Of a stretch of 59,445 nucleotides of DNA, positions 1-59,445 are shown one piece after another. How positions within the stretch are numbered: the first letter of the stretch is position 1; every line of letters starts with the position of its first letter. Location: positions 1 to 59,445 of the forward strand of contig JAUYKM010000005.1 of the NCBI GenBank assembly GCA_030699125.1. Direction: 5' to 3'. The stretch comes from Candidatus Daviesbacteria bacterium. Its GTDB lineage: Bacteria > Patescibacteriota > Microgenomatia > Daviesbacterales > UBA10151. Under the pieces are notes generated by a model. It made no database searches. It saw only the letters and a program-made list of their open reading frames with translations, and was not told the DNA's origin. The position numbers were made by a program, and so were the translations under genes.

Positions 1-633
1 GCTGATCAAAATATTAAATGCAACTTTGATGCTCCTTTTTGCATGAGAAACTTTTTCTGGGTCAAAGATGTGCCCTTTAACTCAATAATGGTGGAAAACT
101 TAAGATACCTTTCACAAATTGCTGAAAAAATTGGTAAAAAAGGTGATTCCATCTATTTCACAACAAAAGCTGCGGAGACATCTAAGGCTATGAGAAAGTT
201 GATGTTTGAAGATGGGATCTTTTGGTCCACCTTTGGGGAAGATTACAAGAAAGTTAAAGTTAAAACTTGGGCAATGTTTGCTCCTTTGTTTGCCAGGGTT
301 CTGACTCATGATGAAGCTTGGAAATTAGTAAACGGGCATTTGCTTAATTCCAGTGAATTTTGGACAAAATATCCCATACCTACAGTATCTATAGATGAAC
401 CTTCCTTTGATCATAAAGGTTTTTGGAGAGGGCCGGTTTGGATCGCAACAAATTGGTTTATCTATAAGGGGTTGAAAAATTACGGTTTTTATGACATCGC
501 AAAACAAATTAAGGAATCCTCCATTGCTTTAATAGAAAAATCAGGCTTTCGTGAGTATTTTGATCCGGATACAGGAGAAGGCTTTGGAGCTAAAGATTTC
601 ACTTGGGGATGTCTGATACTGGATATGGACTAG
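1..633 (+). CDS. MGH1/GH63-like (trehalase-like) glycoside hydrolase, C-terminal part; 5' end outside window
   Basis: Frame is open from base 1; motifs FWRGPVWIATNW and FREYFDPDTGEGFGAKDFTWG are typical of the (alpha/alpha)6 GH63/GH37-like C-terminus. Confidence 0.8.
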   Translation, partial: ADQNIKCNFDAPFCMRNFFWVKDVPFNSIMVENLRYLSQIAEKIGKKGDSIYFTTKAAETSKAMRKLMFEDGIFWSTFGEDYKKVKVKTWAMFAPLFARVLTHDEAWKLVNGHLLNSSEFWTKYPIPTVSIDEPSFDHKGFWRGPVWIATNWFIYKGLKNYGFYDIAKQIKESSIALIEKSGFREYFDPDTGEGFGAKDFTWGCLILDMD

Positions 634-1388
634 GCAGGTTTTTTAGAAGTTTTCTTGACCAGGCCTTCAAAAGCGCGAAGTATTTCCAGGGGGGTGACAA
701 ATACAATAGTGTTATTTTTATCAGCAGATAATTCTCCCAGAGTTTGAAGGGTTCTAAGATGCAGACCCCCCGGCGTTGAAGAAAGCCTTTCTGCTGCCAA
801 AGTAATATTTTCAGCTGCTGCTTTTTCTCCTTCGGCCCGTATAATAATTGCCCTTCTTTCCCGTTCCGCTTCGGCCTGCCTTGCGATGACCCGTTTCATT
901 TCATCCGGCAAAATTATATCTTTTAGTTCCACAGACTCCACTTTTATTCCCCAGGGATCGGTTGCTTTATCGATAATCTTTTGTATTTTATCTGCCACCT
1001 CGTTTCTTTTGGATAAAAGGTCATCAAGGGCGGTTTCTCCCACCACGTTACGCATGGTGGTTTGCGCCAGTTGGGATACGGCATAGTAGAAGTCTTCTAC
1101 CTCAATCACTGCCTTGTTGGCTAAACTAATGCGATAATAAATAACTGCATTAACCTTTGCAGAAACATTATCTTTGGTGATGGCTTCCTGATCTGGTACA
1201 TCAACCGCCTTTACCCTTATATCTATCCTGGTCCAAGATTCTATAACAGGTAAGACAAGCCTCCAGCCGGGCTCCATCAGTCCTACATATTTACCAAATC
1301 TGAATTTGACCCCACGCTCATATTGATTGACCTGTTTGATGGAGTAGAAAAGAAGCAATAATAAAGGAAGTATCAGTAAAATTTCCAT
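630..1388 (-). CDS. SPFH/band-7 (stomatin-like) membrane protein
   Basis: N-terminal TM, then YERGVKFRFG, QEAITKDNVSAKVNAV, LAQTTMRNVVG, WGIKVESVE, RQAEAERERRA. Confidence 0.92.
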   Translation of the reverse strand: MEILLILPLLLLLFYSIKQVNQYERGVKFRFGKYVGLMEPGWRLVLPVIESWTRIDIRVKAVDVPDQEAITKDNVSAKVNAVIYYRISLANKAVIEVEDFYYAVSQLAQTTMRNVVGETALDDLLSKRNEVADKIQKIIDKATDPWGIKVESVELKDIILPDEMKRVIARQAEAERERRAIIIRAEGEKAAAENITLAAERLSSTPGGLHLRTLQTLGELSADKNNTIVFVTPLEILRAFEGLVKKTSKKPA

Positions 1389-1453
1389 CTAAGTATAGTA
1401 TACCATTTTCTAAAACATCTATTTTTGCCAACAATTTTTTAAGCTATAAACTT

Positions 1454-1597
1454 CCGCGGACTGAAAGTCCGCGGTTTTCTTTAAAAGTTTACAAGAAACT
1501 GCAGAAAACCCTACCTTAAGAATACCACCGATCATTCCGCGGAAGACTGTAATCACTTAAGCATTCATCCCCGCTTTAGAAAAGCAAGGTTTTCTGC
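1454..1597. mobile_element. Miniature hairpin-bounded element; possible IS200/IS605 (HUH) end remnant
   Basis: Perfect hairpin ccgcggact-gaa-agtccgcgg (1454-1474) and imperfect hairpin ccccgcttt-aga-aaagcaagg, both followed by ggttttct; gcagaaaacc (1501-1510) is the inverse of ggttttctgc (1588-1597); no transposase present. Confidence 0.35.
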
Positions 1598-1617
1598 TAG
1601 TGATTATAATTAAGTCT

Positions 1618-1827
1618 ATGATAAATAATCCCCAGCTTACAGTGCTTGTAGCCTTCGGGTTGCTCGTATTGATTGGGGGAGTTAATTTCGTTGCTGTCCG
1701 TTTTAGCAATCAAGAGCTTTATCCTTTTTGGGTCCAGTATAGAATTCGTGAGATTACACAAGAAAGTTCTATCAAAGTCTTTGCACAAGGAACTGTAACT
1801 CAACAAAGCAATATGTGGTTAAAATGA
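1618..1827 (+). CDS. Small membrane protein, hypothetical
   Basis: 69-codon ORF with one hydrophobic segment; stop overlaps the next ATG (ATGA). Confidence 0.4.
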   Translation: MINNPQLTVLVAFGLLVLIGGVNFVAVRFSNQELYPFWVQYRIREITQESSIKVFAQGTVTQQSNMWLK

Positions 1828-2666
1828 ATACTCTTAGCAACTACATTACGAAATATTTTCATTCTATGCATTATGTAGCCATATCTGTTCTGACTGTTGT
1901 GGCAGTTGTTGAAAGTATCGGCCGAGGATTTCCTATGAATGTGGTTGTTGCAGTTCTTACGGCATCCGTTCTTGATGTTGCAATGAACAAGTTCTTGGCT
2001 TCGCCAATGAAACGATTATGGCTAAAAAGTGTACCTGCGATACCCCTATCGGCAATCATTACTGGTTTGATAGTCGGAACGGTGTCGGTGAATGCGCCCG
2101 TTCTGAGTACTTTTATCGCAACTGTTCTTGCAATACTTTCTAAGTTTATCATCAGGTGGAAAGGTTCGCATATCTTCAATCCGGCTGTGTTCGGTGTGGT
2201 TACTGTGCAGGTTTTAAATCCTGCTGCTCATGGTGCCGCTGTCCATGGCTCGTCACAGATAATGGAGGGTTTTGGGCCCGGTGGCCTTGCTGTAAGTATG
2301 TGGTTAGTGCCGCTTTTACTATTTGCTTCCTTTCGAGCAAGGAAACTGTGGGTTTCAATACCATTTCTGATCGCATCAGCATTGCTTTTCTACTTCACAG
2401 GGCTTGTTAATCTAACTTCATTGAGTACCCAAGGTATATTTAAATTCCTTGAAGTCCTGCCCTATTATTTTGCATTCATTATAGTTTCAGAGCCCAAGAC
2501 TTCCCCTTGGGTAAAAAAAGAGCAGATTATATTCGGAATCGGTGTTGCAATTTTTTCCGTTTTACCTCTCCTTCTTTTTGGTTTCTATTCCCATGTCACA
2601 GCACTTGTAACACTGCTTCTTGGGAACTTAATCTATGCGACTTATCGCCTAAAAAATAGGGACTAA
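1824..2666 (+). CDS. RnfD/NqrB-family-like integral membrane protein (stand-alone)
   Basis: Multi-TM; SAIITGLIV, KFIIRWKGSHIFNPAVFG and FIIVSEPKTSP match RnfD/NqrB motifs. Confidence 0.75.
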   Translation: MNTLSNYITKYFHSMHYVAISVLTVVAVVESIGRGFPMNVVVAVLTASVLDVAMNKFLASPMKRLWLKSVPAIPLSAIITGLIVGTVSVNAPVLSTFIATVLAILSKFIIRWKGSHIFNPAVFGVVTVQVLNPAAHGAAVHGSSQIMEGFGPGGLAVSMWLVPLLLFASFRARKLWVSIPFLIASALLFYFTGLVNLTSLSTQGIFKFLEVLPYYFAFIIVSEPKTSPWVKKEQIIFGIGVAIFSVLPLLLFGFYSHVTALVTLLLGNLIYATYRLKNRD

Positions 2667-2809
2667 CCCGCCGGAACGAGCCTCGTCTATTCAGACGGAG
2701 TGAAAGTACCTTACTGTTAGGAAGCGAATGTTGACATCAGATTTGATGATTCATCTTGGCTACAGGGATCGAAACCCTATTCCCTCTGGTTCAACTCGAG
2801 CCGGAGGTT
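2665..2809. ncRNA. Candidate structured ncRNA (6S-like closing stem)
   Basis: GC-rich intergenic segment whose ends pair (aacccgccggaacgag with ctcgagccggaggtt); internal hairpins gtct-attc-agac, catca-gatt-tgatg, aggg..ccct. Confidence 0.3.
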
Positions 2810-2831
2810 CTATTTATGATAATATTTGATT

Positions 2832-3161
2832 ATGGCTTGGAAAGTTTTATTCTTTCAAACAACAAGAGGTGACTCTCCTGTGGAGGATTTTATTAAAGAG
2901 CAGGACGAAGCTACATATGCTAAAATTTTGCAGTCCATGAGACTTCTTGCTAATAATGGACCCTTTTTGAAACCTCCTTACATCAAAAAGATACAAGACA
3001 AGTTATACGAATTAAGAATATCCGGAAAAGTAGCAATAAGAATATTTTATACAATTACCAATCATGAGTACTATTTGCTACATGCTTTTAAGAAGAAAAG
3101 TCAAAAAACGCCCTTTAAAGAAATTAAGGTAGCCCTTGACAGAATGATAGAATTAGTATAG
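2832..3161 (+). CDS. Type II toxin, RelE/HigB (phage Gp49-like) family
   Basis: SPVEDFI, KLYELRI, RIFY, LLHAFKKKSQKTP..EI..A; lies upstream of an HTH gene. Confidence 0.88.
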   Translation: MAWKVLFFQTTRGDSPVEDFIKEQDEATYAKILQSMRLLANNGPFLKPPYIKKIQDKLYELRISGKVAIRIFYTITNHEYYLLHAFKKKSQKTPFKEIKVALDRMIELV

Positions 3162-3173
3162 CATATATGCTAT

Positions 3174-3479
3174 ATGATTAAACCTAAAGACAGAAAACAC
3201 CGAGACTTCAACGATTTCTTAAATGAGTCTCTTAAAAATCCTAAAATAAAAGCTGAATATGATAAGCTGCAGCCTGAATTTGCTATGATCCAAGCGGTTA
3301 TAGATGCGAGAGTTAAAAAGGGCGTAACGCAGAAAGAACTGGCTCAAAAAATTGGGACGAAACAATCTGTTATCTCAAGACTTGAGTCTGGAAAAGCTAA
3401 CCCATCGGTTGCCTTTCTTAAAAAACTAGCTCAAGCTCTAAACTCTCATCTGGAAATTAGATTTACCAATTTTAAATAA
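3174..3479 (+). CDS. XRE-family HTH antitoxin (HigA-like)
   Basis: TQKELAQKIGTKQSVISRLESGKANPS HTH; toxin-antitoxin gene order. Confidence 0.88.
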   Translation: MIKPKDRKHRDFNDFLNESLKNPKIKAEYDKLQPEFAMIQAVIDARVKKGVTQKELAQKIGTKQSVISRLESGKANPSVAFLKKLAQALNSHLEIRFTNFK

Positions 3480-3678
3480 GTCTCTTGTACTTTACTATAC
3501 ATCTTTTAGTCTAAATGTATAAGCAAATTCTGAGCTTAGACTATCAGATAGGAATAATTCGAAGAAACTCTTTAGTCTGTTTAAGGTACTAGCCGGATCA
3601 CTGATGCTGAGTGTTCGTTCTAATCCTATTATGCTTGACAAAGTCAACATCGTTCCAGGTTCACAGATTGAATTTTCT

Positions 3679-5475
3679 TTAGCCCTCTAAATTAATTTTT
3701 CTAATCCTAATATTTTTAGGAGTGACTTCAACTAATTCTGTTTCATCAATATATTCCATGGCATTTTCTAAGCTCATAACCTTGGGTGTATTAAAATGCT
3801 CTGATGTTCCCTCACCGGAGGATCTGTGATTGGTTTGCTGTTTCTCTTTGCAAACATTAATTCTAATATCATCCCCCCGGGAATTTTGTCCAATAACTTG
3901 TCCTTTATAAACTGAGGAGCCGGGACCTATGAATAAGTTTCCTCTATCTTGAGCCCCAATTAAGGCATACAGTTTGGTGATTCCTGCTTCGTGAACAACC
4001 AGTGAGCCGTTATTTCTTTGGAATCTGGTGCCTGAATCCAGCCGGTATTCAAAAAATGATGAGCTGATTATCCCCAGTCCTTTAGTATCTGTAACAAACT
4101 GAGACCTGTAGCCGAAAAACTCCTTGGTGGCAATTAAAAACTCCAAAAATACCACTCCGTTTCCTGCTTCGCCATTAGGTGAGTCTGTTACCATATCCAA
4201 AAGCTCTCCATGTCTTAATCCCATTTTCTGCATGATGGATCCGGAATACTCCTGCGGTACCTCGATGGCCACTTTCTCATATGGAGTTAAAGTTTTTCCG
4301 TTTTCAATTTTTTCAATAACTTGAGGCTTACCTACCTGAAATTCATATCCTTCTCTTCGCATTCTCTCAATCAAGATAGCCAGATGCAACTCCCCCCGCC
4401 CTGAGACAATCCATTCCGATCCTTCAGGTTCCACCTTAAGCGCTACATCAGCTTCCTGAGCCTTCAATAATCTTTCCTGAATCTGCCTGGCTGTTTTAAA
4501 CTCTCCCTCTATGCCGGTCAAAGGAGAGGTGTTTACTCCAAACTTCATTTTTACTGTTGAAGGTTCTATATCCAAAAGGGGCAAGGATACAGGATTTAGG
4601 GGATCGGATATAGTCTCACCTATCGTGATCTCGGGAATACCGGATAAGGCTACAATATCTCCGGATCCTGCTTGTTCAATGTCAATTCTGTCCAGTCCCT
4701 CAAATCCCATAAGGGAAGTTAGTTTAAATTTTTTAATTGAACCGTCTCTTTTGATATGGGCAACTTCCTGACCCTTTTTTACAGTACCATTATAAATTCT
4801 GCCGGTGGCAATTCTGCCTTTAAAATTATCATAATTTGTATTGGTGATTAAAATTTGTAAAGGTTTGTCAAGCTCCATTAAGGGGGATGGGATATGCTTT
4901 AAAACAGCATCAAAAAGGGGGGAAATATCATCCATTTTAGATAAATCAGCATCCAGTCCTGCTTTACCCTGTTTTCCTGAAGAATAGATGGTGGGGAAAA
5001 AAGAGGTTTCCTCATCTGCTCCCAGCTCCAAAAACAAATCAAAAGTCTTATTTAAAACATGTGAGATTCTAACACCAGGTTTATCTATTTTATTGATCAC
5101 TACAATCACTTTATGGCCCATCTCCAGCGCTTTTTTTAAAACAAACCTGGTTTGCGGCATGGGACCTTCTTTGGCATCAATTAAAAGGAGGGCTCCATCA
5201 GCCATTTTTAAAACGCGTTCCACCTCTCCCCCAAAATCAGCATGTCCCGGAGTATCAATAATATTAATCTTGGTATTTTTCCAATTGATAGAAGCATTTT
5301 TGGAAAAAATAGTAATTCCCCTTTCCCTTTCCAGATCATTGGAGTCCATAATAAGGTCGCCTTTGTCCTGAATTTCTTTGGAAATGTGAGTTTGGGATTG
5401 GCGAAGCAGGGCATCTACCAGAGTAGTTTTGCCGTGATCAACATGAGCTATAATTGCCACATTACGAATGTCCAT
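3679..5475 (-). CDS. typA: Translational GTPase TypA/BipA
   Basis: IRNVAIIAHVDHGKTTLVD, ERERGITI, DTPGHADFGGEVER, GRGELHLAILIE; C-terminal VTPKNIRIRK. Confidence 0.97.
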   Translation of the reverse strand: MDIRNVAIIAHVDHGKTTLVDALLRQSQTHISKEIQDKGDLIMDSNDLERERGITIFSKNASINWKNTKINIIDTPGHADFGGEVERVLKMADGALLLIDAKEGPMPQTRFVLKKALEMGHKVIVVINKIDKPGVRISHVLNKTFDLFLELGADEETSFFPTIYSSGKQGKAGLDADLSKMDDISPLFDAVLKHIPSPLMELDKPLQILITNTNYDNFKGRIATGRIYNGTVKKGQEVAHIKRDGSIKKFKLTSLMGFEGLDRIDIEQAGSGDIVALSGIPEITIGETISDPLNPVSLPLLDIEPSTVKMKFGVNTSPLTGIEGEFKTARQIQERLLKAQEADVALKVEPEGSEWIVSGRGELHLAILIERMRREGYEFQVGKPQVIEKIENGKTLTPYEKVAIEVPQEYSGSIMQKMGLRHGELLDMVTDSPNGEAGNGVVFLEFLIATKEFFGYRSQFVTDTKGLGIISSSFFEYRLDSGTRFQRNNGSLVVHEAGITKLYALIGAQDRGNLFIGPGSSVYKGQVIGQNSRGDDIRINVCKEKQQTNHRSSGEGTSEHFNTPKVMSLENAMEYIDETELVEVTPKNIRIRKINLEG

Positions 5476-5489
5476 ATGTATCTGCCATC

Positions 5490-5514
5490 AAAAAAACCGC
5501 CTCTTTTGGCGGTT
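5490..5514 (-). terminator. Intrinsic terminator-like hairpin between the typA promoter and typA start; could also terminate the topoisomerase IB gene
   Basis: Minus strand aaccgcc-aaaaga-ggcggtt followed by a T run. Confidence 0.65.
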
Positions 5515-5529
5515 CAAAAGCAGATGCTA

Positions 5530-5558
5530 AGTATACCATTTTGGATCCTACTTGGCAA
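5530..5558 (-). promoter_or_regulatory. sigma70-type promoter for typA
   Basis: TTGCCA-17 bp-TATACT on the minus strand. Confidence 0.55.
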
Positions 5559-5570
5559 ATGTTTAGGATT

Positions 5571-6629
5571 TTATATAGCGGGTTGGTATGTTTGGAGGAG
5601 TTTAATTAAAGCATATTCATCCCAAGCAAGACCTTTTTGTTTAGATTTGGATTTAGCATAATATGCAAAATGGGGAACCAAGATATTTTTCTGATAAGTT
5701 TCAAAAATAGCTGGATGGATATAATAATTTTTACAAACAGCAGTAGTATTGGCTAAATGCTGAGAAACTTTTTTAACAGTTTGGAGAATATTTTGCTTTA
5801 GCGTTTTTTTATCCTTAGGCTCTCCCAGTTTATAAAAATTAGTGGCAGAGATATTAGTTCCTCCCCAGGTTCTGAAATCCTTGGCTGAAAAATCATCAGA
5901 GGTGATATCTTTTAGGAATAAATTAACATCAGAGGAGTCCACCACATGTCTTTCTCCCTCCGGATCAACAAATTGAAAAAGTTCATATCCCGGCAATTCA
6001 ATACACTTTTTTATAGTTTGAGAGATTTTTTTATTGGATACTTCAATTAAATGATTAACTCCACTTTTACCCCTGAATTCAAATAAAACCTGAGAGCCCC
6101 TGACTTTAACATGTTTATTTCGAAGAGTTGTTAGGCCAAAAGAGTTATTTTCCCTGCTATATTCTTCATTACCAATTCTTATAAAGGTATGTTCCAAAAG
6201 CCACACCACTGCGGATAGAATTTTTCTCTTATCAATATCTCTGCTGTCTAAATAATATGCAACTCTTTGTCTGATTTTAGGTAGAGACAAACCAAAGGAA
6301 ACTACTCTGGAAAATTTATTTTGTCCCCTTAGAAGAGTCCAATCATGATGATAAATATATTGTTTTCTATTTCTTTCATCTACTCCTGTTGCTTGAATAT
6401 GACCAGAAGGACTGGGGCAGATCCAAACATTATCCCATGCTGGAGGGATAACTAGCTTCTCAATTCTTTTTAGAGTTCGCTTATCCTTAATGGTTTTGCC
6501 TCCTAAGTCATAATATTTGAAAGTTTTTCCCAAATTTTGGCGTATAAATCCTGGACTAGAATCAGAGACAAAGTGTAAAGCTTGTTTTTTAAGTTGTTTT
6601 TGTAAGATAGGGTCAGTTTGAAGATTCAT
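5571..6629 (-). CDS. Bacterial DNA topoisomerase IB (poxvirus-like)
   Basis: IPPAWDNVWICP, GRKQY-like NRKQYIYH, IRIGNEEY, FGLTTLRNKH, FRGKSG, SAKDFRTW, LANTTAVCKNYYIHP (catalytic R/K/R/N/Y). Confidence 0.93.
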   Translation of the reverse strand: MNLQTDPILQKQLKKQALHFVSDSSPGFIRQNLGKTFKYYDLGGKTIKDKRTLKRIEKLVIPPAWDNVWICPSPSGHIQATGVDERNRKQYIYHHDWTLLRGQNKFSRVVSFGLSLPKIRQRVAYYLDSRDIDKRKILSAVVWLLEHTFIRIGNEEYSRENNSFGLTTLRNKHVKVRGSQVLFEFRGKSGVNHLIEVSNKKISQTIKKCIELPGYELFQFVDPEGERHVVDSSDVNLFLKDITSDDFSAKDFRTWGGTNISATNFYKLGEPKDKKTLKQNILQTVKKVSQHLANTTAVCKNYYIHPAIFETYQKNILVPHFAYYAKSKSKQKGLAWDEYALIKLLQTYQPAI

Positions 6630-6632
6630 TGT

Positions 6633-7067
6633 TCAGACTCTGATTCTGAATTTTTTGAGGTATTTTTTGCCTGCTTTGGTGGTATATGATATTTCTAAAC
6701 GGGCATTTTTTATGCCTGTGTGCAGCCGGCAGACGTTTTTGGAGCAGGTGCCAAAAAGCAATTCCTGAGAACTGCTGGATGCTCCTGTTAAGTTAATACC
6801 ACCTGCAGCACCTTCCTGCTGCGTGGCTGTTTGGTAAGTTAAAAGATAGGAGACAATCTTAGCATTTTGCAGATTGGAAAAATAGACTATTAAAGCTTTC
6901 CTGTCTCCTCGCAACTTAGGAGAAACCCCAATGCCCACTGTATTAGATGACTTAGTAACGGTTTGTTTCCCTGCTTTGGCAGCCTGGGGTAAAATCTTTG
7001 CCTCTGCGCTTTCAGCAAAAAGAAATAACAATAGAAACATAAATGTTATGAGGGAAATTAGTTTCAT
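6633..7067 (-). CDS. Secreted hypothetical protein
   Basis: Signal peptide ending AEA; beta-rich body with a CSKNVC motif. Confidence 0.7.
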   Translation of the reverse strand: MKLISLITFMFLLLFLFAESAEAKILPQAAKAGKQTVTKSSNTVGIGVSPKLRGDRKALIVYFSNLQNAKIVSYLLTYQTATQQEGAAGGINLTGASSSSQELLFGTCSKNVCRLHTGIKNARLEISYTTKAGKKYLKKFRIRV

Positions 7068-7101
7068 ATCTTAGATTAATATATCACATGTTATACTAAA
7101 T

Positions 7102-7704
7102 ATGGTGAATAAGAAATTAATTCTACTGCTGGTTGTGATCATTGTGCTGATTATCGGGATTGTATTGGTGTTAATGCGCAGTCAGCAAAAAGACTCACAA
7201 AGCAATCCTTTCGCAGAATCTACTTTTACAAAAATAACCCCTTCTGAAGCTTTCATTGAATATTCTGACCCTTCAGGATTTAGCTTCAGTTATCCTGACA
7301 ATCTTTCCCTGGATAAAAAAGTCTCAGAAGATGAAGCCGCCTATGCAGATTTACTCTTAAGTGCCAAGGGAGTTAACGGCAGCTTATCCTTAAGGATTGC
7401 CGATTCTGAATTGGACTCTATAGATGAATGGGTTAAGGTTAATCAAACCTCCTTCAAGGAAGATCCTAAAGAGGTGAAATTGGGAAATCTTCCGGCGCTG
7501 GAGATAAATCTAAATGATAGGATAATTACAGGTGCTTTGGATCAGGGAGTACTTTTTACTCTGGAGATGCCCAAAATAGAGGAAGAGTTTTGGATGAAAG
7601 TTTATCAAAAGATTCTGACAGATTTTTCTTTTACTACACCGGAGGCGGAGAGCGTCGTATCATCTGATGATGTGATTTTTGAAGGTGAAGAGGTGGTAGA
7701 GTAA
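7102..7704 (+). CDS. Membrane-anchored hypothetical protein (PsbP-like fold possible)
   Basis: N-terminal TM; YSDPSGFSFSYP motif. Confidence 0.65.
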   Translation: MVNKKLILLLVVIIVLIIGIVLVLMRSQQKDSQSNPFAESTFTKITPSEAFIEYSDPSGFSFSYPDNLSLDKKVSEDEAAYADLLLSAKGVNGSLSLRIADSELDSIDEWVKVNQTSFKEDPKEVKLGNLPALEINLNDRIITGALDQGVLFTLEMPKIEEEFWMKVYQKILTDFSFTTPEAESVVSSDDVIFEGEEVVE

Positions 7705-7941
7705 TTAATCCTTTTTCTGGTGTTCCAGTTCGTCTTTTCTGATCTCCTGATCTATTCCCAACTCTCCCGGATGTTCATCATCCTGATCTTCATACAGTCC
7801 CACATCTTTGGCTGACTGTAAGGTGTCATCATCCGATTCCGGATCCGGAGTAGAACCGGAAATAGAGGAATTACCACTGGAATCCATCTCATCTGCGGCA
7901 TCCTGGTGTTTCTGATCATCATTTAGATTAATGCTTACCAT
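7705..7941 (-). CDS. Small acidic hypothetical protein
   Basis: 78-aa D/E/S-rich ORF filling the space before the tRNA. Confidence 0.55.
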   Translation of the reverse strand: MVSINLNDDQKHQDAADEMDSSGNSSISGSTPDPESDDDTLQSAKDVGLYEDQDDEHPGELGIDQEIRKDELEHQKKD

Positions 7942-7984
7942 AATATTCCACCTATGATTTTAGCATAATTCTTTAAATTAAATG

Positions 7985-8057
7985 CGCCCCTGGAAGGAAT
8001 TGCACCCTCGACCGACTCGTCCGAAGCGAGTTGCTCTATCTGCTGAGCTACAGGGGC
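7985..8057 (-). tRNA. tRNA-Arg(UCG)
   Basis: Cloverleaf GCCCCTG/CAGGGGC, D-arm GCTC/GAGC, anticodon arm ACTCG-CT-TCG-GA-CGAGT, T-loop TGCAATT; CCA not fully encoded. Confidence 0.92.
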
Positions 8058-8188
8058 CTCTGTTTATTTTACCAGATTAACGAGCTCTTGACATCTAACC
8101 TTATAGTGTGAATACTATGGATATAGCTAAGAGTTTGTAGGTCGCCTCAATCATAGACTACGGCGAACCAAAGGAAGGGGGTGAAATA

Positions 8189-8872
8189 ATGGAAGTAATA
8201 ACAACAACAATTGGTACTATTTTGACCAATTCACTTCTGCAGATTGGTGTATATTTGCCCCAATTTTTGGCAGGACTGATACTGCTTTTAGTTGGTTTGA
8301 GCGTGGCAGCGCTTCTTAAAGAGGTGGTCATAAGGCTCCTAGCCTTTCTTAAAGTGGAAGATTGGTTGAATACTGTCACCGATTGGTTTAGCCAACTTCG
8401 TTCTGACAAAGAGGTTGGAGGAAAAGTATGGATTAGGTTAATATCAGAACTGGTCCGCTGGACAGTAGTGATTTTATTCCTAGTTCCGGCAGCCGAGGCT
8501 TGGGGACTGCCCAGAGTAACTGATCTTTTAAACCAATTCCTTGTATATGTACCGAATGTATTTGTGGCAGCAGTGATTGCCTTTATCGGACTGGTGGTGG
8601 CAAATTTAGTGGCAGAGATAGTTAAAAATGCCAGCCAGAGTTTAGGTGGCACATCATCAAATCTGTTATCAACAGTGGCCAGGTATGCCTTGATTTTCTT
8701 TACCGGCTTGGTGGTATTAAATCAATTGGGAGTAGCCGCAGATTTGATCAGGATCTTATTTACCGGAATAGTGGCAATGTTAGCCATAGCCGGCGGGTTG
8801 GCTTTCGGTTTAGGAGGACAAGATAGCGCCAAAAGTGTCTTGGAAGATTTTCAAAGGAAAATCGAGAAATAG
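8189..8872 (+). CDS. MscS-associated TM-helix repeat membrane protein
   Basis: Multi-TM; YLPQFLAGLIL / YVPNVFVAAVI repeats; GLAFGLGGQD C-terminal motif; SD-like ggaagggggtga upstream. Confidence 0.8.
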   Translation: MEVITTTIGTILTNSLLQIGVYLPQFLAGLILLLVGLSVAALLKEVVIRLLAFLKVEDWLNTVTDWFSQLRSDKEVGGKVWIRLISELVRWTVVILFLVPAAEAWGLPRVTDLLNQFLVYVPNVFVAAVIAFIGLVVANLVAEIVKNASQSLGGTSSNLLSTVARYALIFFTGLVVLNQLGVAADLIRILFTGIVAMLAIAGGLAFGLGGQDSAKSVLEDFQRKIEK

Positions 8873-8886
8873 GTTTTGGATATGGT

Positions 8887-9705
8887 TTAAGATTTGATAA
8901 GCTCAAGAGCTCCGTATAATCCCGGATAATCAAGCTGAGCTTTAACGAGAGTAGGTTTGGTTGGGAAAATAGTCAGGAATTGACTAAGATACCTTTGGGT
9001 TGCATCAAGTGGTATTTTGTTGGCAACAGAGCCCCCCAGAATTACAATATCCGGGGACCAGTGAACTATAGTATTATTTAGTCCAATTGCCAGATATTTG
9101 GCAGCTTCATCCCAAACCTTGTGATCCGTAATTTCCTCTGCCCGTTTGTGATATTTTTTTTCAAGATAGAACCCTCCCACATAAGTTTCCAAATGTCCTT
9201 TGCCTCCGCAATTGCACTCATTGCCATCAAGGTCAATAATTTGATGTCCAGGCTCAAACCCTAGTGAGTTCTGATCTATCTTTCCATCTACAAACCGCGC
9301 GCCACCCACACCTGTTCCTACTGCGATATAGGCCACAATATTTGTCCCTCTCCCCGCACCATAGACTGCTTCACCTAAACCTCCCAACAGGCTGTCATTC
9401 TCCAATTTAGTTGGTACGCCAAATACCTCCTCCAGTTTATTTTTGAGGGGTTTGTTGATCCACCCAGATATATGGGCGCTTGCTATGAGCATTGTTTTAT
9501 CTTTATCCAGGAGACCGGCAATTCCTCCGGCTACAGCCTGGATTTGTTCACCACCTGAAAGGACTTGCGCTATATTTTTTATAGCCTCAATGCCTTCTTC
9601 GAAATTCTGCATGGTGAGAACGCTTTTGGTGGTAGTTAAGCTCTGAGTGTCTGACGAGACTCCGATCCTGATATTTGTTCCACCTATATCAAATACTAAA
9701 TACAT
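8887..9705 (-). CDS. ROK-family sugar kinase (glucokinase-like)
   Basis: FDIGGTNI, LENDSLLGGLGE, VGTGVGG, EPGHQ, CNCGGKGHLE. Confidence 0.92.
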   Translation of the reverse strand: MYLVFDIGGTNIRIGVSSDTQSLTTTKSVLTMQNFEEGIEAIKNIAQVLSGGEQIQAVAGGIAGLLDKDKTMLIASAHISGWINKPLKNKLEEVFGVPTKLENDSLLGGLGEAVYGAGRGTNIVAYIAVGTGVGGARFVDGKIDQNSLGFEPGHQIIDLDGNECNCGGKGHLETYVGGFYLEKKYHKRAEEITDHKVWDEAAKYLAIGLNNTIVHWSPDIVILGGSVANKIPLDATQRYLSQFLTIFPTKPTLVKAQLDYPGLYGALELIKS

Positions 9706-9744
9706 ATTTACAATTTACTATTTAAATCTTACTATTACAATAGT

Positions 9745-10701
9745 ATGCGAATAGGTTTTATTGGTTTGGGTAGGATGGGGAAAAATATTGTTTTACATCT
9801 TTTGGAAGGCGGGATTGAGGTGGTGGCATGGAACAGATCTCCTGAACCCAGAGAGGAACTAGGGAAAGAGGTAAAGAATCTTAAAGGTAGTGAAAATCTT
9901 ACTATTGTTGAGACAATTGATGAATTGGTTAAAAGTTTGGAGACTCCAAGAATCATCTGGTTGATGGTTTCTGCTGAGGCTATGGATGTGGTTCTTTCCG
10001 ATTTAATATCAAAGCTAGCAAAAGGTGATTTGGTTGTGGATGGAGGAAATTCTTTTTATCGGGAAACAATAAGACGTGCCAAAGAACTCTCCGAAAAAGG
10101 TATTCACTACGTGGATGTCGGTACCTCCGGTGGGGTGGAGGGAGCAAGAAATGGAGCCTGTATGATGGCAGGAGGGTCTAAAGAAGATTTCGAAAGAATA
10201 GAACCTGTTTTGAAAGCCGAGGCTGCACCTGATGCTTACGGGCACTTAGGTCCTGTAGGAGCTGGGCACTTTGCCAAAATGGTACACAACGGGATTGAAT
10301 ACGGAATGATGGAGGCAATTGGTGAAGGAGCAGCAATGCTTAAATACTCAGATTTTAAATATGATTTAAGAGAAGTCTTTAGAGTCTATCAGCAAAAATC
10401 CATTATTGATTCAAGGCTTGTTGGCTGGACTTTAGCTGAGTTAAAAAATGATCCTAATTTGGACAACATTAGCTCTGTAATTGGTTCAGCAGGGGGTGCA
10501 GGTAAAACAAAAGGCGAGGCTCATTGGACAATAGAACTTGCAAAAGAAATGGGTATCGATGCTCCGGTTATGAAGGCCGCTGTTGATGTAAGAGATAATT
10601 CCGATAAGGACGAGGAATCCTCGCCCAATGGATTTAGAAATAAAGTTGTCGCTACTATGAGGTGGCAATTCGGCAGGCACCCAGTTAAGAAAAAAGTTTA
10701 A
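9745..10701 (+). CDS. gnd: 6-phosphogluconate dehydrogenase (short form)
   Basis: GFIGLGRMG, WLMV, VDGGNS, DVGTSGG, GAGHFAKMVHNGIEYGMM. Confidence 0.93.
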   Translation: MRIGFIGLGRMGKNIVLHLLEGGIEVVAWNRSPEPREELGKEVKNLKGSENLTIVETIDELVKSLETPRIIWLMVSAEAMDVVLSDLISKLAKGDLVVDGGNSFYRETIRRAKELSEKGIHYVDVGTSGGVEGARNGACMMAGGSKEDFERIEPVLKAEAAPDAYGHLGPVGAGHFAKMVHNGIEYGMMEAIGEGAAMLKYSDFKYDLREVFRVYQQKSIIDSRLVGWTLAELKNDPNLDNISSVIGSAGGAGKTKGEAHWTIELAKEMGIDAPVMKAAVDVRDNSDKDEESSPNGFRNKVVATMRWQFGRHPVKKKV

Positions 10702-10704
10702 CTT

Positions 10705-12135
10705 TTATATTCTGCAAAACTCCGTTGATGGTTCAAGCCAGGATCTGCCATCCGCTTCAAGTAGCTCATCAGCCTCTTTTGGACCCCAGGAACCTACTTT
10801 ATAGATACGGGGCTTCTCCCTTTCGGCAAACAAAGGATCTATAAAGGTCCACTGGGCTTCTATTTCCCGGGCATCATTAAAAAAAGTCTGATCGCCATTT
10901 ATAGTATCAACAATAAGTCTTTCATAAGGATCCGGAATATAGTGGGTATGGGGATCTAATCTGTAGCAATATTGCATATATTCCGGCTCCAGCATTATTT
11001 TATGCCCTGGAATCTTGGTTAATATTTTAAAGACAATCCCCTCATTGGGCTGAATTCGATAAATTAAAATATTTGGCTCATCAGAGGATTCCGGCATTTT
11101 TTTAAATAATTTATTAACTGGCTTTTTAAAGACAATAGATATTTCCGTGGCTGTTTGTTTTAACTTTTTTCCGGCTCTGATATAAATCGGCACATCCTCA
11201 AATCTCTCGGACTCTATATAAGTTTTCAGGGCATAAAAAGTATCTGTTCGGGAATCTGGGTTGACATTTTTTTCTTTGGTATACCCCTCATATTGCCCAT
11301 ATACCACCTTATCAGGTAAAGGTATCAAATTTTTAAGAATTTGAATACGTTCGTGCGTTATGGCCTTATTGGTAAACTGCGAAGGTGCATTCATAGTGGC
11401 AAATGCAAGCATCTGCAGTTGATGGTTTTGCCCAACGTCTTTCAAAGCTCCGACCTGATCATAATATCCTCCTCTTCTGCCTATCCCGAAATCCTCCGAG
11501 GCAGTAATTTGGATATGATCAATATAATCTTTATTTATTAAGGGTTCAAAAATATCATTGGCAAACCTAAAAGTCAAAATATTTTGTAAAGTTTCCTTTC
11601 CTAAATAATGATCCAAACGATAGATTTGATCCTCATTAAAATAATTGAGGAGTAATTGATTTAAATTTTGGGCAGATTTTAGATCATTGCCAATTGGTTT
11701 TTCTATCATCAGCCGTACCCAACCCTTAGGAGATTTATTCATTTGATTTTTTTGTAGATTTTCAAAAATATGATGATAAAGTTCCGGATAGGTGGCCAGA
11801 TAATAAATTCTGTTATTTGAGTTTCCCAAAAATTCTTTTAGTTTTGGATAAAAGTTGGGATCGTCAATATTGCCGGATAGGTAATTTATTCTCCGGCATA
11901 ATTTCCTAAAAACGTCTTCTTTTATTGGATGTTTATGGTGAATGTTTTCGGTATTTAATACTTCATGGAAATATTTTTGAAACTCATCTTTTGACATCTC
12001 CCGTCTGGCAATGCCGATAACGGAAATATTCTCCGGCAGTAAATCTTTTTCTGCCATGTCATAAAGTACGGGAATGAGTTTAATTTGTGCTAAATTACTG
12101 GTGATACCAAAGATAACTAACGCTAATGATTTCAT
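10705..12135 (-). CDS. zwf: Glucose-6-phosphate 1-dehydrogenase
   Basis: IEKPIG, YRLDHYLGKE, DVGQNH, VPIYIRAGK, PYERLI. Confidence 0.95.
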   Translation of the reverse strand: MKSLALVIFGITSNLAQIKLIPVLYDMAEKDLLPENISVIGIARREMSKDEFQKYFHEVLNTENIHHKHPIKEDVFRKLCRRINYLSGNIDDPNFYPKLKEFLGNSNNRIYYLATYPELYHHIFENLQKNQMNKSPKGWVRLMIEKPIGNDLKSAQNLNQLLLNYFNEDQIYRLDHYLGKETLQNILTFRFANDIFEPLINKDYIDHIQITASEDFGIGRRGGYYDQVGALKDVGQNHQLQMLAFATMNAPSQFTNKAITHERIQILKNLIPLPDKVVYGQYEGYTKEKNVNPDSRTDTFYALKTYIESERFEDVPIYIRAGKKLKQTATEISIVFKKPVNKLFKKMPESSDEPNILIYRIQPNEGIVFKILTKIPGHKIMLEPEYMQYCYRLDPHTHYIPDPYERLIVDTINGDQTFFNDAREIEAQWTFIDPLFAEREKPRIYKVGSWGPKEADELLEADGRSWLEPSTEFCRI

Positions 12136-12181
12136 GACGGATTAAAAGATATCACTTTCCGCCGCATTAGTCACTAGAGAA

Positions 12182-12694
12182 TTAATATGTAGAGAATACC
12201 TTGATTATTTTCCATTCGCTAACTTCTCCGCCTTTAATTAAAGTTATTTTATCAACTATCCATGTTGCTTCCTGTATTGCACCGATTTCACTAATGATCT
12301 TCTTTTTTAACTCCACAGGGTAGATTCCATAAAGTAGACTAAGATGAGGCATGTAAGGAGGTATATCCATTTTAAATATTTGTTTTGCTCGGTTGTGTAA
12401 ATCCTGCAAGGGTTTTGTTATTTCAGCTTTTACAAATAAAGTTTTGAAGTGAAGGTTCTCAAAGTCAACTAGTCTCAGATTAATTGGAAAAGATTTTTGG
12501 TCAGAAACTAGCTGCCCCGTTCTCTGAATTGCTTCTTCTTCAGTTATTTCAATATCACCCAATAAAGTGACATGCGGCTCAAAGATCGGTCCGTTATACT
12601 CTTCTGCTAATCCTTTTATGAGGTTACTAAGTTTAGCATAAGCTTCTCCGATTGGTATTAGCCAGAGTGTATAACCCTTGGAATACATTTTCAT
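12182..12694 (-). CDS. 2H phosphoesterase / cyclic phosphodiesterase-like protein
   Basis: Two HxT/S motifs (PHVTLL, PHLSLLYG) about 75 aa apart. Confidence 0.85.
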   Translation of the reverse strand: MKMYSKGYTLWLIPIGEAYAKLSNLIKGLAEEYNGPIFEPHVTLLGDIEITEEEAIQRTGQLVSDQKSFPINLRLVDFENLHFKTLFVKAEITKPLQDLHNRAKQIFKMDIPPYMPHLSLLYGIYPVELKKKIISEIGAIQEATWIVDKITLIKGGEVSEWKIIKVFSTY

Positions 12695-12722
12695 ATTTGT
12701 ATTGTATAATGGATTTTACACT

Positions 12723-13325
12723 ATGTTAAAACCGTTTGCTGATAGGCCGCATGAGAAGATGAAGGAAGTTTTACTGTATCCGGAGGCTAAGGGTCCGGAG
12801 ATTCACTATTACATGATCCGCGGGGGAGTGGGTAAAACTAATATTACTGTTTGGGAAACAGGACTTGTGGGAGGAGAATATATTAAAACTTACGGGCATT
12901 ATCATGTGGGCAAAATTGATGAAACTTATCACATTGTAGCAGGAGAAGGAGTAGTTTTATTGCAAAAAAGAAAAGAGGATTCTCAAGGGAATCCGATTGA
13001 TGATGAAATTGAGTCATTTTATGCTATAAAAGTAAAACCAGGAGATAATGTTTTCATTCCCTCAGGTGTGGGTCATCTGGTTTGCAACACAGGTAAAGTG
13101 TGGTTAGTAACTGTTGATGACTCGCCTGTTAATTTTGAGGAAGTAGATCCGGTTTCACTTCCCGGCCATGCAGATTATCTGCCGGTACAAAAAATGAAAG
13201 GTTTTGCTTATTATTTAGTTGATGAAAATGGTGAGCCCAAACTGGTAAAGAATCCAAATTATAAAGTAGCTCCTGAACCTGAATGGCTAACTCCGGAAGA
13301 ATATAGTGCAAGGAGTAGGGGGTAG
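12723..13325 (+). CDS. Cupin-type (archaeal-like) glucose-6-phosphate isomerase
   Basis: KTYGHYH, E.YHIVAGEGVVLLQ, VFIPSGVGH...NTG; located in the G6P cluster; ATG at 12723 preferred. Confidence 0.85.
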   Translation: MLKPFADRPHEKMKEVLLYPEAKGPEIHYYMIRGGVGKTNITVWETGLVGGEYIKTYGHYHVGKIDETYHIVAGEGVVLLQKRKEDSQGNPIDDEIESFYAIKVKPGDNVFIPSGVGHLVCNTGKVWLVTVDDSPVNFEEVDPVSLPGHADYLPVQKMKGFAYYLVDENGEPKLVKNPNYKVAPEPEWLTPEEYSARSRG

Positions 13326-13333
13326 TCGAGCAT

Positions 13334-13373
13334 ATGTTCAGGTGCGTCCTTGGTTGAGGTGCGACCTGAACAT
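13334..13373. repeat. Intergenic palindrome (REP-like, possible bidirectional terminator)
   Basis: atgttcaggt ... acctgaacat perfect 10-bp arms enclosing aggtgcgtcct / aggtgcgacct direct repeats; between convergent genes. Confidence 0.6.
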
Positions 13374-13379
13374 GCGACG

Positions 13380-14570
13380 TTACTCATGACGTAGCGCTTC
13401 AATGGGGTCTAGTTTGGCAGCTCTGATTGCAGGAGCTACACCAAATATTACTCCAACTAACATGGAGAAGCCAAAAGATAATCCAACAGACCAGAGGGGG
13501 ACTGTAGTGGTAAAAAATTTGCCAATCAGAAGAGATAATCCTATTCCTAAGATAATCCCAATTACTCCACCTAATCCGGATAAGATAATGGCCTCAATTA
13601 AAAACTGATTCCTAATATCGGATGGTTTTGCTCCAACAGCTTTTCTTAAACCTATTTCCCTGGTTCTTTCTGTTACGGAAACCAACATGATATTCATTAT
13701 TCCTATGCCACCCACAATGAGTGAAATTGCCGCAATCCCTCCCAAAGCTGCTGTTAAAACTCCTGTTACTTGAGAAATTATCGATAAAGTTTGCTCCTGG
13801 GTTTGAACAGTAAATTCATCTTCAGAAAGTCTTTTTTTAAGCAAAGCTGTGGCTCTATCCTGCACAGCTTTGACATTACCGGCAGAATTTGCCGAAATAT
13901 AAATGGTATTAAGCCTGTCTATGCCAAATTGCCTCTGGGCAGCGGAAATAGGAATATAAATTGAATTATCCAGATCAATCCCAAAAATTGCTCCCCTGGG
14001 GCCCAAAATGCCAATAACAGTGTACTTTAATCCTGCAACATCAATGGCTTGTCCGATTGATTTCCCTTCCCCGAAAAGATTGCTTTTAACCGTGGTACCA
14101 ATCACCGCCACTTTTTTGGCGGCCTGCTGTTCAGATTCCTTGAAAAACCTGCCCCGGGTCAGATTTAAAGAAATTACTTTAGGGTAAGTAGCCTCCACTC
14201 CGAAAATAGCCACGCCTTTATCATTTTTATTGCCAAACTTCAAGGCGGCATTCCGCTGAATTGCGGCAGAAACTTGAGCTTGATCTGATAATCTGTTGCG
14301 GAGATTAGCTGCATCGGAATACTCTAATCTGTTGGCCTGTACCCCACCGGGGGAGCGGGCTCCGCCAATCCGTCCCGGGATGACAATTAACAAGTTTGAA
14401 CCCAAACCTTCAATCTGGGAAGTGATATAGGTTTTAAGTCCACTGACAAGTGAAATTAGCAGTATGATAGAAGTCACACCAATCACAATTCCCAAGATGG
14501 TTAGAAAAGATCTCATCCTGTTGGCAAGTATGGAAGTTAAAGCTGATCGAGTTGTTTCTAAGATGTCCAT
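13380..14570 (-). CDS. MacB/FtsX-family ABC permease
   Basis: RSFLTILGIVIGV, GGIGIMNIMLVSVTERTREIGLRKAVGA. Confidence 0.95.
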   Translation of the reverse strand: MDILETTRSALTSILANRMRSFLTILGIVIGVTSIILLISLVSGLKTYITSQIEGLGSNLLIVIPGRIGGARSPGGVQANRLEYSDAANLRNRLSDQAQVSAAIQRNAALKFGNKNDKGVAIFGVEATYPKVISLNLTRGRFFKESEQQAAKKVAVIGTTVKSNLFGEGKSIGQAIDVAGLKYTVIGILGPRGAIFGIDLDNSIYIPISAAQRQFGIDRLNTIYISANSAGNVKAVQDRATALLKKRLSEDEFTVQTQEQTLSIISQVTGVLTAALGGIAAISLIVGGIGIMNIMLVSVTERTREIGLRKAVGAKPSDIRNQFLIEAIILSGLGGVIGIILGIGLSLLIGKFFTTTVPLWSVGLSFGFSMLVGVIFGVAPAIRAAKLDPIEALRHE

Positions 14571-15232
14571 ATCTGCCCATCCTTCATTCTAATAACTCTT
14601 TTGGCATGTTTGGCAATATCTTCTTCATGAGTAATCATAACGATTGTCTTACCCGTCTTATGAAGAGATTCAAAAATACTCATAACTTCCGCACCTGATT
14701 TGGAATCCAAATTACCTGTCGGTTCATCTGCCAGAATTATTTCCGGATCATTTACCAGTGCTCTTGCTATAGCTACCCTTTGCTGTTGCCCTCCGGAAAG
14801 CTGATTTGGGCGGGAATTAATTTTTTCCTCAAGGCCTAATTCTTTCAGGAGTTTTTTTGTTTTTTTAATCCTCTCACTGCTGGAAACCTTTGCATATATG
14901 AGCGGCAATGCCACATTATCTAGGCTGGAGGTTCTGGGAAGTAGGTTGAATGATTGAAAAACAAAACCAATTTTTTTATTTCTGATTTCTGCCAGATGAT
15001 CCTGGGAAAAACGTGATGTATCCTGATTCTCAAGGTAGTATGAGCCGGATGTGGGGCGATCCAAAAGACCAATTATATTCATCAGAGTTGATTTTCCGGA
15101 GCCGGAAGCCCCGATAATGGCAATAAACTCCCCCTTTTTAACCTCCAGATCGATATCTTTTAATGCCTGCAGGGGGATTTCGCCTGCTGAATAGATCTTA
15201 TTAACTTGGGAAAGCTTCACCAAAGGGCTCAT
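14558..15232 (-). CDS. ABC ATP-binding protein (LolD/MacB-like)
   Basis: [32 protein letters not shown]. Confidence 0.96.
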
Positions 15233-15237
15233 TTAAT

Positions 15238-16290
15238 TTATGGGTTTAGTATTACTTGATTCTCTTCTGAAATCCCATCTTTAATTTCTACTTCAGTGTC
15301 TGTTTGGATGCCAATTTTAACAATCCGTTTTTGTGGACCCTGATTGGTTTGGACAAAGACGCTATTATCATCCTTTAAGGCTTCAATCGGGATAATTAGA
15401 GTATCTTCTATTCTGCTAATTTCTATTGAGGCCTGGCCGGAAAGGCCATTAACAAATTTTTCGGGCGTATTATTGAGTTTAATTTTAACAATCACTACAG
15501 TGGCTCCGGTGGAGGTAGTGATGGTTTGGGGAATAATTTGATCGATGGCACCCTCGAAAATCTGGTCCGGGTAGCTATCTAAGGTAATATTTGCTTTTTG
15601 ATTGGGCAAGATTTTCCCAATATCTGCCTCATCCACCTCGGCATTAAAATATATTTTAGAGGTATTAATTAGTGTGATGATAACATCTTGGGTGGAAACA
15701 TTTTGCCCACTGATAAAATTTACTTCCGTGACAATTCCCCCAACCGGCGCAATTATCAGAGTATCCTCCAGGGCTTTTTGAGTAAGTTTCACTGAATCAT
15801 AGGCATTATCTCTGACAACTTCAGCAGTAGTTCTCAACTGTCTCTGGGTCATGGTTTCATTGAGGGTGCCGATATTGTCAAATCCACCCATGCCGTATTG
15901 AAAAAGATGAATATCATCTAACACTTTATCAAGTTGAGCCTGCTTGTCTCTTAAAGTATTTTGGGCTTGCTGGAGGGCAATCAATTGATCACTATTATCC
16001 AGATTTGCCAAAAATTGACCTGCATAGACTCTATCTCCCTCTTTAACATTAACCCGGGCGAGCTTACCGATGGTTTGAAATCTTAATGGAATCATCTTTT
16101 GGCCGGATAATGTACCTGCCGCTGAAACCTCTGCTACCAAATCACCTTTTCTAACTGTGGTAACCTCAGAAGGTTTTTGGTCACTTCGGGTAGAGTAAAA
16201 TATGAAACCCGTAGCAACTAATAATAAAATTAGACCTATAGCTAAATACTTTTTAGGCCATTTCCCAATGTTTCGAACCATATTTTTCAT
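15238..16290 (-). CDS. MacA-like membrane fusion/adaptor protein
   Basis: N-terminal TM, VKEGDRV, APVGGIV, VDEADIGKI, GLSEGD-like GISEENQV. Confidence 0.88.
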   Translation of the reverse strand: MKNMVRNIGKWPKKYLAIGLILLLVATGFIFYSTRSDQKPSEVTTVRKGDLVAEVSAAGTLSGQKMIPLRFQTIGKLARVNVKEGDRVYAGQFLANLDNSDQLIALQQAQNTLRDKQAQLDKVLDDIHLFQYGMGGFDNIGTLNETMTQRQLRTTAEVVRDNAYDSVKLTQKALEDTLIIAPVGGIVTEVNFISGQNVSTQDVIITLINTSKIYFNAEVDEADIGKILPNQKANITLDSYPDQIFEGAIDQIIPQTITTSTGATVVIVKIKLNNTPEKFVNGLSGQASIEISRIEDTLIIPIEALKDDNSVFVQTNQGPQKRIVKIGIQTDTEVEIKDGISEENQVILNP

Positions 16291-16328
16291 TTAGTGAATT
16301 TTACAATAAATTAAGGTAAAAAGAAAGC

Positions 16329-16901
16329 CTAGAGTATTATATGGAAGATTTTGTCAACAGTTTCATCTAATTTCCCAGGCACATTTTCTATCACATAATC
16401 ATAATTTCGCTGATACTTATGCCAGATTTTCAGATCATCCATCATCCGCTTCTCAATCTCATTGGAAGACAAGTTTCTCCTTCTCAATCTTTCTAAAATA
16501 ACTTCATCCGAAGTGGTAATGTAAATAACCAGAATGTTTTTAACGAGTCTGGATGCTTGATCGGAGGGAAAAGACCTTCTGATAAAATCCCTAATCTCTC
16601 CTGCCCTTGAGGGATCTATTTTCCAAAGTAAATTTTCATCTAAAGTCTTATCCAGCTCAATTTTGGTGGTGCCATATAGATTTCCCCCATACTCTACATA
16701 TTCAATAAAATCCCCCGCATCAATTTTTTTTTGAAAACCTTCCCTGGATATAAAATGATAATCAATATCTTGTTGCTCGCCTTCCCGGGGTGCTCTAGAT
16801 GTTGTAGTAATAACTCTTTTAACATCAGGAAATTTATGCAGGATTCTTTGCTTAATAGTATCTTTTCCTGAAGCGGTCTTTCCCGTGAGGATAATTAGCA
16901 T
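16329..16901 (-). CDS. gmk: Guanylate kinase
   Basis: GKTASGKDT, TTSRAPREGE, DYHFIS, EYGGNLYGT. Confidence 0.93.
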   Translation of the reverse strand: MLIILTGKTASGKDTIKQRILHKFPDVKRVITTTSRAPREGEQQDIDYHFISREGFQKKIDAGDFIEYVEYGGNLYGTTKIELDKTLDENLLWKIDPSRAGEIRDFIRRSFPSDQASRLVKNILVIYITTSDEVILERLRRRNLSSNEIEKRMMDDLKIWHKYQRNYDYVIENVPGKLDETVDKIFHIIL

Positions 16902-17243
16902 TTAATTAATGCAATGGGAACATTTGCAGGGAAATATATTTCTGTAGCCCCTGGGTAGGGTTAAGCCTTGTATTATTCCTCCAAAAAGGAGCCCTCTGGT
17001 AAAAGTATGATCCAGGATTGATAAAGAAGTTACCCCAGAGAGTGCCAGTAATATTGAGAGGTTCATCCAATGGTGGAAATGAAGGGTTCTCCCGAACATA
17101 TTTAGCCTAATTACGGGAAATAGCTGAAGTCTTTTGATCCTGATATTGGGAAGCCTTTTTCTGATTCTGGCATTGGGGTGGGTGGTGGCCCTGAAGGTAA
17201 AATAGCCCAAGGCTGTTGCCGGAAGTAAAGATAAATATTCCAT
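16902..17243 (-). CDS. Small membrane protein, hypothetical
   Basis: Likely start MEYLSLL at 17243 (the longer ORF overlaps the divergent gene); HFHHW motif followed by TM segments. Confidence 0.6.
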   Translation of the reverse strand: MEYLSLLPATALGYFTFRATTHPNARIRKRLPNIRIKRLQLFPVIRLNMFGRTLHFHHWMNLSILLALSGVTSLSILDHTFTRGLLFGGIIQGLTLPRGYRNIFPCKCSHCIN

Positions 17244-17325
17244 AGAGGTATGGTATTTATCATAACTGAAAGTAGCAGGATTTGCAAATTTGACATAAGG
17301 AAGGAAGAATATGGATAATGAGTAA

Positions 17326-18090
17326 GTGAAGATAAATCTGTTCCAATTTAGCCTGTTTTTAGCTTTGCTGGGGGTGGTGTTTGTAATTTTAACTACCTCC
17401 ACCTTTCCTTTTAAAAATGAAATCCTCTCAGCAATCTATCCTAAACCAAAATCACTGGCTGAGGAAGGTGTGGGTGTACCGTCGGTTGATTTGAAAGTTA
17501 TTGTGGATGGCACAGCATATGATGGTATTTTAAATGTGCCGTTGGAAAATATTTCTTATACTCTTTTTTGGGAGACTAAAGAAAATCCCACTTCCTGCAT
17601 TGGCAGAGTTTGGGGTGTATCTGATGAGGATGAGAGCTTCAAAGGCCCTAAGGGTCCCAGCGGCGGCAGGGTTCAGACGAAAGTCTTGGATAAGAATAAT
17701 CCTTATGTATACACCATTGACTGTCAGAATGGCAATGGGGACTCTTCAGGAGACAGCATAACCATAAATGTGGGTGTATCAGGTGCCAATTTTGATCCGT
17801 TTATAACTGATTTTTCTGTAAAGAGAGGTGGAAATAATCTAAATTCGGAAGTGCCAATTCAGGTTTCGGCGGGTGAGAGCGTTTCTATAGAATGGAAAAG
17901 CTCAAATACCTCTACACCCTATTCAGTTTGCGTTGCTACCGGTTCCTGGCCCACAGGATATAAAAATATCGGTGGAGCTACCATAGTGGAAAACTTTATT
18001 CTGCCGGATAAAAAAGTCTATAACTATGCAATATATTGTAGTAATGAAAGCTCTTATACACAAAAAGGAGTAACGTTTTTGGTGAATTAA
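17326..18090 (+). CDS. Membrane-anchored extracellular protein with two Ig/PKD-like beta modules
   Basis: N-terminal TM; two repeats with Cys pairs (YTIDCQNGNG / YAIYCSNESS). Confidence 0.65.
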   Translation: MKINLFQFSLFLALLGVVFVILTTSTFPFKNEILSAIYPKPKSLAEEGVGVPSVDLKVIVDGTAYDGILNVPLENISYTLFWETKENPTSCIGRVWGVSDEDESFKGPKGPSGGRVQTKVLDKNNPYVYTIDCQNGNGDSSGDSITINVGVSGANFDPFITDFSVKRGGNNLNSEVPIQVSAGESVSIEWKSSNTSTPYSVCVATGSWPTGYKNIGGATIVENFILPDKKVYNYAIYCSNESSYTQKGVTFLVN

Positions 18091-18100
18091 ACTTAAATTT

Positions 18101-19546
18101 ATGAATCTGCCTTTTCCCAAAGTACAACAAACAGATAGTCCCATTCCAATTTCATTTCAGGGTCCTAACGGGGAGGAACAGGAGAATAAAATCAGCTTTC
18201 TTAAAAAGATTGTGGAAGTTGAAGTAGGCATAAATATTGTTATTGGAGCAGTGATAATTTTTCTGGTGGTGTTGATTTTGGCATGGAAGAATGAAGCGAA
18301 GATTCAAAGTAAGGCTGGTACCGGGAACTCAGATCAAGTGAGGGTTGTCGAGCCTGCCAGTCTGGTTGAACAAAGAGTGGTTATAGCCAAAGAAGGTTTC
18401 CAGCCTCCCATCTATATTAATGAGCAGACTGTGGATATTGAAAGAGCGTTTAGTGCTCCATCTGACGGCATTACTTTAACAGTACATGGTCCCCTTAAAA
18501 AAGAGGTGATGGGCTTTCTGCCTTATTGGGTATTGGATAAAATAGAGGATATTGATATTAAAGTGTTGTCTTCGGTATCTTTCTTTGGGTTGGAGGTTGA
18601 TGGGGCAGGAAATATCATAAAAACAGATGCCGAGGGAAAAGTGACTACTCCCTGGTTTTATTTTCAAAACGGACCCAGGTTTGAGAAGTTCATACAGAAA
18701 GCTAAAAACGACAGAATTAAGGTATATTTGACCTTAAAGTGTTTTAATCAAGATAATATTGTCAAGCTGGTTACATCTCCCGAGGCCAGAAGCAAATTTA
18801 TTGAAAATGCCTTGTACCTAATGAATTCCAAATCTTTGGATGGAATTAATCTTGATTTTGAATATATCGGTACACCATCAAAGAACGTCATTGATGGATT
18901 TTCCCTTCTCGTCATTGATTTAAATAAGGAGATGAAGCGTCAATACCCCCAAGCTCAACTCACCATTGATACTTTTATTGATGCAGCTTCCAATGCCAGA
19001 ATCCATGATATTCCTGTCTTGGCTCAGCATGCAGATAGTTTAATTATCATGGGTTATGATTTTTCCACCCCCAATTCTCAACAAGCAGGTCCAGTGGCAC
19101 CAATGGAAGGGGGATATTCGATCTTTAATTTTATGAGTGCATACTTGGAAAAAGCTCCAGCAGAGAAATTAATCCTGGCAGTTCCTTATTACGGATATGA
19201 TTGGCCAGTTACATCAGCTTCTAAAAATGGAGTTGTACTTGGCAGTACAGCGGATGTAAGGATAAGAACCTATGCAGAAATAGCTGGCGCTACTGCTAAC
19301 TCCCAAATTAATTGGGATGAAAACTCACAAACCCCCTGGTTTTCTTACTCGGATTCTGGTCAGACCAGGGTGGCACATTTTGAAAATACCCGCTCGCTTG
19401 GGATTAAATATGATTTTGTAAATGATAAAGCGTTAGGAGGAGTGGCTATTTGGGCTTTAGGATTTGATGGACTGAGAAATGACCTGGCCCAGCTTCTCTC
19501 AGATAAATTTTCAGGGTCCTCTGCTACCCCAGTGGCATCCGAATAA
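18101..19546 (+). CDS. GH18 chitinase/peptidoglycan hydrolase-like protein, membrane anchored
   Basis: LDGINLDFEY (DxxDxDxE-type), IMGYDF, LAVPYYGYDW, GGVAIWALGFD. Confidence 0.9.
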   Translation: MNLPFPKVQQTDSPIPISFQGPNGEEQENKISFLKKIVEVEVGINIVIGAVIIFLVVLILAWKNEAKIQSKAGTGNSDQVRVVEPASLVEQRVVIAKEGFQPPIYINEQTVDIERAFSAPSDGITLTVHGPLKKEVMGFLPYWVLDKIEDIDIKVLSSVSFFGLEVDGAGNIIKTDAEGKVTTPWFYFQNGPRFEKFIQKAKNDRIKVYLTLKCFNQDNIVKLVTSPEARSKFIENALYLMNSKSLDGINLDFEYIGTPSKNVIDGFSLLVIDLNKEMKRQYPQAQLTIDTFIDAASNARIHDIPVLAQHADSLIIMGYDFSTPNSQQAGPVAPMEGGYSIFNFMSAYLEKAPAEKLILAVPYYGYDWPVTSASKNGVVLGSTADVRIRTYAEIAGATANSQINWDENSQTPWFSYSDSGQTRVAHFENTRSLGIKYDFVNDKALGGVAIWALGFDGLRNDLAQLLSDKFSGSSATPVASE

Positions 19547-19556
19547 TGACGCTTAT

Positions 19557-19585
19557 TTGCTTTTGGATAAAGGGTATGTTATAAT
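19557..19585 (+). promoter_or_regulatory. sigma70 promoter of the DEAD-box helicase, giving a ~160-nt leader
   Basis: TTGCTT-17 bp-TATAAT with upstream TG. Confidence 0.5.
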
Positions 19586-19655
19586 AATTGGGTTGATTTA
19601 GAATTTTAAGCTATAGAATATTTTTTCCTCTTAGGATTAACTCTTCAAGTAGCTC

Positions 19656-19675
19656 TCCTGAGCAAAGTCGAAGGA
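19656..19675 (+). repeat. REP-like unit (stem-TGAG..CGAA-stem family)
   Basis: tcct-gagcaaagtcga-agga; related copies at 22804, 22963, 36077 (inverted) and 36101. Confidence 0.55.
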
Positions 19676-19753
19676 TTTCTTTTTCAATTTTAGTTGTTCT
19701 TCTTCATCCTCTCCGCTTCATGCGGATTAGCGATGAAGAAGGATACAAGCTTT

Positions 19754-20980
19754 ATGTATTACAATAATAAATTTAGAAGAAACCGCCCTTCTATAAGAAA
19801 CAACGAATCAAATAGAAGATTTTCCAGACCAGTAAATGGCAATAGATCTCCACATGGAGGCCAGAGAAGAAGTCAGCTTGAAGGAGCTGATATTAACATA
19901 TTTATCAAAAAAGCTAATCCAGTTGTCCTTACGGAAAGTATTGCCAATATCCGTTTTGAAGATTTTAATATTTCCGAAATTTTAAAGCAAAATATCTTAA
20001 AACACGGATACAGTAAACCTACTCAAGTACAATCTCAAGCCATAAAACCAATTCTGGAAGGGCGTGATGTCATTGGTTTGGCTTCCACCGGAACTGGTAA
20101 AACAGCAGCCTTTTTGATTCCCTTAATTGATAAAATATTTAAAGATAGAAGCCAAAAGGTTTTGATAATTGCTCCAACCAGGGAGTTGGCTATTCAGATT
20201 AATGAAGAGCTAAGATCTTTTAGCTACGGTATGGGTATTTATTCAGCTTTAGTAATTGGGGGCGCAAATATGAATAGACAAGTGCAGGATATAAGAAGAG
20301 GCTCAAATATTGTTATCTCCACACCGGGCAGGTTAAAAGATTTAATTAAAAGAAGAGAAATTAATCTTTTAAACTTTTCTAATATTGTTTTAGATGAGGT
20401 GGATTTGATGGTAGATATTGGTTTTATTGCTGATGTTAAATACTTTATTTCACAAATGCCAAAAATACGCCAATCTTTGTTTTTTTCAGCCACCATTCCT
20501 CCAAAAGTACAGAGTATTTTACAATCATTTGTCACAAACCCCGTGACTATATCTGTTAAATTTCAAGAAACCTCAGAAAATGTAGATCAGGATGTAATAA
20601 AGATATTAAGCTCTGAAAAAAAGGTAGATCAACTGCATGATTTATTAGTCAAGGATGGTTTTGACAAAGTCTTAATTTTTGGCAGGACTAAACATGGAAT
20701 TGAAAAGCTAAACAAAGAGCTTGAGTTCAGAGGATTTAAGACAGGCGCATTGCATGGCAATAAAAATCAAGGCCAAAGAAGAAGGGTTTTGGAGAGTTTT
20801 AAACAAAATCAGATTCAAATACTTTTGGCAACAGATGTGGCCTCTCGTGGATTGGATATAGATAATGTCACTCACGTTATAAACTATGATTTACCCCAAA
20901 CTTATGAGGATTATATTCACAGAATCGGTAGAACAGGCAGGGCCGGAAAAATGGGCACAGCATTAACCTTTGTAGGTTAA
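19754..20980 (+). CDS. DEAD-box RNA helicase (RhlE/CshA-like)
   Basis: Q motif, ASTGTGKT, PTRELA, TPGRL, DEVD, SAT, ARG-like ASRGLDI, YIHRIGRTGRAG. Confidence 0.95.
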   Translation: MYYNNKFRRNRPSIRNNESNRRFSRPVNGNRSPHGGQRRSQLEGADINIFIKKANPVVLTESIANIRFEDFNISEILKQNILKHGYSKPTQVQSQAIKPILEGRDVIGLASTGTGKTAAFLIPLIDKIFKDRSQKVLIIAPTRELAIQINEELRSFSYGMGIYSALVIGGANMNRQVQDIRRGSNIVISTPGRLKDLIKRREINLLNFSNIVLDEVDLMVDIGFIADVKYFISQMPKIRQSLFFSATIPPKVQSILQSFVTNPVTISVKFQETSENVDQDVIKILSSEKKVDQLHDLLVKDGFDKVLIFGRTKHGIEKLNKELEFRGFKTGALHGNKNQGQRRRVLESFKQNQIQILLATDVASRGLDIDNVTHVINYDLPQTYEDYIHRIGRTGRAGKMGTALTFVG

Positions 20981-20984
20981 AATG

Positions 20985-21923
20985 CTAGGCAAGAGCTTTA
21001 ATCAGGACTTGCAGGCTGTCCCAGTTATGAATTGAGACTGGAAGTACTTTCTTTTTTGTTTTAGCTAAACTTTTTAGCTTTTTTTCTAGATCCTTCTTTT
21101 CAACTAAATCTGATTTGGTTAATAAAATAATCTCCTCCTTTTCCAAAAGCTTGGGATTAAATTTTTTAAGCTCATCCCGAATGACTTTGTAGTCACCCAG
21201 AGGATTATCTGACTGCGATGAAACACAATGAAGTAAGAGTTTCACCTTTTCTATATGTTTTAGGAATTTATGGCCCAAACCCCTACCTTCTGAGGCACCA
21301 TCTATTAAGCCCGGTATATCTGCTATAACTATTCCATTAAGCATACCCAGATTGGGTTCTAAAGTGGTAAAGGGGTAATCCCCAATTTTTGCTTGCGCAT
21401 TAGTAAGCTCATTTAAAATAGAGCTTTTACCGGCATTAGGCAGTCCAATTAAGCCAAAACTAGCAATTAGTTTTAGTTTTAATATTAATTTTCTCTCTAC
21501 CCCGGGAAGTCCGCTTTGGGCAAACCTGGAAGTAGTATTTGAAGAAGATTTAAAAAAAGCATTTCCTCTGCCGCCCAGTCCACCTTTTGCCAGTAATACT
21601 TTTTTATTTAGTTCATTTAGCTCTATTTCCTGACCTTCTTGATCGTAGATAGTTGTACCCATGGGCATTATTAAAGTAAGATCTTCTCCGTCAGCTCCTG
21701 TTTTTCTATTACCTCCGCCCAGCTGGCCATCCCAGGCTTTACATTCAGGTTGCGATAAAAATTTGTTTAATGCATAAAGATCAGATGTGGTTTGCACATA
21801 AACATCGCCACCCCTACCTCCATCTCCTCCACTTGGGCCGGCGCCCATTTTAGAATAAAAGGCCACTCTGCCTTTCCCGCCATGGCCACCTTTTACAATA
21901 ATTTCAACCTCATCAACTAACAT
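20985..21923 (-). CDS. obgE: GTPase ObgE/CgtA (short form)
   Basis: GGDGGRGGDV, GLPNAGKSS, YPFTTLEPNLG, ADIPGLI, GLGHKFLKHIE. Confidence 0.95.
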   Translation of the reverse strand: MLVDEVEIIVKGGHGGKGRVAFYSKMGAGPSGGDGGRGGDVYVQTTSDLYALNKFLSQPECKAWDGQLGGGNRKTGADGEDLTLIMPMGTTIYDQEGQEIELNELNKKVLLAKGGLGGRGNAFFKSSSNTTSRFAQSGLPGVERKLILKLKLIASFGLIGLPNAGKSSILNELTNAQAKIGDYPFTTLEPNLGMLNGIVIADIPGLIDGASEGRGLGHKFLKHIEKVKLLLHCVSSQSDNPLGDYKVIRDELKKFNPKLLEKEEIILLTKSDLVEKKDLEKKLKSLAKTKKKVLPVSIHNWDSLQVLIKALA

Positions 21924-21948
21924 AAGTCAGTGTATAGTAGCATAACTT

Positions 21949-22401
21949 ATGTGGTATACTGTATCCGTGCAAAATTCTTTCTATGCCAGCGGATTTCTTT
22001 ACAGTTTAAAAAAACATCGGATTCTCTTACTGCAATCTCCACAGAAAAATAATTTAGTTTCCTCCTGGTCTATGATGGGAGGAGAAGGAAAAGACGGAGA
22101 GGAAGCAGAGGTGACTTTCCAACGCATAATATCTAAACTATTAAATTTAGATTTAAAAAAGAAACATATTTATCCTGTCTATGACTACTTCCATAATACA
22201 AGAAATAAAATTAATCATGTGTTCTATGCTGAAGTTGGGAATACTAAAACCTTTAATTCTTCAAAAAAAGGCATATTTTCCTGGGTTAGCTTCCGTGAAA
22301 CCTTAAAGCTTCCCTTTACCAGCCAGACTAAACAGGATATTGTGGTAGGTGAGAGGGTTATTAATGCCAAATGGCGTGATGATGAAGCCAAAAAAGCTTA
22401 A
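21949..22401 (+). CDS. Degenerate NUDIX-fold protein
   Basis: WSMMGGEGKDGEEAEVTFQR resembles a Nudix box lacking the catalytic EE. Confidence 0.55.
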   Translation: MWYTVSVQNSFYASGFLYSLKKHRILLLQSPQKNNLVSSWSMMGGEGKDGEEAEVTFQRIISKLLNLDLKKKHIYPVYDYFHNTRNKINHVFYAEVGNTKTFNSSKKGIFSWVSFRETLKLPFTSQTKQDIVVGERVINAKWRDDEAKKA

Positions 22402-22431
22402 CCTGTTCAATTATTCTTCTATATTTACCAT

Positions 22432-22661
22432 CTAAATATTGGTTAGAAAAGTTACAGATTCTCTAAATTCTCCTAAAAGAACTTTTGCTACACCTCTTCT
22501 TTGGTACTCATAATCGACAGAAAGAAGACCAATTTGCACTGGTTGATTCTCATGAAAGGGAAGAAGATAATCAATCCTTCCTATGGATCGTATTCCATAA
22601 TAGGCTCTTATTATAGTCTTCGTTTTTTGTAGGGAGTGTGTATTAATTCTATTCTTTCCAC
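22432..22661 (-). pseudogene. GNAT acetyltransferase remnant (frameshifted, truncated)
   Basis: GTG-start frame MERIELIHTPYKKRRL* ends at an A6 run; the -1 frame continues ...IGLLSVDYEYQRRGVAKVLL (GNAT motif A) to TAG. Confidence 0.55.
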
Positions 22662-22709
22662 AAAGCTAGTTTAGCAAAAATAGAGTAAGATATCAAACTA
22701 TAGGTTCTG

Positions 22710-22718
22710 GGGTGGCTG
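22710..22718 (+). repeat. att-like direct repeat of the tRNA-His 3' end
   Basis: gggtggctg identical to 24898-24906. Confidence 0.35.
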
Positions 22719-22851
22719 GTCAGATTTAGTTCGTACCCAACTACAAGAATTTAAACCTTTGACTACTATTCCGGGTTACTCATCTGAGCACGACACTGGC
22801 CTGCACTGAGCCTGCCGAAGTGTTGATTTTGGGAACTTTTTACAGGAAGAA

Positions 22852-23853
22852 TTATATGTTTCCTCGTCTATATGCTTCCTGAATAAGCGCAAGTTCTTTT
22901 GTACTTATTAAAGATTTTCCTTGAGCAAGATGTCTCGCGAAATCTCTATAAACACCTCTATATTCTGAGCTTAGCGAAGAATTCAAGCTCTGCCATGTAC
23001 CAGACGGTACATGACTCTGCTTAATACGAAGTATCAAGCTCTGCTTATATTCTGACTGCTGATCAACTATTTCTCGCGAGCCATCTTCAGTCATTTGTAC
23101 TTCTCCGTTTTTGCTGAAAATATTCTTCACAATATCAACTACATATGTGTCTCCGTCTGCTGTAAATGTAACTTGTCGCACTTCAGGTCCTTTATTCATC
23201 CAGTCCATAGAAAGAGTACCAGAACCTTTGCCATACGAAAATCTAACATGTGCTTCCGTCTCAACTTTAAAACCCTCAGCTTTTTTGAATTTTGCATCTT
23301 TTACTGAGAAAGAAGTCCAATCAGGGAGAACATACGTTACAACTGAAAGTGCATTAATACCGCTATCGATAAGTACCCCACCTCCTGCAATTTCAGGATT
23401 AAAAATCCATCCAGGAGTAGCATGATAATTTGGAGCATATTCGCTATATTGAATATCAATCCCTTCAATATTTTTATCTACGAGTTCTTCTTTTGCTGCT
23501 TCAACAGCTGGATTATACCGTGCATGAAATGACATAAAAAGTACTCTTTCCTGCTGATTTGCAAAAACACTCATTTCTTCACATTGAGCTACAGTTAAAG
23601 CAGGAGGCTTTTCAACCAATACATGTTTTCCCCCGCGAAGAGCATCCATAACGAGCTGGTGATGAGTATTTGGAGGAGTATTGATGCTTACTGCTTGAAT
23701 GTTTGGATTCGTAAGTACTTCCCTAACAGATTGAGTACTAAGATCTGCGATAGCTTTGACTTGAAAGTCTTTTTGTCCAGATTTTGTTAATGCGTCATAA
23801 TGAATCTTACCTATATTACCAAAACCTATTAGTCCTAAAGAGTAGGAGGGCAT
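22852..23853 (-). CDS. Gfo/Idh/MocA-family oxidoreductase containing a 29-aa insertion
   Basis: GLIGFGNIG, TPPNTH, GKHVLVEKP, GGGVLIDSGIN. Confidence 0.9.
   Translation of the reverse strand: MPSYSLGLIGFGNIGKIHYDALTKSGQKDFQVKAIADLSTQSVREVLTNPNIQAVSINTPPNTHHQLVMDALRGGKHVLVEKPPALTVAQCEEMSVFANQQERVLFMSFHARYNPAVEAAKEELVDKNIEGIDIQYSEYAPNYHATPGWIFNPEIAGGGVLIDSGINALSVVTYVLPDWTSFSVKDAKFKKAEGFKVETEAHVRFSYGKGSGTLSMDWMNKGPEVRQVTFTADGDTYVVDIVKNIFSKNGEVQMTEDGSREIVDQQSEYKQSLILRIKQSHVPSGTWQSLNSSLSSEYRGVYRDFARHLAQGKSLISTKELALIQEAYRRGNI
22969..23055. repeat. 87-bp in-frame palindromic insertion flanked by a 10-bp direct repeat
   Basis: tatattctga at 22959 and 23046 (87 bp apart); internal catgtacc-agac-ggtacatg hairpin; tcaagctctgc occurs twice. 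Confidence 0.75.
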
Positions 23854-24674
23854 AAATTCGACTCCAATATACTCAGGATTTTTCCATCAACAGCTTCGTT
23901 GAATTTGCGGGCAAAAAAGCCTTGACTTGCCAGCAAGAATTCGGCGTCTTTGAATGTGAAGTTCCTTGGACGTAACTTTATTGTTCCTATTGGCACCCAG
24001 TCAATGGTTCTTTTATCGTCGTTTATGATAGTTCCCTTGTAGCTAGTATTCATTATTACCGTCTGAAAGAATCCTTCATCAGGGATGAAGGTGTGCCGAT
24101 AGAATCTCTTGAACCTCTCGACCTCAGGCTTGTAACTAACAAATTCACAGAACTTCCTACTCAAGATCATCCACTGATTTCCGATATAGGGAGTCACACC
24201 GGCAAGATACGGTCGTTTGATAGGAATGCGTAGTATCCTGTTACCAAACTCTATAGTATAGTTCTGTATTCGAGATAGTGTATCAGAACGGAACTTGCTC
24301 TGGTTAACCACCTTGATGAAATTTTTTCCTATATTGCGATTAAGAAAATCTTGGATGTGCGCCTGCGACTTTAGGGGGAAATCTTGTGCACTAAGGTTTA
24401 TGAAGAATTCCCATTTCAAACCCATCTTCAATAATTCCTTAATGCCCCGCAACTCAGCATCTATCAGACTGTATCCCCCCCAAAGAGTGTTTTCACTCTT
24501 CAATAAAGATGCGTTGGGAAAACCTGACAAAAAATTTTGTATCTCCGTCTGCAATCCAATGCCTGATCTCTTATCCACATGAACCAAATAATAGTTGGCG
24601 GAATGGTAAAGTGCCCTAAAGAGTCTTTTGAACTGGTTAGGGTACCGATGTACCAAGATGAGATATGCGATCAT
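23835..24674 (-). CDS. GT14 core-2/I-branching beta-1,6-GlcNAc transferase / xylosyltransferase-like protein
   Basis: AYLILVH, VHVDKRS, WGGYSL, FINLSAQDFPL, GNQWMILSR, IPDEGFFQT, FARKF. Confidence 0.9.
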   Translation of the reverse strand: MIAYLILVHRYPNQFKRLFRALYHSANYYLVHVDKRSGIGLQTEIQNFLSGFPNASLLKSENTLWGGYSLIDAELRGIKELLKMGLKWEFFINLSAQDFPLKSQAHIQDFLNRNIGKNFIKVVNQSKFRSDTLSRIQNYTIEFGNRILRIPIKRPYLAGVTPYIGNQWMILSRKFCEFVSYKPEVERFKRFYRHTFIPDEGFFQTVIMNTSYKGTIINDDKRTIDWVPIGTIKLRPRNFTFKDAEFLLASQGFFARKFNEAVDGKILSILESNLCPPTL

Positions 24675-24898
24675 AAAAGTATTAGAAAACAATTGGGTAG
24701 TTGAACTCTAAGAGTTAAACTGTCAAAAATAAATGAAGTGTAATTTCTTGCAGTCGAAATAACGTAATCATTAAGTTTTCTAAATGTTGATTATATACTA
24801 CTTACCTTAAATTAGAAACAAGCTGGATAGTAAATGCCAGTTTGATGAGTTCAAACCTCCCATCAGGGGTAGTAAAAGTTGAGGCTAAAAGGTACTAG

Positions 24899-24971
24899 GG
24901 TGGCTGACGGGAATTGAACCCGCAACATTCAGATCCACAATCTGACGCTCTGCCATTGAGCTACAGCCACC
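24899..24971 (-). tRNA. tRNA-His(GUG)
   Basis: G-1, GTGGCTG/CAGCCAC, anticodon arm TCAGA-TT-GTG-GA-TCTGA, T-loop TTCAATT, C discriminator. Confidence 0.95.
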
Positions 24972-25034
24972 AGTTGGATTGTCTAAATGACAATTCAACA
25001 CATATTTTATCAGCTTAAATATAATTTATCCACT

Positions 25035-25136
25035 AAAAATCCGACCTTGCGGCCGGATTCTTAGAGAACCTGTTACTGTTAGCTTTTGATGGCCAACGAA
25101 ACTTTCAATCTTGCGATATCAGTTTTAACAGGTTCT
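25035..25136 (-). ncRNA. Candidate small RNA / attenuator (three-way junction plus terminator)
   Basis: 11-bp closing stem agaacctgtta/taacaggttct, inner hairpins atc-GCAA-gat and gttggc-catcaaaa-gctaac, then aatccggcc-GCAA-ggtcggatt followed by a T run. Confidence 0.55.
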
Positions 25137-25139
25137 GTA

Positions 25140-25168
25140 ACTATATAATGATAAACAACTTCTGTCAA
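25140..25168 (-). promoter_or_regulatory. Near-consensus sigma70 promoter driving the candidate sRNA
   Basis: TTGACA-17 bp-TATAGT. Confidence 0.7.
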
Positions 25169-25170
25169 CT

Positions 25171-25205
25171 GGGATTAAATGGATCATATCCCATCAAAAC
25201 ACCAA
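25171..25205 (+). repeat. Array repeat A, copy 1 (partial)
   Basis: gggattaaatggatcatatcccatcaaaacaccaa; lacks ataaatgccg relative to copies 2 and 3. Confidence 0.8.
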
Positions 25206-25266
25206 ACTTGCAAACTAAACATATCAGTGCTAAAATTGCCATATAAATCTGCTTAGGAATAAATTT

Positions 25267-25626
25267 ATGCCAGAAAAAGCTAGAGTATTTATTGCTGAAG
25301 ATGAAAAAGATTGGCAACAAAGAATTGAACGTAATCTTAAAAGAAGTGAGCATGAAGTAGTTTTAACTGCCGAGACATTGGCAGAAGCCCTTAGAGCGCT
25401 TGATCGATTTGAGGAACTCCAGGTACAGGTAGCTACACTCGATGGAAATTTAAGAGGAAAATATTCTTATGGATTAGATGGTCGTGAGGTATCGCTAGCA
25501 ATTAGAAGTCGTTTCCCAAATGTAAAAATAGTTGGTTTGTCTAGTGACAAATTTCGCGGAGAAGCTGATATAGAGTTAAATAAGGCTGACACATTCAAAC
25601 TAGGAGAAGTTGTTGCAAATTTGTAA
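25267..25626 (+). CDS. Stand-alone response-regulator receiver (CheY-like)
   Basis: VFIAEDE, VATLDGNL (phospho-Asp), IVGLSS, NK. Confidence 0.82.
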   Translation: MPEKARVFIAEDEKDWQQRIERNLKRSEHEVVLTAETLAEALRALDRFEELQVQVATLDGNLRGKYSYGLDGREVSLAIRSRFPNVKIVGLSSDKFRGEADIELNKADTFKLGEVVANL

Positions 25627-25721
25627 AATCTTTAATTACGTTGAGGATCTGGAAGCTCACCTTGTATTCTTATTGCATCAATAAAAGTAGTAAATTTCTG
25701 TCAGTACACGTACTGGCAATT

Positions 25722-25803
25722 TTAGAAGGGTAAGATTTCTGAAGATTTAACTTTTAATGCAACAGATAATCCTTTCAAGATTTCAAAAGATGGGTTTTCT
25801 TCA
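25722..25803 (-). pseudogene. XRE-HTH C-terminal remnant B1
   Basis: EENPSFEILKGLSVALKVKSSEILPF*; no start codon, in-frame stop immediately upstream. Confidence 0.7.
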
Positions 25804-26055
25804 TCCTAAAATCTTTTTTATGGCTTCATTGGGAATTCCAACTCGTCTTAATTGAGTTCTATAGCTTGCTGAGGTGTTAGGATCATAGTTTCCTTTCTTT
25901 AAAATTACTATGACAAAAGGCCTGGTACCTTTTGGAACTTTTTGTGGAGTAGGATGGACGTATTTTAAATGACTGGTGGCATTTTGAGGTTCTTCAGTAA
26001 ACTTTTGATCTTTTAATAATTTACAAAGTTCTTCAGAAGTAAATGATCGAGGCAT
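25801..26055 (-). CDS. HicA-like mRNA interferase toxin
   Basis: 84 aa; ELCKLLKDQKF, TSHLKYVHP (His motif); paired with a HicB-like gene. Confidence 0.7.
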   Translation of the reverse strand: MPRSFTSEELCKLLKDQKFTEEPQNATSHLKYVHPTPQKVPKGTRPFVIVILKKGNYDPNTSASYRTQLRRVGIPNEAIKKILG

Positions 26056-26061
26056 TTTAGA

Positions 26062-26385
26062 TTAATGAAAATAAGTTTGATGCAGCTTAGGAGACACAAA
26101 GATATTAAATTTTATTAACTCCTCTAAACGGTTTTTTGGTTTCTGAACTACCGGTTCCTGAATAAAAGGTGGAATATACCATACTTTATGTTGAAGTTTT
26201 TTAGGAATGTCAAAAAAGGCATACATCAGATCATTTACATTATAGATTAATCCTATTAGATCACCGGCCTCCGTAAAGACATCTAGATTTTTTATATTAG
26301 CCAACCAGATTCCGGTTTTAGGATTTCTGGATACTTTGACATCTAATTCCTCTGGCAGTTGTTCAAGAATTTTTAAACTTTTCAT
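26062..26385 (-). CDS. HicB-like antitoxin
   Basis: WLANIKNLDVFTEAGDL...NVND partial RNase-H-like HicB N-domain; adjacent to hicA-like gene. Confidence 0.65.
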   Translation of the reverse strand: MKSLKILEQLPEELDVKVSRNPKTGIWLANIKNLDVFTEAGDLIGLIYNVNDLMYAFFDIPKKLQHKVWYIPPFIQEPVVQKPKNRLEELIKFNIFVSPKLHQTYFH

Positions 26386-26431
26386 AAGTTAAATATAACA
26401 TACTTTTTCTAAAAATGTGTAAGAAAATTTA

Positions 26432-26486
26432 GTGTGTTTAAGGGATAAATGCCGATTAAATGGATCATATCCCATCAACACACCAA
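26432..26486 (+). repeat. Array repeat A, copy 2
   Basis: gtgtgtt-taa-gggata ... tatccc-atc-aacacac-caa hairpin; 45-bp core is 44/45 identical to copy 3. Confidence 0.9.
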
Positions 26487-26558
26487 AATTTGACTTTATA
26501 CTGGCATTGGTGGATTTTATAGAGCTTTTTATCGTAAATCTAAATTACTCTTGCCGAT

Positions 26559-27263
26559 CTAGTAAAGCCTTAAGTTGGTAATCTCTACCGTATCACTAAA
26601 AACTTCTACTTCATCTATAGAACTTTTCCATGGGATTACTACATCCTTAGCTATTGTAATGGCATGTGGTTCATAAACTACCTCTGGCTGCCATGCTGCA
26701 TATACAACATCTGGTTCATCTGGATTTATATTAATTTCTGTTACTACTTTATGCTTTGTAATTATAAATGCAAATTTTTCTGGTAAATGTAAAATAGGTG
26801 GTTCATTTCTTCTAATTTCTATTAAAGGTGTATTTCCTTCAGCCCTGCGGGCTAAAATTCCATTTCCACCAAAGAGCCAAGGTTGGTCAAATGGTTCTTT
26901 AAGTGGTTCTCCATCTGGTTGGTATCTAAAACCATAGGTAAACTCAGGAAATCCTAAGTCACGAGCAGTATAAGCGCTATAAGTTAAGTGGGTAAGTGGA
27001 TATTTCCCAGGATTACTTTTTATTAGGGAAGCAACTTCCCGAAAAGTAGCTATTCCTTCACTAATCCATGACATAAATCTGTCACCTCCTTCACGACCTC
27101 TAAATCCATTAAAAAACCTTACAACTGGTCTTATTATCGGCGGTAAACCAGCAATACGCTCAGAATGTTTTGTCCATTTCTGGCTTAACTCCTCTATTTT
27201 AGATTGAAGGTCTTGGTGGTGCAGATATTTTTCTTTAATTGCTTGGTCAACCTCGGCCGTCAT
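26559..27263 (-). CDS. Hypothetical protein (cassette cargo)
   Basis: 234-aa ORF with no recognisable motif. Confidence 0.65.
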   Translation of the reverse strand: MTAEVDQAIKEKYLHHQDLQSKIEELSQKWTKHSERIAGLPPIIRPVVRFFNGFRGREGGDRFMSWISEGIATFREVASLIKSNPGKYPLTHLTYSAYTARDLGFPEFTYGFRYQPDGEPLKEPFDQPWLFGGNGILARRAEGNTPLIEIRRNEPPILHLPEKFAFIITKHKVVTEININPDEPDVVYAAWQPEVVYEPHAITIAKDVVIPWKSSIDEVEVFSDTVEITNLRLY

Positions 27264-27299
27264 ATCTTAAGGGGAATTATATCATCTATGAAACCACAA

Positions 27300-27408
27300 T
27301 TAGAAAGGTAACATCTTTGAAGATTTAACTTTTAATGCTACAGATAATCCTTTTAAGATTTCAAAAGATGGATTTTCTTCTTCTCTTTCAATTCTAACAT
27401 TATAGCTA
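27300..27408 (-). pseudogene. XRE-HTH C-terminal remnant B2
   Basis: NSYNVRIEREEENPSFEILKGLSVALKVKSSKMLPF*; 59/62 nt identical to B1 over the core. Confidence 0.75.
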
Positions 27409-27437
27409 TTGACAAATTGTACAACTCTATGTACAAT
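27409..27437 (+). promoter_or_regulatory. TA promoter with paired TGTACA operators
   Basis: TTGACA-17 bp-TACAAT; TGTACA at 27418 and 27430, 12 bp apart, as in YefM-type operators. Confidence 0.75.
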
Positions 27438-27445
27438 AAGTTTAT

Positions 27446-27700
27446 ATGAGTAATTTAATTTCCATATCTGATGCTAGAGCAAAACTTCCTGATCTTGTTG
27501 ATAAAGTTGATAAAAATATGGATAGAGTAGTAATTACAGTAAATGGTCAGCCTAAAGCAACCCTTATAAGTGCAGAAGAGCTGGAATCACTGGAAGAAAC
27601 TGCTGAAATTCTATCAATCCCCAATATTAAAAAAGATCTTGCAAAAAGTAGAAAACAAATTAAAAAAGGTGAGTTTGTTCTTCTTTCAAACCTTAAATAA
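27446..27700 (+). CDS. Phd/YefM-family antitoxin
   Basis: ISISDARAKL, VVITVNGQPKATLIS.EELESLEET. Confidence 0.92.
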   Translation: MSNLISISDARAKLPDLVDKVDKNMDRVVITVNGQPKATLISAEELESLEETAEILSIPNIKKDLAKSRKQIKKGEFVLLSNLK

Positions 27701-27948
27701 TGCAAGTTCTTCTTTCAAAGGATGCTCAAAAACAATTCAAGAAACTTCCTGAAAATGAGCAATTAAAAGTAAAAAGAAAATTACTAACACTTGAACAAGA
27801 TCCACAAGCTGGCAAAAAGCTGGAAGGAGAGTTAAGTGACTTTCGTTCTCTCAAAGTTTGGCCATATCGTATTTTGTATGAGATAAATACTCTAGAAAAA
27901 AGAATTGAAATACACAAAATTGTTCATAGACAAAGTGCATATAAATAA
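27700..27948 (+). CDS. RelE/ParE-family toxin
   Basis: GKKLEGEL..FRSLKVWPYRILYEI, IVHRQSAYK; translationally coupled to the antitoxin. Confidence 0.92.
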   Translation: MQVLLSKDAQKQFKKLPENEQLKVKRKLLTLEQDPQAGKKLEGELSDFRSLKVWPYRILYEINTLEKRIEIHKIVHRQSAYK

Positions 27949-27965
27949 CTATCACTTGAGGTGAA

Positions 27966-28019
27966 TGTGTTCGGGGGATAAATGCCGATTAAATGGACCA
28001 TATCCCATCAACACACCAA
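27966..28019 (+). repeat. Array repeat A, copy 3
   Basis: tgtgtt-cgg-gggataaatgccgattaaatggaccatatcccatcaacacaccaa. Confidence 0.9.
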
Positions 28020-28047
28020 GTAACTAATTTGACACAGAATATCAAAG

Positions 28048-29325
28048 GTGATACTGTTCATTTACAATATGGCACTTGGCGAAACTCTAAATCGTGCCCG
28101 CGAAAGATTAATTACTCCTACTGATGTTCAACTGGTGCAAAGATTTCTAGATAGTGGCATAAAAAACGTCGTAACAGTTCCCTGTTCCATCACCCAAACA
28201 ATTGATCCGATCTGGTCAGCTAAGGCAAGCGCGGGCGAGATGAATTATTGGAAAATGGTTAATGAACACTCCTTAGTGGGAGTTACTAGTGGAGTTTATT
28301 TCGGGACAGGAGAGTTAGCACTTGCCCATATGCAAAATTCTGGTATCGGAAATGCCTTAGATGGATTTGTTTCCTACGCAGGGGTATACAAAATCCCAAC
28401 CTTAACAATTGTTACCTGGAGAGGAAATGATGCCAAAGATGATTCTGAACCCCACCAGGAAATAGGCAGAAGAACAAACAGGTTAACAAGAGATGTAGTG
28501 GATAGAAAGAGTATTTTTGGTGAGAGAAACGGAAGAGGAATTCTTAGACAGGTTGACGAAGCAGTTTTGCGGGCCAGGGAGGGAAACCCATGTATTCTTA
28601 GACTTTCTCCTGATGCCTTCAAGAAAACTTATCCTATGACACTTCCGGAGATAGTAGAGACAGATTTTCTGCATATTGATCATAGAATAGAGGAGTTAAG
28701 TGCAGGAAAGGGAGATACTATGGATAGTGTATTTAAAAGAGAAAGAATTTCCAGGGCAGAAGCAGTTCAAGGAATAACCAAGGATGAAGAGAGGGCCGTA
28801 ATCTTAAGTAATGGCTTTACAGCCCGAGAAGCTCAAGAGAAGGCAGACAGATTAGGTAACTTCTATAACGCTGGTTACATGGGTGGGGGCTTAGCAATTG
28901 GATGGGGTATGGCTAAGAGTAATCCCGATATAAAGGTAGTGGTAGTTGATGGAGATCAGAATGCAGAAATGGGTAAGATGACAGAAATTTTGGCTAATGA
29001 TTATCCTGGTAATTTAGAGTGGTATATTTTGGACAATGGGTTTGGTACATCAGTAGGTGTATCTGAGAGTGTGCCTTTGCCTTGGTGGTACTATGATTTG
29101 GCGCATGTTATTAGAACTGTTCCAGATAAACCTGGTGAATTTAAATCTCCCAGAGTTGGTGGAAGAGGAAGTTATTTTGATTTACAAGAAGCTCAGGAGA
29201 TGGCGGATAGGATTGGTCCCCTTCCTGTCCATGCTAACAGATTTAGGCACTGGGTAGAGATGAAAAGTCAAGAGAATCACCAACAAAAGAGATGGAACGA
29301 ATTCCTGGAACGAGTCTCACGATAA
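28048..29325 (+). CDS. Fused TPP-dependent decarboxylase (phosphonopyruvate/sulfopyruvate decarboxylase-like); true start may be 28069
   Basis: VTVPCS, NEHSLVG, MQNSGIGN, WRG...DSEPHQEIG, GYMGG, VVDGDQN...ILDNG. Confidence 0.82.
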   Translation: MILFIYNMALGETLNRARERLITPTDVQLVQRFLDSGIKNVVTVPCSITQTIDPIWSAKASAGEMNYWKMVNEHSLVGVTSGVYFGTGELALAHMQNSGIGNALDGFVSYAGVYKIPTLTIVTWRGNDAKDDSEPHQEIGRRTNRLTRDVVDRKSIFGERNGRGILRQVDEAVLRAREGNPCILRLSPDAFKKTYPMTLPEIVETDFLHIDHRIEELSAGKGDTMDSVFKRERISRAEAVQGITKDEERAVILSNGFTAREAQEKADRLGNFYNAGYMGGGLAIGWGMAKSNPDIKVVVVDGDQNAEMGKMTEILANDYPGNLEWYILDNGFGTSVGVSESVPLPWWYYDLAHVIRTVPDKPGEFKSPRVGGRGSYFDLQEAQEMADRIGPLPVHANRFRHWVEMKSQENHQQKRWNEFLERVSR

Positions 29326-29361
29326 ACCGCTAGGGTAAAATCTTTATGCCTCAACTTTGGC

Positions 29362-29435
29362 AAAAAAAAGGGACCAGGAGCTTGTTAGGCTGTAATGCAA
29401 AAAATGCAAAACAAAAAAACAAGACTACTGGTCCC
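29362..29435 (-). terminator. Large-loop terminator-like hairpin downstream of the adhesin-like gene
   Basis: gggaccag..cttgtt / aacaag..ctggtccc followed by T8 on the minus strand. Confidence 0.55.
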
Positions 29436-29496
29436 TACTAAACAATCTTAACGATTAACGCTTTGAGAGGCTATAGCCAATAGTTCACTAGTTCCT

Positions 29497-31557
29497 TTAG
29501 TAAGGAGTGGTGAATGGACAGAGGGTGGGGCTGGGTGTAAAAAGCACCGGGACCGATTCGTTTTCGTTGATGGTATTAACCGTCAAACGCAAAGAACACA
29601 AATCCGGAGTGCCTCCGTTGAACCAGCTTGTTAAAGCCGCGTCAGCAAGTGCGATGACCTCATCGACTGTAAGACCGCTGTTGGGGTCACCTGCATTCAT
29701 GTAAGTGGCCGAACCCATTCCCGCAAACTTGCGGACATTGAGCTTTAGAGCCAACAGCTGAGCACTCAAGAGCTCATGGCAATCTCCGCTGGAATCAGCT
29801 GGAGGCAGAAATTCGCTTTCGCGACAGTCTGCTCCGTTGCCGGTTGAACACAGGTTTCCGATCTCGCCGGGTAAGGTTTGGGAGGGCTCATCGAGACTTC
29901 CATCAGCTGCAAATACAAGATCTGCATCTTCTGGAGAGTTAACGATTAAATGCCGTCCAATTGCTTGTCCAATTAAGATTGGATTAGCTGCCAGACCGTT
30001 GTAGGTCGGATCCTTTGGTGCTTCAGGAGCTGTAGCTTCTGTTCCAGAATGAGTTTTCCAGTAACCCCAGGTTAACCCACCTTCGAAAGGAATCAGGCAA
30101 ATGTTGCCGAAGTTCTTTCCGGTGACTACCTCAGGCGGCTGTGGAGAACCATCTCCTGCGTGAAGCGGGAAAGTCTCCCGATGTCCACCCGGTGCTTCAG
30201 GGTTTAAGGCTGAGCAGAGCGTATTCTGCGGTGCAGTCTGAACCCAATCAGCATCAGGAAGAACTTCACACACCAGATAGGTGCCCGGGATCAAACCAGT
30301 GAAGGCGTACTCGCCGGACGCATTAGTGTAAGTCGTGGTAATCAGCACGCCGTTCTGGTAGAGCTCGATCCTCCAGCCTGGGATAGAAACCTCATCCCTT
30401 GATGCTCCGTCACGGTTGCTGTCATAGAACTTGCGTCCTCTGATCTCGTTCAGCTGGATGTTGCCGAACCGTAGATCCTGAGCGGATGATACTTTGCCAC
30501 TGCTCTTGGTGAGAGTGACAATGTAGTATCCATCTTTTGGATCTACTGTAGTTCCTGCAGGCTGTACCAAAGGCACATCTGCATCTGTTGGATCGGTGTT
30601 CAGCCAGTTGGCTTGGAGTACCTCGTTGACAGTGTAGGTCCCTTCCTGTCGTTCACAGAAAGAGAACTGCCCAGTCGCTGAGCTCACATCCGTGGCCAAG
30701 ACAGTGCCCGTGCCGTTTGAGCCGGAACGAAGCTGAATGGTCCAACCGGACAAACCTTCTTCGCCCGTGTCGAGATCGCCGTCAGCATTGTGATCATGGT
30801 ACTTTATTCCCACGATACAGCCAAGCTGAAGTCTTTCCCGGACTTTGAAGTTGTCGGTCTTGGTGTGACCTTGCTGGAATCCAGCCAGGTTGGCTGCCCG
30901 ACAGGCCGCTACTGTGGGACTGTTACCAGGGCCTGGTACACAGGAGAGATTTCCACCGTTTCCGGTGTAGTCATCCTCACTGGTAATCCAGGTTTTGTAA
31001 ACACCCCCGTTGTTGGGCGTGTCGTCGAACTTGTCTCCGCCGCCTGAAACCGCTCTGTTGAGCTGGATGGTTTTAGCCGATCCATGTATCCCAACATCGT
31101 GGTCGTGACCTGTCTTGTGCTCACAGCTTCCAGTGACAACTACCCCTGAGATCCGACCGTTGCTGGCAGTGAAACGCCGGCATTGGGCCGCATCGTTTGA
31201 GAGTAGTACTTCCAGGTTGTTATCAGAGCCTGGTGGAGCTGTAACCATGAAGACGTACGTTCCGTCAGCCAATCCGTCGCCGCCAGGGCCATTGGGTCCT
31301 CCATTTAGGAAGACACAATCCTTGGCATTGGCTGCCGCCGGTAAACCAACTGCTGCCAGTTGTGCATTACAGTCAGTAAAACTCGGATTAGGTCCGGGTT
31401 CGGGGTAAACGTTGCCGTTTACCTGCTCACCATGAGGGTATGATGTCCAGATTGCTCCGTTAAGAGCATGAGCAGAAACCCCATTAAGGGTAATCTGAGT
31501 AAACAACACACCAGTTAGGAGAACTAGAAATGCTGTTGCCAATATTCTGCTTCGCAC
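29497..31557 (-). CDS. Secreted SdrD-B/Cna-B repeat surface protein, GC-richer than flanks
   Basis: Signal peptide; two G.KY.D.N.DG...EEGLSGWTIQL / GTYTVNEV modules; many Cys; SD ggagga before GTG. Confidence 0.8.
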   Translation of the reverse strand: MRSRILATAFLVLLTGVLFTQITLNGVSAHALNGAIWTSYPHGEQVNGNVYPEPGPNPSFTDCNAQLAAVGLPAAANAKDCVFLNGGPNGPGGDGLADGTYVFMVTAPPGSDNNLEVLLSNDAAQCRRFTASNGRISGVVVTGSCEHKTGHDHDVGIHGSAKTIQLNRAVSGGGDKFDDTPNNGGVYKTWITSEDDYTGNGGNLSCVPGPGNSPTVAACRAANLAGFQQGHTKTDNFKVRERLQLGCIVGIKYHDHNADGDLDTGEEGLSGWTIQLRSGSNGTGTVLATDVSSATGQFSFCERQEGTYTVNEVLQANWLNTDPTDADVPLVQPAGTTVDPKDGYYIVTLTKSSGKVSSAQDLRFGNIQLNEIRGRKFYDSNRDGASRDEVSIPGWRIELYQNGVLITTTYTNASGEYAFTGLIPGTYLVCEVLPDADWVQTAPQNTLCSALNPEAPGGHRETFPLHAGDGSPQPPEVVTGKNFGNICLIPFEGGLTWGYWKTHSGTEATAPEAPKDPTYNGLAANPILIGQAIGRHLIVNSPEDADLVFAADGSLDEPSQTLPGEIGNLCSTGNGADCRESEFLPPADSSGDCHELLSAQLLALKLNVRKFAGMGSATYMNAGDPNSGLTVDEVIALADAALTSWFNGGTPDLCSLRLTVNTINENESVPVLFTPSPTLCPFTTPY

Positions 31558-31653
31558 TGTTTTCCTCCAATTACAAAACTATACTCTACTGGAATTTAAT
31601 GAGCTTATTCAGAAAGCTAACAATCTGAAAAGCATACATCCCCCCTTTCTTAA

Positions 31654-31685
31654 AGGCTATATTAAATTGTTAAGGTACCTCCTTT
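31654..31685 (-). promoter_or_regulatory. Shared leader motif, copy 1
   Basis: 27/32 identical to 56764-56794. Confidence 0.6.
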
Positions 31686-31842
31686 CCGCTCTTTAGCGTA
31701 AAAGTTAGGATCTCTCTTATTACCCAGAAAGGATAAATAGGCCGCATTTGACCTTATCCTTTTATGGTTTTAAGAGAACCTATAAATTGGTTGGGGTTGA
31801 AAAAACAAGCCGCTTTTGGCTTGAAACCCTAATCCGAATCCG

Positions 31843-31871
31843 ATAGTAATAAATCCTTAGTTAAATGTCAA
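31843..31871 (-). promoter_or_regulatory. sigma70 promoter giving a ~280-nt leader
   Basis: TTGACA-17 bp-TACTAT. Confidence 0.65.
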
Positions 31872-31986
31872 GTAATGCTGATCATAACTGATAAATATTT
31901 CATGTAAATTTTGGGGACTTAGAATAATAAACTACAGGTATGACTTAATATGGCAAACTATAACAATATCTGTTATTTAAAAAAAG

Positions 31987-33708
31987 CTAGTTTGAAAAAG
32001 GAAGTAGATCCCAAAGTTCTATTGGGTTAAGGATGGCAGATAATATGTTTGGTTCCAGGGTTCCAAAGTCTAAAATATTTTCACCGCTGATTAATTCTTT
32101 TTGAATTGTTTTAACTTTATAGTTTTCCTTTTCCAGACTAAATTCAAAAGTATAACCCGGCAACAAGTATCTTGCCTCCAAATCCCCTGATTGTCCAGCT
32201 TCAGATAAAATTATTTTTTGAACTGTTTCACCTGTCGGGCCTTTCACACTAAGTAAATATTCTCCTTTGTGAACTCTTTTCCACTTAAGAAGGCTGATGA
32301 TTTTTAATATAACCGGAGATTTTACTTCTGTGGTGAATTCAACTGATCCGCTTTCAAACTGTTCTGAGCCGAAGAATAGATTTAGTACAAGATTGAATGA
32401 GCCCTTCCCAGGCGCATGCAAATCCAGCTGAAAAGTGTATTCCTGACCAGGTTCTATCTTAGTATCTGGTGGCACCTCAACTTCTTTAATTCCTAAATCA
32501 TTTCCGCCTTTTAGAGGAATAAGCTTTACTGTTTCACTATCATTCCAGATTGACTGACCGATATTTTTAAGAGTTAAATTAATTTGGTAGCTTTCACCAG
32601 ATACAATAGTATTGTAGATTTCTCCCTTGATAAGTTGAGCTCTGTGCTCTTGCACAGGTTTTCCAGCTACTTTTGGGAGATTCTTGATAGTATGATATTG
32701 CGGATAAAAAGTGTTTTGAGTACCATTGCCATTAAATTTCTTGAAGGAAAAATGATCAAATGGCCCCTCCTGATAATCTAGCAGAAATGGTGTGATGGCC
32801 ACTATCCTTTGGGATGACCAAGCAATCTCAAATGCTGATTTATAATACTGGGCTACCTTTTCAGCTGAAGGGAAGGATGAGTATGTTTGGAGTCCTTCTG
32901 CATGTTGCCAACCAGTTTCCGTAATAAAAACAGGCAAATTTTTAGTTACTCCCATCTCTCGCAGTATCTGCAGTTCCCAGTACCAGGTTCTAATTGTGCC
33001 TCTGCCATTATCATCAGGTGAACCAGTAAAATTCGGATTGGGATAGGAGTGAGAGACCCAGCCATCCAGTTTATTAAAGATACCTGGTACTTCTTCCTCC
33101 ATCTGTCTCATAAATTTAACTTGATCTTCATATAAAGGAGGCTTTGAGGGCGCTGAGGCATCAAAACCTCCGTTGAGTACAAAATAGTCTCGATTTTTTG
33201 ATTTTAGCTCTGTGATAACCTTATCTAATACTTTTGCATACATTTTAGCGTCAACAAAATTTCCCCATTCTTTACCATGATTAGGCTCATTATAGACAAT
33301 AACATATCTGTTCTTGGTAGGCCAGTTAAGGCTATTCAAAAAGTCTGCCCAGGCTTTTTCCTCTCCCTCATAAGGCCTTTCCCATCCGTCAGCTGACGGA
33401 TCATTAAGCGGCTTGGTGGCCAGCCTAACAATGGGAATTAGGTGTTTACTTCTAAGTTCATTAAAAAACGCCTGCCATTTATTATGATCTCTGTCTTTAG
33501 ATTCAATTAAGAAAGTTACATAGCCCCAATCTCCATTGGTATTTGCCAATGATGCAGCAGGGGAAGATTCATCAGGAGTAGCATGAATAATATGAATGCC
33601 AAATTTATTATTGGGAACAGATAAAGGATCATAAACTGCTTCCACAATCTTTGTTGTAACTAATAAATACAAGGCTGCAAGAAGTAATAAGGTGGCAATA
33701 ATCCGCAT
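31987..33708 (-). CDS. Secreted clan GH-A glycoside hydrolase-like protein with C-terminal Ig-like domains
   Basis: Signal peptide; IVYNEPNH (acid/base), SHSYP, PVFITETGW (nucleophile); LKNIGQSIW Ig domain. Confidence 0.78.
   Translation of the reverse strand: MRIIATLLLLAALYLLVTTKIVEAVYDPLSVPNNKFGIHIIHATPDESSPAASLANTNGDWGYVTFLIESKDRDHNKWQAFFNELRSKHLIPIVRLATKPLNDPSADGWERPYEGEEKAWADFLNSLNWPTKNRYVIVYNEPNHGKEWGNFVDAKMYAKVLDKVITELKSKNRDYFVLNGGFDASAPSKPPLYEDQVKFMRQMEEEVPGIFNKLDGWVSHSYPNPNFTGSPDDNGRGTIRTWYWELQILREMGVTKNLPVFITETGWQHAEGLQTYSSFPSAEKVAQYYKSAFEIAWSSQRIVAITPFLLDYQEGPFDHFSFKKFNGNGTQNTFYPQYHTIKNLPKVAGKPVQEHRAQLIKGEIYNTIVSGESYQINLTLKNIGQSIWNDSETVKLIPLKGGNDLGIKEVEVPPDTKIEPGQEYTFQLDLHAPGKGSFNLVLNLFFGSEQFESGSVEFTTEVKSPVILKIISLLKWKRVHKGEYLLSVKGPTGETVQKIILSEAGQSGDLEARYLLPGYTFEFSLEKENYKVKTIQKELISGENILDFGTLEPNILSAILNPIELWDLLPFSN
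33384..33401. repeat. 18-bp perfect palindrome within coding sequence
   Basis: atccgtcagctgacggat; same family as tccgccagctggcgga at 52913. Confidence 0.6.
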
Positions 33709-33803
33709 ATATTTGGAGCCTTACATTTTATCATAAATATGTTGTTTACGTTTGCTATTTGGTTAAAAGTAATGTACAATTCGGATTTAAATCTGCCTTT
33801 TTT

Positions 33804-36068
33804 ATGGAAAACAAAGTGGTTTTACAAATCCAAACTCCCAGAACTTCTGAGGAAACTCCGGAAGCAATGTCTCAATTTTTGTCAAGTTTAACTAACCTCA
33901 AAAAAATCATTCTTGTGTATTTCAGAAGGGGAATTCCCATTTCATTAGAAATAGCTGCATTTGATCAAACCATTCGTTTTTTTATAGTTATTCCGAAAGA
34001 ATATCAAACATTTGTGGAAAGTCAGCTTCTGTCACAATATCCCAAAGCAATTATTACCCAAGTTAAGGATTACCTACCTTCGTGTTTAGCGCCAATTAGT
34101 AATATTAGAGTAGCTAGATTGAGGCTAAGAAATGATTATATCTATCCTCTAAAAACTTATACAGAATTTAAAGATGTTGATCCCCTGTCTTCACTTTTGG
34201 GAATTTTATCCAAACTGGGAAATGAGGAGAAAGTAGTCATCCAATTTTTGCTTTATCCGATCTCAAACTCCTGGCAAAATAGAGGAAAAGGAGCTTTTGA
34301 AACAAAATATGATGACCTAGGCAAACCTATCCATTCTCAATACGGCAGTTATGGTAAAAAGAGCATCATGGATAAAATCAGTCAGGATGGTTTTAAAGTC
34401 GGAGTAAGGTTGCTAGTCAATAGCTCCAGTAAGGGCCTTTTAAGTCTCATTGCCGCATCATTTGGCAGTTTCAATAATCCGGAAGGCAACAGCCTAATAC
34501 TTTCCCGAACCTATTTCTATCAAAAGGATAGACTTCTTAAGGCTATTTTGAAGCGTACAAAATCTGTTATTCCATCCCGACAAGTCCTAAATTTATCTGA
34601 AGTTGCCACCATGTTTCATCTACCGAACAATAAATTGTCAACCATTTCCAATATTTCCTGGATAAAATCTATCCTTTCACAACCACCTGATAACTTACCG
34701 ATTGCTCAAAATTTAACTGATCAGGAAAAAACAGAGATTAATTTTTTTGCCAGAACCGAATTTAAGAACAAACCGCAAATTTTTGGCATCAAAAAAATTG
34801 ACCGAAGAAGGCATATTTATATTATTGGAAAAACCGGTACTGGTAAGTCTACTTTGATTGCCAATATGGCTATCTCCGATATCAGAAATGGCCAAGGCTG
34901 TGCCATTATTGATCCGCACGGAGATTTGGCCCAACTTCTGCTTAAATACATTCCCTCATATAGGGTTAATGATGTTATTTATCTTGATCCATCTGATACC
35001 AGTCATCCTTTTCACCTTAACCCCCTGGAAATAACTGACCCGGCTCAAAAGGAACTGGTAGCATCCGGCATTGTAGCCATATTTCATAAACTTTATGCTC
35101 ACACCTGGGGTCCCAGACTGGAATATATCTTAAGAAATACCATCCTGACTCTTTTGGAAACTCCTGATCCTACCTTAGTCCAGGTCCCTTCTCTTTTAAC
35201 TGATCCCACATACAGAAGGCAGTTGGTTTCCAAATTAAATGACAGGATTTTGGCCAACTTCTGGCTTAATGAATTTGAGCAGATGCCTCCCAAGTTGAAA
35301 AGTGAGTCTATTTCACCAATCTTAAACAAAGTGGGACAGTTTATCTCATCCCCCATGATCAGAAATATTGTGGGTCATTACAAATCATCTTTTAGCTTTG
35401 AAGACGTCATGAATCAGGGTAAAATTATTATCTTAAATTTATCACAAGGCAAGATGGGTGAGGATCATGCGGCACTCTTGGGTGCCATGGCCATTACCAA
35501 GATGCAGTTGGCTGCTATGAACAGGGTTAATTTGCCGGAAGAGGAGAGACGTGATTTTTATCTTTATGTGGATGAGTTTCAAAATTTTGCTACCACCTCT
35601 TTTATTAAAATTCTTTCTGAATCCAGAAAATACCGACTCAATTTAATATTAGCCAATCAATACACTGCCCAGACTCCTGAGGATGTCCGCTCAGCTATTT
35701 TTGGCAATATCGGTACTTTGATTTCTTTTTTAGTGGGAGCTGAGGACAGTCGTTACTTAGCAAGAGAATTTGCAGAAAGATTTAAGGAAGAAGACTTACT
35801 GGCTTTGGGAAATTACCAGATGCTCCTTAAATTAACTATTGATGCTGTTACATCTTCGCCCTTCTTTGCCCAAAGTCTACCTTTACCTAACAGTATAACT
35901 CAAAATAAGGACAAGGTGATCAGAATTTCCACAGAAAGATATGGAAAAAAAGCGGATGTTAGGGAGATAAATAAACCCAAAATTTTTAGGGAAGAGGTAG
36001 AACCTTTTTCTCACGCTGCCCCTCTTAATTCTATTCCTACCTCAGGAAGTATTCTTTTCTCTAAATAG
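33804..36068 (+). CDS. Type IV coupling protein-like / HerA-DUF87 ATPase
   Basis: GKTGTGKST, IIDPHGDL, LNPLE, WGPRLEYIL, LYVDEFQNF, SESRKYRL..ANQY. Confidence 0.88.
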   Translation: MENKVVLQIQTPRTSEETPEAMSQFLSSLTNLKKIILVYFRRGIPISLEIAAFDQTIRFFIVIPKEYQTFVESQLLSQYPKAIITQVKDYLPSCLAPISNIRVARLRLRNDYIYPLKTYTEFKDVDPLSSLLGILSKLGNEEKVVIQFLLYPISNSWQNRGKGAFETKYDDLGKPIHSQYGSYGKKSIMDKISQDGFKVGVRLLVNSSSKGLLSLIAASFGSFNNPEGNSLILSRTYFYQKDRLLKAILKRTKSVIPSRQVLNLSEVATMFHLPNNKLSTISNISWIKSILSQPPDNLPIAQNLTDQEKTEINFFARTEFKNKPQIFGIKKIDRRRHIYIIGKTGTGKSTLIANMAISDIRNGQGCAIIDPHGDLAQLLLKYIPSYRVNDVIYLDPSDTSHPFHLNPLEITDPAQKELVASGIVAIFHKLYAHTWGPRLEYILRNTILTLLETPDPTLVQVPSLLTDPTYRRQLVSKLNDRILANFWLNEFEQMPPKLKSESISPILNKVGQFISSPMIRNIVGHYKSSFSFEDVMNQGKIIILNLSQGKMGEDHAALLGAMAITKMQLAAMNRVNLPEEERRDFYLYVDEFQNFATTSFIKILSESRKYRLNLILANQYTAQTPEDVRSAIFGNIGTLISFLVGAEDSRYLAREFAERFKEEDLLALGNYQMLLKLTIDAVTSSPFFAQSLPLPNSITQNKDKVIRISTERYGKKADVREINKPKIFREEVEPFSHAAPLNSIPTSGSILFSK

Positions 36069-36076
36069 ATATATTG

Positions 36077-36122
36077 ACCCATTCGGTATACTCAGGGTCA
36101 ACCCTGAATAAAATTGAAGGGT
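36077..36122. repeat. Head-to-head pair of REP-like units
   Basis: acccattcggtatactcagggt and accctgaataaaattgaagggt in inverted orientation. Confidence 0.6.
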
Positions 36123-36158
36123 TGACTTTCGTATTTTATTCGGATAATGTAATAGTTC

Positions 36159-36401
36159 ATGTTAGAACTTTCCGAACCTGTTAATGTCTGGGTGTTTTTT
36201 AAAGGTACCAAAGTGGAACCCTGGTGTTTTTTCTGGCGTTCCAGACAAATCAAAGTAGACAAAATTAATCTGGTCCATACCTCAAAAGAAGGCAATACTG
36301 TTTTTTATCATTTTTCTATATCTAGTGGGGGTAATTTTTACAGATTAAAGTTTGATGCAACTAAGATGAATTGGATACTTGAGGGAGTGGAGGAAGGGTG
36401 A
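36159..36401 (+). CDS. Small conserved-looking protein coupled to dinB
   Basis: 80 aa, FFWRSRQIKV...W; stop overlaps the dinB GTG. Confidence 0.65.
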   Translation: MLELSEPVNVWVFFKGTKVEPWCFFWRSRQIKVDKINLVHTSKEGNTVFYHFSISSGGNFYRLKFDATKMNWILEGVEEG

Positions 36402-37720
36402 GAACTATACTGCATATTGACTTTAATTCATACTTTGCCACAGTTGAGCAGCAGGCTAATCCGCGTTTGCGTGGGAAACCGATTGGGGTAACCGGCGGAG
36501 ACCGCATGGCAAGAACAGTTCTAGGTGCTGCTTCTGTGGAGGCCAAAAGATTTGGGGTTAAAACCGGTATGCAGATTTGGGAGGCTAAAAAGCTTTGCCC
36601 TGAGCTTATTTTGGTGAAAGGGGATTCGGATAAGTATTTGGAGTGTACCAAGAGATTTTTGGCCATTTTAAAAGACTACAGCCCTGCTTTGGAGGTATTT
36701 AGTATTGATGAATGCTTTTTAGAGCTCTCTCCTCCTGTCATTGCGAGCAAAGCGAAGCAATCTAGTCAAGATAGAAACCCAACCCAGATTGCTTCGTCGC
36801 TACCGCTCCTCGCAATGACAATAAAACAGCGTATCAGAGCTGAGATAGGTGAGTGGATTACTTGTTCTATTGGCATTTCCTATAACAAACTGATGGCTAA
36901 GCTGGCTGGATCTTTATATAAGCCAGATGGATTGGTGGTAATCGAGGATGAGAAAGCTGCCCAATTTATTTTAGATAGGGTAGAGTTGGATGATATATGC
37001 GGGATAGGGGGGAGAATCAAAAAGAGGCTGAATAATATGGGGGTTTTTAACTTTACCCAGTTAAGAAAAGTGCCTCTAAGGGCACTTTTGGCCTCCTTTA
37101 AATCTTATGGGCAAATTCTTTATAACATGGCCAGAGGGATAGATTATTCGAAAATTATGCCATTTTATGAGAAAGAGGAAGTTAAAAGTATCGGCCACAG
37201 GCATACTATAGATCATGATACAGACAACCCCCAGGAGATTAAGCAAATCTTACTTAAACTGACAGAATTGGTAGCGAGAAGGCTTCGGGCTAAAAAGTTG
37301 GTAGGGAAAACTGTCCATTGTTGGTACAGAGAAGCTGTGAAAGAACTGGGAGCTAAGAACTATGAACTAGGAAATTATTCTCCTAGTTCCACTTTCCAAG
37401 GTGATGGGATGCAAACTACAATTAATCCCACCCAAAATGGATTGGAAATTTTTAAAGCTGCCTGGGGAATCTTTCATCAGATATGGGATGGAAATAGAAT
37501 CCGTATGATTGGGGTATCAATTTCCAACCTCAAGCTACAAAATCCAAAAAATTTGACTTTTTTAGAAAAGGATCTCCGTCAGGAAAAGATCCTGCAAACT
37601 CTGGATAAAATTAATGACAGATATGGAGAGTTTACATTACAAAGAGGACTTCTTCTTGGATCTGTCACCATGCGCCGTAAACCCAACCCCTTTTTAGCAG
37701 ACAGAAGATTCAAGCTATAA
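36398..37720 (+). CDS. dinB: DNA polymerase IV (Y family) with two in-frame repeat insertions
   Basis: HIDFNSYFATVEQ, SVEAKRFGVKTGM, SIDECFL, SYNKLMAKLA, GIG, IGVSISNL. Confidence 0.95.
   Translation: MRTILHIDFNSYFATVEQQANPRLRGKPIGVTGGDRMARTVLGAASVEAKRFGVKTGMQIWEAKKLCPELILVKGDSDKYLECTKRFLAILKDYSPALEVFSIDECFLELSPPVIASKAKQSSQDRNPTQIASSLPLLAMTIKQRIRAEIGEWITCSIGISYNKLMAKLAGSLYKPDGLVVIEDEKAAQFILDRVELDDICGIGGRIKKRLNNMGVFNFTQLRKVPLRALLASFKSYGQILYNMARGIDYSKIMPFYEKEEVKSIGHRHTIDHDTDNPQEIKQILLKLTELVARRLRAKKLVGKTVHCWYREAVKELGAKNYELGNYSPSSTFQGDGMQTTINPTQNGLEIFKAAWGIFHQIWDGNRIRMIGVSISNLKLQNPKNLTFLEKDLRQEKILQTLDKINDRYGEFTLQRGLLLGSVTMRRKPNPFLADRRFKL
36736..36820. repeat. RPE-like palindromic element in frame in dinB
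   Basis: Outer 12-bp arms tgtcattgcgag/ctcgcaatgaca; inner 11-bp arms cgaagcaatct/agattgcttcg. Confidence 0.85.
37343..37389. repeat. Heptamer tandem plus hairpin in frame in dinB
   Basis: gaactgg-gagctaa-gaactat-gaactag; gaactagga/tcctagttc 9-bp stem. Confidence 0.6.
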
Positions 37721-37726
37721 TACATC

Positions 37727-37755
37727 TTGTAACCGGCAAAATTTTACTATAGAAT
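37727..37755 (+). promoter_or_regulatory. Promoter duplicated upstream of both large paralogues
   Basis: TTGTAA-17-TAGAAT here and TTGTAT-17-TATCAT at 40776-40804; shared acatcttgta..aaaattttactata. Confidence 0.55.
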
Positions 37756-37765
37756 TATAGAATTA

Positions 37766-40700
37766 ATGCAGATTCTACCAATGAGCAATCTGGGTAAACA
37801 CGTAAGCTTTTTTCTGTCCTTTTTTATTTATTTAACTGCTTTTTTATTTTTGGGATCTATCTATCAAGCAGAGGCACTTCCTCCTGCCGATTTTGATAAA
37901 ATAAAAGTGGTTGATGGTTTGGAAAGACCGACAGCCTTTAGATTTGTATCTAATGGGGATATTTATATTGGGGAGCAATCAGGAAAAATAAAAATTCTCA
38001 GAAACGGCAGTCTTCTTCCTACTCCTTTGATTAGCTTAAGTACCTTATCTGATTATGAAAGAGGTCTTTGGGGACTGGAGATTGATCCTAACTTTTCTAC
38101 CAATGGTTATATCTATGTCTCCTATACTTCATCCACAGATAACTTGGATAGATTATCCAGATTTAAAGTAACAAATGATGTGGCAGATCCTTTGTCGGAA
38201 TTGATATTTCATCCTTCCCGTGATCCTATCTCCAATACCTTCCATCATGGCAATGATGTTAGGGTAGGACCTGATGAAAAAACCTGGTGGGTGGTAGGGG
38301 ATAATATGAATATTAACAATCCACAGTCAACTAACTCCCTGCATGGCAAGGTTAATAGATTTGATCCTGATGGCTCTCACTCAAATGATAACCCCTGGTA
38401 TGGACTGCCTAATACTGAACATGCTGTTTGGGCAATTGGGCTGCATAACCCTTTCAGGTTTATATATCTACCAAATGGAAAACCTTTGGTAACTGATTCA
38501 GGTTCCCAATGGGAGGAATTTAATATTATTGAAAAGGCCGGCAATTACGGCTGGCCTCTTTATGAGGGTGATTGTGGCAGTTGCGGCTTTATTAATCCTG
38601 TTTTTGCATACCAGCACTCTGCTGATCCGGAAAAAGATGGACAAGCTTCAGGTTTAGCTTTATATAGCGGATCAACCTTTCCAGTTGATTACCATGATGC
38701 AATATTTTACGGGGATTTAGAACAAAACTTTATTCGCTACCTAAAATTTGATTCCTCTTTTCAGACGGTATTATCCAGTGGTGATTTTGACATGGATGCA
38801 AACTCCCCGGTAGATCTACATACCGGAGTTGACGGCAACCTTTATTATCTATCCTTGGGGGAAGGTGCTCTTTATAAAATTATCCCCTCAGGGGGAAATA
38901 GAACTCCACTGGCCAAGGCCTCTGCTGATACTACGGCTGGTTTGTCACCTTTGACTGTCACTTTTTCCTCAGCTGGTTCAAATGACCCTGATGCGGATAC
39001 TACTTCCTATCTTTGGGATTTTGGAGATGGCGCCAGCTCAACTGATCCCAACCCGACGCATATATTTACTAGTAACGGCGTGTATGTTGTCACGCTGGAA
39101 GTGAGCGATGAATCAAAAAGCAACCAGGCATCTATTGAGATTACAGTAGGTAATAGAGCTCCAACTGCTACTATTACAGGACCTTTGGAAGGTATCAAAT
39201 ATAATGTAGGCTCAATCATTAGTTTTTCTGCTTCAGCGAATGATCCTGAGGATCCATCCTTACCCTCGTCCGCATACTCCTGGAAAGTAATACAACATCA
39301 CGGGACTCACCGCCACCCTTACTCAGGTCCTTTTGAGGGTATCAAATCAGGCAGCTTTACTATCTTAAATGATTACAGTAATGAAGCTAATAGCTGGTAC
39401 ACCATAGTTCTGACTGTGACTGACTCAGGAGGACTTAAAGATACTGTCTTCAGAAATATTTTTCCTAACCTGATAAATGCCGCTTTTCAATCATCTACAG
39501 AGGGTGCCAAATTTACAGTTGATGGTAGGGTTCATTCCGTGAACTTTTCCGATTCTTTTGTAGTTGGCATAAATAAAGGGGTAAGCGCATCTTCTCCCCA
39601 AAGCATAAATTCTCTGGATTACCGTTTTAGTACCTGGTCTGATGGAGGGAGTCTGACGCACAATATCACCATTCCTTCAATTAGCAATTTATACCAGATT
39701 AACTTTACTCAGATTTTACCGCTACCTAATCCCTGGCAAACAATAGACATCGGGGCTGTCAAGTTAATAGGTTCTGCTGATGCCACTACAGCTATCGGTG
39801 GATTTATTTTGACAGGAGCAGGTTCAGATATTTGGGGCACCAAAGATGAATTCCGCTATTTGTACCAGACGCTTTCCGGCGATGGTGAAATTAGCGCGCA
39901 GGTTGTTTCTCAAACCAATACTAACTCTTCTGCTAAAACCGGGGTAATGATTAAGCAGTCCCCGCAAGCTTTATCGCCTTATGTCATGATGGGAGTCACA
40001 CCTTCAGGCTATAAATTCCAATGGAATTTCTCCGGTTCCAAATCCGGAGGATCATTTACTTTTCCCAATGCCTGGGTTAAGTTAAAAAGAGTAGGGAATT
40101 CGTTCACCGCCTATAAATCCAGTAACGGTACTTCCTGGACTCAAGTTGGAAAACCGGTCAGTTTAACACTAAATTCCGATGTCACTATTGGCCTTTTTGA
40201 CACATCGCATAGTAGCAATGCTCTTTCAACTGTGGTATTTCAAAATGTAAATGTAATTGGCTCAGTTTCACCTTCTCCCACCCCAACTCCCAGCCCTCTA
40301 CCCACTCCTACTCCTTCCTCTTCACCAACATTAGTACTTAGCAACCTGCAGGTATTTGACAGTGCCAAAGCTTCTAAGTGGTCCTTGCAGCTCAATATTC
40401 AAAATGGCTTGTTGCAATATGGGGATAGAACCTATACTTTAAGCAATATTCCATTAAATCTTCTGGGGGCTCCCTGGATACGTACTGCTAATGCCTCTAA
40501 ATCCTTCACCGGAAATCCCACAGTAACATTTACTATAAATCAAGATGCTAGCGTATATGTTGCTCAGGATACCAGATTAGTAAAACCTGTCTGGATGGAT
40601 GCTTCATGGATAAATACAGGCTTAACACTTACAAATAGCGATAATAAAACATTCCTGCTCTATGCAAAAGCATACCCGGCAGGATCTGTTAGTTTGGGAC

Positions 40701-40771
40701 CGGTAACTGCTACCTCTACTACTGCCAATATGTATACGGTGATTGTTTTGACACATTCTGACCTATTTTGA
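37766..40771 (+). CDS. Secreted PQQ-dependent sugar dehydrogenase-like beta-propeller + PKD + lectin-like module + PT linker + C-terminal beta domain
   Basis: ERGLWGLEIDPNF..NGYIYVSYT, GLHNPFR, EEFN...NYGWP, YLWDFGDG. Confidence 0.85.
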   Translation: MQILPMSNLGKHVSFFLSFFIYLTAFLFLGSIYQAEALPPADFDKIKVVDGLERPTAFRFVSNGDIYIGEQSGKIKILRNGSLLPTPLISLSTLSDYERGLWGLEIDPNFSTNGYIYVSYTSSTDNLDRLSRFKVTNDVADPLSELIFHPSRDPISNTFHHGNDVRVGPDEKTWWVVGDNMNINNPQSTNSLHGKVNRFDPDGSHSNDNPWYGLPNTEHAVWAIGLHNPFRFIYLPNGKPLVTDSGSQWEEFNIIEKAGNYGWPLYEGDCGSCGFINPVFAYQHSADPEKDGQASGLALYSGSTFPVDYHDAIFYGDLEQNFIRYLKFDSSFQTVLSSGDFDMDANSPVDLHTGVDGNLYYLSLGEGALYKIIPSGGNRTPLAKASADTTAGLSPLTVTFSSAGSNDPDADTTSYLWDFGDGASSTDPNPTHIFTSNGVYVVTLEVSDESKSNQASIEITVGNRAPTATITGPLEGIKYNVGSIISFSASANDPEDPSLPSSAYSWKVIQHHGTHRHPYSGPFEGIKSGSFTILNDYSNEANSWYTIVLTVTDSGGLKDTVFRNIFPNLINAAFQSSTEGAKFTVDGRVHSVNFSDSFVVGINKGVSASSPQSINSLDYRFSTWSDGGSLTHNITIPSISNLYQINFTQILPLPNPWQTIDIGAVKLIGSADATTAIGGFILTGAGSDIWGTKDEFRYLYQTLSGDGEISAQVVSQTNTNSSAKTGVMIKQSPQALSPYVMMGVTPSGYKFQWNFSGSKSGGSFTFPNAWVKLKRVGNSFTAYKSSNGTSWTQVGKPVSLTLNSDVTIGLFDTSHSSNALSTVVFQNVNVIGSVSPSPTPTPSPLPTPTPSSSPTLVLSNLQVFDSAKASKWSLQLNIQNGLLQYGDRTYTLSNIPLNLLGAPWIRTANASKSFTGNPTVTFTINQDASVYVAQDTRLVKPVWMDASWINTGLTLTNSDNKTFLLYAKAYPAGSVSLGPVTATSTTANMYTVIVLTHSDLF

Positions 40772-40850
40772 CATCTTGTATCCCTAAAAATTTTACTATA
40801 TCATTGCGCGGCCTTAACTTAAAAAGCCTTTTTGAGCATACAGTTTATCT

Positions 40851-43800
40851 ATGAACAGACTTATAACATTTTTAATTAATTACATGGGGGTAAATTTTTT
40901 ACTACTTTTTATTATTCTTATGGTTTTTCTAGTGACAGGTGTTGTCTCTCCCGCCTTTGCTCTTCCTCCGGCAGACTTTGATAAAATTAAGGTAATTGGT
41001 AACCTGCAAGACCCGACAGCTTTCAGATTTGCTCCCAATGGCGATATCTATATAGCGCTTCAGTCAGGACAAATTGTAATATTGAGGGGTGGTGTGCTTT
41101 TGCCTACTCCGGTAATTTCTCTAAACGCTGACTCATTTAACGAAAAAGGCCTTTTGGGAATGGAACTTGACCCAAATTTTGCCGCTAATGGTTATATATA
41201 TGTATCTTATACCTCTCTAGCAGATGGTTTTGCCAGAATATCCAGAATTACTGTGGTTAATGACATTGCTGATTCATCTTCTGAGGTGATGTTTGGTCAA
41301 TCAAACCAGACTGCTGATATTTTCCATAATGCCAATGATGTCAGAGTGGGCCCTGATGGAAAAATCTGGTGGCTGATTGGTGATAATTTGCAGCCTGCCA
41401 ACTCGCAATCCCTGTCTAATGTTCATGGTAAAGTTCACAGATTCGATATGGATCTGTCATCAGCCAATGATAATCCCTGGCACGGAAAATCAGGACAAGG
41501 CATCACCGACTCGATATACGCCTTGGGACTAAGGAACCCTTTTAGAATGACATTTTTGCCCAATGGTAAAGCTATAACGGGAGATGTTGGTTCCAATATT
41601 TCAGAGGAATTTAATGTGGTTGAGCCTGGTGCAAATTTTGGCTGGCCCAATGTGGAGGGCGATTGCGGAGCTTGCGGATATGCTAACCCGATCTACTCCT
41701 ATGTTCATGGCGGATTTGGTGCAGCTGTTACTGGTATGGCCATTTACAACGGAACTGCTTTCCCTTCTCAATTTCAAAATGTCCTTTTTTATGGTGATTA
41801 TGCAAAGGGAGTTATCAGATACCTGGTATTTGATGAGAGTTACGGTAGTGTTTTATCTGATAACAGCTTCGATGATGATGCGGGAACTGTGGTAGATATA
41901 CACCAGGGGCCAGATGGCAACCTTTACTATTTGGGGATTTTTGAGAAAACTCTTTGGAAAATAATTCCTGCCGGAGGGAACAGAACTCCAATTGCTCAAG
42001 CATCGGCAGATCCTATTGCCGGCCTGGCACCCTTGATTGTAAATTTTTCTTCCTCAGGTTCATTAGATCCTGATGGTACCCCACTCGCTTACAACTGGGA
42101 TTTCGGTGATACTACCACCTCAACAGATGCCAACCCCATTCATACCTATAATACTAATGGCACTTATAATGTGGTCCTGACTGTGAGCGACGGCGAAAAA
42201 ACAGCTCAGGCTGCAGTAACTGTTACCGTTGGAAACGAGCTTCCCAATGCGGAAATTAATACGCCAATAGATGCATTTAAGTATAATGCAGGTTGGCAAA
42301 TTGACTTTAGCGGCTTAGGTACTGACCCTGAGGATGGTAATTTGCCTGATAGCGCATTTTCCTGGACCATTGTTTTTCATCATGCCCAGCATATACATCC
42401 TTTTGAAGGTCCCTTCAATGGAATAAAGAATGGCAGCTTTGTAATTCCTTTTAACATTGCCCAGGAGCATGATACCTGGTACAGAATAGAGTTGACCGTC
42501 ACTGATTCTGCAGGGCTTAAACGCAAGGTGACCAGGGATATTTTTCCCAACCTGGCCCAGCTAACAATCCAATCTAATGTAGCAGGTACTCAATTTCTGG
42601 TAGATGGAAAGCTTTATACTGAGGCCTTCACGTCGCAGGAAGTAGTAGGAGTAAATCATGGTGTAGCAGCGCTAACTCCGCAATTTATTGGAACTGACAA
42701 ATACAGATTTGAGAGCTGGTCAGATGGAGGGGCAGCCATACATACAATAGTAGTTCCTGAAACTGATTCAATATTTACAGTAAATTATAGGCTGGTGACA
42801 CCTCCTCCTCCGCCATGGCAAGCCATAGATGTGGGGAATCCAGCCTTATTTGGCAACACTGATTTTTCACTAGCTGATAATAGTTTTTATATAGAGGGAG
42901 CTGGCTGGGATATCTGGGATATGACTGATCAGTTTCATTATATGTATCAAAATCTTGATGGCAATGGCGAAATAATTGCCAGAATCACCTCCCTTTCCAA
43001 CATTGATCCTTTTACCAAAGTGGGATTAATGATTAAAGAGTCTATTGCTCCTTTATCTTCATACGCCATGGTGGCATTAACCCCTATCAATGGCACGCTC
43101 TTTCAATATAATTTCAACGGCAGCCAGGGAGGGCTGGAGATGCCCTATACTTTACCTGCCTGGGCCAAACTTGTTAGGGAAGGTAATAAATTTACTTCAT
43201 ATATTTCTCCTGATGGGATTAATTGGACCCTGGTCGGTACAAAAACCTTTGAAATGAATGCTCAAACAACAGTAGGAATTTTTGTCAACTCCCACAATGG
43301 CGGTAAGCTGGCAACTGCTAATTTTGATAATGTGAGTGTAAATGATGTGCTGGATCCTCCTAATACGCCTCCCACTGCCTTAAACCAAATAATCTTCACT
43401 CCTCAGGATAGGTCAGTTGACCTCACGCTTGCAGCTATAGATCCTGATGCCGGAAGATTGGCGCATTTTTTAACAGTCAACCCAACACATGGCATTGTGG
43501 CAGGAACGGCCCCGCAATTTAGCTATACACCTGAAGTAGGCTTTGTGGGTACAGATAGTTTCTCCTTCAAATCCAATGATGGCTTCTCAGACAGTAATGA
43601 AGCCACCATTTCAGCCCAGGTAACCACAGCTGTTGAGCCTATGCCCGCTCCCTGGACAAATTTGGATATTGGTTCTCCGCTGATGGCGGGTTCAGCAGAG
43701 TTTGCCGGCGGCATGTTCTTTATTAAAGGTGGTGGGGATGATATCTGGCAGGGAGTAACGCCGGATGTTAAAGTCGACCAATTCCATTTTGTTCAGCAGC

Positions 43801-46800
43801 CATTTTCCGAAGATGGAGAAATTGTGGCTAGAATCAGTTCGCAAACCTATACAGATGAATGGGCCAAAGCCGGGGTAATGATTAAGGAATCAAACACAGC
43901 CGGTGCTCCTTATGTGATGATGGCTACCACCCCTGGCAACGGATTTGCATTTCAATCTGATTTTATCTCGGATATACACGGGGATGTCTACAGTTTCCCC
44001 GAGGCCTGGGTTAAGTTGAAAAGAATCGGCAATACTTTCGTGGCATATAAATCCTCAGATGGAGCCAATTGGATTCAAGTTGGTTCAAAAACTCTGGCAA
44101 TGAATTCCAATGCGGTGGCAGGAATGTTTGTCACCTCTCATAACGGCAGTGCCTTAAGCAGAGTGACCTTTGATAATGTATCAGTAAATGGTGTCAGTGT
44201 CTCGCCGCTCCCTGCACCATGGCTCAGTTCTGATGTGGGTAATCCGGAAATTGCCGGATCAGCCAGTTTTGAAAATGATAAATTCATTGTTAACGGAGCA
44301 GGCATTGATGTATGGGATGTTAATGACCAATTCCACTTTGTCTATCAGGGTTTATCCGGTGATGGGGAAATTGTGAGTAGGGTATTGACCCAGACCAATA
44401 CTAATCCGGATGCCAAGGCAGGAATTATGATTAAGGAGTCAACAGAAGCCTTTTCTCCATATGCATTTTTGTCTGTAACACCCACCAATGGGGTTCGTTT
44501 TCAATATAACTTTAACGGTGAACTGATTGACGGCACCTCAACTTATCCAGTTTGGCTTAAGCTAAAGAGATTTGGCACCACTATCACAGCCTATTCCTCA
44601 GTAGATGGCCTAAATTGGACTGAGATAGGAGCAACCAATATTGCCATGCCTGCTAACGCTCTCGTTGGTTTGGCAGTAACCTCCCATGATCCGCTGGTTT
44701 TGGGAACTGCCGAATTTGACAATGTTAGTGTTACTAAGGCTTCTGCACTTCCACAGCCGTGGCAGAATACTGATGTTGGCTTTTCTCTGCCTGGCGGTTC
44801 AGCCAGTTTTGAGGGGGAAATCTTCACTGTTAATGGCGGGGGTAATGATATTTGGGGCACCACAGATGAATTCCATTATGCATATCAGTACCTTTCAGGT
44901 GATATTGAATTTATTGCCAAGGTTAACTCCCAAACAAATACTGATCCCTGGGCTAAATCAGGACTGATGATTAAGCAGTCAACAAGTGCGCTTTCTCCTT
45001 ATGTACTTTTGGCTGTCACGCCGGAGAACGGGGTACACCTGCAGTCCAACTTTGTCTCTGATATAGGAGGTGGGCCGTACTCCTTCCCGGTTTGGCTTAA
45101 ATTAAAAAGAGTGGGCGATCTATTCACGGCTTACACATCAGCTGACGGCGTAATCTGGACAGAAGTGGGATCAACTACTCTGGCTATGTCTCCAAATGCC
45201 ACATTAGGCTTGGCTGTTAACTCTCATAACGGATCTCTCCTTAATACCACTCAATTTGAAAATGTCACTATCCTGGATGTTTCCTCACCGGTAGTATCTA
45301 TCACCAATCCCCTAGACGGAAGTGTGGTTGAACCAGGTACTATTGTTAATATTACTGCCGATGCTACAGATAATTTAACTATTACCAATTTAGAATTTTA
45401 TGTTGATGATGCCCTTTTAGGAACAGATAATAGTGCCCCCTATGAAATTGCCTGGGACACCACTAATCTTTCAGGACCGCATACCATTTTTGCCAAGGCT
45501 TATGATTCAGAAGGAAATATTGGTACCTCTTCCACTATCACCGCCAGTGTTGAACCGCCTATTGAAGTATTCTCTGATAGCTTTGAGACAACAGTACCTG
45601 TTTGGGGGGCTAACTGGACAGAAGATGCTCAGGGTGACTGGTTCCAGTCCACTCAAAGGGCTACCAATGGTGCCACTTCTGCCGAAGTTGATGGCATAGC
45701 TACTGATGCTCAGCTTATTTCCAATGATATTAACATGCAGGGTCGAACACAGGCTGATATTTCCTTTTCCTGGTTTATCGAGCCTACCCTGGATTTGGGA
45801 GAATATCTGGCTTTTGATGTATCAGAAGATGGGGGAGTCACCTGGACAGAAAAAGCCAAACTACAAGGGGACATAGATTTAGAAAACTCCTGGCATGCTG
45901 TGAATGTGCAAATGACAAATGTATCCAGCCTTAAGCTAAGATTCAGAGCTAATATGAATGAGTCAGCAGAAGATGCTGATGTGGATAATGTTAAGGTGAT
46001 GGCTGGAGTACTTCCTCCTCCTGACCCTGTTCTCTATAGTGAGAGTTTTGAGGTAACTACTCCTGTCTGGGGCGGCAACTGGGCAGAGGATGCCCAGGGT
46101 GACTGGTTTCAGTCCACTCAAAGAGCCACTAACGGCTCATTTTCAGCAGAAGTGGATGGTTTAGCTACTGATGCTCAGCTTATTTCCTCTCCCATTGACC
46201 TGCAGGGAAATAATAGTGCCACTGTTTTGTTTTCCTGGCTGATTGAGCCAACTCTAGATTTGGGAGAATATATAGCCTTTGATATATCAACTGACGGGGG
46301 AGTGACCTGGAATGAGAAAGCTAAGCTGCAAGGTGATATTGATTTGGAAAATAGTTGGCAGGATGTATCTTTAGAGCTTATTAATATACCAAATTTGCAG
46401 TTTCGCTTCAGAGCCTTCATGAATGAATCAGCTGAAGACGCTGATGTGGATAATATTAGAGTTTTGGGTAAAAATGTCACACCTCCTCCCGGCAATACTG
46501 CACCGGTGGCTGATAATCAAAACCTGCAGACAAATGAGGATGTTGCCTTACCGATTACTCTGACTGCTACTGATCTGGATGGTCAAACTTTAAATTATAG
46601 TATTGTCACACCTCCAGCTAACGGGGTACTTACCGGCACTGCACCTAATTTAACCTACACACCGAATGCCAACTTTTCCGGAGCAGATCTCTTTAGTTTT
46701 AAAGCCAATGATGGATTTTTGGACAGCAATGTTGCCACAGTGAACATTGATGTTTTAGCCTTAAATGACAATCCCAATATCAGTTCATCTGCACCCACTG

Positions 46801-47957
46801 CTGCTTTTGTAGATACTTTATACAGCTACGATGTGGAGGCTCAGGATCCGGATGCAGACAGCTTAGTTTACAGCTTAACTATTTCTCCTTTGGGGATGAG
46901 TATTGATTCATCTACCGGCTTGATCCAATGGATACCGCTTGATTCTCAGCAGGGAGATCATAGTGTGGTGGTGAATGTCATAGATAATAATGGCGGAAGT
47001 GCTGACCAGTCATATACTTTGGCAGTCACTCCATTAATAACAGATCCTCTGGAGGTTTTCTCTGATAGCTTTGAGACAACAGTACCTGTCTGGGGCGGGC
47101 AGTGGGCAGAGGATGCCCAGGGTGACTGGTTTCAGTCCACTCAAAGAGCCACTAACGGCTCATTTTCAGCAGAAGTGGATGGTTTAGCTACTGATGCTCA
47201 GCTTATTTCCAATACCATAGATTTACAAGGCAGATCCCAGGCCACCATTACCTATTCCTGGTTTATTGAACCATCACTTGATTTGGGTGATTATATAGCC
47301 TTTGATGTATCAGAAGATGGGGGAGTAACCTGGACAGAAAAAGCCAAACTACAAGGGGATGTAGACACAGAGAATGTCTGGCACGATGTATCAATTGAGG
47401 TAGTTGGTGCCACTAACTTGAAATTAAGATTTAGAGGCAATATGGTTGATGGAGTTGAGGACGCAGATGTGGATAATGTTAAGGTTACGGCAGGAATATT
47501 ACCACCTCCTCCACCAATACTTTTTTCCGATAGCTTTGAGAACGGTCAGTGGAATGGATTATGGATTGAGGATGTTCAAAATGACTGGTTAACTTCCACT
47601 CAGAGAGCCACCAATGGCTCATTTTCAGCGGAAGTGGATGGGCTAGCTACCAATGCCACTATTACCTCAATTCCCGTTGATCTGCAGGGTAATAGCGATG
47701 TAACTATTTCTTTCTCCTGGCTGATTGAATCTACTCTGGATCTGGGTGAATATCTGGCTTTTGATGTATCAACTGATGGTGGAGCAACCTGGGTGGAAAT
47801 GGCTAAGTTAGACGGCGATGTTGATACGGAAAATATCTGGCACAGTGAGAGTATAACCTTAAATGGAATTAGCAGTCTACAAATTAGATTTAGAGCCAGT
47901 ATGGATGCAGGTACAGAGGATGCTGATGTTGATATGGTTAAAATCACTGCCCCCTGA
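40851..47957 (+). CDS. Giant (2368 aa) secreted paralogue: GSDH-like propeller, PKD, 4 lectin-like modules, Ig/cadherin-like domains, 4 repeats of a ~150-aa beta-sandwich
   Basis: GLRNPFR, NFGWP, YNWDFGD; four PW..DVG/DIG..AKAGxMIK repeats; DSFSFKSNDG; four FSDSFE...QRATNG...DADVDNV repeats. Confidence 0.88.
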   Translation: MNRLITFLINYMGVNFLLLFIILMVFLVTGVVSPAFALPPADFDKIKVIGNLQDPTAFRFAPNGDIYIALQSGQIVILRGGVLLPTPVISLNADSFNEKGLLGMELDPNFAANGYIYVSYTSLADGFARISRITVVNDIADSSSEVMFGQSNQTADIFHNANDVRVGPDGKIWWLIGDNLQPANSQSLSNVHGKVHRFDMDLSSANDNPWHGKSGQGITDSIYALGLRNPFRMTFLPNGKAITGDVGSNISEEFNVVEPGANFGWPNVEGDCGACGYANPIYSYVHGGFGAAVTGMAIYNGTAFPSQFQNVLFYGDYAKGVIRYLVFDESYGSVLSDNSFDDDAGTVVDIHQGPDGNLYYLGIFEKTLWKIIPAGGNRTPIAQASADPIAGLAPLIVNFSSSGSLDPDGTPLAYNWDFGDTTTSTDANPIHTYNTNGTYNVVLTVSDGEKTAQAAVTVTVGNELPNAEINTPIDAFKYNAGWQIDFSGLGTDPEDGNLPDSAFSWTIVFHHAQHIHPFEGPFNGIKNGSFVIPFNIAQEHDTWYRIELTVTDSAGLKRKVTRDIFPNLAQLTIQSNVAGTQFLVDGKLYTEAFTSQEVVGVNHGVAALTPQFIGTDKYRFESWSDGGAAIHTIVVPETDSIFTVNYRLVTPPPPPWQAIDVGNPALFGNTDFSLADNSFYIEGAGWDIWDMTDQFHYMYQNLDGNGEIIARITSLSNIDPFTKVGLMIKESIAPLSSYAMVALTPINGTLFQYNFNGSQGGLEMPYTLPAWAKLVREGNKFTSYISPDGINWTLVGTKTFEMNAQTTVGIFVNSHNGGKLATANFDNVSVNDVLDPPNTPPTALNQIIFTPQDRSVDLTLAAIDPDAGRLAHFLTVNPTHGIVAGTAPQFSYTPEVGFVGTDSFSFKSNDGFSDSNEATISAQVTTAVEPMPAPWTNLDIGSPLMAGSAEFAGGMFFIKGGGDDIWQGVTPDVKVDQFHFVQQPFSEDGEIVARISSQTYTDEWAKAGVMIKESNTAGAPYVMMATTPGNGFAFQSDFISDIHGDVYSFPEAWVKLKRIGNTFVAYKSSDGANWIQVGSKTLAMNSNAVAGMFVTSHNGSALSRVTFDNVSVNGVSVSPLPAPWLSSDVGNPEIAGSASFENDKFIVNGAGIDVWDVNDQFHFVYQGLSGDGEIVSRVLTQTNTNPDAKAGIMIKESTEAFSPYAFLSVTPTNGVRFQYNFNGELIDGTSTYPVWLKLKRFGTTITAYSSVDGLNWTEIGATNIAMPANALVGLAVTSHDPLVLGTAEFDNVSVTKASALPQPWQNTDVGFSLPGGSASFEGEIFTVNGGGNDIWGTTDEFHYAYQYLSGDIEFIAKVNSQTNTDPWAKSGLMIKQSTSALSPYVLLAVTPENGVHLQSNFVSDIGGGPYSFPVWLKLKRVGDLFTAYTSADGVIWTEVGSTTLAMSPNATLGLAVNSHNGSLLNTTQFENVTILDVSSPVVSITNPLDGSVVEPGTIVNITADATDNLTITNLEFYVDDALLGTDNSAPYEIAWDTTNLSGPHTIFAKAYDSEGNIGTSSTITASVEPPIEVFSDSFETTVPVWGANWTEDAQGDWFQSTQRATNGATSAEVDGIATDAQLISNDINMQGRTQADISFSWFIEPTLDLGEYLAFDVSEDGGVTWTEKAKLQGDIDLENSWHAVNVQMTNVSSLKLRFRANMNESAEDADVDNVKVMAGVLPPPDPVLYSESFEVTTPVWGGNWAEDAQGDWFQSTQRATNGSFSAEVDGLATDAQLISSPIDLQGNNSATVLFSWLIEPTLDLGEYIAFDISTDGGVTWNEKAKLQGDIDLENSWQDVSLELINIPNLQFRFRAFMNESAEDADVDNIRVLGKNVTPPPGNTAPVADNQNLQTNEDVALPITLTATDLDGQTLNYSIVTPPANGVLTGTAPNLTYTPNANFSGADLFSFKANDGFLDSNVATVNIDVLALNDNPNISSSAPTAAFVDTLYSYDVEAQDPDADSLVYSLTISPLGMSIDSSTGLIQWIPLDSQQGDHSVVVNVIDNNGGSADQSYTLAVTPLITDPLEVFSDSFETTVPVWGGQWAEDAQGDWFQSTQRATNGSFSAEVDGLATDAQLISNTIDLQGRSQATITYSWFIEPSLDLGDYIAFDVSEDGGVTWTEKAKLQGDVDTENVWHDVSIEVVGATNLKLRFRGNMVDGVEDADVDNVKVTAGILPPPPPILFSDSFENGQWNGLWIEDVQNDWLTSTQRATNGSFSAEVDGLATNATITSIPVDLQGNSDVTISFSWLIESTLDLGEYLAFDVSTDGGATWVEMAKLDGDVDTENIWHSESITLNGISSLQIRFRASMDAGTEDADVDMVKITAP

Positions 47958-47962
47958 TTATT

Positions 47963-48676
47963 ATGAGCAAACTAGAGAGTCTATCTGTTTTCTTTCCTGC
48001 ATACAATGAAGAATTAAATATTGCTCCCACCATCAGAAAATCCTTGTCAGTTTTGGATGGTTTAAAACTATCTGATTATGAGGTTTTAATTATTAATGAT
48101 GGCTCAACGGATACCACAGCCGACGTTTCTCACCAGCTAATGAAGGAATGCGCAAAGGTAAGGTTAATAGATCATGATAGAAATAGGGGCTATGGCGGGG
48201 CTTTAAAGACCGGTTTTGAAAACGCATCTTTTCCCTGGGTAGCTTTTGCTGATTCGGACGGCCAATTTGATTTTGCGGAAATTGATAAGTTTTTACCTTA
48301 TATAGACTCAGCAGATTTAATCCTGGGTTATCGTCTAAATAGGGCAGATCCCCTAATAAGAAGTCTGACTACTTGGGGCTGGAAAAATTTGGCCAGAATT
48401 TTAGTGGGACTTGAAGCAAAAGACTATTCCTGCGGCTTTAAAATGATCAAAAAAGAGGTTTATGAAGCTGTTAGCCCCTTAGTAGGTGAGGAAAAAGTCA
48501 CTCAGATTGAACTTCTAACTAAGGCAAAAAAGCAGGGTTTTAGATTTAAAGAGGTGGGAGTAAATCATTACCCCAGAGTTTATGGTCAGCAAACAGGAGC
48601 AGATTTAAAGGTGGTAGCTAAAAGTTTCGTTGATCTTATGAATTTGCGCGGTCAGTTGAATAAATCACCCCGCTAA
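47963..48676 (+). CDS. GT2 glycosyltransferase (polyprenol-phosphate mannose synthase-like)
   Basis: FFPAYNEE, INDGSTD, NRGYGGALKTG, DSDGQF, DYSCGFK. Confidence 0.92.
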   Translation: MSKLESLSVFFPAYNEELNIAPTIRKSLSVLDGLKLSDYEVLIINDGSTDTTADVSHQLMKECAKVRLIDHDRNRGYGGALKTGFENASFPWVAFADSDGQFDFAEIDKFLPYIDSADLILGYRLNRADPLIRSLTTWGWKNLARILVGLEAKDYSCGFKMIKKEVYEAVSPLVGEEKVTQIELLTKAKKQGFRFKEVGVNHYPRVYGQQTGADLKVVAKSFVDLMNLRGQLNKSPR

Positions 48677-48677
48677 T

Positions 48678-49421
48678 TTAGGATGTTTTTCTCACAGAAT
48701 ACTCAGCTGCTCCCAGGGAATTGATTGCTACCTCAATATCCCATCCTAGTGAATTTTTGCCCTTTCCCTTGACAGTTAGCAAATCAATATTCGAAGATTT
48801 TTCCCCAGGTGTCACAGTCATATTAAAAGGAAGGGTAAAGAATTTATTAGCAGCTCTGAGAAGTTCCGCAATCCTTGTTACTTCTTCTTCAGATCTCTCC
48901 ACAGTTTTTTCCAGAGAGCTCTCCACAGTTTTACCTGGAGTACTCTCGGTAGATTTTTGGATGGATTTTTCTGAAGATTTTGAGGGATCATCTTTTTGCG
49001 GCTTGAAGTGTTTTTTTAGATCTCCTTTTGCTACTTCATCCAATCCATTAACGTAAACGGTAAACTGGGAGTATCTTCCTCCTGGCTCATAAACCACATT
49101 TACCGCTACATCTGTTATATCTTTCTCCTCTTGCCCGAATTCGTTATGTTCAAGTGAAAATTTCCACTGCACGCCGTTATTAATAGCAGCTGGTCTGATG
49201 GATTTGTAGTTTCCTGTATAGGGTGGGTTTATTGAAGAAGAAATTATTTCTTCCAAATCAGATCTTTTTAATCTGTCTCCCTCAGTTGGAGAGGAAGGAG
49301 TAATAAGACTAACCGATCTTGGTTCTTTAATTTCCTTCGGAGTGCAACCTAAAGCTGCCAGATAGGTTAAGCTCACAGCAGCAGCTAAGCTGGTGATTGT
49401 TAATCTTTCTTTGCTATTCAT
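48678..49421 (-). CDS. Putative lipoprotein, hypothetical
   Basis: LAALG-C lipobox; low-complexity S/E/K insert with 24-nt periodic repeat (48895, 48919). Confidence 0.7.
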   Translation of the reverse strand: MNSKERLTITSLAAAVSLTYLAALGCTPKEIKEPRSVSLITPSSPTEGDRLKRSDLEEIISSSINPPYTGNYKSIRPAAINNGVQWKFSLEHNEFGQEEKDITDVAVNVVYEPGGRYSQFTVYVNGLDEVAKGDLKKHFKPQKDDPSKSSEKSIQKSTESTPGKTVESSLEKTVERSEEEVTRIAELLRAANKFFTLPFNMTVTPGEKSSNIDLLTVKGKGKNSLGWDIEVAINSLGAAEYSVRKTS

Positions 49422-49553
49422 TGCAGTATATTTACTCTTTTTAAGTACTTTTTGTCAAGGCCGAATAATCACCACTATTGGGTATTGACAGAGGCAGTTT
49501 TTTTTTGATAGTCTACATTATAATTTGCTACCTATAAAATAGGCTATAAATAT

Positions 49554-50245
49554 ATGAAAGAAAAACTACAAAACTTAATGAACGGACCAGTGTTTAAAGG
49601 AGTAAGTCTGGTTACTGCGATAGCTTAGGAACGACGCTGGGTACAGTAGGATCAATGGAGGCCCCAAGAGCCCTTGGAGAAGCAGTTTCTAACGGTAATC
49701 GTACCTCTACTATTCGTCTTCCTGAAACCACAGTTATTAATCAAGTAGAAGAAAGTCAAGTTCAAGCTTTAGAGAGATTTGTCAACGGGGCAATATCCCC
49801 ATCTGTTCACAAATTAGACCTTAATTCCCCGGAACTCAGACGTAGTTTACTAGACTTTAGAAGAACGATTTTGCCAAACGGAACCAGTTGGGATTTAGGC
49901 TGGACATTAGGATATTGCTGCCCCATTGATCTTAATCCAGGTAAGGTAAAAATAGATGTTACATTAACCACCAGGGGTAGGAATGAAGTTGATAATTATA
50001 CTTTGAATATTTATGGCCTGGATGAGATCAAGGGAGAATACTTTAAGCCAGTATCGTCAAAAAATTTATTTAAAGCAAGTTTTGATTTTTTTAACCTTCC
50101 CCCAAATTTGCATTGGTTACCTCCTAAGAAACCCGGAGATGACGGCATCATTATTCTGGAGGCATCGGGGACTGATTTAGATGGAAATACTGTAAAATAT
50201 ACCATTAACTCTGCTGGCGTTGCCCAACTGATAGTTACCAGATAA
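49554..50245 (+). pseudogene. Frameshifted paralogue of the 48678-49421 gene (signal peptide split from body)
   Basis: ATG 49554 MKEKLQ...VTAIA* stops at 49626; adding one T (gct-tta) joins LGTTLGTVGS to the 49655 ORF. Confidence 0.6.
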
Positions 50246-50255
50246 AAAAATATTA

Positions 50256-51611
50256 TTATCTAGAAGATGCTTTGATGAAAATAACACCCTTAGGTTCAAT
50301 AGTGGCTTTAAGCTGATCAGAGGATGAACCTAAATCCTTCCTATTCCAAAGATCACGTACAACTACTGGTCCTGGCAGGCCAATCTCTTTCCAAGCAAAG
50401 TTTACTTCCCGGCTTCTGGATGTACTATTAAAAAGCAAAATAGCCTTTTCCCGGGAATTTTCTAACTCCTTAACCCAGATTTGAAGTCCGGCAGTATCAG
50501 AAATTTTAGTTCCCGGACGCCCCTTTCGATCTTGATTAATGGCAATTACCTCTCCATTTAATAAAATATCTTTAGTGGACTGTGACATATTCCTAACATC
50601 ATTTCCAGCAATTAAAGGTGAGGCAGTAATTGCCCAGACAGAGAAATGTGACCTGGCTTCGGTTTCAGTTAAGCTTTTGTTGCCGACTCTTAACATATCC
50701 GCATCACTCCAGCGTCCGGGACCGGAAAAGGGGATTGACTCCTGCAAATGTGACTGATTGATAATCCCTAAAACGCTATGCTCGGATCCATCCCACTGAT
50801 CATGAATATCCGGTCCCACTCTCCACATATGTGGCCGGGCTGCATCTGGCCACTTCCAGGAGGTTGCACATCCACCGCAGCTGATGGAAAGCACCATTGG
50901 TCTGCCGGATTTTTTAATGGCATCGCTGTAGAGCTTAACGGTTTTCTGAGCTCCCTCGAAAGGGTAGTCCTTTGGCTCTCCACACCAGTCTATTTTTAAA
51001 AAATCCACTCCCCAGGAAGCATAGAATTTAACATCCTGTTCCTCGTGATTGTAACTGCCTGCTCTTTTAACATCGGTCTGACAACCGCTGCTGCCAACAG
51101 AAGTATAAATACCAAATTTTAATCCTTTTGAGTGAACATAGTCAGTCAACTCCTTAATTCCACCGGGAAAATTCTTAGTATCTATTTTAATTGTACCATC
51201 CGGGTTTCGCTCAGTTGATTGCCAGCCTTCATCTAAATTAATATATTCATAGCCTGCTTCCCTCATACAGTTTTGAGACATGGCATCTGCTACCTCCTTG
51301 ATTATTTTTTCATTAACATTATAACCAAAGCCATTAAAACCATTCCAACCCATAGGAGGGGTTTGGGCCAACTCATCAAAAGATTTGGCTTCTTGTTTGA
51401 CTCTTTTCTCTAAACCGTATCTCCCGTAGCAGTCTAGATCTCCAGGGATAGTTTGCGGTGTGGATGGGGAAACAGGGGTTTCTCTTGGAGGAGGAGCAGA
51501 CTGACAAGCAGCTAATCCCATAATGGATGCCAAAAGTAGCTGTCTTCCTAAACGCGCCGGATTTGATCTTTTAATCTGATCTAGTAAATCACCTTTATTT
51601 AATCTTTCCAT
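50256..51611 (-). CDS. GH27 alpha-galactosidase-like lipoprotein
   Basis: GLAA-C lipobox; TPPMGWN, INLDEGW, GLKFGIY, FLKIDWC, WRVGPDI, WSDADML, melibiase C-terminal domain. Confidence 0.92.
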   Translation of the reverse strand: MERLNKGDLLDQIKRSNPARLGRQLLLASIMGLAACQSAPPPRETPVSPSTPQTIPGDLDCYGRYGLEKRVKQEAKSFDELAQTPPMGWNGFNGFGYNVNEKIIKEVADAMSQNCMREAGYEYINLDEGWQSTERNPDGTIKIDTKNFPGGIKELTDYVHSKGLKFGIYTSVGSSGCQTDVKRAGSYNHEEQDVKFYASWGVDFLKIDWCGEPKDYPFEGAQKTVKLYSDAIKKSGRPMVLSISCGGCATSWKWPDAARPHMWRVGPDIHDQWDGSEHSVLGIINQSHLQESIPFSGPGRWSDADMLRVGNKSLTETEARSHFSVWAITASPLIAGNDVRNMSQSTKDILLNGEVIAINQDRKGRPGTKISDTAGLQIWVKELENSREKAILLFNSTSRSREVNFAWKEIGLPGPVVVRDLWNRKDLGSSSDQLKATIEPKGVIFIKASSR

Positions 51612-51727
51612 AAATTATTAGGCTGTTTATAGTACTTTTTAAAAGCTTTTTAAAGTTTTTTAAAGTTTTTTGGAAAATATCATATTATGAGTTTCCTGTC
51701 AATACTTAAAACTATATTTTACTTTAC

Positions 51728-52891
51728 ATGATTTCATATACTTATATATATTCCTATCTATTTATAGTTTTAGTTTATGAGATAGAAAATTCAGGCTATT
51801 TATCACCCTACGGTTCCTATCCTATTTCCTATAAGGATTATGTTGGGATAGTTGTTCAAAGATACAAGGATAATCCCAATATCTTGATGTGGCAGTTGAT
51901 GAATGAGGCAGAAAGTAAAGATACAGCTGGCACTGAGGATCCTACTTCTCTCTATAATTTTACCAAAGATATATCAGCATACATTAAATCCTTAGATCCT
52001 AATCATCTAGTTAGCCTAGGCACTATGGGTGGTGGTCAACCAGGACAGAGGAATGGCAACTATGTTAAGCTACACTCCCTTAATACAATTGACCTTTTAG
52101 AAGCTCATGATTTTAATAAGGCCACAGAGGTCTTACCAGGATCTCCTCTGCGCTCCAAAATATCTGTCAAATTATATGCCCAGGATAAAAATTCTACCTG
52201 GATCACCCTGGGGAATACCTACAAAACCATAGTGGGAGATTGGACTTTTCTTACGTCTTCTGTACCATCTACCGCTGTCTTACCCCTTAAAAAAATTGGT
52301 TTACATCTAAAAAATGACAGCAGCTATATAGGATCTATCAATATCGATGCCATTTCCATTGGCTCAAATTTTTATTCATTTGAAAACGGCACCAACGAGG
52401 GTTGGCAATATGAAGGTTCGGTTTTCTCCGGACTACAGAATTCTAATACCTTAGCATATGATGGTACAAAATCTTTATCAGCCGCACTTTCCGGAGTTAT
52501 AACTTCCGGAAAGATTTTCACAACAGATACCCAAAACTATGTTTGGGGTACCCCAATTACTATCTCTGTTTACACTCCCGCTGATGTTCCGCTCTCATCC
52601 ACCAATTCTTTGGCAGCTGATTTAAGAATTGCCCAGGATTTAAATAAACCTCTTTTTGTGGGAGAAGCGGGTATAAAGATTAACTGTACTTCATCAAATT
52701 GTTACAGTGCTGATCAGCGGGCTAAATATTTTGAAGATAAAATGAATGCTTTTTTCCAAAATAAGGGAGCAGGCTATATTATCTGGTCATACCGGGATAG
52801 TAAAGGAGAAATCAAAGATTACCAATTTGATCTAAATGATCCACTTATTTCCGTCATATCCAATATTTACAACTCATACATAAAACCCTAG
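51728..52891 (+). pseudogene. 5'-truncated GH5 (beta-mannanase-like) with inserted CBM-like module
   Basis: RYKDNPNILMWQLMNEAE (acid/base) only ~60 aa from the ORF start; DPNHLVSLG, KPLFVGEAG (nucleophile), IWSY. Confidence 0.7.
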
Positions 52892-52912
52892 AATTTCCCT
52901 TTCGTCCTTTTG

Positions 52913-52928
52913 TCCGCCAGCTGGCGGA
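52913..52928. repeat. 16-bp perfect palindrome (REP-like)
   Basis: tccgccagctggcgga between convergent genes. Confidence 0.65.
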
Positions 52929-53120
52929 TGGACTCATCAGCTCCGACACATATCGGAGGAGGGGGAAAGGAGTAAACCTAAGGAGGAGTCAGAGACTCAA
53001 AAACGAAATAAATTGCGCGAACGCAAAAAATTAAGTTTTTCCGATAAAATCGGCTCAATAGTGTTTACACCTTTCTTTCCAACTTTATTCAGTTTGAAAC
53101 CTTCTAAATTTTGTACCTCC

Positions 53121-54719
53121 TTATGCACCACTCATGAGAAGCTTTTGCTCCTCACTAACTTCTTCAACCAGTCCATGATCTGTTTTCTCCCAGTAAGAGG
53201 GATTGGTTATGAGTTGAATGAAGCCTTTCCAAGCTCCTACGCTCATCAATGCCCAATACAGGGGAGAGAGAATCATGAGAAGCGCGTTTGTGTATTTGCG
53301 TTTCAACATGCACACAACCAGCAGCTGGTGTACGAAGATGAAATTACCGAAGACCAAACACCCCAAACCCATATAGTAGACAGGCTCTGGATTAATTGCC
53401 CTGATTAAAGCAGGAACAAAAGAGAGTTCACTCTCCGGGCCTGCACCACTAGTCAGGATATAAAGGAGTGTCAGAGTCCAGTAAATGGGGTTTGCCAGAA
53501 GACAAAGAGGTGTACCTCCCACCACCAGTTGGAAGGAAAGAAAGTTCATCACACCCAATTGCCTGAGGAGCCGATAAGGATTTCGCATGTAAACCAGATA
53601 GGTCTGCATATAGCCTTTGATCCATCTTGATCTTTGACGAATCCAATTACCCAATCTGGAGTTGGCCTCCTCAAGGGTAGTGGAGTTGATCGTCTCGGTG
53701 CGATATCCCATTTCGGCCAGCCTGATGCCCAAATCACAATCTTCCGTGACGTTGTACGGATCCCAGCCGCCTACTTCCCTTAGGACTTGCGTCGGAAAGT
53801 GATTTGAGGTTCCCCCCAAAGGGATCGGTAGACCAAGTCTACTCATACCCGGCAAATCCAGGTTGAATAACTTGTCGTATTCTGCTCCGAAGCACCTTGT
53901 TAGGAAGAAGGCAATGATCCGTTTCTTAAGCTCTTTCAGATCCCCGGTTAAAACCAGCTTTGTTTCCGAGTTGTAGAACTCAAGACGGGATTGAATACAA
54001 CCTACCTTCTCTCCTGCCGATTGCCTGAATCCTGCGACTACCTTAAGCAGTTGATCTGCCTCCGGACGATCTTCCGCATCAAAGATGACGCAGTTCTCGC
54101 CAGTGGCTCGTGCAAGGCCGATGTTGCAGGCTCGAGGTTTGGTCTGAGGTTCTCCTGGTTTTGGCACTTCGCAAGCTACTATCTCAAAGCAACTGGGCAT
54201 CTGAGGTTGTAGCTCGTAGGCTACCTCAAGAGTGGTTTTTTCTCCTCTTTTGATCTCCTCTTCCTTGAGCTTTTCACTCATTTCTCCCAGCAGGAGAATT
54301 TGTAGCTTCTCCCTTGGATAGTCAAGAGCCATCAGTTTCAGGATGAGACTGGGAAGTATCCTTCCTTCTTTAAACAGAGGAACCAGTATGGTGTATGGTG
54401 GAAGATAGTCCCATTGCTTTTTAAGCTCTTCCACCACGCTCTCTGTTATAAAAATGGAAGCCTGTTGCGTGCCTAAAGAGTAGGTGGCCACCGTGGACTT
54501 AAAGAACATGACCGCAAAGTAAAAGGCAGTCATTGTTCCGTTGGCCACTATGGCATAACCACTCAGCACAGCCAGAAAGCCTTTCCAATCTCCAAAAAGG
54601 TAGGCAAAGACTAGACCCAAGGTTAGTCCAAGTACAAGTACTCGGAGAAACGCTTTTTGTCCTGGGTAGAGTGTTCTTATTGCCAACCTCTCAGGCGGTA
54701 ATCTCGTTATGGTAAGCAA
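53121..54719 (-). CDS. Processive GT2 glycosyltransferase (cellulose-synthase-like), membrane
   Basis: LVPLFKE, TKPRACN, IFDAED, LGGTSNHF, NVTEDCDLG, QRSRW (QxxRW). Confidence 0.93.
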   Translation of the reverse strand: MLTITRLPPERLAIRTLYPGQKAFLRVLVLGLTLGLVFAYLFGDWKGFLAVLSGYAIVANGTMTAFYFAVMFFKSTVATYSLGTQQASIFITESVVEELKKQWDYLPPYTILVPLFKEGRILPSLILKLMALDYPREKLQILLLGEMSEKLKEEEIKRGEKTTLEVAYELQPQMPSCFEIVACEVPKPGEPQTKPRACNIGLARATGENCVIFDAEDRPEADQLLKVVAGFRQSAGEKVGCIQSRLEFYNSETKLVLTGDLKELKKRIIAFFLTRCFGAEYDKLFNLDLPGMSRLGLPIPLGGTSNHFPTQVLREVGGWDPYNVTEDCDLGIRLAEMGYRTETINSTTLEEANSRLGNWIRQRSRWIKGYMQTYLVYMRNPYRLLRQLGVMNFLSFQLVVGGTPLCLLANPIYWTLTLLYILTSGAGPESELSFVPALIRAINPEPVYYMGLGCLVFGNFIFVHQLLVVCMLKRKYTNALLMILSPLYWALMSVGAWKGFIQLITNPSYWEKTDHGLVEEVSEEQKLLMSGA

Positions 54720-54735
54720 GTGTAACCTCCTTAGC

Positions 54736-56241
54736 CTACTCTTTTCTTTTGTAGATCTCTACCAGATCCGACTTGTGGACCAGTTGATAATCTTTCAACC
54801 GATCAGGATGCTCCTGGAATACCTTCCAGACTTTGTCCGCAGTGAATCCACCGTTGCCTTTCCGCATGAAGACCCACTTTACCTCAACTTTGTCAGGGTC
54901 AGCAAGAGCCTCATCCCATAAAAGGTATGTGCCTTCCCAAACTATATTGGAGATAGCCGGTCCCAGTCGGAATAGGGGGATTTCGTTGCCGTAAACCTCC
55001 ATTAAGATTCTGCCGTCGTCATAATGTTCTGCGATCCAGTAACCCTCCCTATCCTGTGCAATGGTTTTCCTATCCTGTTGAAACACTACGGCCTCATCAA
55101 GAGTTATGACCTTTGTCGAACCCATAAGCGATCCAACAATCACCATTGTAAGTACAACGTAGGTTATACCCCTGACCTTTGCCATGTAGCCAATTAAGAT
55201 GGCTGTCGGAATGATCATCTGTAGGGCAAACCGACTGTTGTACAAATCCCCAGTAACTTCTTCAATATGCAGTGGTCTTTGACCTGTGTAAAGCATAAAG
55301 ACGAAGAAGGGGAAGATTGCCAGTGGGACGAAAGCCACAAGAGCAGTAGGCCTAAGCTTAGTATCAACCACGAAGTAGATGCCAGCTAAACACCCTAAGA
55401 TTAGGATGGGTAGGCCAATGTTGTGTAATGTGGCCAGAAAGTAGGTTTGAAAGGCAATATCCAAATTGCCAATCACCGGCTCCGAGATGGATACCCAGTT
55501 GCTGGGTGCGGCATATTCACCCCTGGTAAAACCCAGAGGGTCGTGAGGTAGGAAGTATACCGCGTTCCAAAGGAACCAGAGAACTATGAGAAAGCCGGGA
55601 ATAACACTCCAGAAAAGAAGTGTTGCCACAGCTTTCACAAAGCTGAACCTGTACTTGATGCTACTTAGAACAAGCGATCCGATAAAGCCCAGAAAGAAAA
55701 TCCAGGCTTCATACCTCGTCCATACAGATAATCCCATTGCTACCGAACTCAAGAAGAGATGAATATCATTTTGAGATTGATTCCATCTCACCAGGTAGTA
55801 AAGACTGCCCGCAATAGTGGCAAACAGCACAAGCTCGGTCATCGGAATACTCTGCATGTAGAGCACGTTGAGATTTGCCCCAAAAACAAAAGCCCCCACA
55901 AAGGCAGCTTTTGTGTTTTCCGTAAGAGTGTAAACCGTCTTATAGATAAACACCACTGCCAGAAGATATGAGAACATAGAGAGTAAACTCCCTGCAATCC
56001 CATTCTGGTAAAGGTAGTCGTTTGGGCAAACCAGCGGCATCAGCAGGATGTGTGGCAATGGCAGCCAGACGTTTCCGAGTTGCTGCGGGTTTGGTGTTAA
56101 CGATGCGCACGTTCTTTTGGCAATCATCAGATGACTCATCCCGTCGGGATAAGTCGCTATCAAGTCCTGGCCTAGAAAATAGCCAAAACTTAGAACTGAT
56201 GCCAGTGTAGCAAGAACCAAGGTCATCTTTAGAGAGAACAT
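54736..56241 (-). CDS. GT-C fold (PMT/ArnT, GT39-like) glycosyltransferase
   Basis: Start MFSLKM after SD ggagga; DGMSHL, WLPLPH, PMTE, TRYEAW, YNSRF; multi-TM. Confidence 0.85.
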   Translation of the reverse strand: MFSLKMTLVLATLASVLSFGYFLGQDLIATYPDGMSHLMIAKRTCASLTPNPQQLGNVWLPLPHILLMPLVCPNDYLYQNGIAGSLLSMFSYLLAVVFIYKTVYTLTENTKAAFVGAFVFGANLNVLYMQSIPMTELVLFATIAGSLYYLVRWNQSQNDIHLFLSSVAMGLSVWTRYEAWIFFLGFIGSLVLSSIKYRFSFVKAVATLLFWSVIPGFLIVLWFLWNAVYFLPHDPLGFTRGEYAAPSNWVSISEPVIGNLDIAFQTYFLATLHNIGLPILILGCLAGIYFVVDTKLRPTALVAFVPLAIFPFFVFMLYTGQRPLHIEEVTGDLYNSRFALQMIIPTAILIGYMAKVRGITYVVLTMVIVGSLMGSTKVITLDEAVVFQQDRKTIAQDREGYWIAEHYDDGRILMEVYGNEIPLFRLGPAISNIVWEGTYLLWDEALADPDKVEVKWVFMRKGNGGFTADKVWKVFQEHPDRLKDYQLVHKSDLVEIYKRKE

Positions 56242-56252
56242 TGCTCCTCCTT

Positions 56253-56687
56253 TTATGCTTTGAACACTAGCCATTTGTATCCGGCGAAATTCACTACAAA
56301 AGCAGCCAGGGTGGCTACCAAAGCGCTGAAATTCGTCCAGGCAATTCCCGTCACTCCCAGCTGTAGACCCAGCACGTCGATTAGAAACGAGGCTGTTCCC
56401 ACGTTGACTAGAAGCGCACCACCGCTTATTCCCACAAATTTGCCAATTTCTCCCACTCGAGCAGTCCTTGTACTCTGAAATGTCCAACGCTTGTTCCAAA
56501 TATAGCTGTTTGCTATTCCAGCTGAATAGGAAGAAGCCTTAAACAAAGAGAGCCAAGGTCCGGAAGTGATACCGGTGAGAAATAGGAGCACGTTGAACAA
56601 AGCTATGTCCACTATAGTGTTCGCTATACCCACCAAGCCGAACTTGATACCTTGTCTGACCATCTGCCCAAATCCCTGACCAAACAC
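56253..56687 (-). CDS. GtrA-family flippase-like membrane protein
   Basis: KFGLVGIANTIVD, NSYIWNKRWTF, NFAGYKWLVF. Confidence 0.9.
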   Translation of the reverse strand: MFGQGFGQMVRQGIKFGLVGIANTIVDIALFNVLLFLTGITSGPWLSLFKASSYSAGIANSYIWNKRWTFQSTRTARVGEIGKFVGISGGALLVNVGTASFLIDVLGLQLGVTGIAWTNFSALVATLAAFVVNFAGYKWLVFKA

Positions 56688-56763
56688 TTGCTCTTCCCTC
56701 CATTACTCAAGGTCCTGATTGGTTTAAGGCTGTACGCCACCTTGAGATGCGAATTATTTTATT

Positions 56764-56794
56764 AGGTTTTATTTAGTTGTTAAGGTACTCCTTT
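56764..56794 (-). promoter_or_regulatory. Shared leader motif, copy 2
   Basis: 27/32 identical to 31654-31685. Confidence 0.6.
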
Positions 56795-56972
56795 TTTAAA
56801 GGTTAAACTGAATCTCTACTTTCACAAGATATAAGAACCTTATAGCACGCAAGATTGTGCTTTGGTTCCCAAAGGTGTATGTAGAGTTTTTTGCTATGTA
56901 TCAATCAGATTAAAACTGCCCTATTCGCAATTGAATAGTTAAGTCCCAACCTATAACTGATTAAGCTTCAGC

Positions 56973-57001
56973 ATGATATTAAGAAGGAAGCTAAAAGTCA
57001 A
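56973..57001 (-). promoter_or_regulatory. sigma70 promoter giving a ~280-nt leader for gtrA/GT-C/GT2
   Basis: TTGACT-17 bp-TATCAT. Confidence 0.55.
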
Positions 57002-57043
57002 TATAAGGATGAGATTTTAAGGTTGTGATATCATCTATATAAT

Positions 57044-58009
57044 ATGAAGATTATAGTAACCGGGGGAGCAGGTTTTTTGGGATCACATCTTTGTGATAGA
57101 CTCATCGAAGAAGGACATGAAGTTGTTTGCGTGGACAATCTACTGACAGGAAGTAGTGATAATATTAAACACCTGGAAAATAGCCCCAATTTTAAATTTA
57201 TGGAGCATGATGTTATAGAGGGCTTGCTAAATGGACTGGAAGCAGATCAGATTTATCATCTGGCTTCACCTGCCTCTCCTAACAAAAATAATCCCAAAAG
57301 CTATATTGCATACCCGTTTGAAACTATGCAGGTTAATAGTGTGGGTACATGGAAACTATGTGAGTCAGCCATAAAAATGGGAGCCAAATTCTTATTTGCT
57401 TCCACATCTGAAGTTTATGGAGATCCTCTCGAGCATCCGCAAAAAGAAGAATATAGGGGTAATGTTTCCACCACCGGTCCCAGAGCTGTTTATGATGAGT
57501 CAAAAAGATTTGGGGAGACTATCACCTCTTCTTTTGTCAGATCCAAAGATTTGGATGGGAGGATTGTGCGCATTTTTAATACCTATGGACCTAGAATGGC
57601 TCCCGATGGCAGAGTAGTGATTGAGTTTGTGAATGCAGCTTTGCAAAATAGGCCTTTTCCGGTCTTTGGAGATGGAAAACAAACTAGATCTTTCTGTTTT
57701 GTTTCCGACATGGTTGATGGCATAGCTGCTGCCATGGAAAAAGGGGAAGGGGGAGAAGTTTACAATCTAGGTAATCCAAATGAAATTTCTGTTCTGGATC
57801 TAGCTAATATAGTGAAGAAACTGACCAATTCCGCCTCTAAAGTAGAATATGTGGAGGAAATTCCCGAAGATGATCCTATTAGAAGATGTCCGGATATTAC
57901 CAAAGCAAAACAGAATTTGGATTGGGAGCCAGAGGTTAGTCTGGAAGATGGATTAAAAAAATTAATTGACTATTTGTACGCCCAGAGGGATTCGAACCCC
58001 CGACCTTGA
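57044..58009 (+). CDS. UDP-glucuronate decarboxylase (UDP-xylose synthase)-like SDR
   Basis: TGGAGFLGSHL, HLASPASP, ASTSEVYGDP, YDESKR, RIFNTYGPRM, QTRSFC, DDPIRRCPDI. Confidence 0.92.
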   Translation: MKIIVTGGAGFLGSHLCDRLIEEGHEVVCVDNLLTGSSDNIKHLENSPNFKFMEHDVIEGLLNGLEADQIYHLASPASPNKNNPKSYIAYPFETMQVNSVGTWKLCESAIKMGAKFLFASTSEVYGDPLEHPQKEEYRGNVSTTGPRAVYDESKRFGETITSSFVRSKDLDGRIVRIFNTYGPRMAPDGRVVIEFVNAALQNRPFPVFGDGKQTRSFCFVSDMVDGIAAAMEKGEGGEVYNLGNPNEISVLDLANIVKKLTNSASKVEYVEEIPEDDPIRRCPDITKAKQNLDWEPEVSLEDGLKKLIDYLYAQRDSNPRP

Positions 58010-58049
58010 CGTTAGAACCGTCCTGCTCTATCCACTGAGCTATGGGCGC
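57977..58049 (-). tRNA. tRNA-Arg(UCU)
   Basis: GCGCCCA/TGGGCGT, D-arm GCTC/GAGC, anticodon TCT, GGGGG-TTCGAAT-CCCTC. Confidence 0.92.
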
Positions 58050-58111
58050 AAGTTAGTTAATTCTACCAATTTATGCTTCAGTTGACAAACAATGACTTAA
58101 TTTGATAAAGT

Positions 58112-58801
58112 ATGACGATGCGAGATAATCCTACCATGCCCAAGTTTACAGCCTTAATTGCGGCAGCAGCACTATTCTTGGTACTCTCCTTCTCCGCATT
58201 AGCTAAGGATGCCACCCCGACAACTTCTGCCAGAGATGGAACCCAAACCAGGATTGAAGACAAAAGAGCTCAGCTTGAAGTAAGAAGAGAAAATATCCAA
58301 TCAAAGTTGGAGATGAGAAGAGCGGAGATAGCTTCCAAAGCAGCGCAACTTAGACAAAGACTTCAACAATTCAAAGATCAAACTAAAGCTTTATTGGTTG
58401 ACAGAATTAACACTGTTTTGGATCAAATTAACCAAAGACAAACTCAACAAATGAAGAAACATCTGGAAAAGATGTCTGCAATACTGGATCGTGTTGAAGA
58501 AAGAGTCAATGAAGCCACCACCAGCGGTCAGAATACAGCTTCTGCCTCAGCTGCAATCGACGATGCTAATGAAGCTATTGCCTCTGCCTCAGCTGCAGTT
58601 GATGAGCAGATGACAAATGATTATATAATAGAGGTATCAACCGAGAGTGCTGTCAGAGCAGATGCCAAAGAAGCTAGGGATTCTCTGCATGCAGATTTAA
58701 AAGAGGTCAGAAGTTTAGTAATTGCTGCTAAACAGACTGTGGCCAATGCCATCAGAGTAACAGCTCAAACTTTGAAAGGATTAAAATATGGACAACAATA
58801 A
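58112..58801 (+). CDS. Secreted coiled-coil protein
   Basis: Signal peptide ending ALA; long helical A/E/K/Q-rich body. Confidence 0.75.
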   Translation: MTMRDNPTMPKFTALIAAAALFLVLSFSALAKDATPTTSARDGTQTRIEDKRAQLEVRRENIQSKLEMRRAEIASKAAQLRQRLQQFKDQTKALLVDRINTVLDQINQRQTQQMKKHLEKMSAILDRVEERVNEATTSGQNTASASAAIDDANEAIASASAAVDEQMTNDYIIEVSTESAVRADAKEARDSLHADLKEVRSLVIAAKQTVANAIRVTAQTLKGLKYGQQ

Positions 58802-59186
58802 TCAAACCCAACCTCAGCAACCGCAAGCAACCCAGGCCATGGACCCAGGAGCTTTGGGTCAAACTCCAAATGTTCCTGGGCAACCGGTCACCCTGGAACG
58901 GCCAAACCCCGGTAGTATGGATAATACCCCCACGAAGGAACCATCTTCTAATAAAACAGTAATTATGATTGTAACCATTTTGATAATAGCGGTGATACTG
59001 GCAATAGGAGGATATTATCTGTATATGAATTCGCAAACAGGTCAGCCCAAAACTGAGGAAACAACTATGACTAAACCTACACCTACTCCCTCAATTGATC
59101 AGATGGAAGGTGAACTGAATGCTGTTAATGTTGAAGATGTTGATAAAGAATTTACCCAGGTAGACCAGGACCTCCAGAAACTATAA
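58788..59186 (+). CDS. Single-pass membrane protein with low-complexity tails
   Basis: P/Q/T-rich N-terminus, TM, TKPTPTP. Confidence 0.7.
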   Translation: MDNNNQTQPQQPQATQAMDPGALGQTPNVPGQPVTLERPNPGSMDNTPTKEPSSNKTVIMIVTILIIAVILAIGGYYLYMNSQTGQPKTEETTMTKPTPTPSIDQMEGELNAVNVEDVDKEFTQVDQDLQKL

Positions 59187-59445
59187 AAACTATAATCTAA
59201 TGAGCTGGTGACCGTACTTTGCTCGAACCTAAGACCTCTTGTCGAGCCTAGTTTGGAACTCCAGCTTAATCTTCTTAAAGAACATATTGGCATTGAATCT
59301 TTCGCTGCCGTTTATCAATGACACGTCCCTATTTTACTTCATTAACCCCTGTGGACACAAGGTTGTTTCTGTTACTTTCTGTTGTTGTGCTGATCTTGAG
59401 TTAGATGTATTGTATAATACCTGTAACCTACATTAAAGATTATTC

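Follow-up and report, generated by a model that had tools for sequence, protein, structure and literature searches.

The IS200/IS605 elements (IS608, ISDra2) have hairpin ends and insert next to a short specific sequence, on its 3' side, with no true duplication of the target; their cleavage and target sites are read by guide pairing at the hairpin foot, and their insertion is orientation-specific. The cyanobacterial SDR, which Elhai et al. reportedly described in 2008, are said to be about 21-27 nt long, to have hairpin potential, to be apparently mobile with no known transposase, and to insert within each other as well as within conserved genes or RNAs. For REPs, copies inside genes, ends that provide a stop codon, and families to which no transposase is dedicated have been described (PMC3733652). 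RPE is a palindromic repeat inserted in frame in numerous housekeeping genes, unrelated to one another, of a reduced genome (Ogata et al. 2000, reviewed in PMC10969869); the extra peptide segments are considered compatible with the fold of the protein (PMC10969869). The units reported here are a new family of this known kind, i.e., intragenic REP/RPE-like elements. In the literature searched we found no published account of these families in CPR bacteria, and the abstract of PMC3733652 does not list CPR/Microgenomatia among the phyla with tagged REPs.

The locus lies in a contig of a Candidatus Daviesbacteria bacterium; “the window” below means the whole stretch of 59,445 nucleotides that was analysed. 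The host is a Gfo/Idh/MocA oxidoreductase gene on the minus strand (22852-23853, an ORF of 333 aa). Its product matches PF01408 (E 1.9e-19, 70.9 bits) and PF22725 (30.5 bits), both over the Pfam cut-off, and combines an N-terminal NAD-binding Rossmann domain with a C-terminal alpha/beta domain. The nearest solved structures are 4EW6 (D-galactose 1-dehydrogenase) and 6JNJ (L-arabinose 1-dehydrogenase), and the product is like one or the other of these sugar dehydrogenases.

The sequence TATATTCTGA occurs at 22959-22968 and again at 23046-23055, with 87 nt from start to start, i.e., 29 codons of the minus-strand ORF, as the sequence-only reading of this DNA had pointed out. On the sense strand both copies read TCAGAATATA; the gene-downstream copy (22959-22968) forms the 3' arm of the stem of unit c described below and encodes the conserved S-E-Y in SEYRGVY. 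Close pairs of identical 10-mers are not in themselves rare in the AT-rich window, where 42 are found within 100 nt, against 3-19 in shuffles; we count the present repeat as real because the orthologue alignment breaks exactly there and the inserted units recur elsewhere. The insertion itself occupies 22969-23055 on the minus strand (residues 270-298, KQSLILRIKQSHVPSGTWQSLNSSLSSEY), with a register that the flanking repeat leaves ambiguous by 10 nt. It is absent from all distant homologues (46-67 % identity) and from four close ones (P0006-P0009, ...VDQESEYRGVY...), so the 29 residues are not carried by all homologues. These empty alleles read ...DQESEYRGVYRDF, and they match the sequence ...DQQSEYRGVYRDF that the earlier reading had obtained by removing one repeat unit. 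The remaining close alleles have 12 or 20 extra residues, or the insert together with an upstream deletion.

The insert resolves into three units, all on the minus strand. Unit a (23021-23045, sense A+GCAGAGCTTGATACTTCGTATTAA) consists, after the A, of 24 nt comprising a head and an ATAC/GTAT hairpin with a TTC loop. Unit b (22994-23020, sense GCAGAGTCATGTACCGTCTGGTACATG, 27 nt) contains a perfect 8-bp hairpin with a GTCT loop, the catgtacc/ggtacatg pair of the earlier reading, whose arms lie at 22994-23001 and 23006-23013 around the 4-nt loop. Unit b follows GCAGAG, the first six bases of the head of unit c, and GCAGAG is present on both its sides. Unit c (22969-22993, sense GCAGAGCTTGAATTCTTCGCTAAGC) was delimited by allele alignment; its 25 nt together with one A and the 10-nt repeat make up a 36-nt c-type element. 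The other components named earlier are also present, namely a REP-like unit (ttctgagcttagcgaagaa, 22963-22981) and the duplicated tcaagctctgc (22983-22993 and 23034-23044). Folding of the sense strand is more stable than expected (z = -3.2 as RNA and -3.4 as DNA), and in this fold the left 10-nt repeat and the head pair with GCTTGAATTCT. A search of Rfam over 22300-23200 returned no RNA family at E <= 1.

In the AlphaFold2 model of the host protein (pTM 0.84), the loop that bears the insert joins the last beta strand to the C-terminal helix and is of low confidence, with pLDDT below 50 at residues 258-290. The ORF is intact in all ten alleles examined (the window's, eight metagenomic ones and that of the closest relative, G006). 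The prediction of a composite REP-like insertion tolerated in a protein is thus borne out by the three units, the intact ORFs and the low-confidence loop; we take the loop to be floppy and at the surface of the protein.

The head TAAGCARAGCTTG is common to units a and c and is followed in both by a variable hairpin. We define their family by the head TAAGC-NN-AGCTTG with its 4-bp mini-hairpin AAGC/GCTT, by a variable covarying hairpin with the base TTG/TAA, and by a terminal TAA or TAR; the sequence of the hairpin varies from copy to copy. The 13-mer of the head occurs exactly 8 times in the genome of the window (G000) and 740 times in 89 of the 96 genomes of the same GTDB family, against a single match of the reversed control, and is distributed patchily over the class (69 of 201 genomes). 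The c-type pattern was found in 34 of the 96 family genomes, and the 14-mer of unit b (GTACCGTCTGGTAC) gave 33 matches in 24 of them; neither had control matches. In G005, a genome of a different genus, the identical 24 nt of unit a stand twice in tandem, and paralogous loci of that genome carry c alone in one case and a+a+c in the other. A looser structural scan (GCTTG, then a hairpin, then TAA) yielded 68 matches against 47-68 in shuffles, and the 13-nt head is therefore needed to define members. In the window's genome the complete 97-nt stretch is a single copy, the family becoming visible only unit by unit. We are accordingly highly confident that the 87 nt consist of three very small hairpin repeats from two families, which have built up in frame within a loop.

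The sequence-only reading had left the origin between a duplicated target site and slippage. Insertion stands on the alignment and on the dispersed copies, and related repeats are present both elsewhere in the genome and in its relatives. A local origin, in which the gene's own sequence slipped or was duplicated in tandem and later diverged without any relation to dispersed repeats, might be suggested by the 10-nt flanking repeat and the internal 11-nt duplication; we consider it very improbable, as the insert is unlike the flanking gene sequence and near-identical copies of each unit occur in other genes, spacers and genera. A duplication of an arbitrary target does not hold either, for a specific motif recurs with the same variant of unit c.

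Like tagged REPs (PMC3733652; Bertels & Rainey 2011, PMC3116915), the present units are palindromes within the 20-40 nt range with many copies per genome. They also share with tagged REPs a conserved tag at one end, variable stems, G.T pairs, an occurrence as singles or in clusters, a mostly intergenic position downstream of ORFs, ends that may give an ORF its stop codon, some intragenic copies that add residues, and, as in the CGTC type, an apparent want of a dedicated transposase. The differences are these: the tag is the 13-nt head forming a mini-hairpin and not GTAG/CGTC; the CGTC of unit b is at the stem-loop junction, whereas in REPs it is an unpaired terminal tag; the arrays are head-to-tail with units of 24-36 nt, whereas REPs mainly form head-to-head dimers; and c-type copies have a sequence-specific flanking repeat. 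With RPE the units have in common that a palindromic repeat is found in frame in unrelated protein genes, its translation being deduced from ORFs. They are set apart by size (24, 27 and 36 nt, against about 100-150 bp in the families RPE-1 to RPE-10), and also by being about three quarters intergenic among the copies examined, by stacking into composites and by a visible series of alleles. The SDR are likewise very small repeats with hairpin potential, of other sequence families and another lineage.

The copies lie in spacers, often with their TAA as the upstream stop codon (at least seven loci in the case of the head's TAA), or in frame in unrelated genes, where they are read as KQSL...; about a quarter of the copies examined are inside ORFs. 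In the window's genome the in-frame copies are found in the oxidoreductase, an MBL-fold hydrolase, dihydroorotase, TsaD and, in antisense, RNase HII; another is in L1 of G029. The intragenic copies seen add only whole codons and no stop codons, and from the intact ORFs alone we infer that they would be translated. Comparison with G006, the closest relative at about 70 % DNA identity, gives an exact 27-nt insert in the MBL-fold hydrolase (CATTATAA|GCC...GGTAA|AATA) and 8 extra residues each in dihydroorotase and TsaD.

One may ask whether such hairpin modules are retained for an RNA-level function or as DNA-binding sites, i.e., as signals of cistron processing or stability or as sites for host proteins, in which case selection, and not selfish spread, would account for the variable units in the oxidoreductase loop. 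Conservation is strong in the head, apart from its variable loop, and the stems covary; the conserved G.T wobble at the stem base (TTG/TAA) pairs on the sense strand alone. Many copies are exactly between the stop codon of one gene and the start codon of the next in ribosomal-protein operons, and copies inside ORFs are in sense in 16 cases and in antisense in 8, despite the head having one stop-free frame in sense, (Y/D)-K-Q-S-L, and three in antisense. We nevertheless regard retention for function as improbable. Close relatives carry anything from 0 to 48 heads per genome, and the positions of the copies are not conserved between G000 and G006; the copies are found in unrelated proteins and in both orientations; empty, shorter and deleted alleles coexist in related populations; and the Rfam search gave no match.

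The alleles of the oxidoreductase form a graded series: empty; c; a'+c; a+b+c; b'+c with a deletion; and c with three different deletions. Unit c is the sole unit common to all insert-bearing alleles in the alignment; P0004 and G006 carry a', a variant of unit a with one compensatory stem change, and P0010 carries b' where the window's allele has unit b. The native loop codons just upstream (...MTEDGSREIVDQQ, 23056-23096, minus strand) have been lost in P0003, P0005, P0010 and P0011 by in-frame deletions that end within the GCAGAG start of unit c. In addition, one contig of run X3 skips 22995-23096, the metagenomic runs, X3 included, having been compared as assembled Logan contigs. The deletions end at 0, +2 and +6 of GCAGAG and unit b is at +6, so that the ends of rearrangements cluster in the head, the clustering of the deletion end points being that of three independent events only. 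No microhomology is seen at the deletion junctions in the allele alignment. The surviving rearrangements could be a biased sample if selection keeps the right-hand SEY motif. The sequence of the repeat makes a precise excision between its two 10-nt copies plausible. Empty and filled alleles are intermixed in the allele tree, the support of which is weak, and recombination could be another explanation of this intermixing.

From this series we propose that a 36-nt c-type element would have entered first at TCAGAATATA, leaving the motif on both sides; a 24-nt a-type unit would then have joined at the TAA|GCAGAG junction, and the 27-nt hairpin of unit b after GCAGAG. In sister alleles the upstream loop would instead have been removed by in-frame deletions.

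The flanking motifs bear on how the units enter. The c variant with the AATTCT arm is flanked by AGAATATA at three loci that are independent of one another (in the oxidoreductase gene, in L1 of G029 and in a G078 spacer), whereas consensus c copies are often found at AATTATAA; the flanking repeat of c-type copies thus covaries with the arm, about half of these copies having no flanking repeat of at least 5 nt. The a-type units show no flank identity beyond TAA above that of permuted controls. TAA or AGAATATA directly precedes the element on the 5' side and recurs where the element ends on the 3' side, and is complementary to GCTTG together with the 5' arm. The units differ in this from MITE, which have terminal inverted repeats of the parent-IS kind and a fixed-length arbitrary duplication; here such terminal repeats are missing, the repeats are of 3, 6 and 10 nt, and that of the c-type is one specific recurring motif. 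We also considered that the variable hairpin of a-type units might be copied from the flank of the target, and rejected it: the identity between the flank and the 3' end equals that of permuted controls, and the empty site of the MBL hydrolase has nothing stem-like.

We suggest that the units are non-autonomous REP-like elements which an enzyme acting in trans, of the HUH/Y1 (IS200/IS605-RAYT) type, or an unknown nuclease, would move as single-stranded hairpins; we hold this mechanism, with the guide pairing described next, tentatively, as a serious possibility that falls somewhat short of probable. By analogy with IS200/IS605, the 5' foot of the hairpin (GCTTG and the 5' arm) would pair either with the unit's own 3' end or with an identical target motif, namely TAA for a-type units and AGAATATA or AATTATA for c-type ones. 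If guide pairing operates, insertion would therefore be sequence-directed and would mimic a target duplication, and every new copy would carry a fresh target, giving tandem arrays. The analogy concerns the mechanism only, and not membership: guide pairing would explain why TAA or AGAATATA is both the target and the end of the element, while the units have one hairpin and not two different ends, encode nothing, have no linked transposase that we could find, and carry hairpins that differ between copies, unlike the sequence-specific end hairpins of IS200/IS605. The sense strand folds better than the antisense in 22 copies against 14, a slight advantage that also speaks against the proposed mechanism.

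A link to Y1/RAYT genes was looked for directly. The three Y1 proteins of G000 are encoded at C8:41234-41563, C8:56369-56623 and C8:280039-280275. At 19 Y1/RAYT loci (3 in G000 and 16 in G005, G006 and G045), neither head-type nor b-type units bracket the gene within 1.5 kb, other hairpins being found in the flanks. Three of these loci have a look-alike of the head with 1 mismatch within 1.5 kb, which we read as coincidental. Unit b was also considered as the ‘ASHxxSG’ RAYT-linked repeat and rejected, since those copies are CTTCCCAC/GTGGGAAG hairpins of a different sequence. Unlike in REPtrons, no RAYT gene is flanked, and the copy number of the head is independent of the number of Y1 genes (Spearman 0.10, p = 0.32). 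Heads occur in 11 of the 13 Y1-free genomes, and G068 has 48 copies of the head with no detectable Y1 gene.

The lack of correlation with Y1 genes and the 48 copies of G068 agree with the proposal that no dedicated enzyme is involved and that the units spread from one dispersed copy to another, either by copy-choice (template switching during replication) or because single-stranded fragments anneal. The TAA, the head (9-13 nt) and the 10-nt AGAATATA would then be the points of the switch, the hairpins would stall the fork, and the apparent target duplication would be the microhomology used. Such a process could account for a flanking repeat whose length is not constant (10 nt at unit c; the 6 nt GCAGAG at unit b; at unit a, 3 nt or, with the head, 9-12 nt), for a units added beside existing heads at this locus and at the paralogous loci of G005, and for a c repeat that is the element's own 3' end at several unrelated loci. 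It fits less well with isolated a-type insertions, which share with the target TAA alone and so offer little homology for switching from a distant donor, or with the deletion junctions and their absence of microhomology. In addition, an identical 13-nt head is found across 58 genera, patchily over the class, and this conservation argues for recognition by some conserved factor. We consider copy-choice possible but, on balance, doubtful, and the explanation as a whole, i.e., stacked families together with mobilisation as single-strand hairpins, is the one that we mildly favour as probable.

It is tempting to go one step further and suppose that the a/c units are minimal, autonomous-looking mobile DNA of 24-36 nt with a single hairpin, whose 5' foot would be a built-in guide to both its own 3' cleavage site and its insertion target. 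A change of the arm would therefore retarget the element, AATTCT going with AGAATATA and AAATTC with AATTATA. We put this forward as a speculation that is rather unlikely to be correct; if it were true, no smaller family of sequence-programmable homing elements would be known, and the units would be active across Microgenomatia, continually remodelling the loops of essential proteins.

CPR genomes are tiny and gene-dense, so dispersed repeats in them must live largely inside or beside genes. The locus provides an unusually clear natural series of empty, one-, two- and three-unit alleles with deletion derivatives, which shows hairpin repeats of 24-36 nt building up in, and eroding, a protein loop with the frame intact. 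The flanking motif matched to the arm offers a testable idea of how sites are chosen by repeats too small to encode anything. The units create length polymorphism in conserved genes, which can mislead the alignment of orthologues, the typing of strains and the prediction of structures where genomes are assembled from metagenomes. On a smaller scale, they parallel the “selfish DNA inside genes” of Rickettsia.

The Gfo/Idh/MocA oxidoreductase (an ORF of 333 aa at 22852-23853, minus strand), with D-galactose and L-arabinose 1-dehydrogenases as its closest relatives of solved structure, carries an in-frame insert of 87 nt. The sequence-only reading had reported the 10-mer TATATTCTGA twice, 29 codons apart, as well as a perfect hairpin catgtacc/ggtacatg, a duplicated tcaagctctgc and a REP-like stretch ttctgagcttagcgaagaa. 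All of these are present; the two 10-mer copies, at 22959-22968 and 23046-23055, start exactly 87 nt from each other. Repeated 10-mers within 100 nt are not rare in this AT-rich window, so the repeat alone is weak proof, and it is the comparative evidence that decides. In the AlphaFold2 model, confident overall (pTM 0.84), the insert forms residues 270-298, after the last strand and before the C-terminal helix; pLDDT is below 50 at residues 258-290.

On the sense strand the order is TCAGAATATA, A, unit a (GCAGAGCTTGATACTTCGTATTAA, 24 nt), unit b (GCAGAGTCATGTACCGTCTGGTACATG, 27 nt), unit c (GCAGAGCTTGAATTCTTCGCTAAGC, 25 nt), TCAGAATATA, G, and every unit amounts to whole codons and contains a hairpin. 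A protein search gave 536 homologues of the oxidoreductase, 29 of which were aligned, as the earlier reading had advised for orthologues. All those at 46-67 % identity have VDQxSEYRGVY without the insert, and the four close relatives P0006-P0009 lack it too. We further aligned the DNA of eight close alleles and of G006, the closest species-level genome, with the window. P0006 and P0009 are empty (GAT CAA GAA TCAGAATAT AGA GG), P0002 has 36 nt more (unit c), P0004 and G006 have 60 nt more (a'+c, where a' and b' denote variants of a and b), and the allele of the window has 87 nt more (a+b+c). P0010 carries b'+c and an upstream deletion of 51 nt, while P0003, P0005 and P0011 carry c and three different in-frame upstream deletions; the native loop that the deletion alleles miss lies, in the model, directly upstream of the insert. 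An assembly artefact is excluded as the source of the insert, since the P0003-type junction (skipping 22995-23096) was found in a contig of the same groundwater study, from a different sample, and the window's allele is present in a source-like run. The series demonstrates that dispersed hairpin units have built up stepwise and in frame in a loop that tolerates them.

End points of the three independent deletions fall at positions 0, +2 and +6 of the GCAGAG at the start of unit c, and both b and b' lie at +6, flanked on each side by GCAGAG. This hints that the head, i.e., the conserved 13-mer shared by units a and c, is a preferred break site; the events are few, and part of the pattern may come from selection for the downstream SEY motif. 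The differences between a and a' and between b and b' are in part compensatory stem changes. The sense strand folds better than shuffled sequences (z = -3.2 for RNA, z = -3.4 for DNA), and in the predicted fold the left repeat and the head (AGAATATAAGC) pair with GCTTGAATTCT, enclosing hairpins a and b. That the modules are kept for a selected RNA or DNA function is, in our opinion, quite improbable.

A second in-frame length polymorphism was observed in the N-terminal part of the oxidoreductase gene (window 23700-23760, columns 61-75 of alignment A1): about 10 residues (D..DSVxFYDDY) are absent from the window's allele and from 6 of 10 other close alleles, and are kept in the remaining close alleles and in all distant homologues. 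The oxidoreductase and a GT14/'Branch' glycosyltransferase gene form a two-gene module (22847-24683), which adjoins tRNA-His (24898-24970). Its DNA identity to G006 is 88-92 %; the housekeeping genes beside it (19955-22376, obg among them) have about 72 %, and most other genes about 70 %. It looks as if Daviesbacteria genera have exchanged this module horizontally, which would also explain why different lineages have the same c insertion. Directly 3' of the stop codon, the GC-richer intergenic stretch 22780-22830 had no match in Rfam; it includes CTGAGCCTGCCGAAG, with 80 % identity to the unit c loop region (CTGAGCTTAGCGAAG), and may be another degenerate repeat.

The whole insert is single-copy in the window's genome, and its individual units are multi-copy; the search for related repeats, also proposed earlier, found them in this genome and in relatives. 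The head TAAGCARAGCTTG precedes a short hairpin and TAA(A); it has 8 exact copies in the 1.13-Mb genome and several more with one mismatch. One copy occupies the spacer before a P-type ATPase gene; others lie in frame in the sense orientation in TsaD (reading DKQSLRSDLKR), dihydroorotase (KQSLSLRDK) and an MBL-fold hydrolase (KPSLPSGDG). The copy in RNase HII, also in frame, is antisense. A c-type copy, in frame and sense, reads KQSLKFSLRSNY in a membrane protein. The KQSL peptide recurs because only one frame of the sense head, TAT AAG CAG AGC TTG, is free of stop codons; the remaining two run into TAA or TGA. The hydrolase copy is an exact insertion of 27 nt (CAT TAT AA/GCC...GGT AA/A ATA vs. 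CAT TAC AAA ATT in G006), and the dihydroorotase and TsaD copies add 8 residues each relative to G006. The head copies of G006 itself are at other sites, mostly intergenic; head copies do turn over between related genomes.

Within the same GTDB family the 13-mer has 740 copies in 89 of 96 genomes and 58 of 63 genera (at most 48 per genome), with one match for the reversed pattern used as a control; class-wide it is patchy (69 of 201 genomes). Tandem heads spaced by 24-36 nt were seen in the family. G005, a genome of a different genus, has two tandem copies of a unit identical to unit a of the window; a paralogous locus there has c alone, i.e., the same pattern of c first and a added 5' of it. 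About one quarter of 99 independent head loci are in long open frames (16 sense and 8 antisense). The hairpin family of unit b is a separate one of low copy number: 33 matches to GTACCGTCTGGTAC were found in 24 of 96 genomes (control, 0), located in ORFs, spacers and RNA-gene-like regions. Purely local slippage, which had been offered as an origin of the insert, is ruled out by the dispersed copies of the units. The composite REP-like insertion tolerated in the protein, as conceived by the sequence-only reading, is supported by these copies, by the empty relatives and by the in-frame series in a tolerant loop; precise excision, a further idea of that reading, would be plausible.

Several additional repeats deserve mention. 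Hairpins of the b type (GTACC-GTCT-GGTAC with variable extensions) occur twice in a stretch of the window's genome (G000:C4:2893-2983) that is non-coding and ends in a terminator, one copy on this contig sharing 22 identical nt with unit b' of P0010; at loci L152-L154, L147, L151 and L156 they are inside conserved RNA-gene-like regions of relatives, some of which resemble a 23S rRNA variable region. The first ~20 codons of a 300-aa membrane-protein ORF (MYFDYAQYKQSLKFSLRSNYKQRG...; G000:C1:78996-79084, minus strand) are repeat-derived, with a TTCGACTACGCTCAGTA motif, seen also in G045, and behind it a unit of the c type; repeats may have made the start annotated for this ORF, or that start may be wrong. 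The TsaD gene (G000:C5 48189-49292, minus strand) has a second insertion of 24 aa vs. G006, ~360 nt downstream of the KQSL unit. It is composed of heptamer repeats (CAGCTAT three times, then GACGAC-type units), reads SQSSAISYQLSDRRQKKSDDRRLTPDD and represents a different repeat class from the head-type units.

The c-type pattern AGCTTGA-N4-6-TCGC-NNN-GCTC occurs in 34 of 96 genomes (control, 0). A flanking repeat of at least 5 nt accompanies 17 of 36 c-type copies vs. 10 of 54 a-type units, and in the c type this repeat agrees with the 3' arm of the element itself. The c variant whose 5' arm is AATTCT has (C)AGAATATA(A) on its flanks at three independent loci: the window's oxidoreductase, ribosomal protein L1 of G029 (GKTEY[KQSLNSSLRSEY]KTEAK) and a spacer in G078. 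Consensus c copies (arm AAATTY, 3' end RAATTATAA) are often at AATTATAA. Since the repeat matches the 3' arm and recurs with the same variant in independent loci, the presumed 10-nt target-site duplication is a specific motif, one with complementarity to the 5' arm of the element; the claim of a flanking repeat stands, but as a homing-like motif rather than an arbitrary duplication. Insertion of the c type looks sequence-directed. For a-type units, the 5' flank and the element end are identical only in TAA, no better than permuted pairs; in at least 7 a-type loci this TAA serves the upstream gene as its stop codon, and GTAG REPs are reported to supply TAG stop codons likewise (PMC3733652).

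It is established that the head is conserved, that the stems covary and that the flanks are motif-specific. It is tempting to propose that the units move as single-stranded hairpins, the 5' foot of the hairpin guiding both the element's 3' end and the target. IS200/IS605 and RAYT systems would be its analogues. We put this forward as a tentative possibility, below even chances. Y1 genes are found in 83 of 96 family genomes (up to 12 per genome). The window's genome has three RAYT-like Y1 transposases of 217-233 aa, each with its own bracketing hairpin or repeat: GGGACGGTCC at G000:C8:41234-41563, ACACCCTTGGGGTGT with ~45-nt direct repeats at G000:C8:56369-56623, and CACACCCGGTGTG at G000:C8:280039-280275. 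Against the guide proposal, neither head-type nor b-type units flank these three genes or 16 others in relatives, where other hairpins stand; the numbers of head copies and Y1 genes do not correlate; and the relative G068 has 48 head copies and no Y1 gene. The main rival, enzyme-free template switching between copies via short identities, seems to us the more doubtful of the two.

Very small mobile repeats in cyanobacteria were reportedly described by Elhai in 2008, a paper cited in PMC3116915. Intragenic copies, clusters, stop-codon-providing ends and families without a dedicated transposase have been published for REPs (PMC3733652), and Rickettsia palindromic elements (RPEs) are the classic case of in-frame elements (PMC10969869). 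The present families have neither the defining GTAG/CGTC tag nor the RAYT association of REPs, and their units are 3-6 times shorter than RPEs; they act like REP/RPE-type elements without being members. Our search of a paper library found no description of these families in CPR/Patescibacteria. We believe that the repeats at this locus represent a new family, while the intragenic REP/RPE-like behaviour itself is already known; the oxidoreductase locus contributes its allele series and a flanking motif that matches the arm.

What the first reader, a model, noticed from the sequence alone, without database searches (positions are those of the whole stretch)
25171..28019. Periodic mini-cassette array: [repeat A - cargo - XRE remnant - TA pair] x2 - repeat A, with no recombinase
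Seen in sequence: three direct copies of a hairpin repeat (25171, 26432, 27966; copies 2 and 3 are 44/45 identical) bound two units of about 1.2 and 1.5 kb. Each unit has the same order: one cargo gene (receiver domain; unknown 234-aa protein), then a near-identical XRE-HTH 3' remnant on the minus strand, then a TA pair from a different family (HicB-HicA; Phd-RelE). A third unrelated gene (TPP decarboxylase) starts 29 bp after copy 3. Inference: a TA-stabilised, site-specifically assembled cassette array. It is analogous to integron or pdif arrays but uses a different site, and any recombinase would have to act in trans.
Basis: partly seen in the sequence, partly recalled or inferred. Interest (0 to 1): 0.85.

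Follow-up and report, generated by a model that had tools for sequence, protein, structure and literature searches.

The report
Tandem transposase-less transposon cassettes at one hotspot
The three "repeat A" copies are the abutted inverted-repeat ends plus 8-bp target duplications of two small transposase-less transposons, relatives of IS1595-family elements, that landed one after another in the same target site of a Daviesbacteria (CPR) genome; this is a cassette array built by transposition, not by an integron-like recombinase.

Summary
There are three direct copies of repeat A, none expected by chance, and they bound two units of 1,273 and 1,525 bp. Each unit holds a cargo gene, an XRE 3' remnant and a two-gene module.

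The interpretation needs changing. Repeat A is composite: right inverted repeat (…GTGTTnnnGGGATAAATGCC), then 8 bp (GATTAAAT), then left inverted repeat (GGATCATATCCCATCAACACACC). In 10 related loci from Daviesbacteria genomes and metagenomes the same two ends bracket elements of 1-5 kb. Each element is flanked by an 8-bp direct repeat that differs between loci but matches at its two ends. One relative (L004) has the empty target.

Five of these elements carry an IS1595-family DDE transposase divergently paired with an intact XRE gene. The XRE "remnants" in the window are therefore vestiges of the transposon's own regulator gene. Insertion always occurs 2 bp downstream of GTCAACT, with the left end facing the motif. 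The motif survives each insertion, which explains a tandem array with the same duplication three times.

The window's units lack a transposase, like mobile insertion cassettes. No transposase or recombinase was found in the 59 kb. This is a new variant of a known kind, of moderate interest.

The parts
24898..24970 (-). tRNA-His(GTG), conserved left landmark of the hotspot
   Evidence: ARAGORN and Rfam, 71.6 bits. The same tRNA sits next to the site in L001, L004, L009, L012, L043, L055 and L078.
25025..25168 (-). Conserved minus-strand promoter (TTGACA 25168..25163, 17-nt spacer, TATAGT 25145..25140), a hairpin RNA of about 105 nt, and an intrinsic terminator. This is the chromosomal flank of the target.
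   Evidence: Read directly from the sequence. It is conserved in 9 loci, with compensatory changes in the closing stem and the terminator. No Rfam family matches.
25164..25172 (+). Target motif GTCAACT plus a 2-nt spacer (GG)
   Evidence: GTCAACT is invariant in 13 of 13 sites at three different chromosomal loci, always 2 nt before the 8-bp duplication. The other 8 GTCAACT heptamers in the window are unoccupied.
25173..25180 (+). Target-site duplication, copy 1 (GATTAAAT)
   Evidence: The same 8 bp occur once in the empty site of L004.
25181..26453 (+). Unit 1, a 1,273-bp transposase-less element: IRL 25181-25206, then the receiver-domain gene 25267-25626(+), XRE remnant B1 25722-25805(-), the 84-aa HicA-like gene 25801-26055(-), the 107-aa partner 26062-26385(-), and IRR 26428-26453
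   Evidence: Ends and inverted-repeat identity of 18/26. Genes. XRE remnant. No transposase remnant.
26454..26461 (+). Target-site duplication, copy 2 (GATTAAAT), between IRR of unit 1 and IRL of unit 2
26462..27986 (+). Unit 2, a 1,525-bp transposase-less element: IRL 26462-26487, then the 234-aa unknown protein 26559-27263(-), XRE remnant B2 27300-27407(-), Phd/YefM 27446-27700(+), ParE/RelE 27700-27948(+), and IRR 27961-27986
   Evidence: A homologous unit with the same cargo but an RHH-PIN pair occurs in L096.
27987..27994 (+). Target-site duplication, copy 3 (GATTAAAT)
27995..28020 (+). Orphan left inverted repeat (GGACCATATCCCATCAACACACCAAG) of a third element, presumably older, whose body and right end are gone. 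It abuts the promoter region of the TPP-enzyme gene.
   Evidence: No partner IRR was found in 28020-32000 or elsewhere in the window. The 50 nt upstream of TPP are homologous to L004 9970-9991.
31987..33708 (-). 573-aa gene (called fam0 here). In relatives it is the conserved right flank of the target.
   Evidence: 62% identical to the L004 gene that lies to the right of the empty site. It is the right flank in L004, L009, L012, L028 and L043.

Best explanation
**What the units are.** The two units are non-autonomous, transposase-less derivatives of an IS1595-family transposon lineage that circulates in Candidatus Daviesbacteria. They resemble mobile insertion cassettes. The autonomous form is: IRL, passenger genes, an XRE gene and an IS1595 DDE transposase gene in divergent orientation, then IRR.

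**How insertion works.** The transposase, supplied in trans from a copy elsewhere in the genome or from a past copy, binds the roughly 26-bp imperfect inverted repeats. It inserts the element 2 bp downstream of a GTCAACT motif, with IRL facing the motif, and duplicates 8 bp.

**How the array forms.** The motif and the left copy of the 8 bp stay intact after insertion, and there is evidently no target immunity. A later element can therefore enter the same 8 bp and push earlier ones to the right. The result is: motif, DR, unit 1, DR, unit 2, DR, older remnant. 'Repeat A' is simply IRR + DR + IRL.

**What has decayed.** In the window's units the transposase and the 5' half of XRE have been lost, and a two-gene toxin-antitoxin-type module sits in that position next to IRR.

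**Shown versus inferred.**
- Shown: the TIR/TSD anatomy, the empty site, the locus-specific concordant duplications, co-occurrence with the transposase, and absence of a transposase in the window.
- Inferred: that this transposase acts on these ends; how the target is recognised; the order of insertion; and a stabilising role for the TA modules.
For: 1. **Anatomy.** Each copy of A splits into IRR, 8 bp and IRL. IRL and the reverse complement of IRR share 14-20 of 26 positions, both start with GG, and they co-vary within elements (L075: both ends ..CAGAACACCAA; L039: both ..CTCACCA; L028: both ..AACACACTTA).

2. **8-bp direct repeats.** They match at the two ends of every element but differ between loci and lineages:
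- window: GATTAAAT x3
- L009: GATCAAAT x2
- L028 and L043: GACAAAGT x2
- L039: GACGAAGT / GACGAAAT
- L075: GTAGAAAT x2
- L089: GACAAAAT x2
- L084/L086: ATCAAACT x2

3. **Empty target.** L004 has GTCAACTAG|GATTAAAT|GGATCAAAATA with the same chromosomal flanks (tRNA-His plus sRNA on the left, the fam0 gene on the right).

4. **Transposase link.** An IS1595-family transposase lies inside the TIR-bounded element in L028/L055, L075, L089 and L084/86, and next to IRL in L078. It scores 200 bits on NF033547 against a cut-off of 75, also hits PF12762 and the IS1595 Zn-ribbon, and two copies are 86% identical. It is always divergent from an intact XRE whose C-terminus equals the window's B remnants.

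5. **Family hallmarks.** 8-bp direct repeats and GG-initiated IRs are reported for the IS1595 family (PMC12561309). IR-bracketed, transposase-less, TSD-flanked cassettes mobilised in trans are the definition of a MIC (PMC3913671).

6. **Three independent target loci.** These are tRNA-His-sRNA|fam0, lexA|fam37 and prs|rpiB. All have GTCAACT-N2 before the duplication, and IRL is always on that side, 13 of 13.

7. **A second tandem case.** L043 has the motif, DR, a 961-bp element, DR, then an orphan IRL.

8. **Composition and gene content.** The units have lower G+C (0.33-0.35 against about 0.40). No transposase or recombinase was found in the window.
Against: - No autonomous transposase copy could be shown in the window's own genome, because only 59 kb is available.
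- No excision, circle-junction or empty-site reads could be examined. The islands in L009- and L028-type populations were identical across all samples retrieved, so ongoing mobility is not shown.
- The transposase-XRE pair sits in opposite orientation relative to IRL/IRR in different elements (L028 against L075/L089), and sequence similarity of that pair stops at the two stop codons. It could therefore be a separate module nested in a larger element.
- A sequence- and orientation-specific target is not, to my knowledge, a described property of IS1595-family elements.
- The third IRL has no partner. The TPP gene that follows it lies on the other side of fam0 in L004, so extra rearrangements have to be assumed.
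- Many of the 13 sites are orthologous. The number of truly independent insertions is smaller, about 6-8.
Confidence: 0.75

Rival explanations
1. Site-specific recombination array. A is an att/attC/pdif-like site. Circular cassettes are inserted and excised by a tyrosine or serine recombinase encoded elsewhere, and copy 1 is an attL-type hybrid.
For: The sites can be typed as attB (L004), attL/attR (L009, L028) and attP-like (window A2 and A3, L043). The attP-like site is a 50-bp dyad, as in large-serine-recombinase attP sites. Large serine recombinases lie next to tRNA-His in L065/L066 and L078.
Against: The 'core' is not constant. Its 8 variable bases differ between loci and lineages but are always the same at both ends of one element. 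A fixed attP core does not predict this.

The two serine recombinases lie outside the elements, on the other side of tRNA-His, ending in the tRNA 3' end, and they are absent from most loci. No recombinase is present in the window.

The sites lack integron R-box polarity, and all lie in direct orientation.
Confidence: 0.08
2. The TIR-bounded elements are transposons, but they are moved by a different transposase not yet seen. The IS1595 transposase-XRE pair is itself only a passenger or a nested IS.
For: The orientation of the Tnp-XRE pair relative to IRL/IRR flips between elements, and its similarity ends at the ORF ends. Half of the elements lack it (window u1 and u2, L009, L039, L043). An IS110-family transposase also sits beside the site in L055, L059, L060, L062 and L064.
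Against: The Tnp-XRE pair has no inverted repeats or duplication of its own. All five transposase copies found lie within or directly beside these TIRs, in three chromosomal contexts. The 8-bp duplication and the GG termini fit the IS1595 family. IS110 elements have no TIRs and lie outside the TIR-bounded elements.
Confidence: 0.12
3. Tandem segmental duplication of one ancestral unit (A, gene, XRE, TA), followed by divergence or gene replacement, with no mobility of the units.
For: The order of parts is the same in both units, and the A and B repeats are 90-98% identical.
Against: Apart from A and B, the two units share no sequence: the cargo, the TA families and the gene orientations all differ. 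The same ends bracket unrelated cargo at three different loci in other genomes. A homologue of unit 2 exists elsewhere with another TA pair.
Confidence: 0.03

Closest known systems
Mobile insertion cassettes (MICs, e.g. MIC231 of Bacillus cereus mobilised by the IS231A transposase; the qnrD mic elements)
   Same: They are bracketed by the inverted repeats of an IS family, carry passenger genes instead of a transposase, are flanked by a target-site duplication, and depend on a transposase supplied in trans (PMC3913671).
   Different: The parent family here is IS1595, not IS4/IS231. The cassettes retain a vestige of an XRE gene. They insert next to a specific motif in a fixed orientation and accumulate head-to-tail in one target. 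Trans-mobilisation is not demonstrated.
IS1595-family insertion sequences and their passenger-carrying relatives (Siguier, Gagnevin & Chandler 2009, cited in PMC12561309; ISApl4)
   Same: A DDE transposase with an N-terminal Zn-ribbon (NF033547, PF12762, PF12760), 8-bp direct repeats and IRs that begin with GG. From my own knowledge, some subgroups carry passenger genes.
   Different: The elements are constantly paired with an XRE-family gene. Passenger sets include a complete diversity-generating retroelement. Target choice appears sequence- and orientation-specific, whereas ISApl4 shows only an A/T-rich preference.
Tn7 at attTn7, and Tn7-like genomic islands
   Same: Site- and orientation-specific transposition beside a conserved chromosomal sequence that is left intact. 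The attachment site becomes an island of variable cargo (PMC11014353).
   Different: There is a single small DDE transposase rather than TnsABCD. The duplication is 8 bp, not 5 bp. There is no sign of target immunity, which in Tn7 blocks a second insertion; here repeated insertion into the same 8 bp is the rule.
Integron cassette arrays and CALINs; pdif modules of Acinetobacter plasmids
   Same: Functionally they are ordered arrays of small gene cassettes separated by a repeated imperfect palindrome. Arrays often hold TA cassettes, and new cassettes probably enter at the end next to a fixed chromosomal site.
   Different: No IntI or Xer dependence is indicated. The repeated site is two transposon ends plus a duplication. 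The units hold several genes on both strands with their own promoters. The sites lack the RYYYAAC...GTTRRRY polarity, and all are in direct orientation.
Toxin-antitoxin pairs embedded in Tn3-family transposons (bioRxiv 10.1101/848275, listed)
   Same: Type II TA pairs sit within the transposition module region of a DDE transposon and may stabilise it.
   Different: A different transposon family. Here the TA pairs sit where the transposase gene is in autonomous relatives, and they differ between homologous units (Phd-ParE in the window, RHH-PIN in L096).

Membership tests
Mobile insertion cassette (non-autonomous IS derivative) | Terminal inverted repeats at both ends | tested here: met
   IRL against the reverse complement of IRR: 18/26 for unit 1 and 15/26 for unit 2, with both ends starting GG. 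In relatives the range is 14-20/26, with co-variation within elements.
Mobile insertion cassette (non-autonomous IS derivative) | Flanking target-site duplication | tested here: met
   GATTAAAT flanks both units. The 8-bp repeats are concordant in 8 further elements and are locus-specific. An empty site exists in L004.
Mobile insertion cassette (non-autonomous IS derivative) | No transposase gene inside; passenger genes instead | tested here: met
   tblastn with two transposase copies finds nothing in the window. Pfam and NCBIfam on all unit ORFs give no transposase.
Mobile insertion cassette (non-autonomous IS derivative) | An autonomous element with the same inverted repeats encodes the transposase | tested here: met
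   Met in relatives: L028/L055, L075, L089, L084/86 and L078. Not testable for the window's own genome.
Mobile insertion cassette (non-autonomous IS derivative) | Mobilised in trans by that transposase | not testable with these tools
   Needs a transposition assay or read-level evidence.
IS1595 family | DDE transposase of the IS1595 type with an N-terminal Zn-ribbon | tested here: met
   NF033547 at 196-202 bits against a cut-off of 75; PF12762 and PF12760. Found in related elements only, not in the window.
IS1595 family | 8-bp direct repeats at insertion sites | tested here: met
   The family property comes from PMC12561309.
Integron / CALIN attC array | IntI integrase with attI, or attC sites with R'' RYYYAAC ... 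R' GTTRRRY polarity | tested here: not met
   No integrase among the ORFs of at least 120 aa in the 59 kb. The outer boxes read GTGTGTT...AACACAC on both strands, which is the opposite polarity. The attC consensus is from my own knowledge.
Integron / CALIN attC array | Cassettes of usually one promoterless ORF in one orientation | tested here: not met
   Each unit holds 3 genes on both strands. A sigma-70-like promoter lies upstream of phd: TTGACA, 17 nt, TACAAT at 27410-27438.
pdif / Xer-dependent modules, IMEX | 28-bp XerC arm, 6-bp spacer, XerD arm; modules flanked by oppositely oriented sites (pdif), or location at the chromosomal dif (IMEX) | tested here: not met
   All three sites are in direct orientation. 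There is no GC-skew switch at the locus. The comparison with the dif consensus was by eye only, and the consensus is from my own knowledge.
Integrase-mediated tandem integrative elements (attL/attR accretion, CIME-like) | A constant core sequence shared by attP and all attB sites | tested here: not met
   The shared 8 bp vary between loci and lineages but match within each element.
Type II toxin-antitoxin pairs (cargo of the units) | Adjacent small genes matching toxin and antitoxin families | tested here: met
   Unit 2: Phd (E 4e-18) and ParE/RelE (E 2e-10) overlap by one base. Unit 1 is inconclusive: the HicA hit is below threshold and the 107-aa partner has no family, but the pair is conserved as an operon elsewhere.

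The most novel reading that the evidence does not exclude
A small IS1595-family DDE transposon lineage in CPR bacteria has evolved sequence- and orientation-specific insertion (GTCAACT, 2 nt, then an 8-bp target). The reader of the motif may be its ever-present XRE-family partner or the transposase itself.

Because the target survives each insertion and there is no target immunity, the system would stack cassettes chronologically at a few chromosomal hotspots. That gives an integron-like gene-capture array built by transposition. The cassettes move whole diversity-generating retroelements, TA pairs and unknown genes between Daviesbacteria genomes.
Probability: 0.4. Interest if true: 0.65.

Novelty: new variant of a known kind. 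Interest (0 to 1): 0.5.

Why it matters
CPR bacteria have tiny genomes, and little is known about how they exchange genes. This finding points to a concrete vehicle that can be tested: a compact DDE transposon family with defined ends, a defined 8-bp duplication and a defined target motif. In relatives it carries a complete, demonstrably active diversity-generating retroelement. It decays into transposase-less cassettes that pile up at a hotspot.

If the target specificity is real, a single-protein or two-protein transposase that inserts in one orientation at a short motif would be unusual for the IS1595 family. It would also be easy to assay in E. coli.

The result is also a caution for genome scans. 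Abutted transposon ends look like a conserved hairpin "recombination site".

Tried and rejected
1. **attL/attR/attB/attP model.** I first typed the sites this way and considered a large serine recombinase, because the 50-bp dyad has 16/25 symmetric positions and an LSR lies beside tRNA-His in L009. I rejected it once the 8 'core' bases were seen to vary by locus yet match within elements, and the LSRs were seen to lie outside the elements.

2. **Integron attC, dif/pdif and IS200/IS605-type hairpin ends.** The polarity, the orientation or the crossover position do not fit.

3. **A as an RNA or regulatory motif.** There is no Rfam hit, and only copy 2 folds better than shuffles.

4. **IS110 'bridge RNA' idea for the conserved sRNA next to A1.** Dropped, because the sRNA is present without any IS110 gene in most loci.

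5. **Collection scans.**
- The X-arm pattern found nothing new in genome contigs or viral contigs.
- The five viral hits to the core pattern lack both arms and look like chance. L008 is also a chance hit.

6. **Population variants of the window's own locus.** Look-ups of the receiver, the 234-aa protein and the TPP protein returned only the one Logan contig.

7. **Partner IRR for the third IRL.** None was found. A weak GGATAAAT-containing stretch at 31728-31760 is not convincing.

8. **Structure of the 234-aa cargo protein.** AlphaFold2 on a 10-sequence alignment gave mean pLDDT 40.5. That is too poor for a fold search, so none was run.

9. **PDB sequence search with the HicA-like protein.** No hit.

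10. **Shared promoter region between TA and transposase.** The -35 region of the TA promoter in unit 2 shares 11 nt (TTGTCAATAGC) with the transposase-side intergenic region of autonomous elements. This is suggestive only (E about 0.02).


Full report
**1.

The 33-nt core of repeat A occurs three times (25173, 26454, 27987) with at most 1 mismatch and nowhere else in the 59 kb. None of 100 shuffles gave a match. Copies 2 and 3 share a further 21-nt left arm.

A second repeat, B (25722-25805 and 27300-27383, 90% identical), translates on the minus strand to the C-terminus of an XRE-family HTH protein.

- Phd (E 4e-18) and ParE/RelE (E 2e-10) are solid.
- The receiver domain (28.6 bits) and HicA (18.5 bits) are below Pfam thresholds.
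- The 107-aa 'HicB' matches nothing.

The region lies about 200 bp from tRNA-His and has lower G+C than its surroundings. A Logan assembly of run SRR13727534 is identical over 10,953 bp.

**2. Relatives show what repeat A is made of**

DNA-pattern and protein-anchored searches retrieved related loci from Candidatus Daviesbacteria MAGs and groundwater or sediment metagenomes.

The left flank of copy 1 is chromosomal and conserved. It consists of tRNA-His, an intrinsic terminator, a hairpin RNA, and a minus-strand TTGACA-N17-TATAGT promoter.

Aligning all sites splits repeat A into three pieces:
- a right end, ...GTGTTnnnGGGATAAATGCC
- 8 variable bases
- a left end, GG(A/G)TCATATCCCATCAnnACACC...

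The two ends are imperfect inverted repeats of each other, sharing 14-20 of 26 positions. They co-vary within elements.

Each element is flanked by the same 8 bp on both sides, but the 8 bp differ between loci and lineages:

| Locus | 8-bp repeat |
|---|---|
| window | GATTAAAT (x3) |
| L009 | GATCAAAT |
| L028, L043 | GACAAAGT |
| L039 | GACGAAGT / GACGAAAT |
| L075 | GTAGAAAT |
| L089 | GACAAAAT |
| L084/L086 | ATCAAACT |

L004, whose TPP enzyme is 76% identical to the window's, has the uninterrupted target GTCAACTAG|GATTAAAT|GGATCAAAATA between the same chromosomal flanks.

This is the signature of a DDE transposon with terminal inverted repeats and an 8-bp target-site duplication. A recombinase site with a fixed core would not give this pattern.

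**3. The enzyme and the XRE remnant**

In L028/L055, L075, L089, L084/86 and L078 the element contains a 290-293-aa IS1595-family transposase (in L078 it lies directly beside IRL). It scores 196-202 bits on NF033547 against a cut-off of 75, and also hits PF12762 and the IS1595 Zn-ribbon. Two copies from different loci are 86% identical.

The transposase gene is always divergent from an intact 71-74-aa XRE gene. The 3' end of that gene is the window's B repeat, at 83-87% nucleotide identity.

The B 'remnants' are therefore what is left of the transposon's own XRE gene. They are truncated at residue 49 in unit 1 and about residue 40 in unit 2.

Eight-bp direct repeats and IRs that begin with GG are reported for the IS1595 family (PMC12561309).

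The window holds no transposase remnant. It also holds no recombinase among ORFs of at least 120 aa. Units 1 (25181-26453) and 2 (26462-27986) are thus non-autonomous. They match the published definition of mobile insertion cassettes: IR-bracketed, TSD-flanked, no transposase, mobilised in trans (PMC3913671).

Transposase-less derivatives are common in this lineage: L009, L039, L043 and L096.

**4. Why an array forms**

All 13 typed left junctions have GTCAACT, then 2 nt, then the 8-bp duplication, then IRL. They lie at three unrelated chromosomal places:
- tRNA-His-sRNA | fam0
- lexA | fam37
- prs | rpiB

IRR never faces the motif. The heptamer alone is not sufficient, because eight other copies in the window are empty. 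Positions inside the duplication (nnnnAAnT) are also conserved, although part of that reflects shared ancestry.

Insertion leaves the motif and the left copy of the 8 bp intact, so the target is regenerated. A further element can then enter the same 8 bp, giving: motif, DR, new element, DR, old element, DR.

That is exactly the structure in the window, with three identical GATTAAAT copies. It is also the structure in L043: a 961-bp element followed by an orphan IRL.

The third IRL in the window (27995-28020) has no partner IRR. I read it as the stump of the oldest element.

The insertion order and the mode of target recognition are inferences. Tn7 offers a mechanistic analogy, with site- and orientation-specific insertion beside a preserved sequence. 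Tn7, however, has target immunity (PMC11014353), and none is evident here.

**5. Cargo**

In L009/L065-68 and L028/L055-58 the same ends bracket a complete diversity-generating retroelement: a target gene, a template repeat, bAvd and a reverse transcriptase. In L009, 21 of 22 VR/TR mismatches fall on template adenines, so the retroelement has been active.

L075 carries an erythromycin-esterase-like gene.

The window's unit 2 has a homologue in L096, 81% identical over 742 nt. It covers the 234-aa gene, the intergenic region and the XRE remnant. Next to IRR, L096 has an RHH-PIN pair where the window has Phd-ParE. The 5' region up to the antitoxin start codon is still alignable at 73%.

The 107-aa/84-aa pair of unit 1 recurs as an operon in unrelated contexts.

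In these transposase-less units (window u1 and u2, L096), TA-type two-gene modules thus occupy the position that the transposase has in autonomous elements of the L075/L089 type. The 234-aa protein remains unknown: it hits no family, has only 9 homologues, and the AlphaFold model had pLDDT 40.

**6. Rivals**

- **Recombinase/att reading.** I held this view until. It fails on the variable but concordant 8 bp, on the lack of any recombinase inside or consistently near the elements, and on site polarity and orientation.
- **Passenger transposase.** The IS1595 gene could be only a passenger. This remains possible (about 0.12), because its orientation relative to the ends flips between elements and because similarity of the Tnp-XRE pair stops at the ORF ends.
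- **Tandem duplication.** This is excluded by the lack of any shared sequence other than A and B.

**7. Limits**

- No read-level evidence of mobility could be obtained.
- The islands were identical in every sample retrieved for the L009 and L028 populations.
- No autonomous copy could be sought in the rest of the window's genome.
- In the window the TPP gene lies between copy 3 and fam0, but in L004 it lies beyond fam0. Additional rearrangement at the right edge is therefore unexplained.

**8. Verdict**

The feature is real and mobile-element derived. It is best described as a tandem array of transposase-less IS1595-family cassettes at a regenerated, motif-defined target. The element class is known: IS derivatives and mobile insertion cassettes.

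The following are not, as far as I could find, described for this family: the apparent site and orientation specificity, the stacking in one target, the constant XRE partner, and the DGR and TA cargo in a CPR lineage. A full-text search found no paper that mentions both DGR and IS1595.

Interest 0.5. Novelty: new variant of a known kind.

Noticed in passing
window 25025-25168 (minus strand): A canonical promoter (TTGACA, 17 nt, TATAGT) drives a hairpin RNA of about 105 nt that ends in a GNRA-looped intrinsic terminator, just upstream of tRNA-His. It is conserved in 9 Daviesbacteria loci, with compensatory changes (CG to UA in the closing stem; several in the terminator). The interior is variable or deleted. 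No Rfam family matches. The -35 box overlaps the transposon target motif.
   Followed up: partly
L009 3457-6683 (also L065-L068); L028/L055-L058: The same inverted repeats bracket a complete diversity-generating retroelement: XRE, a target gene, (HicAB), a template repeat, bAvd and a reverse transcriptase. In L009, VR 4526-4659 and TR 5514-5647 differ at 22 positions, and 21 of them are adenines in the TR. The DGR therefore rides on a DDE transposon.
   Followed up: partly
L065 6444-8105, L066 6412-8073, L078 3732-5255: Large serine recombinases (553 and 507 aa) end at or within the 3' end of tRNA-His, on the side away from the transposon hotspot, and about 6 kb of small genes lie to their left. 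This looks like a separate integrative element that targets tRNA-His. It is absent in L070 from another sample.
   Followed up: no
L055 2320-3543, also L059, L060, L062, L064: An IS110-family transposase (DEDD_Tnp_IS110 + Transposase_20) is inserted between tRNA-His and the sRNA/target region in some samples of the L028-type population. The NCBI contig of that genome (L028) breaks there.
   Followed up: no
L001 2524-3105; L009 2596-3255; L004 6983-7620: The short stretch between tRNA-His and the sRNA terminator is a second variable spot. It holds an HNH endonuclease gene in L001, a 219-aa ORF in L009, and in L004 a 159-aa ORF plus a fragment of a second tRNA-His.
   Followed up: no
window 28069-31557 and 31987-33708: The TPP-enzyme gene is accessory and has moved. 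In L004 it lies between fam0 and the next gene, in L009 and L012 it is absent, and in the window it lies between the orphan IRL and fam0. Beside it is a 686-aa SdrD/SpaA-like surface protein gene with G+C of 0.53, against about 0.40 for the genome.
   Followed up: partly
window 33759-57000: Relative to L009/L065, where fam0 is followed directly by an epimerase and tRNA-Arg(TCT), the window has about 23 kb inserted. The insert holds a TrwB/VirD4-like coupling ATPase (33759-36068), a DinB/ImpB polymerase (36398-37720), two giant GSDH-PKD-Ig surface proteins (1,001 and 2,368 aa) and glycosyltransferases.
   Followed up: no
window 27408-27448 and L096 6054-6141: The promoter/operator region up to the antitoxin start codon is alignable (73%) between the window's Phd-ParE and the RHH-PIN of L096, although the TA genes are unrelated. 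An 11-nt stretch (TTGTCAATAGC) also matches the transposase-side intergenic region of autonomous elements. This hints that TA genes replaced the transposase ORF behind a retained promoter.
   Followed up: partly
L001, L004, L039, L043 (record titles): Several 'binchicken'/TPA MAGs are titled uncultured Gammaproteobacteria or Pseudomonadales. They share this Daviesbacteria-specific locus and gene content with RIFCSP Daviesbacteria MAGs, so their titles look wrong.
   Followed up: no
window 5571-6629 (minus strand): A bacterial type IB topoisomerase gene (Topoisom_I + Top1B_N_bact). It is the only protein with a tyrosine-recombinase-like fold in the window, and it is not linked to the array.
   Followed up: no

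Follow-up and report, generated by a model that had tools for sequence, protein, structure and literature searches.

Repeat A, a tRNA-like hairpin beside a tRNA-His gene, is very probably a junction between two IS1595-family transposon ends

What is the imperfect palindrome, here called repeat A, that bounds accessory genes beside a tRNA-His gene in the 59,445-nucleotide stretch of Daviesbacteria DNA analyzed here (the window)? A sequence-only reading took it for a hairpin ending in CCA that resembles a tRNA 3' end, and proposed either a tRNA-derived att site or a folded single-stranded DNA (ssDNA) or RNA minihelix acting as a recombination or processing signal. We found three direct copies of repeat A, at 25152/25173-25205, 26432-26486, and 27965-28019 (none expected by chance), and the genome to which the window belongs (1.13 Mb in 19 contigs) holds repeat A nowhere else. 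Copy 2 folds as that reading claimed, with a 7-bp outer stem, a 3x3 internal loop, a 6-bp inner stem, and a 20-nt core (dG of -19.4 kcal/mol and z = -4.05 on the plus strand; z = -5.64 on the minus strand). However, copy 3 is no more stable than its shuffles (z = -1.0), and copy 1 is half a repeat, consisting of the 8-mer and the 3' arm only (z = -0.63). The observation that similarity among the copies stops just past CCA was borne out, and the last shared letters are ...ACACCAA.

Repeat A is very probably the junction of two tandemly inserted IS1595-family transposons, in which the right end of one element (IRR) is followed by an 8-bp target-site duplication and then by the left end of the next element (IRL). 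A full copy consists of IRR (GGTGTGTTyAAGGGATAAATGCC), 8 bp (GATTAAAT), and IRL (GGATCATATCCCATCAACACACCAA). When they are read inward, IRL (GGATCATATCCCATCAACACACC) and IRR (GGCATTTATCCCTTRAACACAC) agree at 17 of 23 positions and are thus imperfect inverted repeats. The hairpin exists because two such ends sit 8 bp apart, and the junction itself would have no RNA or host function. The window contains three elements, E1, E2, and E3, arranged head to tail at one target directly upstream of the -35 box of the sRNA/tRNA-His promoter (Table 1), and the inserted DNA amounts to about 6.8 kb relative to the empty sites of relatives.

Table 1. Features of the array, with positions counted from the first letter of the window
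Feature	Position	Strand	Remark
Weak look-alike, GGATAGTAAATGCC-22 nt-TCCCATCA	24825-24865	+	
Left arm of conserved target motif (TGTCAACTGG)	25163-25172	+	
8-bp target duplication, copy 1 (GATTAAAT)	25173-25180	+	
IRL of E1	25181-25205	+	Copy 1 of repeat A; left end only
Element E1, 1273 bp	25181-26453	+	No transposase gene
E1 cargo: receiver-domain gene	25267-25626	+	
E1 cargo: XRE remnant	25722-25805	-	
E1 cargo: HicA-like ORF	25801-26055	-	Weak
E1 cargo: 107-aa partner ORF	26062-26385	-	
IRR of E1	26432-26453	+	5' arm of repeat A copy 2
8-bp duplication, copy 2 (GATTAAAT)	26454-26461	+	
IRL of E2	26462-26486	+	3' arm of copy 2
Element E2, 1525 bp	26462-27986	+	No transposase gene
E2 cargo: 234-aa ORF	26559-27263	-	
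E2 cargo: XRE remnant	27300-27383	-	
E2 cargo: Phd/YefM	27446-27700	+	
E2 cargo: ParE	27700-27948	+	
IRR of E2	27965-27986	+	5' arm of copy 3
8-bp duplication, copy 3 (GATTAAAT)	27987-27994	+	
IRL of E3	27995-28019	+	3' arm of copy 3
Probable element E3, about 3.7 kb	27995-31743	+	No transposase gene; putative right boundary
E3 cargo: TPP-type enzyme gene	28048-29325	+	
E3 cargo: SdrD-B-like surface protein gene	29497-31557	-	
Degenerate IRR (CCCAGAAAGGATAAATAGGCC)	31723-31743	+	Place and orientation as expected
Third short XRE-like remnant	31756-31777		After degenerate IRR
Native right-flank gene, 573 aa	31987-33708	-	Adjoins empty or occupied site in relatives

The main evidence for this reading comes from relatives. 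Scans of public genomes and metagenomes with the core of the 3' arm returned nine loci, and at five of these tRNA-His lies in the same relative position. Exact and near-exact searches of 60 relatives gave no match to the repeat, and a looser scan found the 3'-arm end sequence in 12 of 96 family genomes (one of these matches is a chance match within a ribosomal protein gene). In a class-level scan of 401 genomes, the end consensus was essentially confined to this Daviesbacteria-level family. We found that the two arms usually stand apart in relatives. The 3' arm (GGATCATATCCCATCAACACACC) is the left end of a block of DNA and the 5' arm (GGTGTGTTCAAGGGATAAATGCC) is its right end, in the order IRL...IRR and 0.3 to 5.3 kb apart, as the inverted ends of single elements. 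The blocks and their flanking 8-mers are 335 bp at locus L042 (GATTATCT), 0.96 kb at L038 (the first of two blocks; GACAAAGT), 1.28 kb at L035 (GACGAAGT / GACGAAAT), 1.62 kb at L039 (TACAAAAT), and 5.33 kb at L040 (GACAAAGT), and L012 has two blocks in tandem (TGTAAACT). Junctions of the same kind, with IRR, 8 bp, and IRL, are also present in L009, L012, and L038.

The 8-mers that flank these blocks form pairs, identical in 9 of 12 cases and with one mismatch in the other 3. Nine different 8-mers occur across genomes, and the ends are conserved. At empty sites the flanks are joined by a single 8-mer. The empty sites of L073 and L081 read X-GACAAART-GGATCAAAATATAGCAA, equal to the outer flanks of the L040 element, and the empty site of genome G019 (L065) reads TGTCAACTAG-GATTAAAT-GGATCA, where the window's own 8-mer is present once. 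Since the 8-mers vary but match within a genome, and since empty sites hold a single one, we concluded that the arms are terminal inverted repeats and that the 8-mers are 8-bp target-site duplications.

The same data were first readable as an attL/attR pattern. According to that model, small integrative cassettes use the repeats as att sites and are moved by a recombinase of the tyrosine (Xer-like) or serine type whose gene lies elsewhere, as in IMEX- or integron-like systems; the complete palindrome would resemble attP, attL and attR would be the half sites, and the crossover core would be the 8-mer. The fixed target, the fixed orientation, and the tandem arrays agree with it, as do cassettes without an enzyme of their own and three tyrosine recombinase genes elsewhere in the genome. 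However, the supposed core is what varies and the arms are what stays constant, which fits target duplication and not a shared overlap. In addition, there is no recombinase gene in or beside any locus examined, and the end sequence, present in no more than 12 of the 96 family genomes, is too restricted to be a universal dif-like site. An IS1595 DDE transposase is encoded by relatives whose ends are of the same type, and 8 bp is the hallmark duplication length of that family (PMC8101967). We dropped the attP/attL/attR tyrosine-recombinase model once the 8-mers proved variable and an IS1595 transposase was found inside elements with the same ends, and we now regard movement by a recombinase as very unlikely. 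All three tyrosine recombinase genes of the genome are on contigs other than that of the window, which has none. One of the genome's tyrosine-recombinase genes (C4:41342-41818) is right beside tRNA-Ile(tat) (C4:41178-41249); this could be an integrative element of the classical tRNA-linked kind that has no relation to the array.

Two specific forms of site-specific recombination were also rejected. A Xer/dif (IMEX) system has one conserved site per chromosome in all relatives and an identical core in element and host. The limited occurrence among the 96 family genomes and the variation of the 8-mer between genomes speak against such a site, or a terminus, here; the GC skew of the window was uninformative for this idea. 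An integron attC site has R'' (RYYYAAC) at its 5' end and R' (GTTRRRY) at its 3' end, with crossover in R' and IntI nearby. As the sequence-only reading correctly stated, GTT lies 5' and AAC lies 3' in repeat A, the reverse of the attC order, and the breakpoint is central in the palindrome, not at its edge, so repeat A is not an attC site. The array is like integron arrays in that short cassettes, often toxin-antitoxin (TA) pairs, are split by imperfect palindromes of about 55 bp and in that growth probably takes place at a fixed platform beside a promoter. It is unlike them in that IntI is missing, the GTT/AAC boxes are reversed, the palindrome breaks at its center, half sites stand at both ends of the array, and the 8-bp duplication is of variable sequence.

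We also considered plain segmental duplication, in which one ancestral unit is copied in tandem and the copies then diverge, which would make the repeats leftover homology. The order of repeat, cargo, XRE remnant, TA module, and repeat does occur twice in the window, but neither the cargo genes nor the TA genes of one unit are related to those of the other, and the same ends bound unrelated cargo in many genomes, with target duplications and empty sites. We therefore give this explanation next to no credence.

The assignment of the ends to IS1595 rests on elements that retain a transposase gene. The element at L040 encodes a 290-aa protein that matches PF12762 (DDE_Tnp_IS1595; E = 1.1e-38) and the IS1595 zinc ribbon PF12760, and we found no second pair of ends around its transposase gene. 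The transposase-bearing L040 and G113 have the same ends as the window elements; in G113, IRL and IRR are on two contigs with a common 8-mer (GACAAAAT), and the transposase gene is split by an assembly break. A Pfam scan detected IS1595 transposases in 17 of the 96 family genomes. Compact autonomous copies at L048 (3003 bp, with ends GGTACTTATCCCATCARAACATG and target-site duplication CATCTGAT) and L051 (2257 bp, with target-site duplication TAAATCTC) have ends of the GGyAyyTATCCC... type and 8-bp duplications. The 2.26-kb L051 element (G109:C6) is inserted beside a sequence that resembles the inner part of a related end (CCCTTGACAACC), a hint that end-like targets are preferred by these transposases.

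In the IS1595 family, 8-bp duplications, a zinc finger, and a DDE domain are usual, and GG-tipped terminal inverted repeats are found in Merlin elements, the related group in eukaryotes (PMC8101967). Transporter IS (tIS) with passenger genes belong to the IS1595 and IS66 families only (bioRxiv 10.1101/2021.05.26.445724), and regulators are found among the passengers, as in ISNha5 (PMC11891212). For transporter IS of the IS1595 family, such as the ISNha5/ISNwi1 groups, the source is Siguier, Gagnevin, and Chandler 2009, as cited in PMC11891212 and PMC8101967. The elements described here share with IS1595 tIS the DDE_Tnp_IS1595 domain and zinc ribbon of their autonomous relatives, GG-tipped imperfect terminal inverted repeats of about 25 bp, an 8-bp target duplication, and passenger genes that include a transcription regulator (XRE). 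In contrast to IS1595 tIS, a transposase gene is missing from the window copies, insertion is site and orientation specific with head-to-tail build-up at one site, and in this CPR lineage the cargo comprises TA pairs, surface proteins, a receiver domain, and a diversity-generating retroelement (DGR). Judged by sequence, the array is a set of non-autonomous IS1595-family derivatives (tIS-like), and we file it so because the window copies lack a transposase gene. Like MITEs, non-autonomous derivatives here can keep only their ends, and the 335-bp L042 element fits this description; unlike MITEs, the window elements carry 1.3 to 3.7 kb of intact genes. The L042 element (G109:C14, 8725-9059) has little beyond two ends and the duplication GATTATCT, and its outer arm positions have covaried (GTGAGCT / AACTCAC).

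Mobility of these elements is suggested by their comparative anatomy. Among sequencing runs, only contig-level DNA runs of two groundwater metagenomes, and no RNA runs, contained the locus; the DNA runs showed no alternative joints or array polymorphism.

The passengers of relatives include a complete DGR, carried by the IS1595 element at L040 (G096:C9, about 2096-5836). This DGR comprises a 639-aa target protein, the variable region of which is C-terminal, a template repeat rich in Asn (about 4355-4460), and a reverse transcriptase (RT) gene (4811-5836). The RT encoded at C5:51053-52036 in the window's own genome is 47% identical to the L040 DGR RT. At L009 and L035, RT genes or fragments abut IRR.

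How, then, does the resemblance to a tRNA arise? The alignment of repeat A to the 3' end of tRNA-His, with 17 matches and one gap, was reproduced. We found that it is not specific to tRNA-His, since tRNA-Leu(taa) matches equally well. When the repeat was compared with the 3' ends of all 37 tRNAs of the genome, the best match was 17/24, and the resemblance is of a generic kind that related ends do not share. If repeat A were a tRNA-like minihelix, or a structured RNA or ssDNA signal for processing, CCA adding, or recombination that comes from a tRNA 3' half, one could point to the stable hairpin of copy 2 (z = -4 to -5.6), to the position of the array next to tRNA-His, and to the match of IRL with the tRNA-His and tRNA-Leu 3' ends at 17/24, above all 5000 shuffles. 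However, copy 1 and most homologues are half sites that are unable to fold, CCA is missing in the homologous ends of L040 and L038 (both ...CACACTTA) and of L033 (...CACACTAA), and IRR and the ends of related autonomous elements show no tRNA resemblance (background scores). No tRNA of the genome has this 3' end, and the same elements are inserted at lexA-uvrB and rpiB, away from any tRNA.

Searches with RNA models agree with this. ARAGORN and Rfam identified only the genuine tRNA-His, at 24898-24970, and Rfam at permissive thresholds added nothing but noise, such as a weak miRNA-model match on the palindrome; no Rfam family matches the repeat. The would-be T stem, GGAT/ATCC, closes a 3-nt loop. 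A tRNA or tRNA-like RNA was therefore rejected, as there is no covariance-model match and CCA is absent from three homologous ends. We also rejected an att site in a tRNA 3' end, since the loci contain no integrase and the repeats, which are located upstream of the tRNA, are on the opposite strand. The array is like tRNA-targeting integrative elements in its location beside tRNA-His and in the direct repeats that bound accessory genes. Unlike those elements, it has repeats upstream of the tRNA promoter region, on the other strand, that are not copies of any tRNA end, it has no integrase, and the same elements use tRNA-free targets. The proposed tRNA-derived att site is thus contradicted both by the tRNAs of the genome and by the tRNA-free insertions at lexA-uvrB and rpiB. 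We treat the resemblance of IRL to tRNA 3' ends as incidental; it beats 5000 shuffles, and we have no positive explanation for it.

Covariation bears directly on the folded minihelix. The alignment contained five real junctions and eight pseudo-junctions, in which IRR, 8-mer, and IRL were joined from the ends of single elements. We found that 89% of cells pair and that five pairs have double-sided changes in 13 cells, a level reached by 0 of 500 shuffles. Examples of compensatory changes are GTGAG/CTCAC in L035 and L042 and the tips in L048 and L051. The sequence-only reading had named covariation as a check of the hairpin, and compensatory changes do exist, but they come mainly from rows whose arms are 0.3 to 5.3 kb apart. 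A hairpin is impossible in those rows, and the covariation therefore reflects two ends recognized by one transposase and not selection for a fold. The arms of repeat A are normally kilobases apart as IRL...IRR and covary equally there, which, together with the Rfam result, argues against a folded ssDNA or RNA minihelix; we consider any such tRNA-derived structure extremely unlikely. The general idea of a recombination signal survives, in that the arms are transposon ends, but each specific proposal made for it fails.

With repeat A read as two abutting transposon ends, the gene content of the array can be compared with that of its relatives. The XRE repeats of E1 and E2 are the 3' remnant of an XRE gene that adjoins the transposase gene in L040 and L007, with 77 to 88% amino acid identity between the window remnants and the XRE proteins of those loci. 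The ancestors of E1 and E2 thus carried an XRE gene as well as a transposase gene, and the transposase gene has since been lost; the TA modules of E1 and E2 stand where it was. The genome has no PF12762 match and no tblastn match to the L040 transposase, and the window likewise has no PF12762 match. As the genome has no IS1595 transposase, the array can probably no longer move, and it would be a fossil kept by its TA cargo or by drift.

The right end of the array is less clear than the left. By its sequence, E3 probably ends at the degenerate IRR, the weakest boundary of the map. This IRR has two mismatches and is the joint-best non-junction match in the window, tied with 34667-34682 on the other strand, and a fourth copy of the 8-mer is not recognizable at the right end of E3. 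The protein encoded by the right-flank gene is 64% identical to the flank protein of L040. Across window positions 28000-32000 the GC content is 0.44 to 0.48, compared with about 0.37 nearby, and the E3 cargo looks foreign. Upstream of the array, the weak look-alike that had been pointed out does exist, but it is found in this genome only; it is possibly a decayed junction, with a chance of about 1e-3 of arising at random by a rough post-hoc estimate.

We found that insertions of this subgroup always have the same position and orientation within TGTCAASTRG-N8-GGATCA. This motif is present in 46 of the 96 family genomes, versus 7 matches for a reversed control pattern, at three conserved sites: in the lexA-uvrB intergenic region, upstream of rpiB, and upstream of the sRNA/tRNA-His promoter. 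In the window it lies at 25163-25186, and the window's genome has an empty copy between lexA and uvrB (C8:348915-348938). The motif overlaps promoter elements. TGTCAA is the -35 box of a leftward promoter, which in the window is the TTGACA box, on the minus strand of the left arm, of the promoter of an sRNA-like unit, and GACA resembles the -35 box of a rightward promoter. In the 24-bp motif TGTCAASTRG-GACAAAST-GGATCA, what look like two -35 boxes stand back to back, with a TGTC-N6-GACA dyad, and the sRNA/tRNA-His site is a few kilobases from dinB; the motif may be an operator, perhaps an SOS-related one.

These features suggest how the array could have grown. A cognate transposase acting in trans would make 8-bp staggered cuts at the fixed position in the motif. 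The IRL tip, GGATCA, is like the native right flank, and each insertion would restore motif, 8-mer, and GGATCA on the promoter-proximal side and so regenerate the target. Later elements would then stack at the regenerated target and leave junctions of IRR, 8 bp, and IRL. Restoration of the motif by the IRL tip would explain the tandem build-up, and selection in favor of insertions that leave both promoters intact could contribute as well. In IS30, insertion targeted to an inverted repeat yields abutted IRR-IRL junctions, (IS30)2, in which the incoming copy inserts right beside a resident end. By analogy with this IR-targeted insertion, we infer tandem stacking by target regeneration. As in (IS30)2, the ends of neighbors are separated by a spacer equal to the duplication length of the family. 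Unlike (IS30)2, the junctions belong to another family, the spacer is 8 bp instead of 2 bp, the neighbors are different elements and not two copies of one IS, and there is no evidence here that the junction is reactive.

To our knowledge, IS1595 elements have not been described as strictly specific in site and orientation, and such specificity is reminiscent of site-specific recombination. A literature search on IS1595 elements that are site specific or occur in CPR bacteria gave no relevant publication, a weak indication of novelty. With moderate confidence, we propose that these elements are an IS1595 tIS lineage, confined to the family and specific in site and orientation for the 24-bp motif, that would use end mimicry (GGATCA) to stack TA, DGR, and surface-protein cassettes into integron-like arrays that lack an integrase. 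If this is true, a naturally site-specific member would be added to IS1595/Merlin, a family for which target specificity is not known. Mobile elements are scarce in the small genomes of CPR bacteria, and a motif-targeting DDE lineage that builds ordered arrays of TA, DGR, and envelope genes would, if confirmed, be a simple route to accessory-gene hotspots. The reading of repeat A as two transposon ends side by side also removes a false lead, the tRNA-like CCA hairpin, and other "cassette-separating hairpins" in small genomes deserve the same scrutiny.

Between the insertion site and tRNA-His, the window contains the sRNA-like unit (25035-25168, minus strand), with a TTGACA-17-TATAGT promoter and a terminator. 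Rfam gave no family match for this unit. Its 5' part (…TTTTTAACAGGTTCT…) and its promoter are kept at the homologous site in at least eight family genomes, including those of L067, L073, L077, L081, L090, and L092.

In run X1, from the same groundwater metagenome, other contigs match window positions 26442-26486 with junction variants at 90 to 95% identity. These variants read …TGGTGTTCTG ahead of the inner arm. Related elements therefore occur in other members of the community.

Follow-up and report, generated by a model that had tools for sequence, protein, structure and literature searches.

In the present study, two long 5' leaders in a 59,445-nt stretch of Candidatus Daviesbacteria DNA (the whole stretch analysed, hereafter the window, on a contig whose source is groundwater metagenomes) were found to share a 32-nt motif with a boxA-like core. 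TypA is 80-84% identical to proteins of Candidatus Daviesbacteria, by which the organism belongs to the Microgenomates, within the CPR, and its strain also occurs in run X1/SRR13727534. BoxA is a short stretch of RNA through which, in rRNA operons, Nus factors are brought to RNA polymerase; in the rRNA antitermination complexes it is where NusB-NusE(S10) binds. Judged from the sequence, the proposal that the two motifs are boxA elements of mRNA leaders and bind NusB/NusE is in our view slightly likelier to be right than wrong. We base it on the fit of the core to boxA consensuses and on the exact 19-mer, which three unrelated genomes carry ahead of 23S rRNA. An earlier sequence-only reading of this DNA had proposed an unrecognised antitermination or protein-binding leader; the sequence supports a leader of this type, but the word unrecognised does not fit, since the class would be the recognised boxA. 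The motif and its parts are as follows.

31654-31685, minus strand: extended shared motif, copy A, AAAGGAGGTACCTTAACAATTTAATATAGCCT, made of the SD-like AAAGGAGG, the boxA-like core and the A/T-rich 3' flank TTTAATATAGCCT
31667-31678, minus strand: boxA-like core of copy A, GTACCTTAACAA, exact 12-mer
56764-56795, minus strand: extended shared motif, copy B, (A)AAAGGAGTACCTTAACAACTAAATAAAACCT / AAAAGGAGTACCTTAACAACTAAATAAAACCT, with its 5' end at 56794 or 56795
56777-56788, minus strand: boxA-like core of copy B, GTACCTTAACAA, exact 12-mer

The two copies agree at 25 of 32 positions without a gap and at 27 of 32 with one gap, and the latter figure and the position in both leaders are as the sequence-only reading had given them. 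From the 3' edge of the motif to the start codon there are 96 nt in copy A and 76 nt in copy B, and from the end of the 12-nt core 109 nt and 89 nt. The leaders and the genes behind them are listed here.

31558-31986, minus strand: leader A, a 429-nt spacer between a GH5-like gene (31987-33708) and the SdrD_B gene
29497-31557, minus strand: gene of a secreted surface protein of 686 aa with SdrD_B/SpaA domains, downstream of copy A, GC 52.4%
56688-57043, minus strand: leader B, a 356-nt divergent spacer between gtrA and an NAD-dependent epimerase gene (57044-58009)
53121-56687, minus strand: operon after copy B, with gtrA, a GT-C/PMT_2-like gene and a GT2 gene, GC 46-48%
56253-56687, minus strand: gtrA, first gene after copy B
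54736-56241, minus strand: GT-C/PMT_2-like gene of the copy-B operon
53121-54719, minus strand: GT2 gene of the copy-B operon

The core matches 9 of the 11 positions of GYTCTTTAANA, a gamma-proteobacterial consensus. It keeps C4 and T6, the two positions at which the double mutation C4T/T6C abolished SuhB recruitment (PMC5725501). Its deviations, A3 and C5, are those of the cyanobacterial ITS boxA GAACCTTGAAAA, with which the ACCTT core is held in common. In addition, copy A is identical at 14 of 20 positions to the E. coli rrnH leader TGCTCTTTAACAATTTATCA, including TTAACAATTTA. Both copies lie on the sense strand in long 5' intergenic regions, and for both leaders the predicted MFE and centroid folds leave the motif unpaired or pair it only marginally.

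The 59-kb window holds no rRNA gene, and NusB, S10, NusA, NusG and Rho were not seen among those of its genes that were annotated. Searches with genes close to both ends of the contig yielded nothing that extends it. No clear boxB or boxC partner of the boxA-like cores was found in the window. A small stem-loop, CGCUAAAGAGCG, lies 8 nt 5' of core A (31687-31698, minus strand); its fold z is -1.5 and its likeness to boxB is weak. The counterpart in copy B differs in form, being CCUUU-AAA-AAAGG and abutting the core, and a comparison of the upstream boxB-like hairpin across the genome matches was not decisive.

Evidence from outside the window shifts the balance towards the boxA reading. The 19-mer pattern GTACCTTAACAAYTWAATA, built from both copies, was scanned in 185,579 species reference genomes and gave 24 matches in scattered phyla, for which a rough chance estimate is about 17. 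Three of these matches, all in the sense direction, precede the 5' end of 23S rRNA by 264, 24 and 74 nt; the genomes are a Candidatus Saccharibacteria (CPR) MAG, a Dehalococcoidales MAG and a MAG labelled Pseudomonadales, in the last of which the 19-mer follows two spacer tRNAs. Since such regions make up roughly 0.1% of non-coding DNA, about 0.02 or fewer 23S-linked matches are expected by estimate. Furthermore, 12 of the 24 point in the sense direction towards a gene or rRNA that begins no more than about 265 nt downstream, as compared with 2 in antisense (binomial p = 0.013). The placement of the 24 matches is not random. Because the scan pattern was derived from both copies, the independent evidence consists of the rRNA association and the orientation bias only.

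In a Candidatus Parcubacteria MAG (L032, 512-530), the 19-mer is located between two tandem SAM riboswitch aptamers (330-452 and 531-634), directly after the T-runs behind the first aptamer.

Inside the window, the weight of the pair is lower, and here the explanation by chance has to be considered. It says that two AT-rich non-coding stretches with purine-rich SD-like runs happen to share a 12-mer and its flanks, with no boxA function here, and we give it a lesser but still substantial probability, the highest among the rivals. The local alignment of leader A with leader B scores 21, as against 13.1 +/- 1.8 for dinucleotide shuffles, and only 1 of 1000 shuffles reaches 21, which is difficult to expect by chance. 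When 420 comparisons of intergenic pairs and orientations in the window are ranked, however, the A-B pair is sixth, below four true repeats at 25-28 kb and one tRNA-Arg pair and just above background pairs that score 19, 19 and 18. In the repeat search, the A-B motif (family D15) has several companions in the window, two-copy families 29-32 nt long with 71-81% identity, which also speaks for chance. The whole window was open to choice, and window-wide the pair by itself does not reach significance in spite of the single-pair shuffle frequency of 1 in 1000.

The counts of the core and of the consensus point in different directions. The exact 12-mer core occurs twice in the window where about 0.009 occurrences are expected, which argues against chance, whereas the merged boxA consensus GHHCYTTRAMAA has two window matches, both of them the motif copies, and the chance expectation is 1.6. 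A third copy of the motif was not found in the window even at 8 mismatches of 28, nor a copy of the core in about 77 kb of other Daviesbacteria DNA around TypA, and both results are in line with chance. By contrast, chance would not lead one to expect the pattern three times upstream of 23S rRNA and the 12:2 sense bias in other genomes, and both window copies are in sense in the two longest gene-proximal leaders. By the window alone, the motif pair stands at the top of the background and is not clearly beyond chance, neither established nor excluded as a real element.

The true repeats at 25-28 kb were described in their own right. A 54-nt repeat is present in three copies of up to 93% identity (25152-25205, 26433-26486 and 27966-28019) and an 84-nt repeat in two copies of 90% identity (25722-25805 and 27300-27383). 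They flank small ORFs just downstream of tRNA-His (24898-24970), and the arrangement resembles either an integrated element or a module of small genes that was duplicated. A 35-nt sequence (ACATCTTGTAwCC...AAAATTTTACTATA) occurs in two copies of 83% identity (37722-37756 and 40771-40805), directly 5' of paralogous genes of giant GSDH/PKD surface proteins (37766-40771 and 40851-47957), and is probably a common promoter or leader that was duplicated along with the gene. The spacer 1389-1814 contains an EamA-like N-terminal fragment of about 65 codons from the ATG at 1619, a likeness judged by eye, which is probably a gene remnant. The same spacer has a terminator-like hairpin at 1454-1485 on the plus strand, and a weak boxA-like CTACCTTAAGAA with 2 mismatches, at chance level, is present at 1511-1522.

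The sequence-only reading had placed sigma70 promoters about 280 nt upstream of both genes. The following sites were found.

31843-31871, minus strand: promoter-like hexamers A, TTGACA-17-TACTAT, at shuffle frequency
56973-57001, minus strand: promoter-like hexamers B, TTGACT-17-TATCAT, at shuffle frequency
56756-56783, minus strand: alternative promoter-like site TTAACA-16-TAAAAT, overlapping core B, with no counterpart in copy A
31800-31823, minus strand: intrinsic-terminator-like hairpin CAAGCCAAAAGCGGCTTG followed by T6, 165 nt after the stop codon of the GH5-like gene

The hexamers exist as described, but promoter-like sites number 2 in leader A and 3 in leader B where the shuffles give 2.5 and 2.3, and the terminator-like hairpin (31823-31800) lies within about 20 nt downstream of promoter A. 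This hairpin has the look of a terminator for the GH5-like gene on its 5' side. Because of the shuffle-level promoters and the hairpin behind promoter A, the leader length of 280 nt is unproven. If the alternative promoter at copy B were used, the boxA there would not be transcribed, and this counts against the boxA reading. The motif as a -35 element was itself considered and rejected, as the promoter-like site overlaps copy B only and copy A has no matching -10. A second shared element, TATA(A)GGTTCT, had been put forward as well; the string does exist in both leaders, but its spacing to the motif is about 90 nt in one and about 40 nt in the other, and by estimate a match of this size is expected by chance.

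Both leaders contain stable hairpins and fold better than shuffles (z = -3.2 for A and -2.25 for B), which would suit a structured leader RNA that senses a ligand or protein in the manner of a riboswitch, with the motif as one conserved segment. We find this very improbable. The Rfam search proposed with the sequence-only reading was run and returned three tRNAs only on the whole window at gathering thresholds, and noise only, with no family, on both leaders at E<=10. The hairpins of leader A and leader B are not alignable and no conserved fold was seen between them, while the motif is unpaired. The homologous genes elsewhere are also without the motif. Upstream of the nearest homologues of the SdrD-like gene (45% identity or less, in high-GC organisms) there is no motif, and the nearest GtrA homologues (50% or less) are found in another gene context, after a TrwB-like gene, again with no motif. 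Thus the suggestion of an unrecognised cis-regulatory RNA finds no support. Likewise, ops/JUMPStart GGCGGTAGNNTG has no match within 2 mismatches in the leaders, and its window-wide count is at chance.

The 5' side of the motif is the part that boxA does not explain. AAAGGAG is common to both copies there and is present in no known boxA; it may belong to a composite signal or be context peculiar to the lineage. The complement to the anti-SD is perfect over 9 nt in copy A and extends over 6 nt in copy B, and no ATG, GTG or TTG follows the GGAG of the motif within 30 nt in either copy, as had been noted in the sequence-only reading. This would be in keeping with an element at the level of translation, in which the SD-like AAAGGAGG/AAGGAG and the unstructured A/C/U-rich tract form a ribosome standby or decoy site, an enhancer or the site of a Nus-independent RNA-binding protein. 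The unpaired state of the region in the predicted folds agrees with such an element. However, the motif is 76-96 nt away from the real start with a stable predicted hairpin between them, and the rRNA-linked 19-mers have no SD-like 5' flank and no ORF follows them. We consider the translational explanation improbable.

Two further scans bear on the same point. In metagenomes, AAGGAG(N)TACCTTAACAA gave at least 120 matches, and nearly all of those listed are coding or belong to an ordinary arrangement of SD, spacer and ATG. One notable locus among the metagenome matches listed belongs to Cloacimonetes (four entries). There, 26 nt identical to copy B (AAGGAGTACCTTAACAACTAAATAAA) form part of a 5' UTR, with a TTGACA-17-CATAAT promoter before them and a real SD and ATG behind. 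In viruses, 59 matches were obtained; in one phage family an SD and ATG follow the core directly, and the rest are chance-like. The translational explanation is favoured by these Cloacimonetes and phage occurrences, which directly precede a real SD and ATG. The gene downstream in Cloacimonetes encodes a secreted protein of 466 aa with a C-terminus that by eye is like a T9SS sorting domain. In the phage family (nine prophage-like IMG/VR entries), TACCTTAACAACTWAAT stands immediately before ATGGAGG-N9-ATG, which belongs to a conserved gene. In BLAST searches, leader A had no match in phages and leader B had none in plasmids.

A relative from the soil run X3 is 93-95% identical over the GH5-like gene, the TrwB-like gene and distal leader A, and carries the motif unchanged, a point in favour of the boxA reading since the sequence downstream differs. 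The stretch homologous to the window ends at 31655, not more than 1 nt from the 3' end of motif A, and beyond it the X3 contig (1572 nt) has over 1.3 kb that is unlike the window. Neither the SdrD-like gene nor the region 27.6-31.65 kb was found in X3 at 80% likeness or more. Together with the foreign GC of the downstream genes, this break would fit a recombination or cassette boundary, with the motif as the edge of a conserved block beside swapped foreign cassettes. We give this explanation little likelihood, clearly less than the translational one. One low-depth relative is its sole basis, and the break may be mere divergence, since the 30 nt after it are weakly alignable to the window (TTTAAG...ATGTA). 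At copy B no comparable boundary could be mapped, and no integrase, transposase or other recombinase was found beside either copy, nor was an inverted repeat partner seen. Small ORFs after motif A (MLFRLLAF* and a 17-aa ORF) had been tried as the basis of the motif and were rejected, being absent at copy B and in the X3 relative.

The SdrD_B-domain gene starts with GTG and has GGAGG 6 nt 5' of the start; gtrA also starts with GTG, with GGAGGG 8 nt 5' of it. The sequence-only reading had described a GTG start and a strong SD for both genes, and this is seen directly in the sequence, on the minus strand in both cases. GC is 40.4% in the window and 33-34% in the leaders, as compared with 52.4% in the SdrD-like gene and 46-48% in the gtrA operon. 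That the genes 3' of both motifs were horizontally acquired, as the same reading had claimed, is plausible from this foreign GC of 46-52% against 40%.

Public gene calls begin both genes 3' of the SD-preceded GTGs (31509-31557 and 56612-56687). As a result of these calls the SdrD-like protein is given as 670 aa, with part of the signal peptide missing, and GtrA as 119 aa, where homologues have 139-142 aa. On the other side of leader B, the epimerase ATG (57044) has no SD, and an extended -10-like TGATATCAT ends 7 nt 5' of it (57020-57046). The missing SD and this nearby -10-like element suggest that the epimerase mRNA may be leaderless. A minus-strand tRNA-Arg(TCT) at 57976-58049 overlaps the last ~34 nt of the plus-strand epimerase ORF (57044-58009).

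Under the boxA reading, the following course of events is proposed. The boxA, with the core GUACCUUAACAA and its A/U-rich 3' flank, would be transcribed in the leader 89-109 nt before the start codon and, being single-stranded, would be bound by the NusB-NusE(S10) heterodimer. Together with NusA and NusG, NusB-S10 would then render RNA polymerase termination-resistant and processive, as in rRNA operons. Such a polymerase could cross the long untranslated leader into the compositionally foreign envelope genes, which without it would be open to Rho-dependent polarity. We infer from the sequence that the motif may be transcribed and bound by Nus factors in this organism. A boxA in an mRNA leader can also have the opposite effect, as the one in the suhB leader leads to repression (PMC5725501). 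Antitermination is mildly preferred here over repression of the suhB type, and we infer this direction from the distance of 89-109 nt to the start codons and from the nature of the downstream genes.

A bolder proposal, to which we give a small chance, concerns the AAAGGAG. Fused to the boxA core, it would form a dedicated CPR signal that loads the general Nus complex, possibly helped by the 30S subunit or S10 at the SD-like part, onto the transcripts of acquired envelope genes. Such a signal would be an analogue of ops/RfaH made from housekeeping factors, and would act against Rho silencing in genomes without NusG paralogues.

Most demonstrations that Nus factors regulate through boxA outside rRNA operons come from Proteobacteria. 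If the boxA reading is true, such regulation would be extended to the Candidate Phyla Radiation, and it would suggest how very small genomes express acquired envelope genes without specialised antiterminators. If the resemblance is due to chance, the two loci are an ordinary pair of AT-rich leaders.

Compared with the boxA of rRNA operons, the motifs have a core of the same class (GTACCTTAACAA here, GCTCTTTAACAA in E. coli and GAACCTTGAAAA in cyanobacteria) and an A/T-rich 3' flank, as in E. coli AACAATTTATCA. They are likewise on the sense strand and predicted to be single-stranded, and the 19-mer occurs upstream of 23S in three genomes. They differ in standing before protein-coding envelope genes and in the SD-like AAAGGAG that abuts the 5' side.

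BoxA elements are also known from the 5' UTRs of mRNAs, namely those of suhB, rpsJ and toxin genes (Baniulyte et al. 2017, PMC5725501). Upstream of CRISPR arrays, boxA sustains transcription, according to the account of Stringer et al. 2020 given in PMC7862264. The present motifs resemble these cases in lying outside rRNA operons and upstream of a gene, and recruitment of Nus factors with an effect on Rho-dependent termination would be expected here too. The mRNA and CRISPR cases are from Proteobacteria, and most are no more than 50 nt away from the start codon, whereas the present ones are from the CPR, lie 89-109 nt away, precede envelope genes and are known by sequence.

The proposed arrangement is also comparable with ops/JUMPStart-RfaH, LoaP and UpxY, in which a short leader signal brings about the processive antitermination of long, often acquired envelope operons. 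The signals of the ops, LoaP and UpxY systems are recognised, as DNA or RNA, by specialised NusG paralogues, whereas in the two leaders described here the general NusB/NusE route is proposed to do this work.
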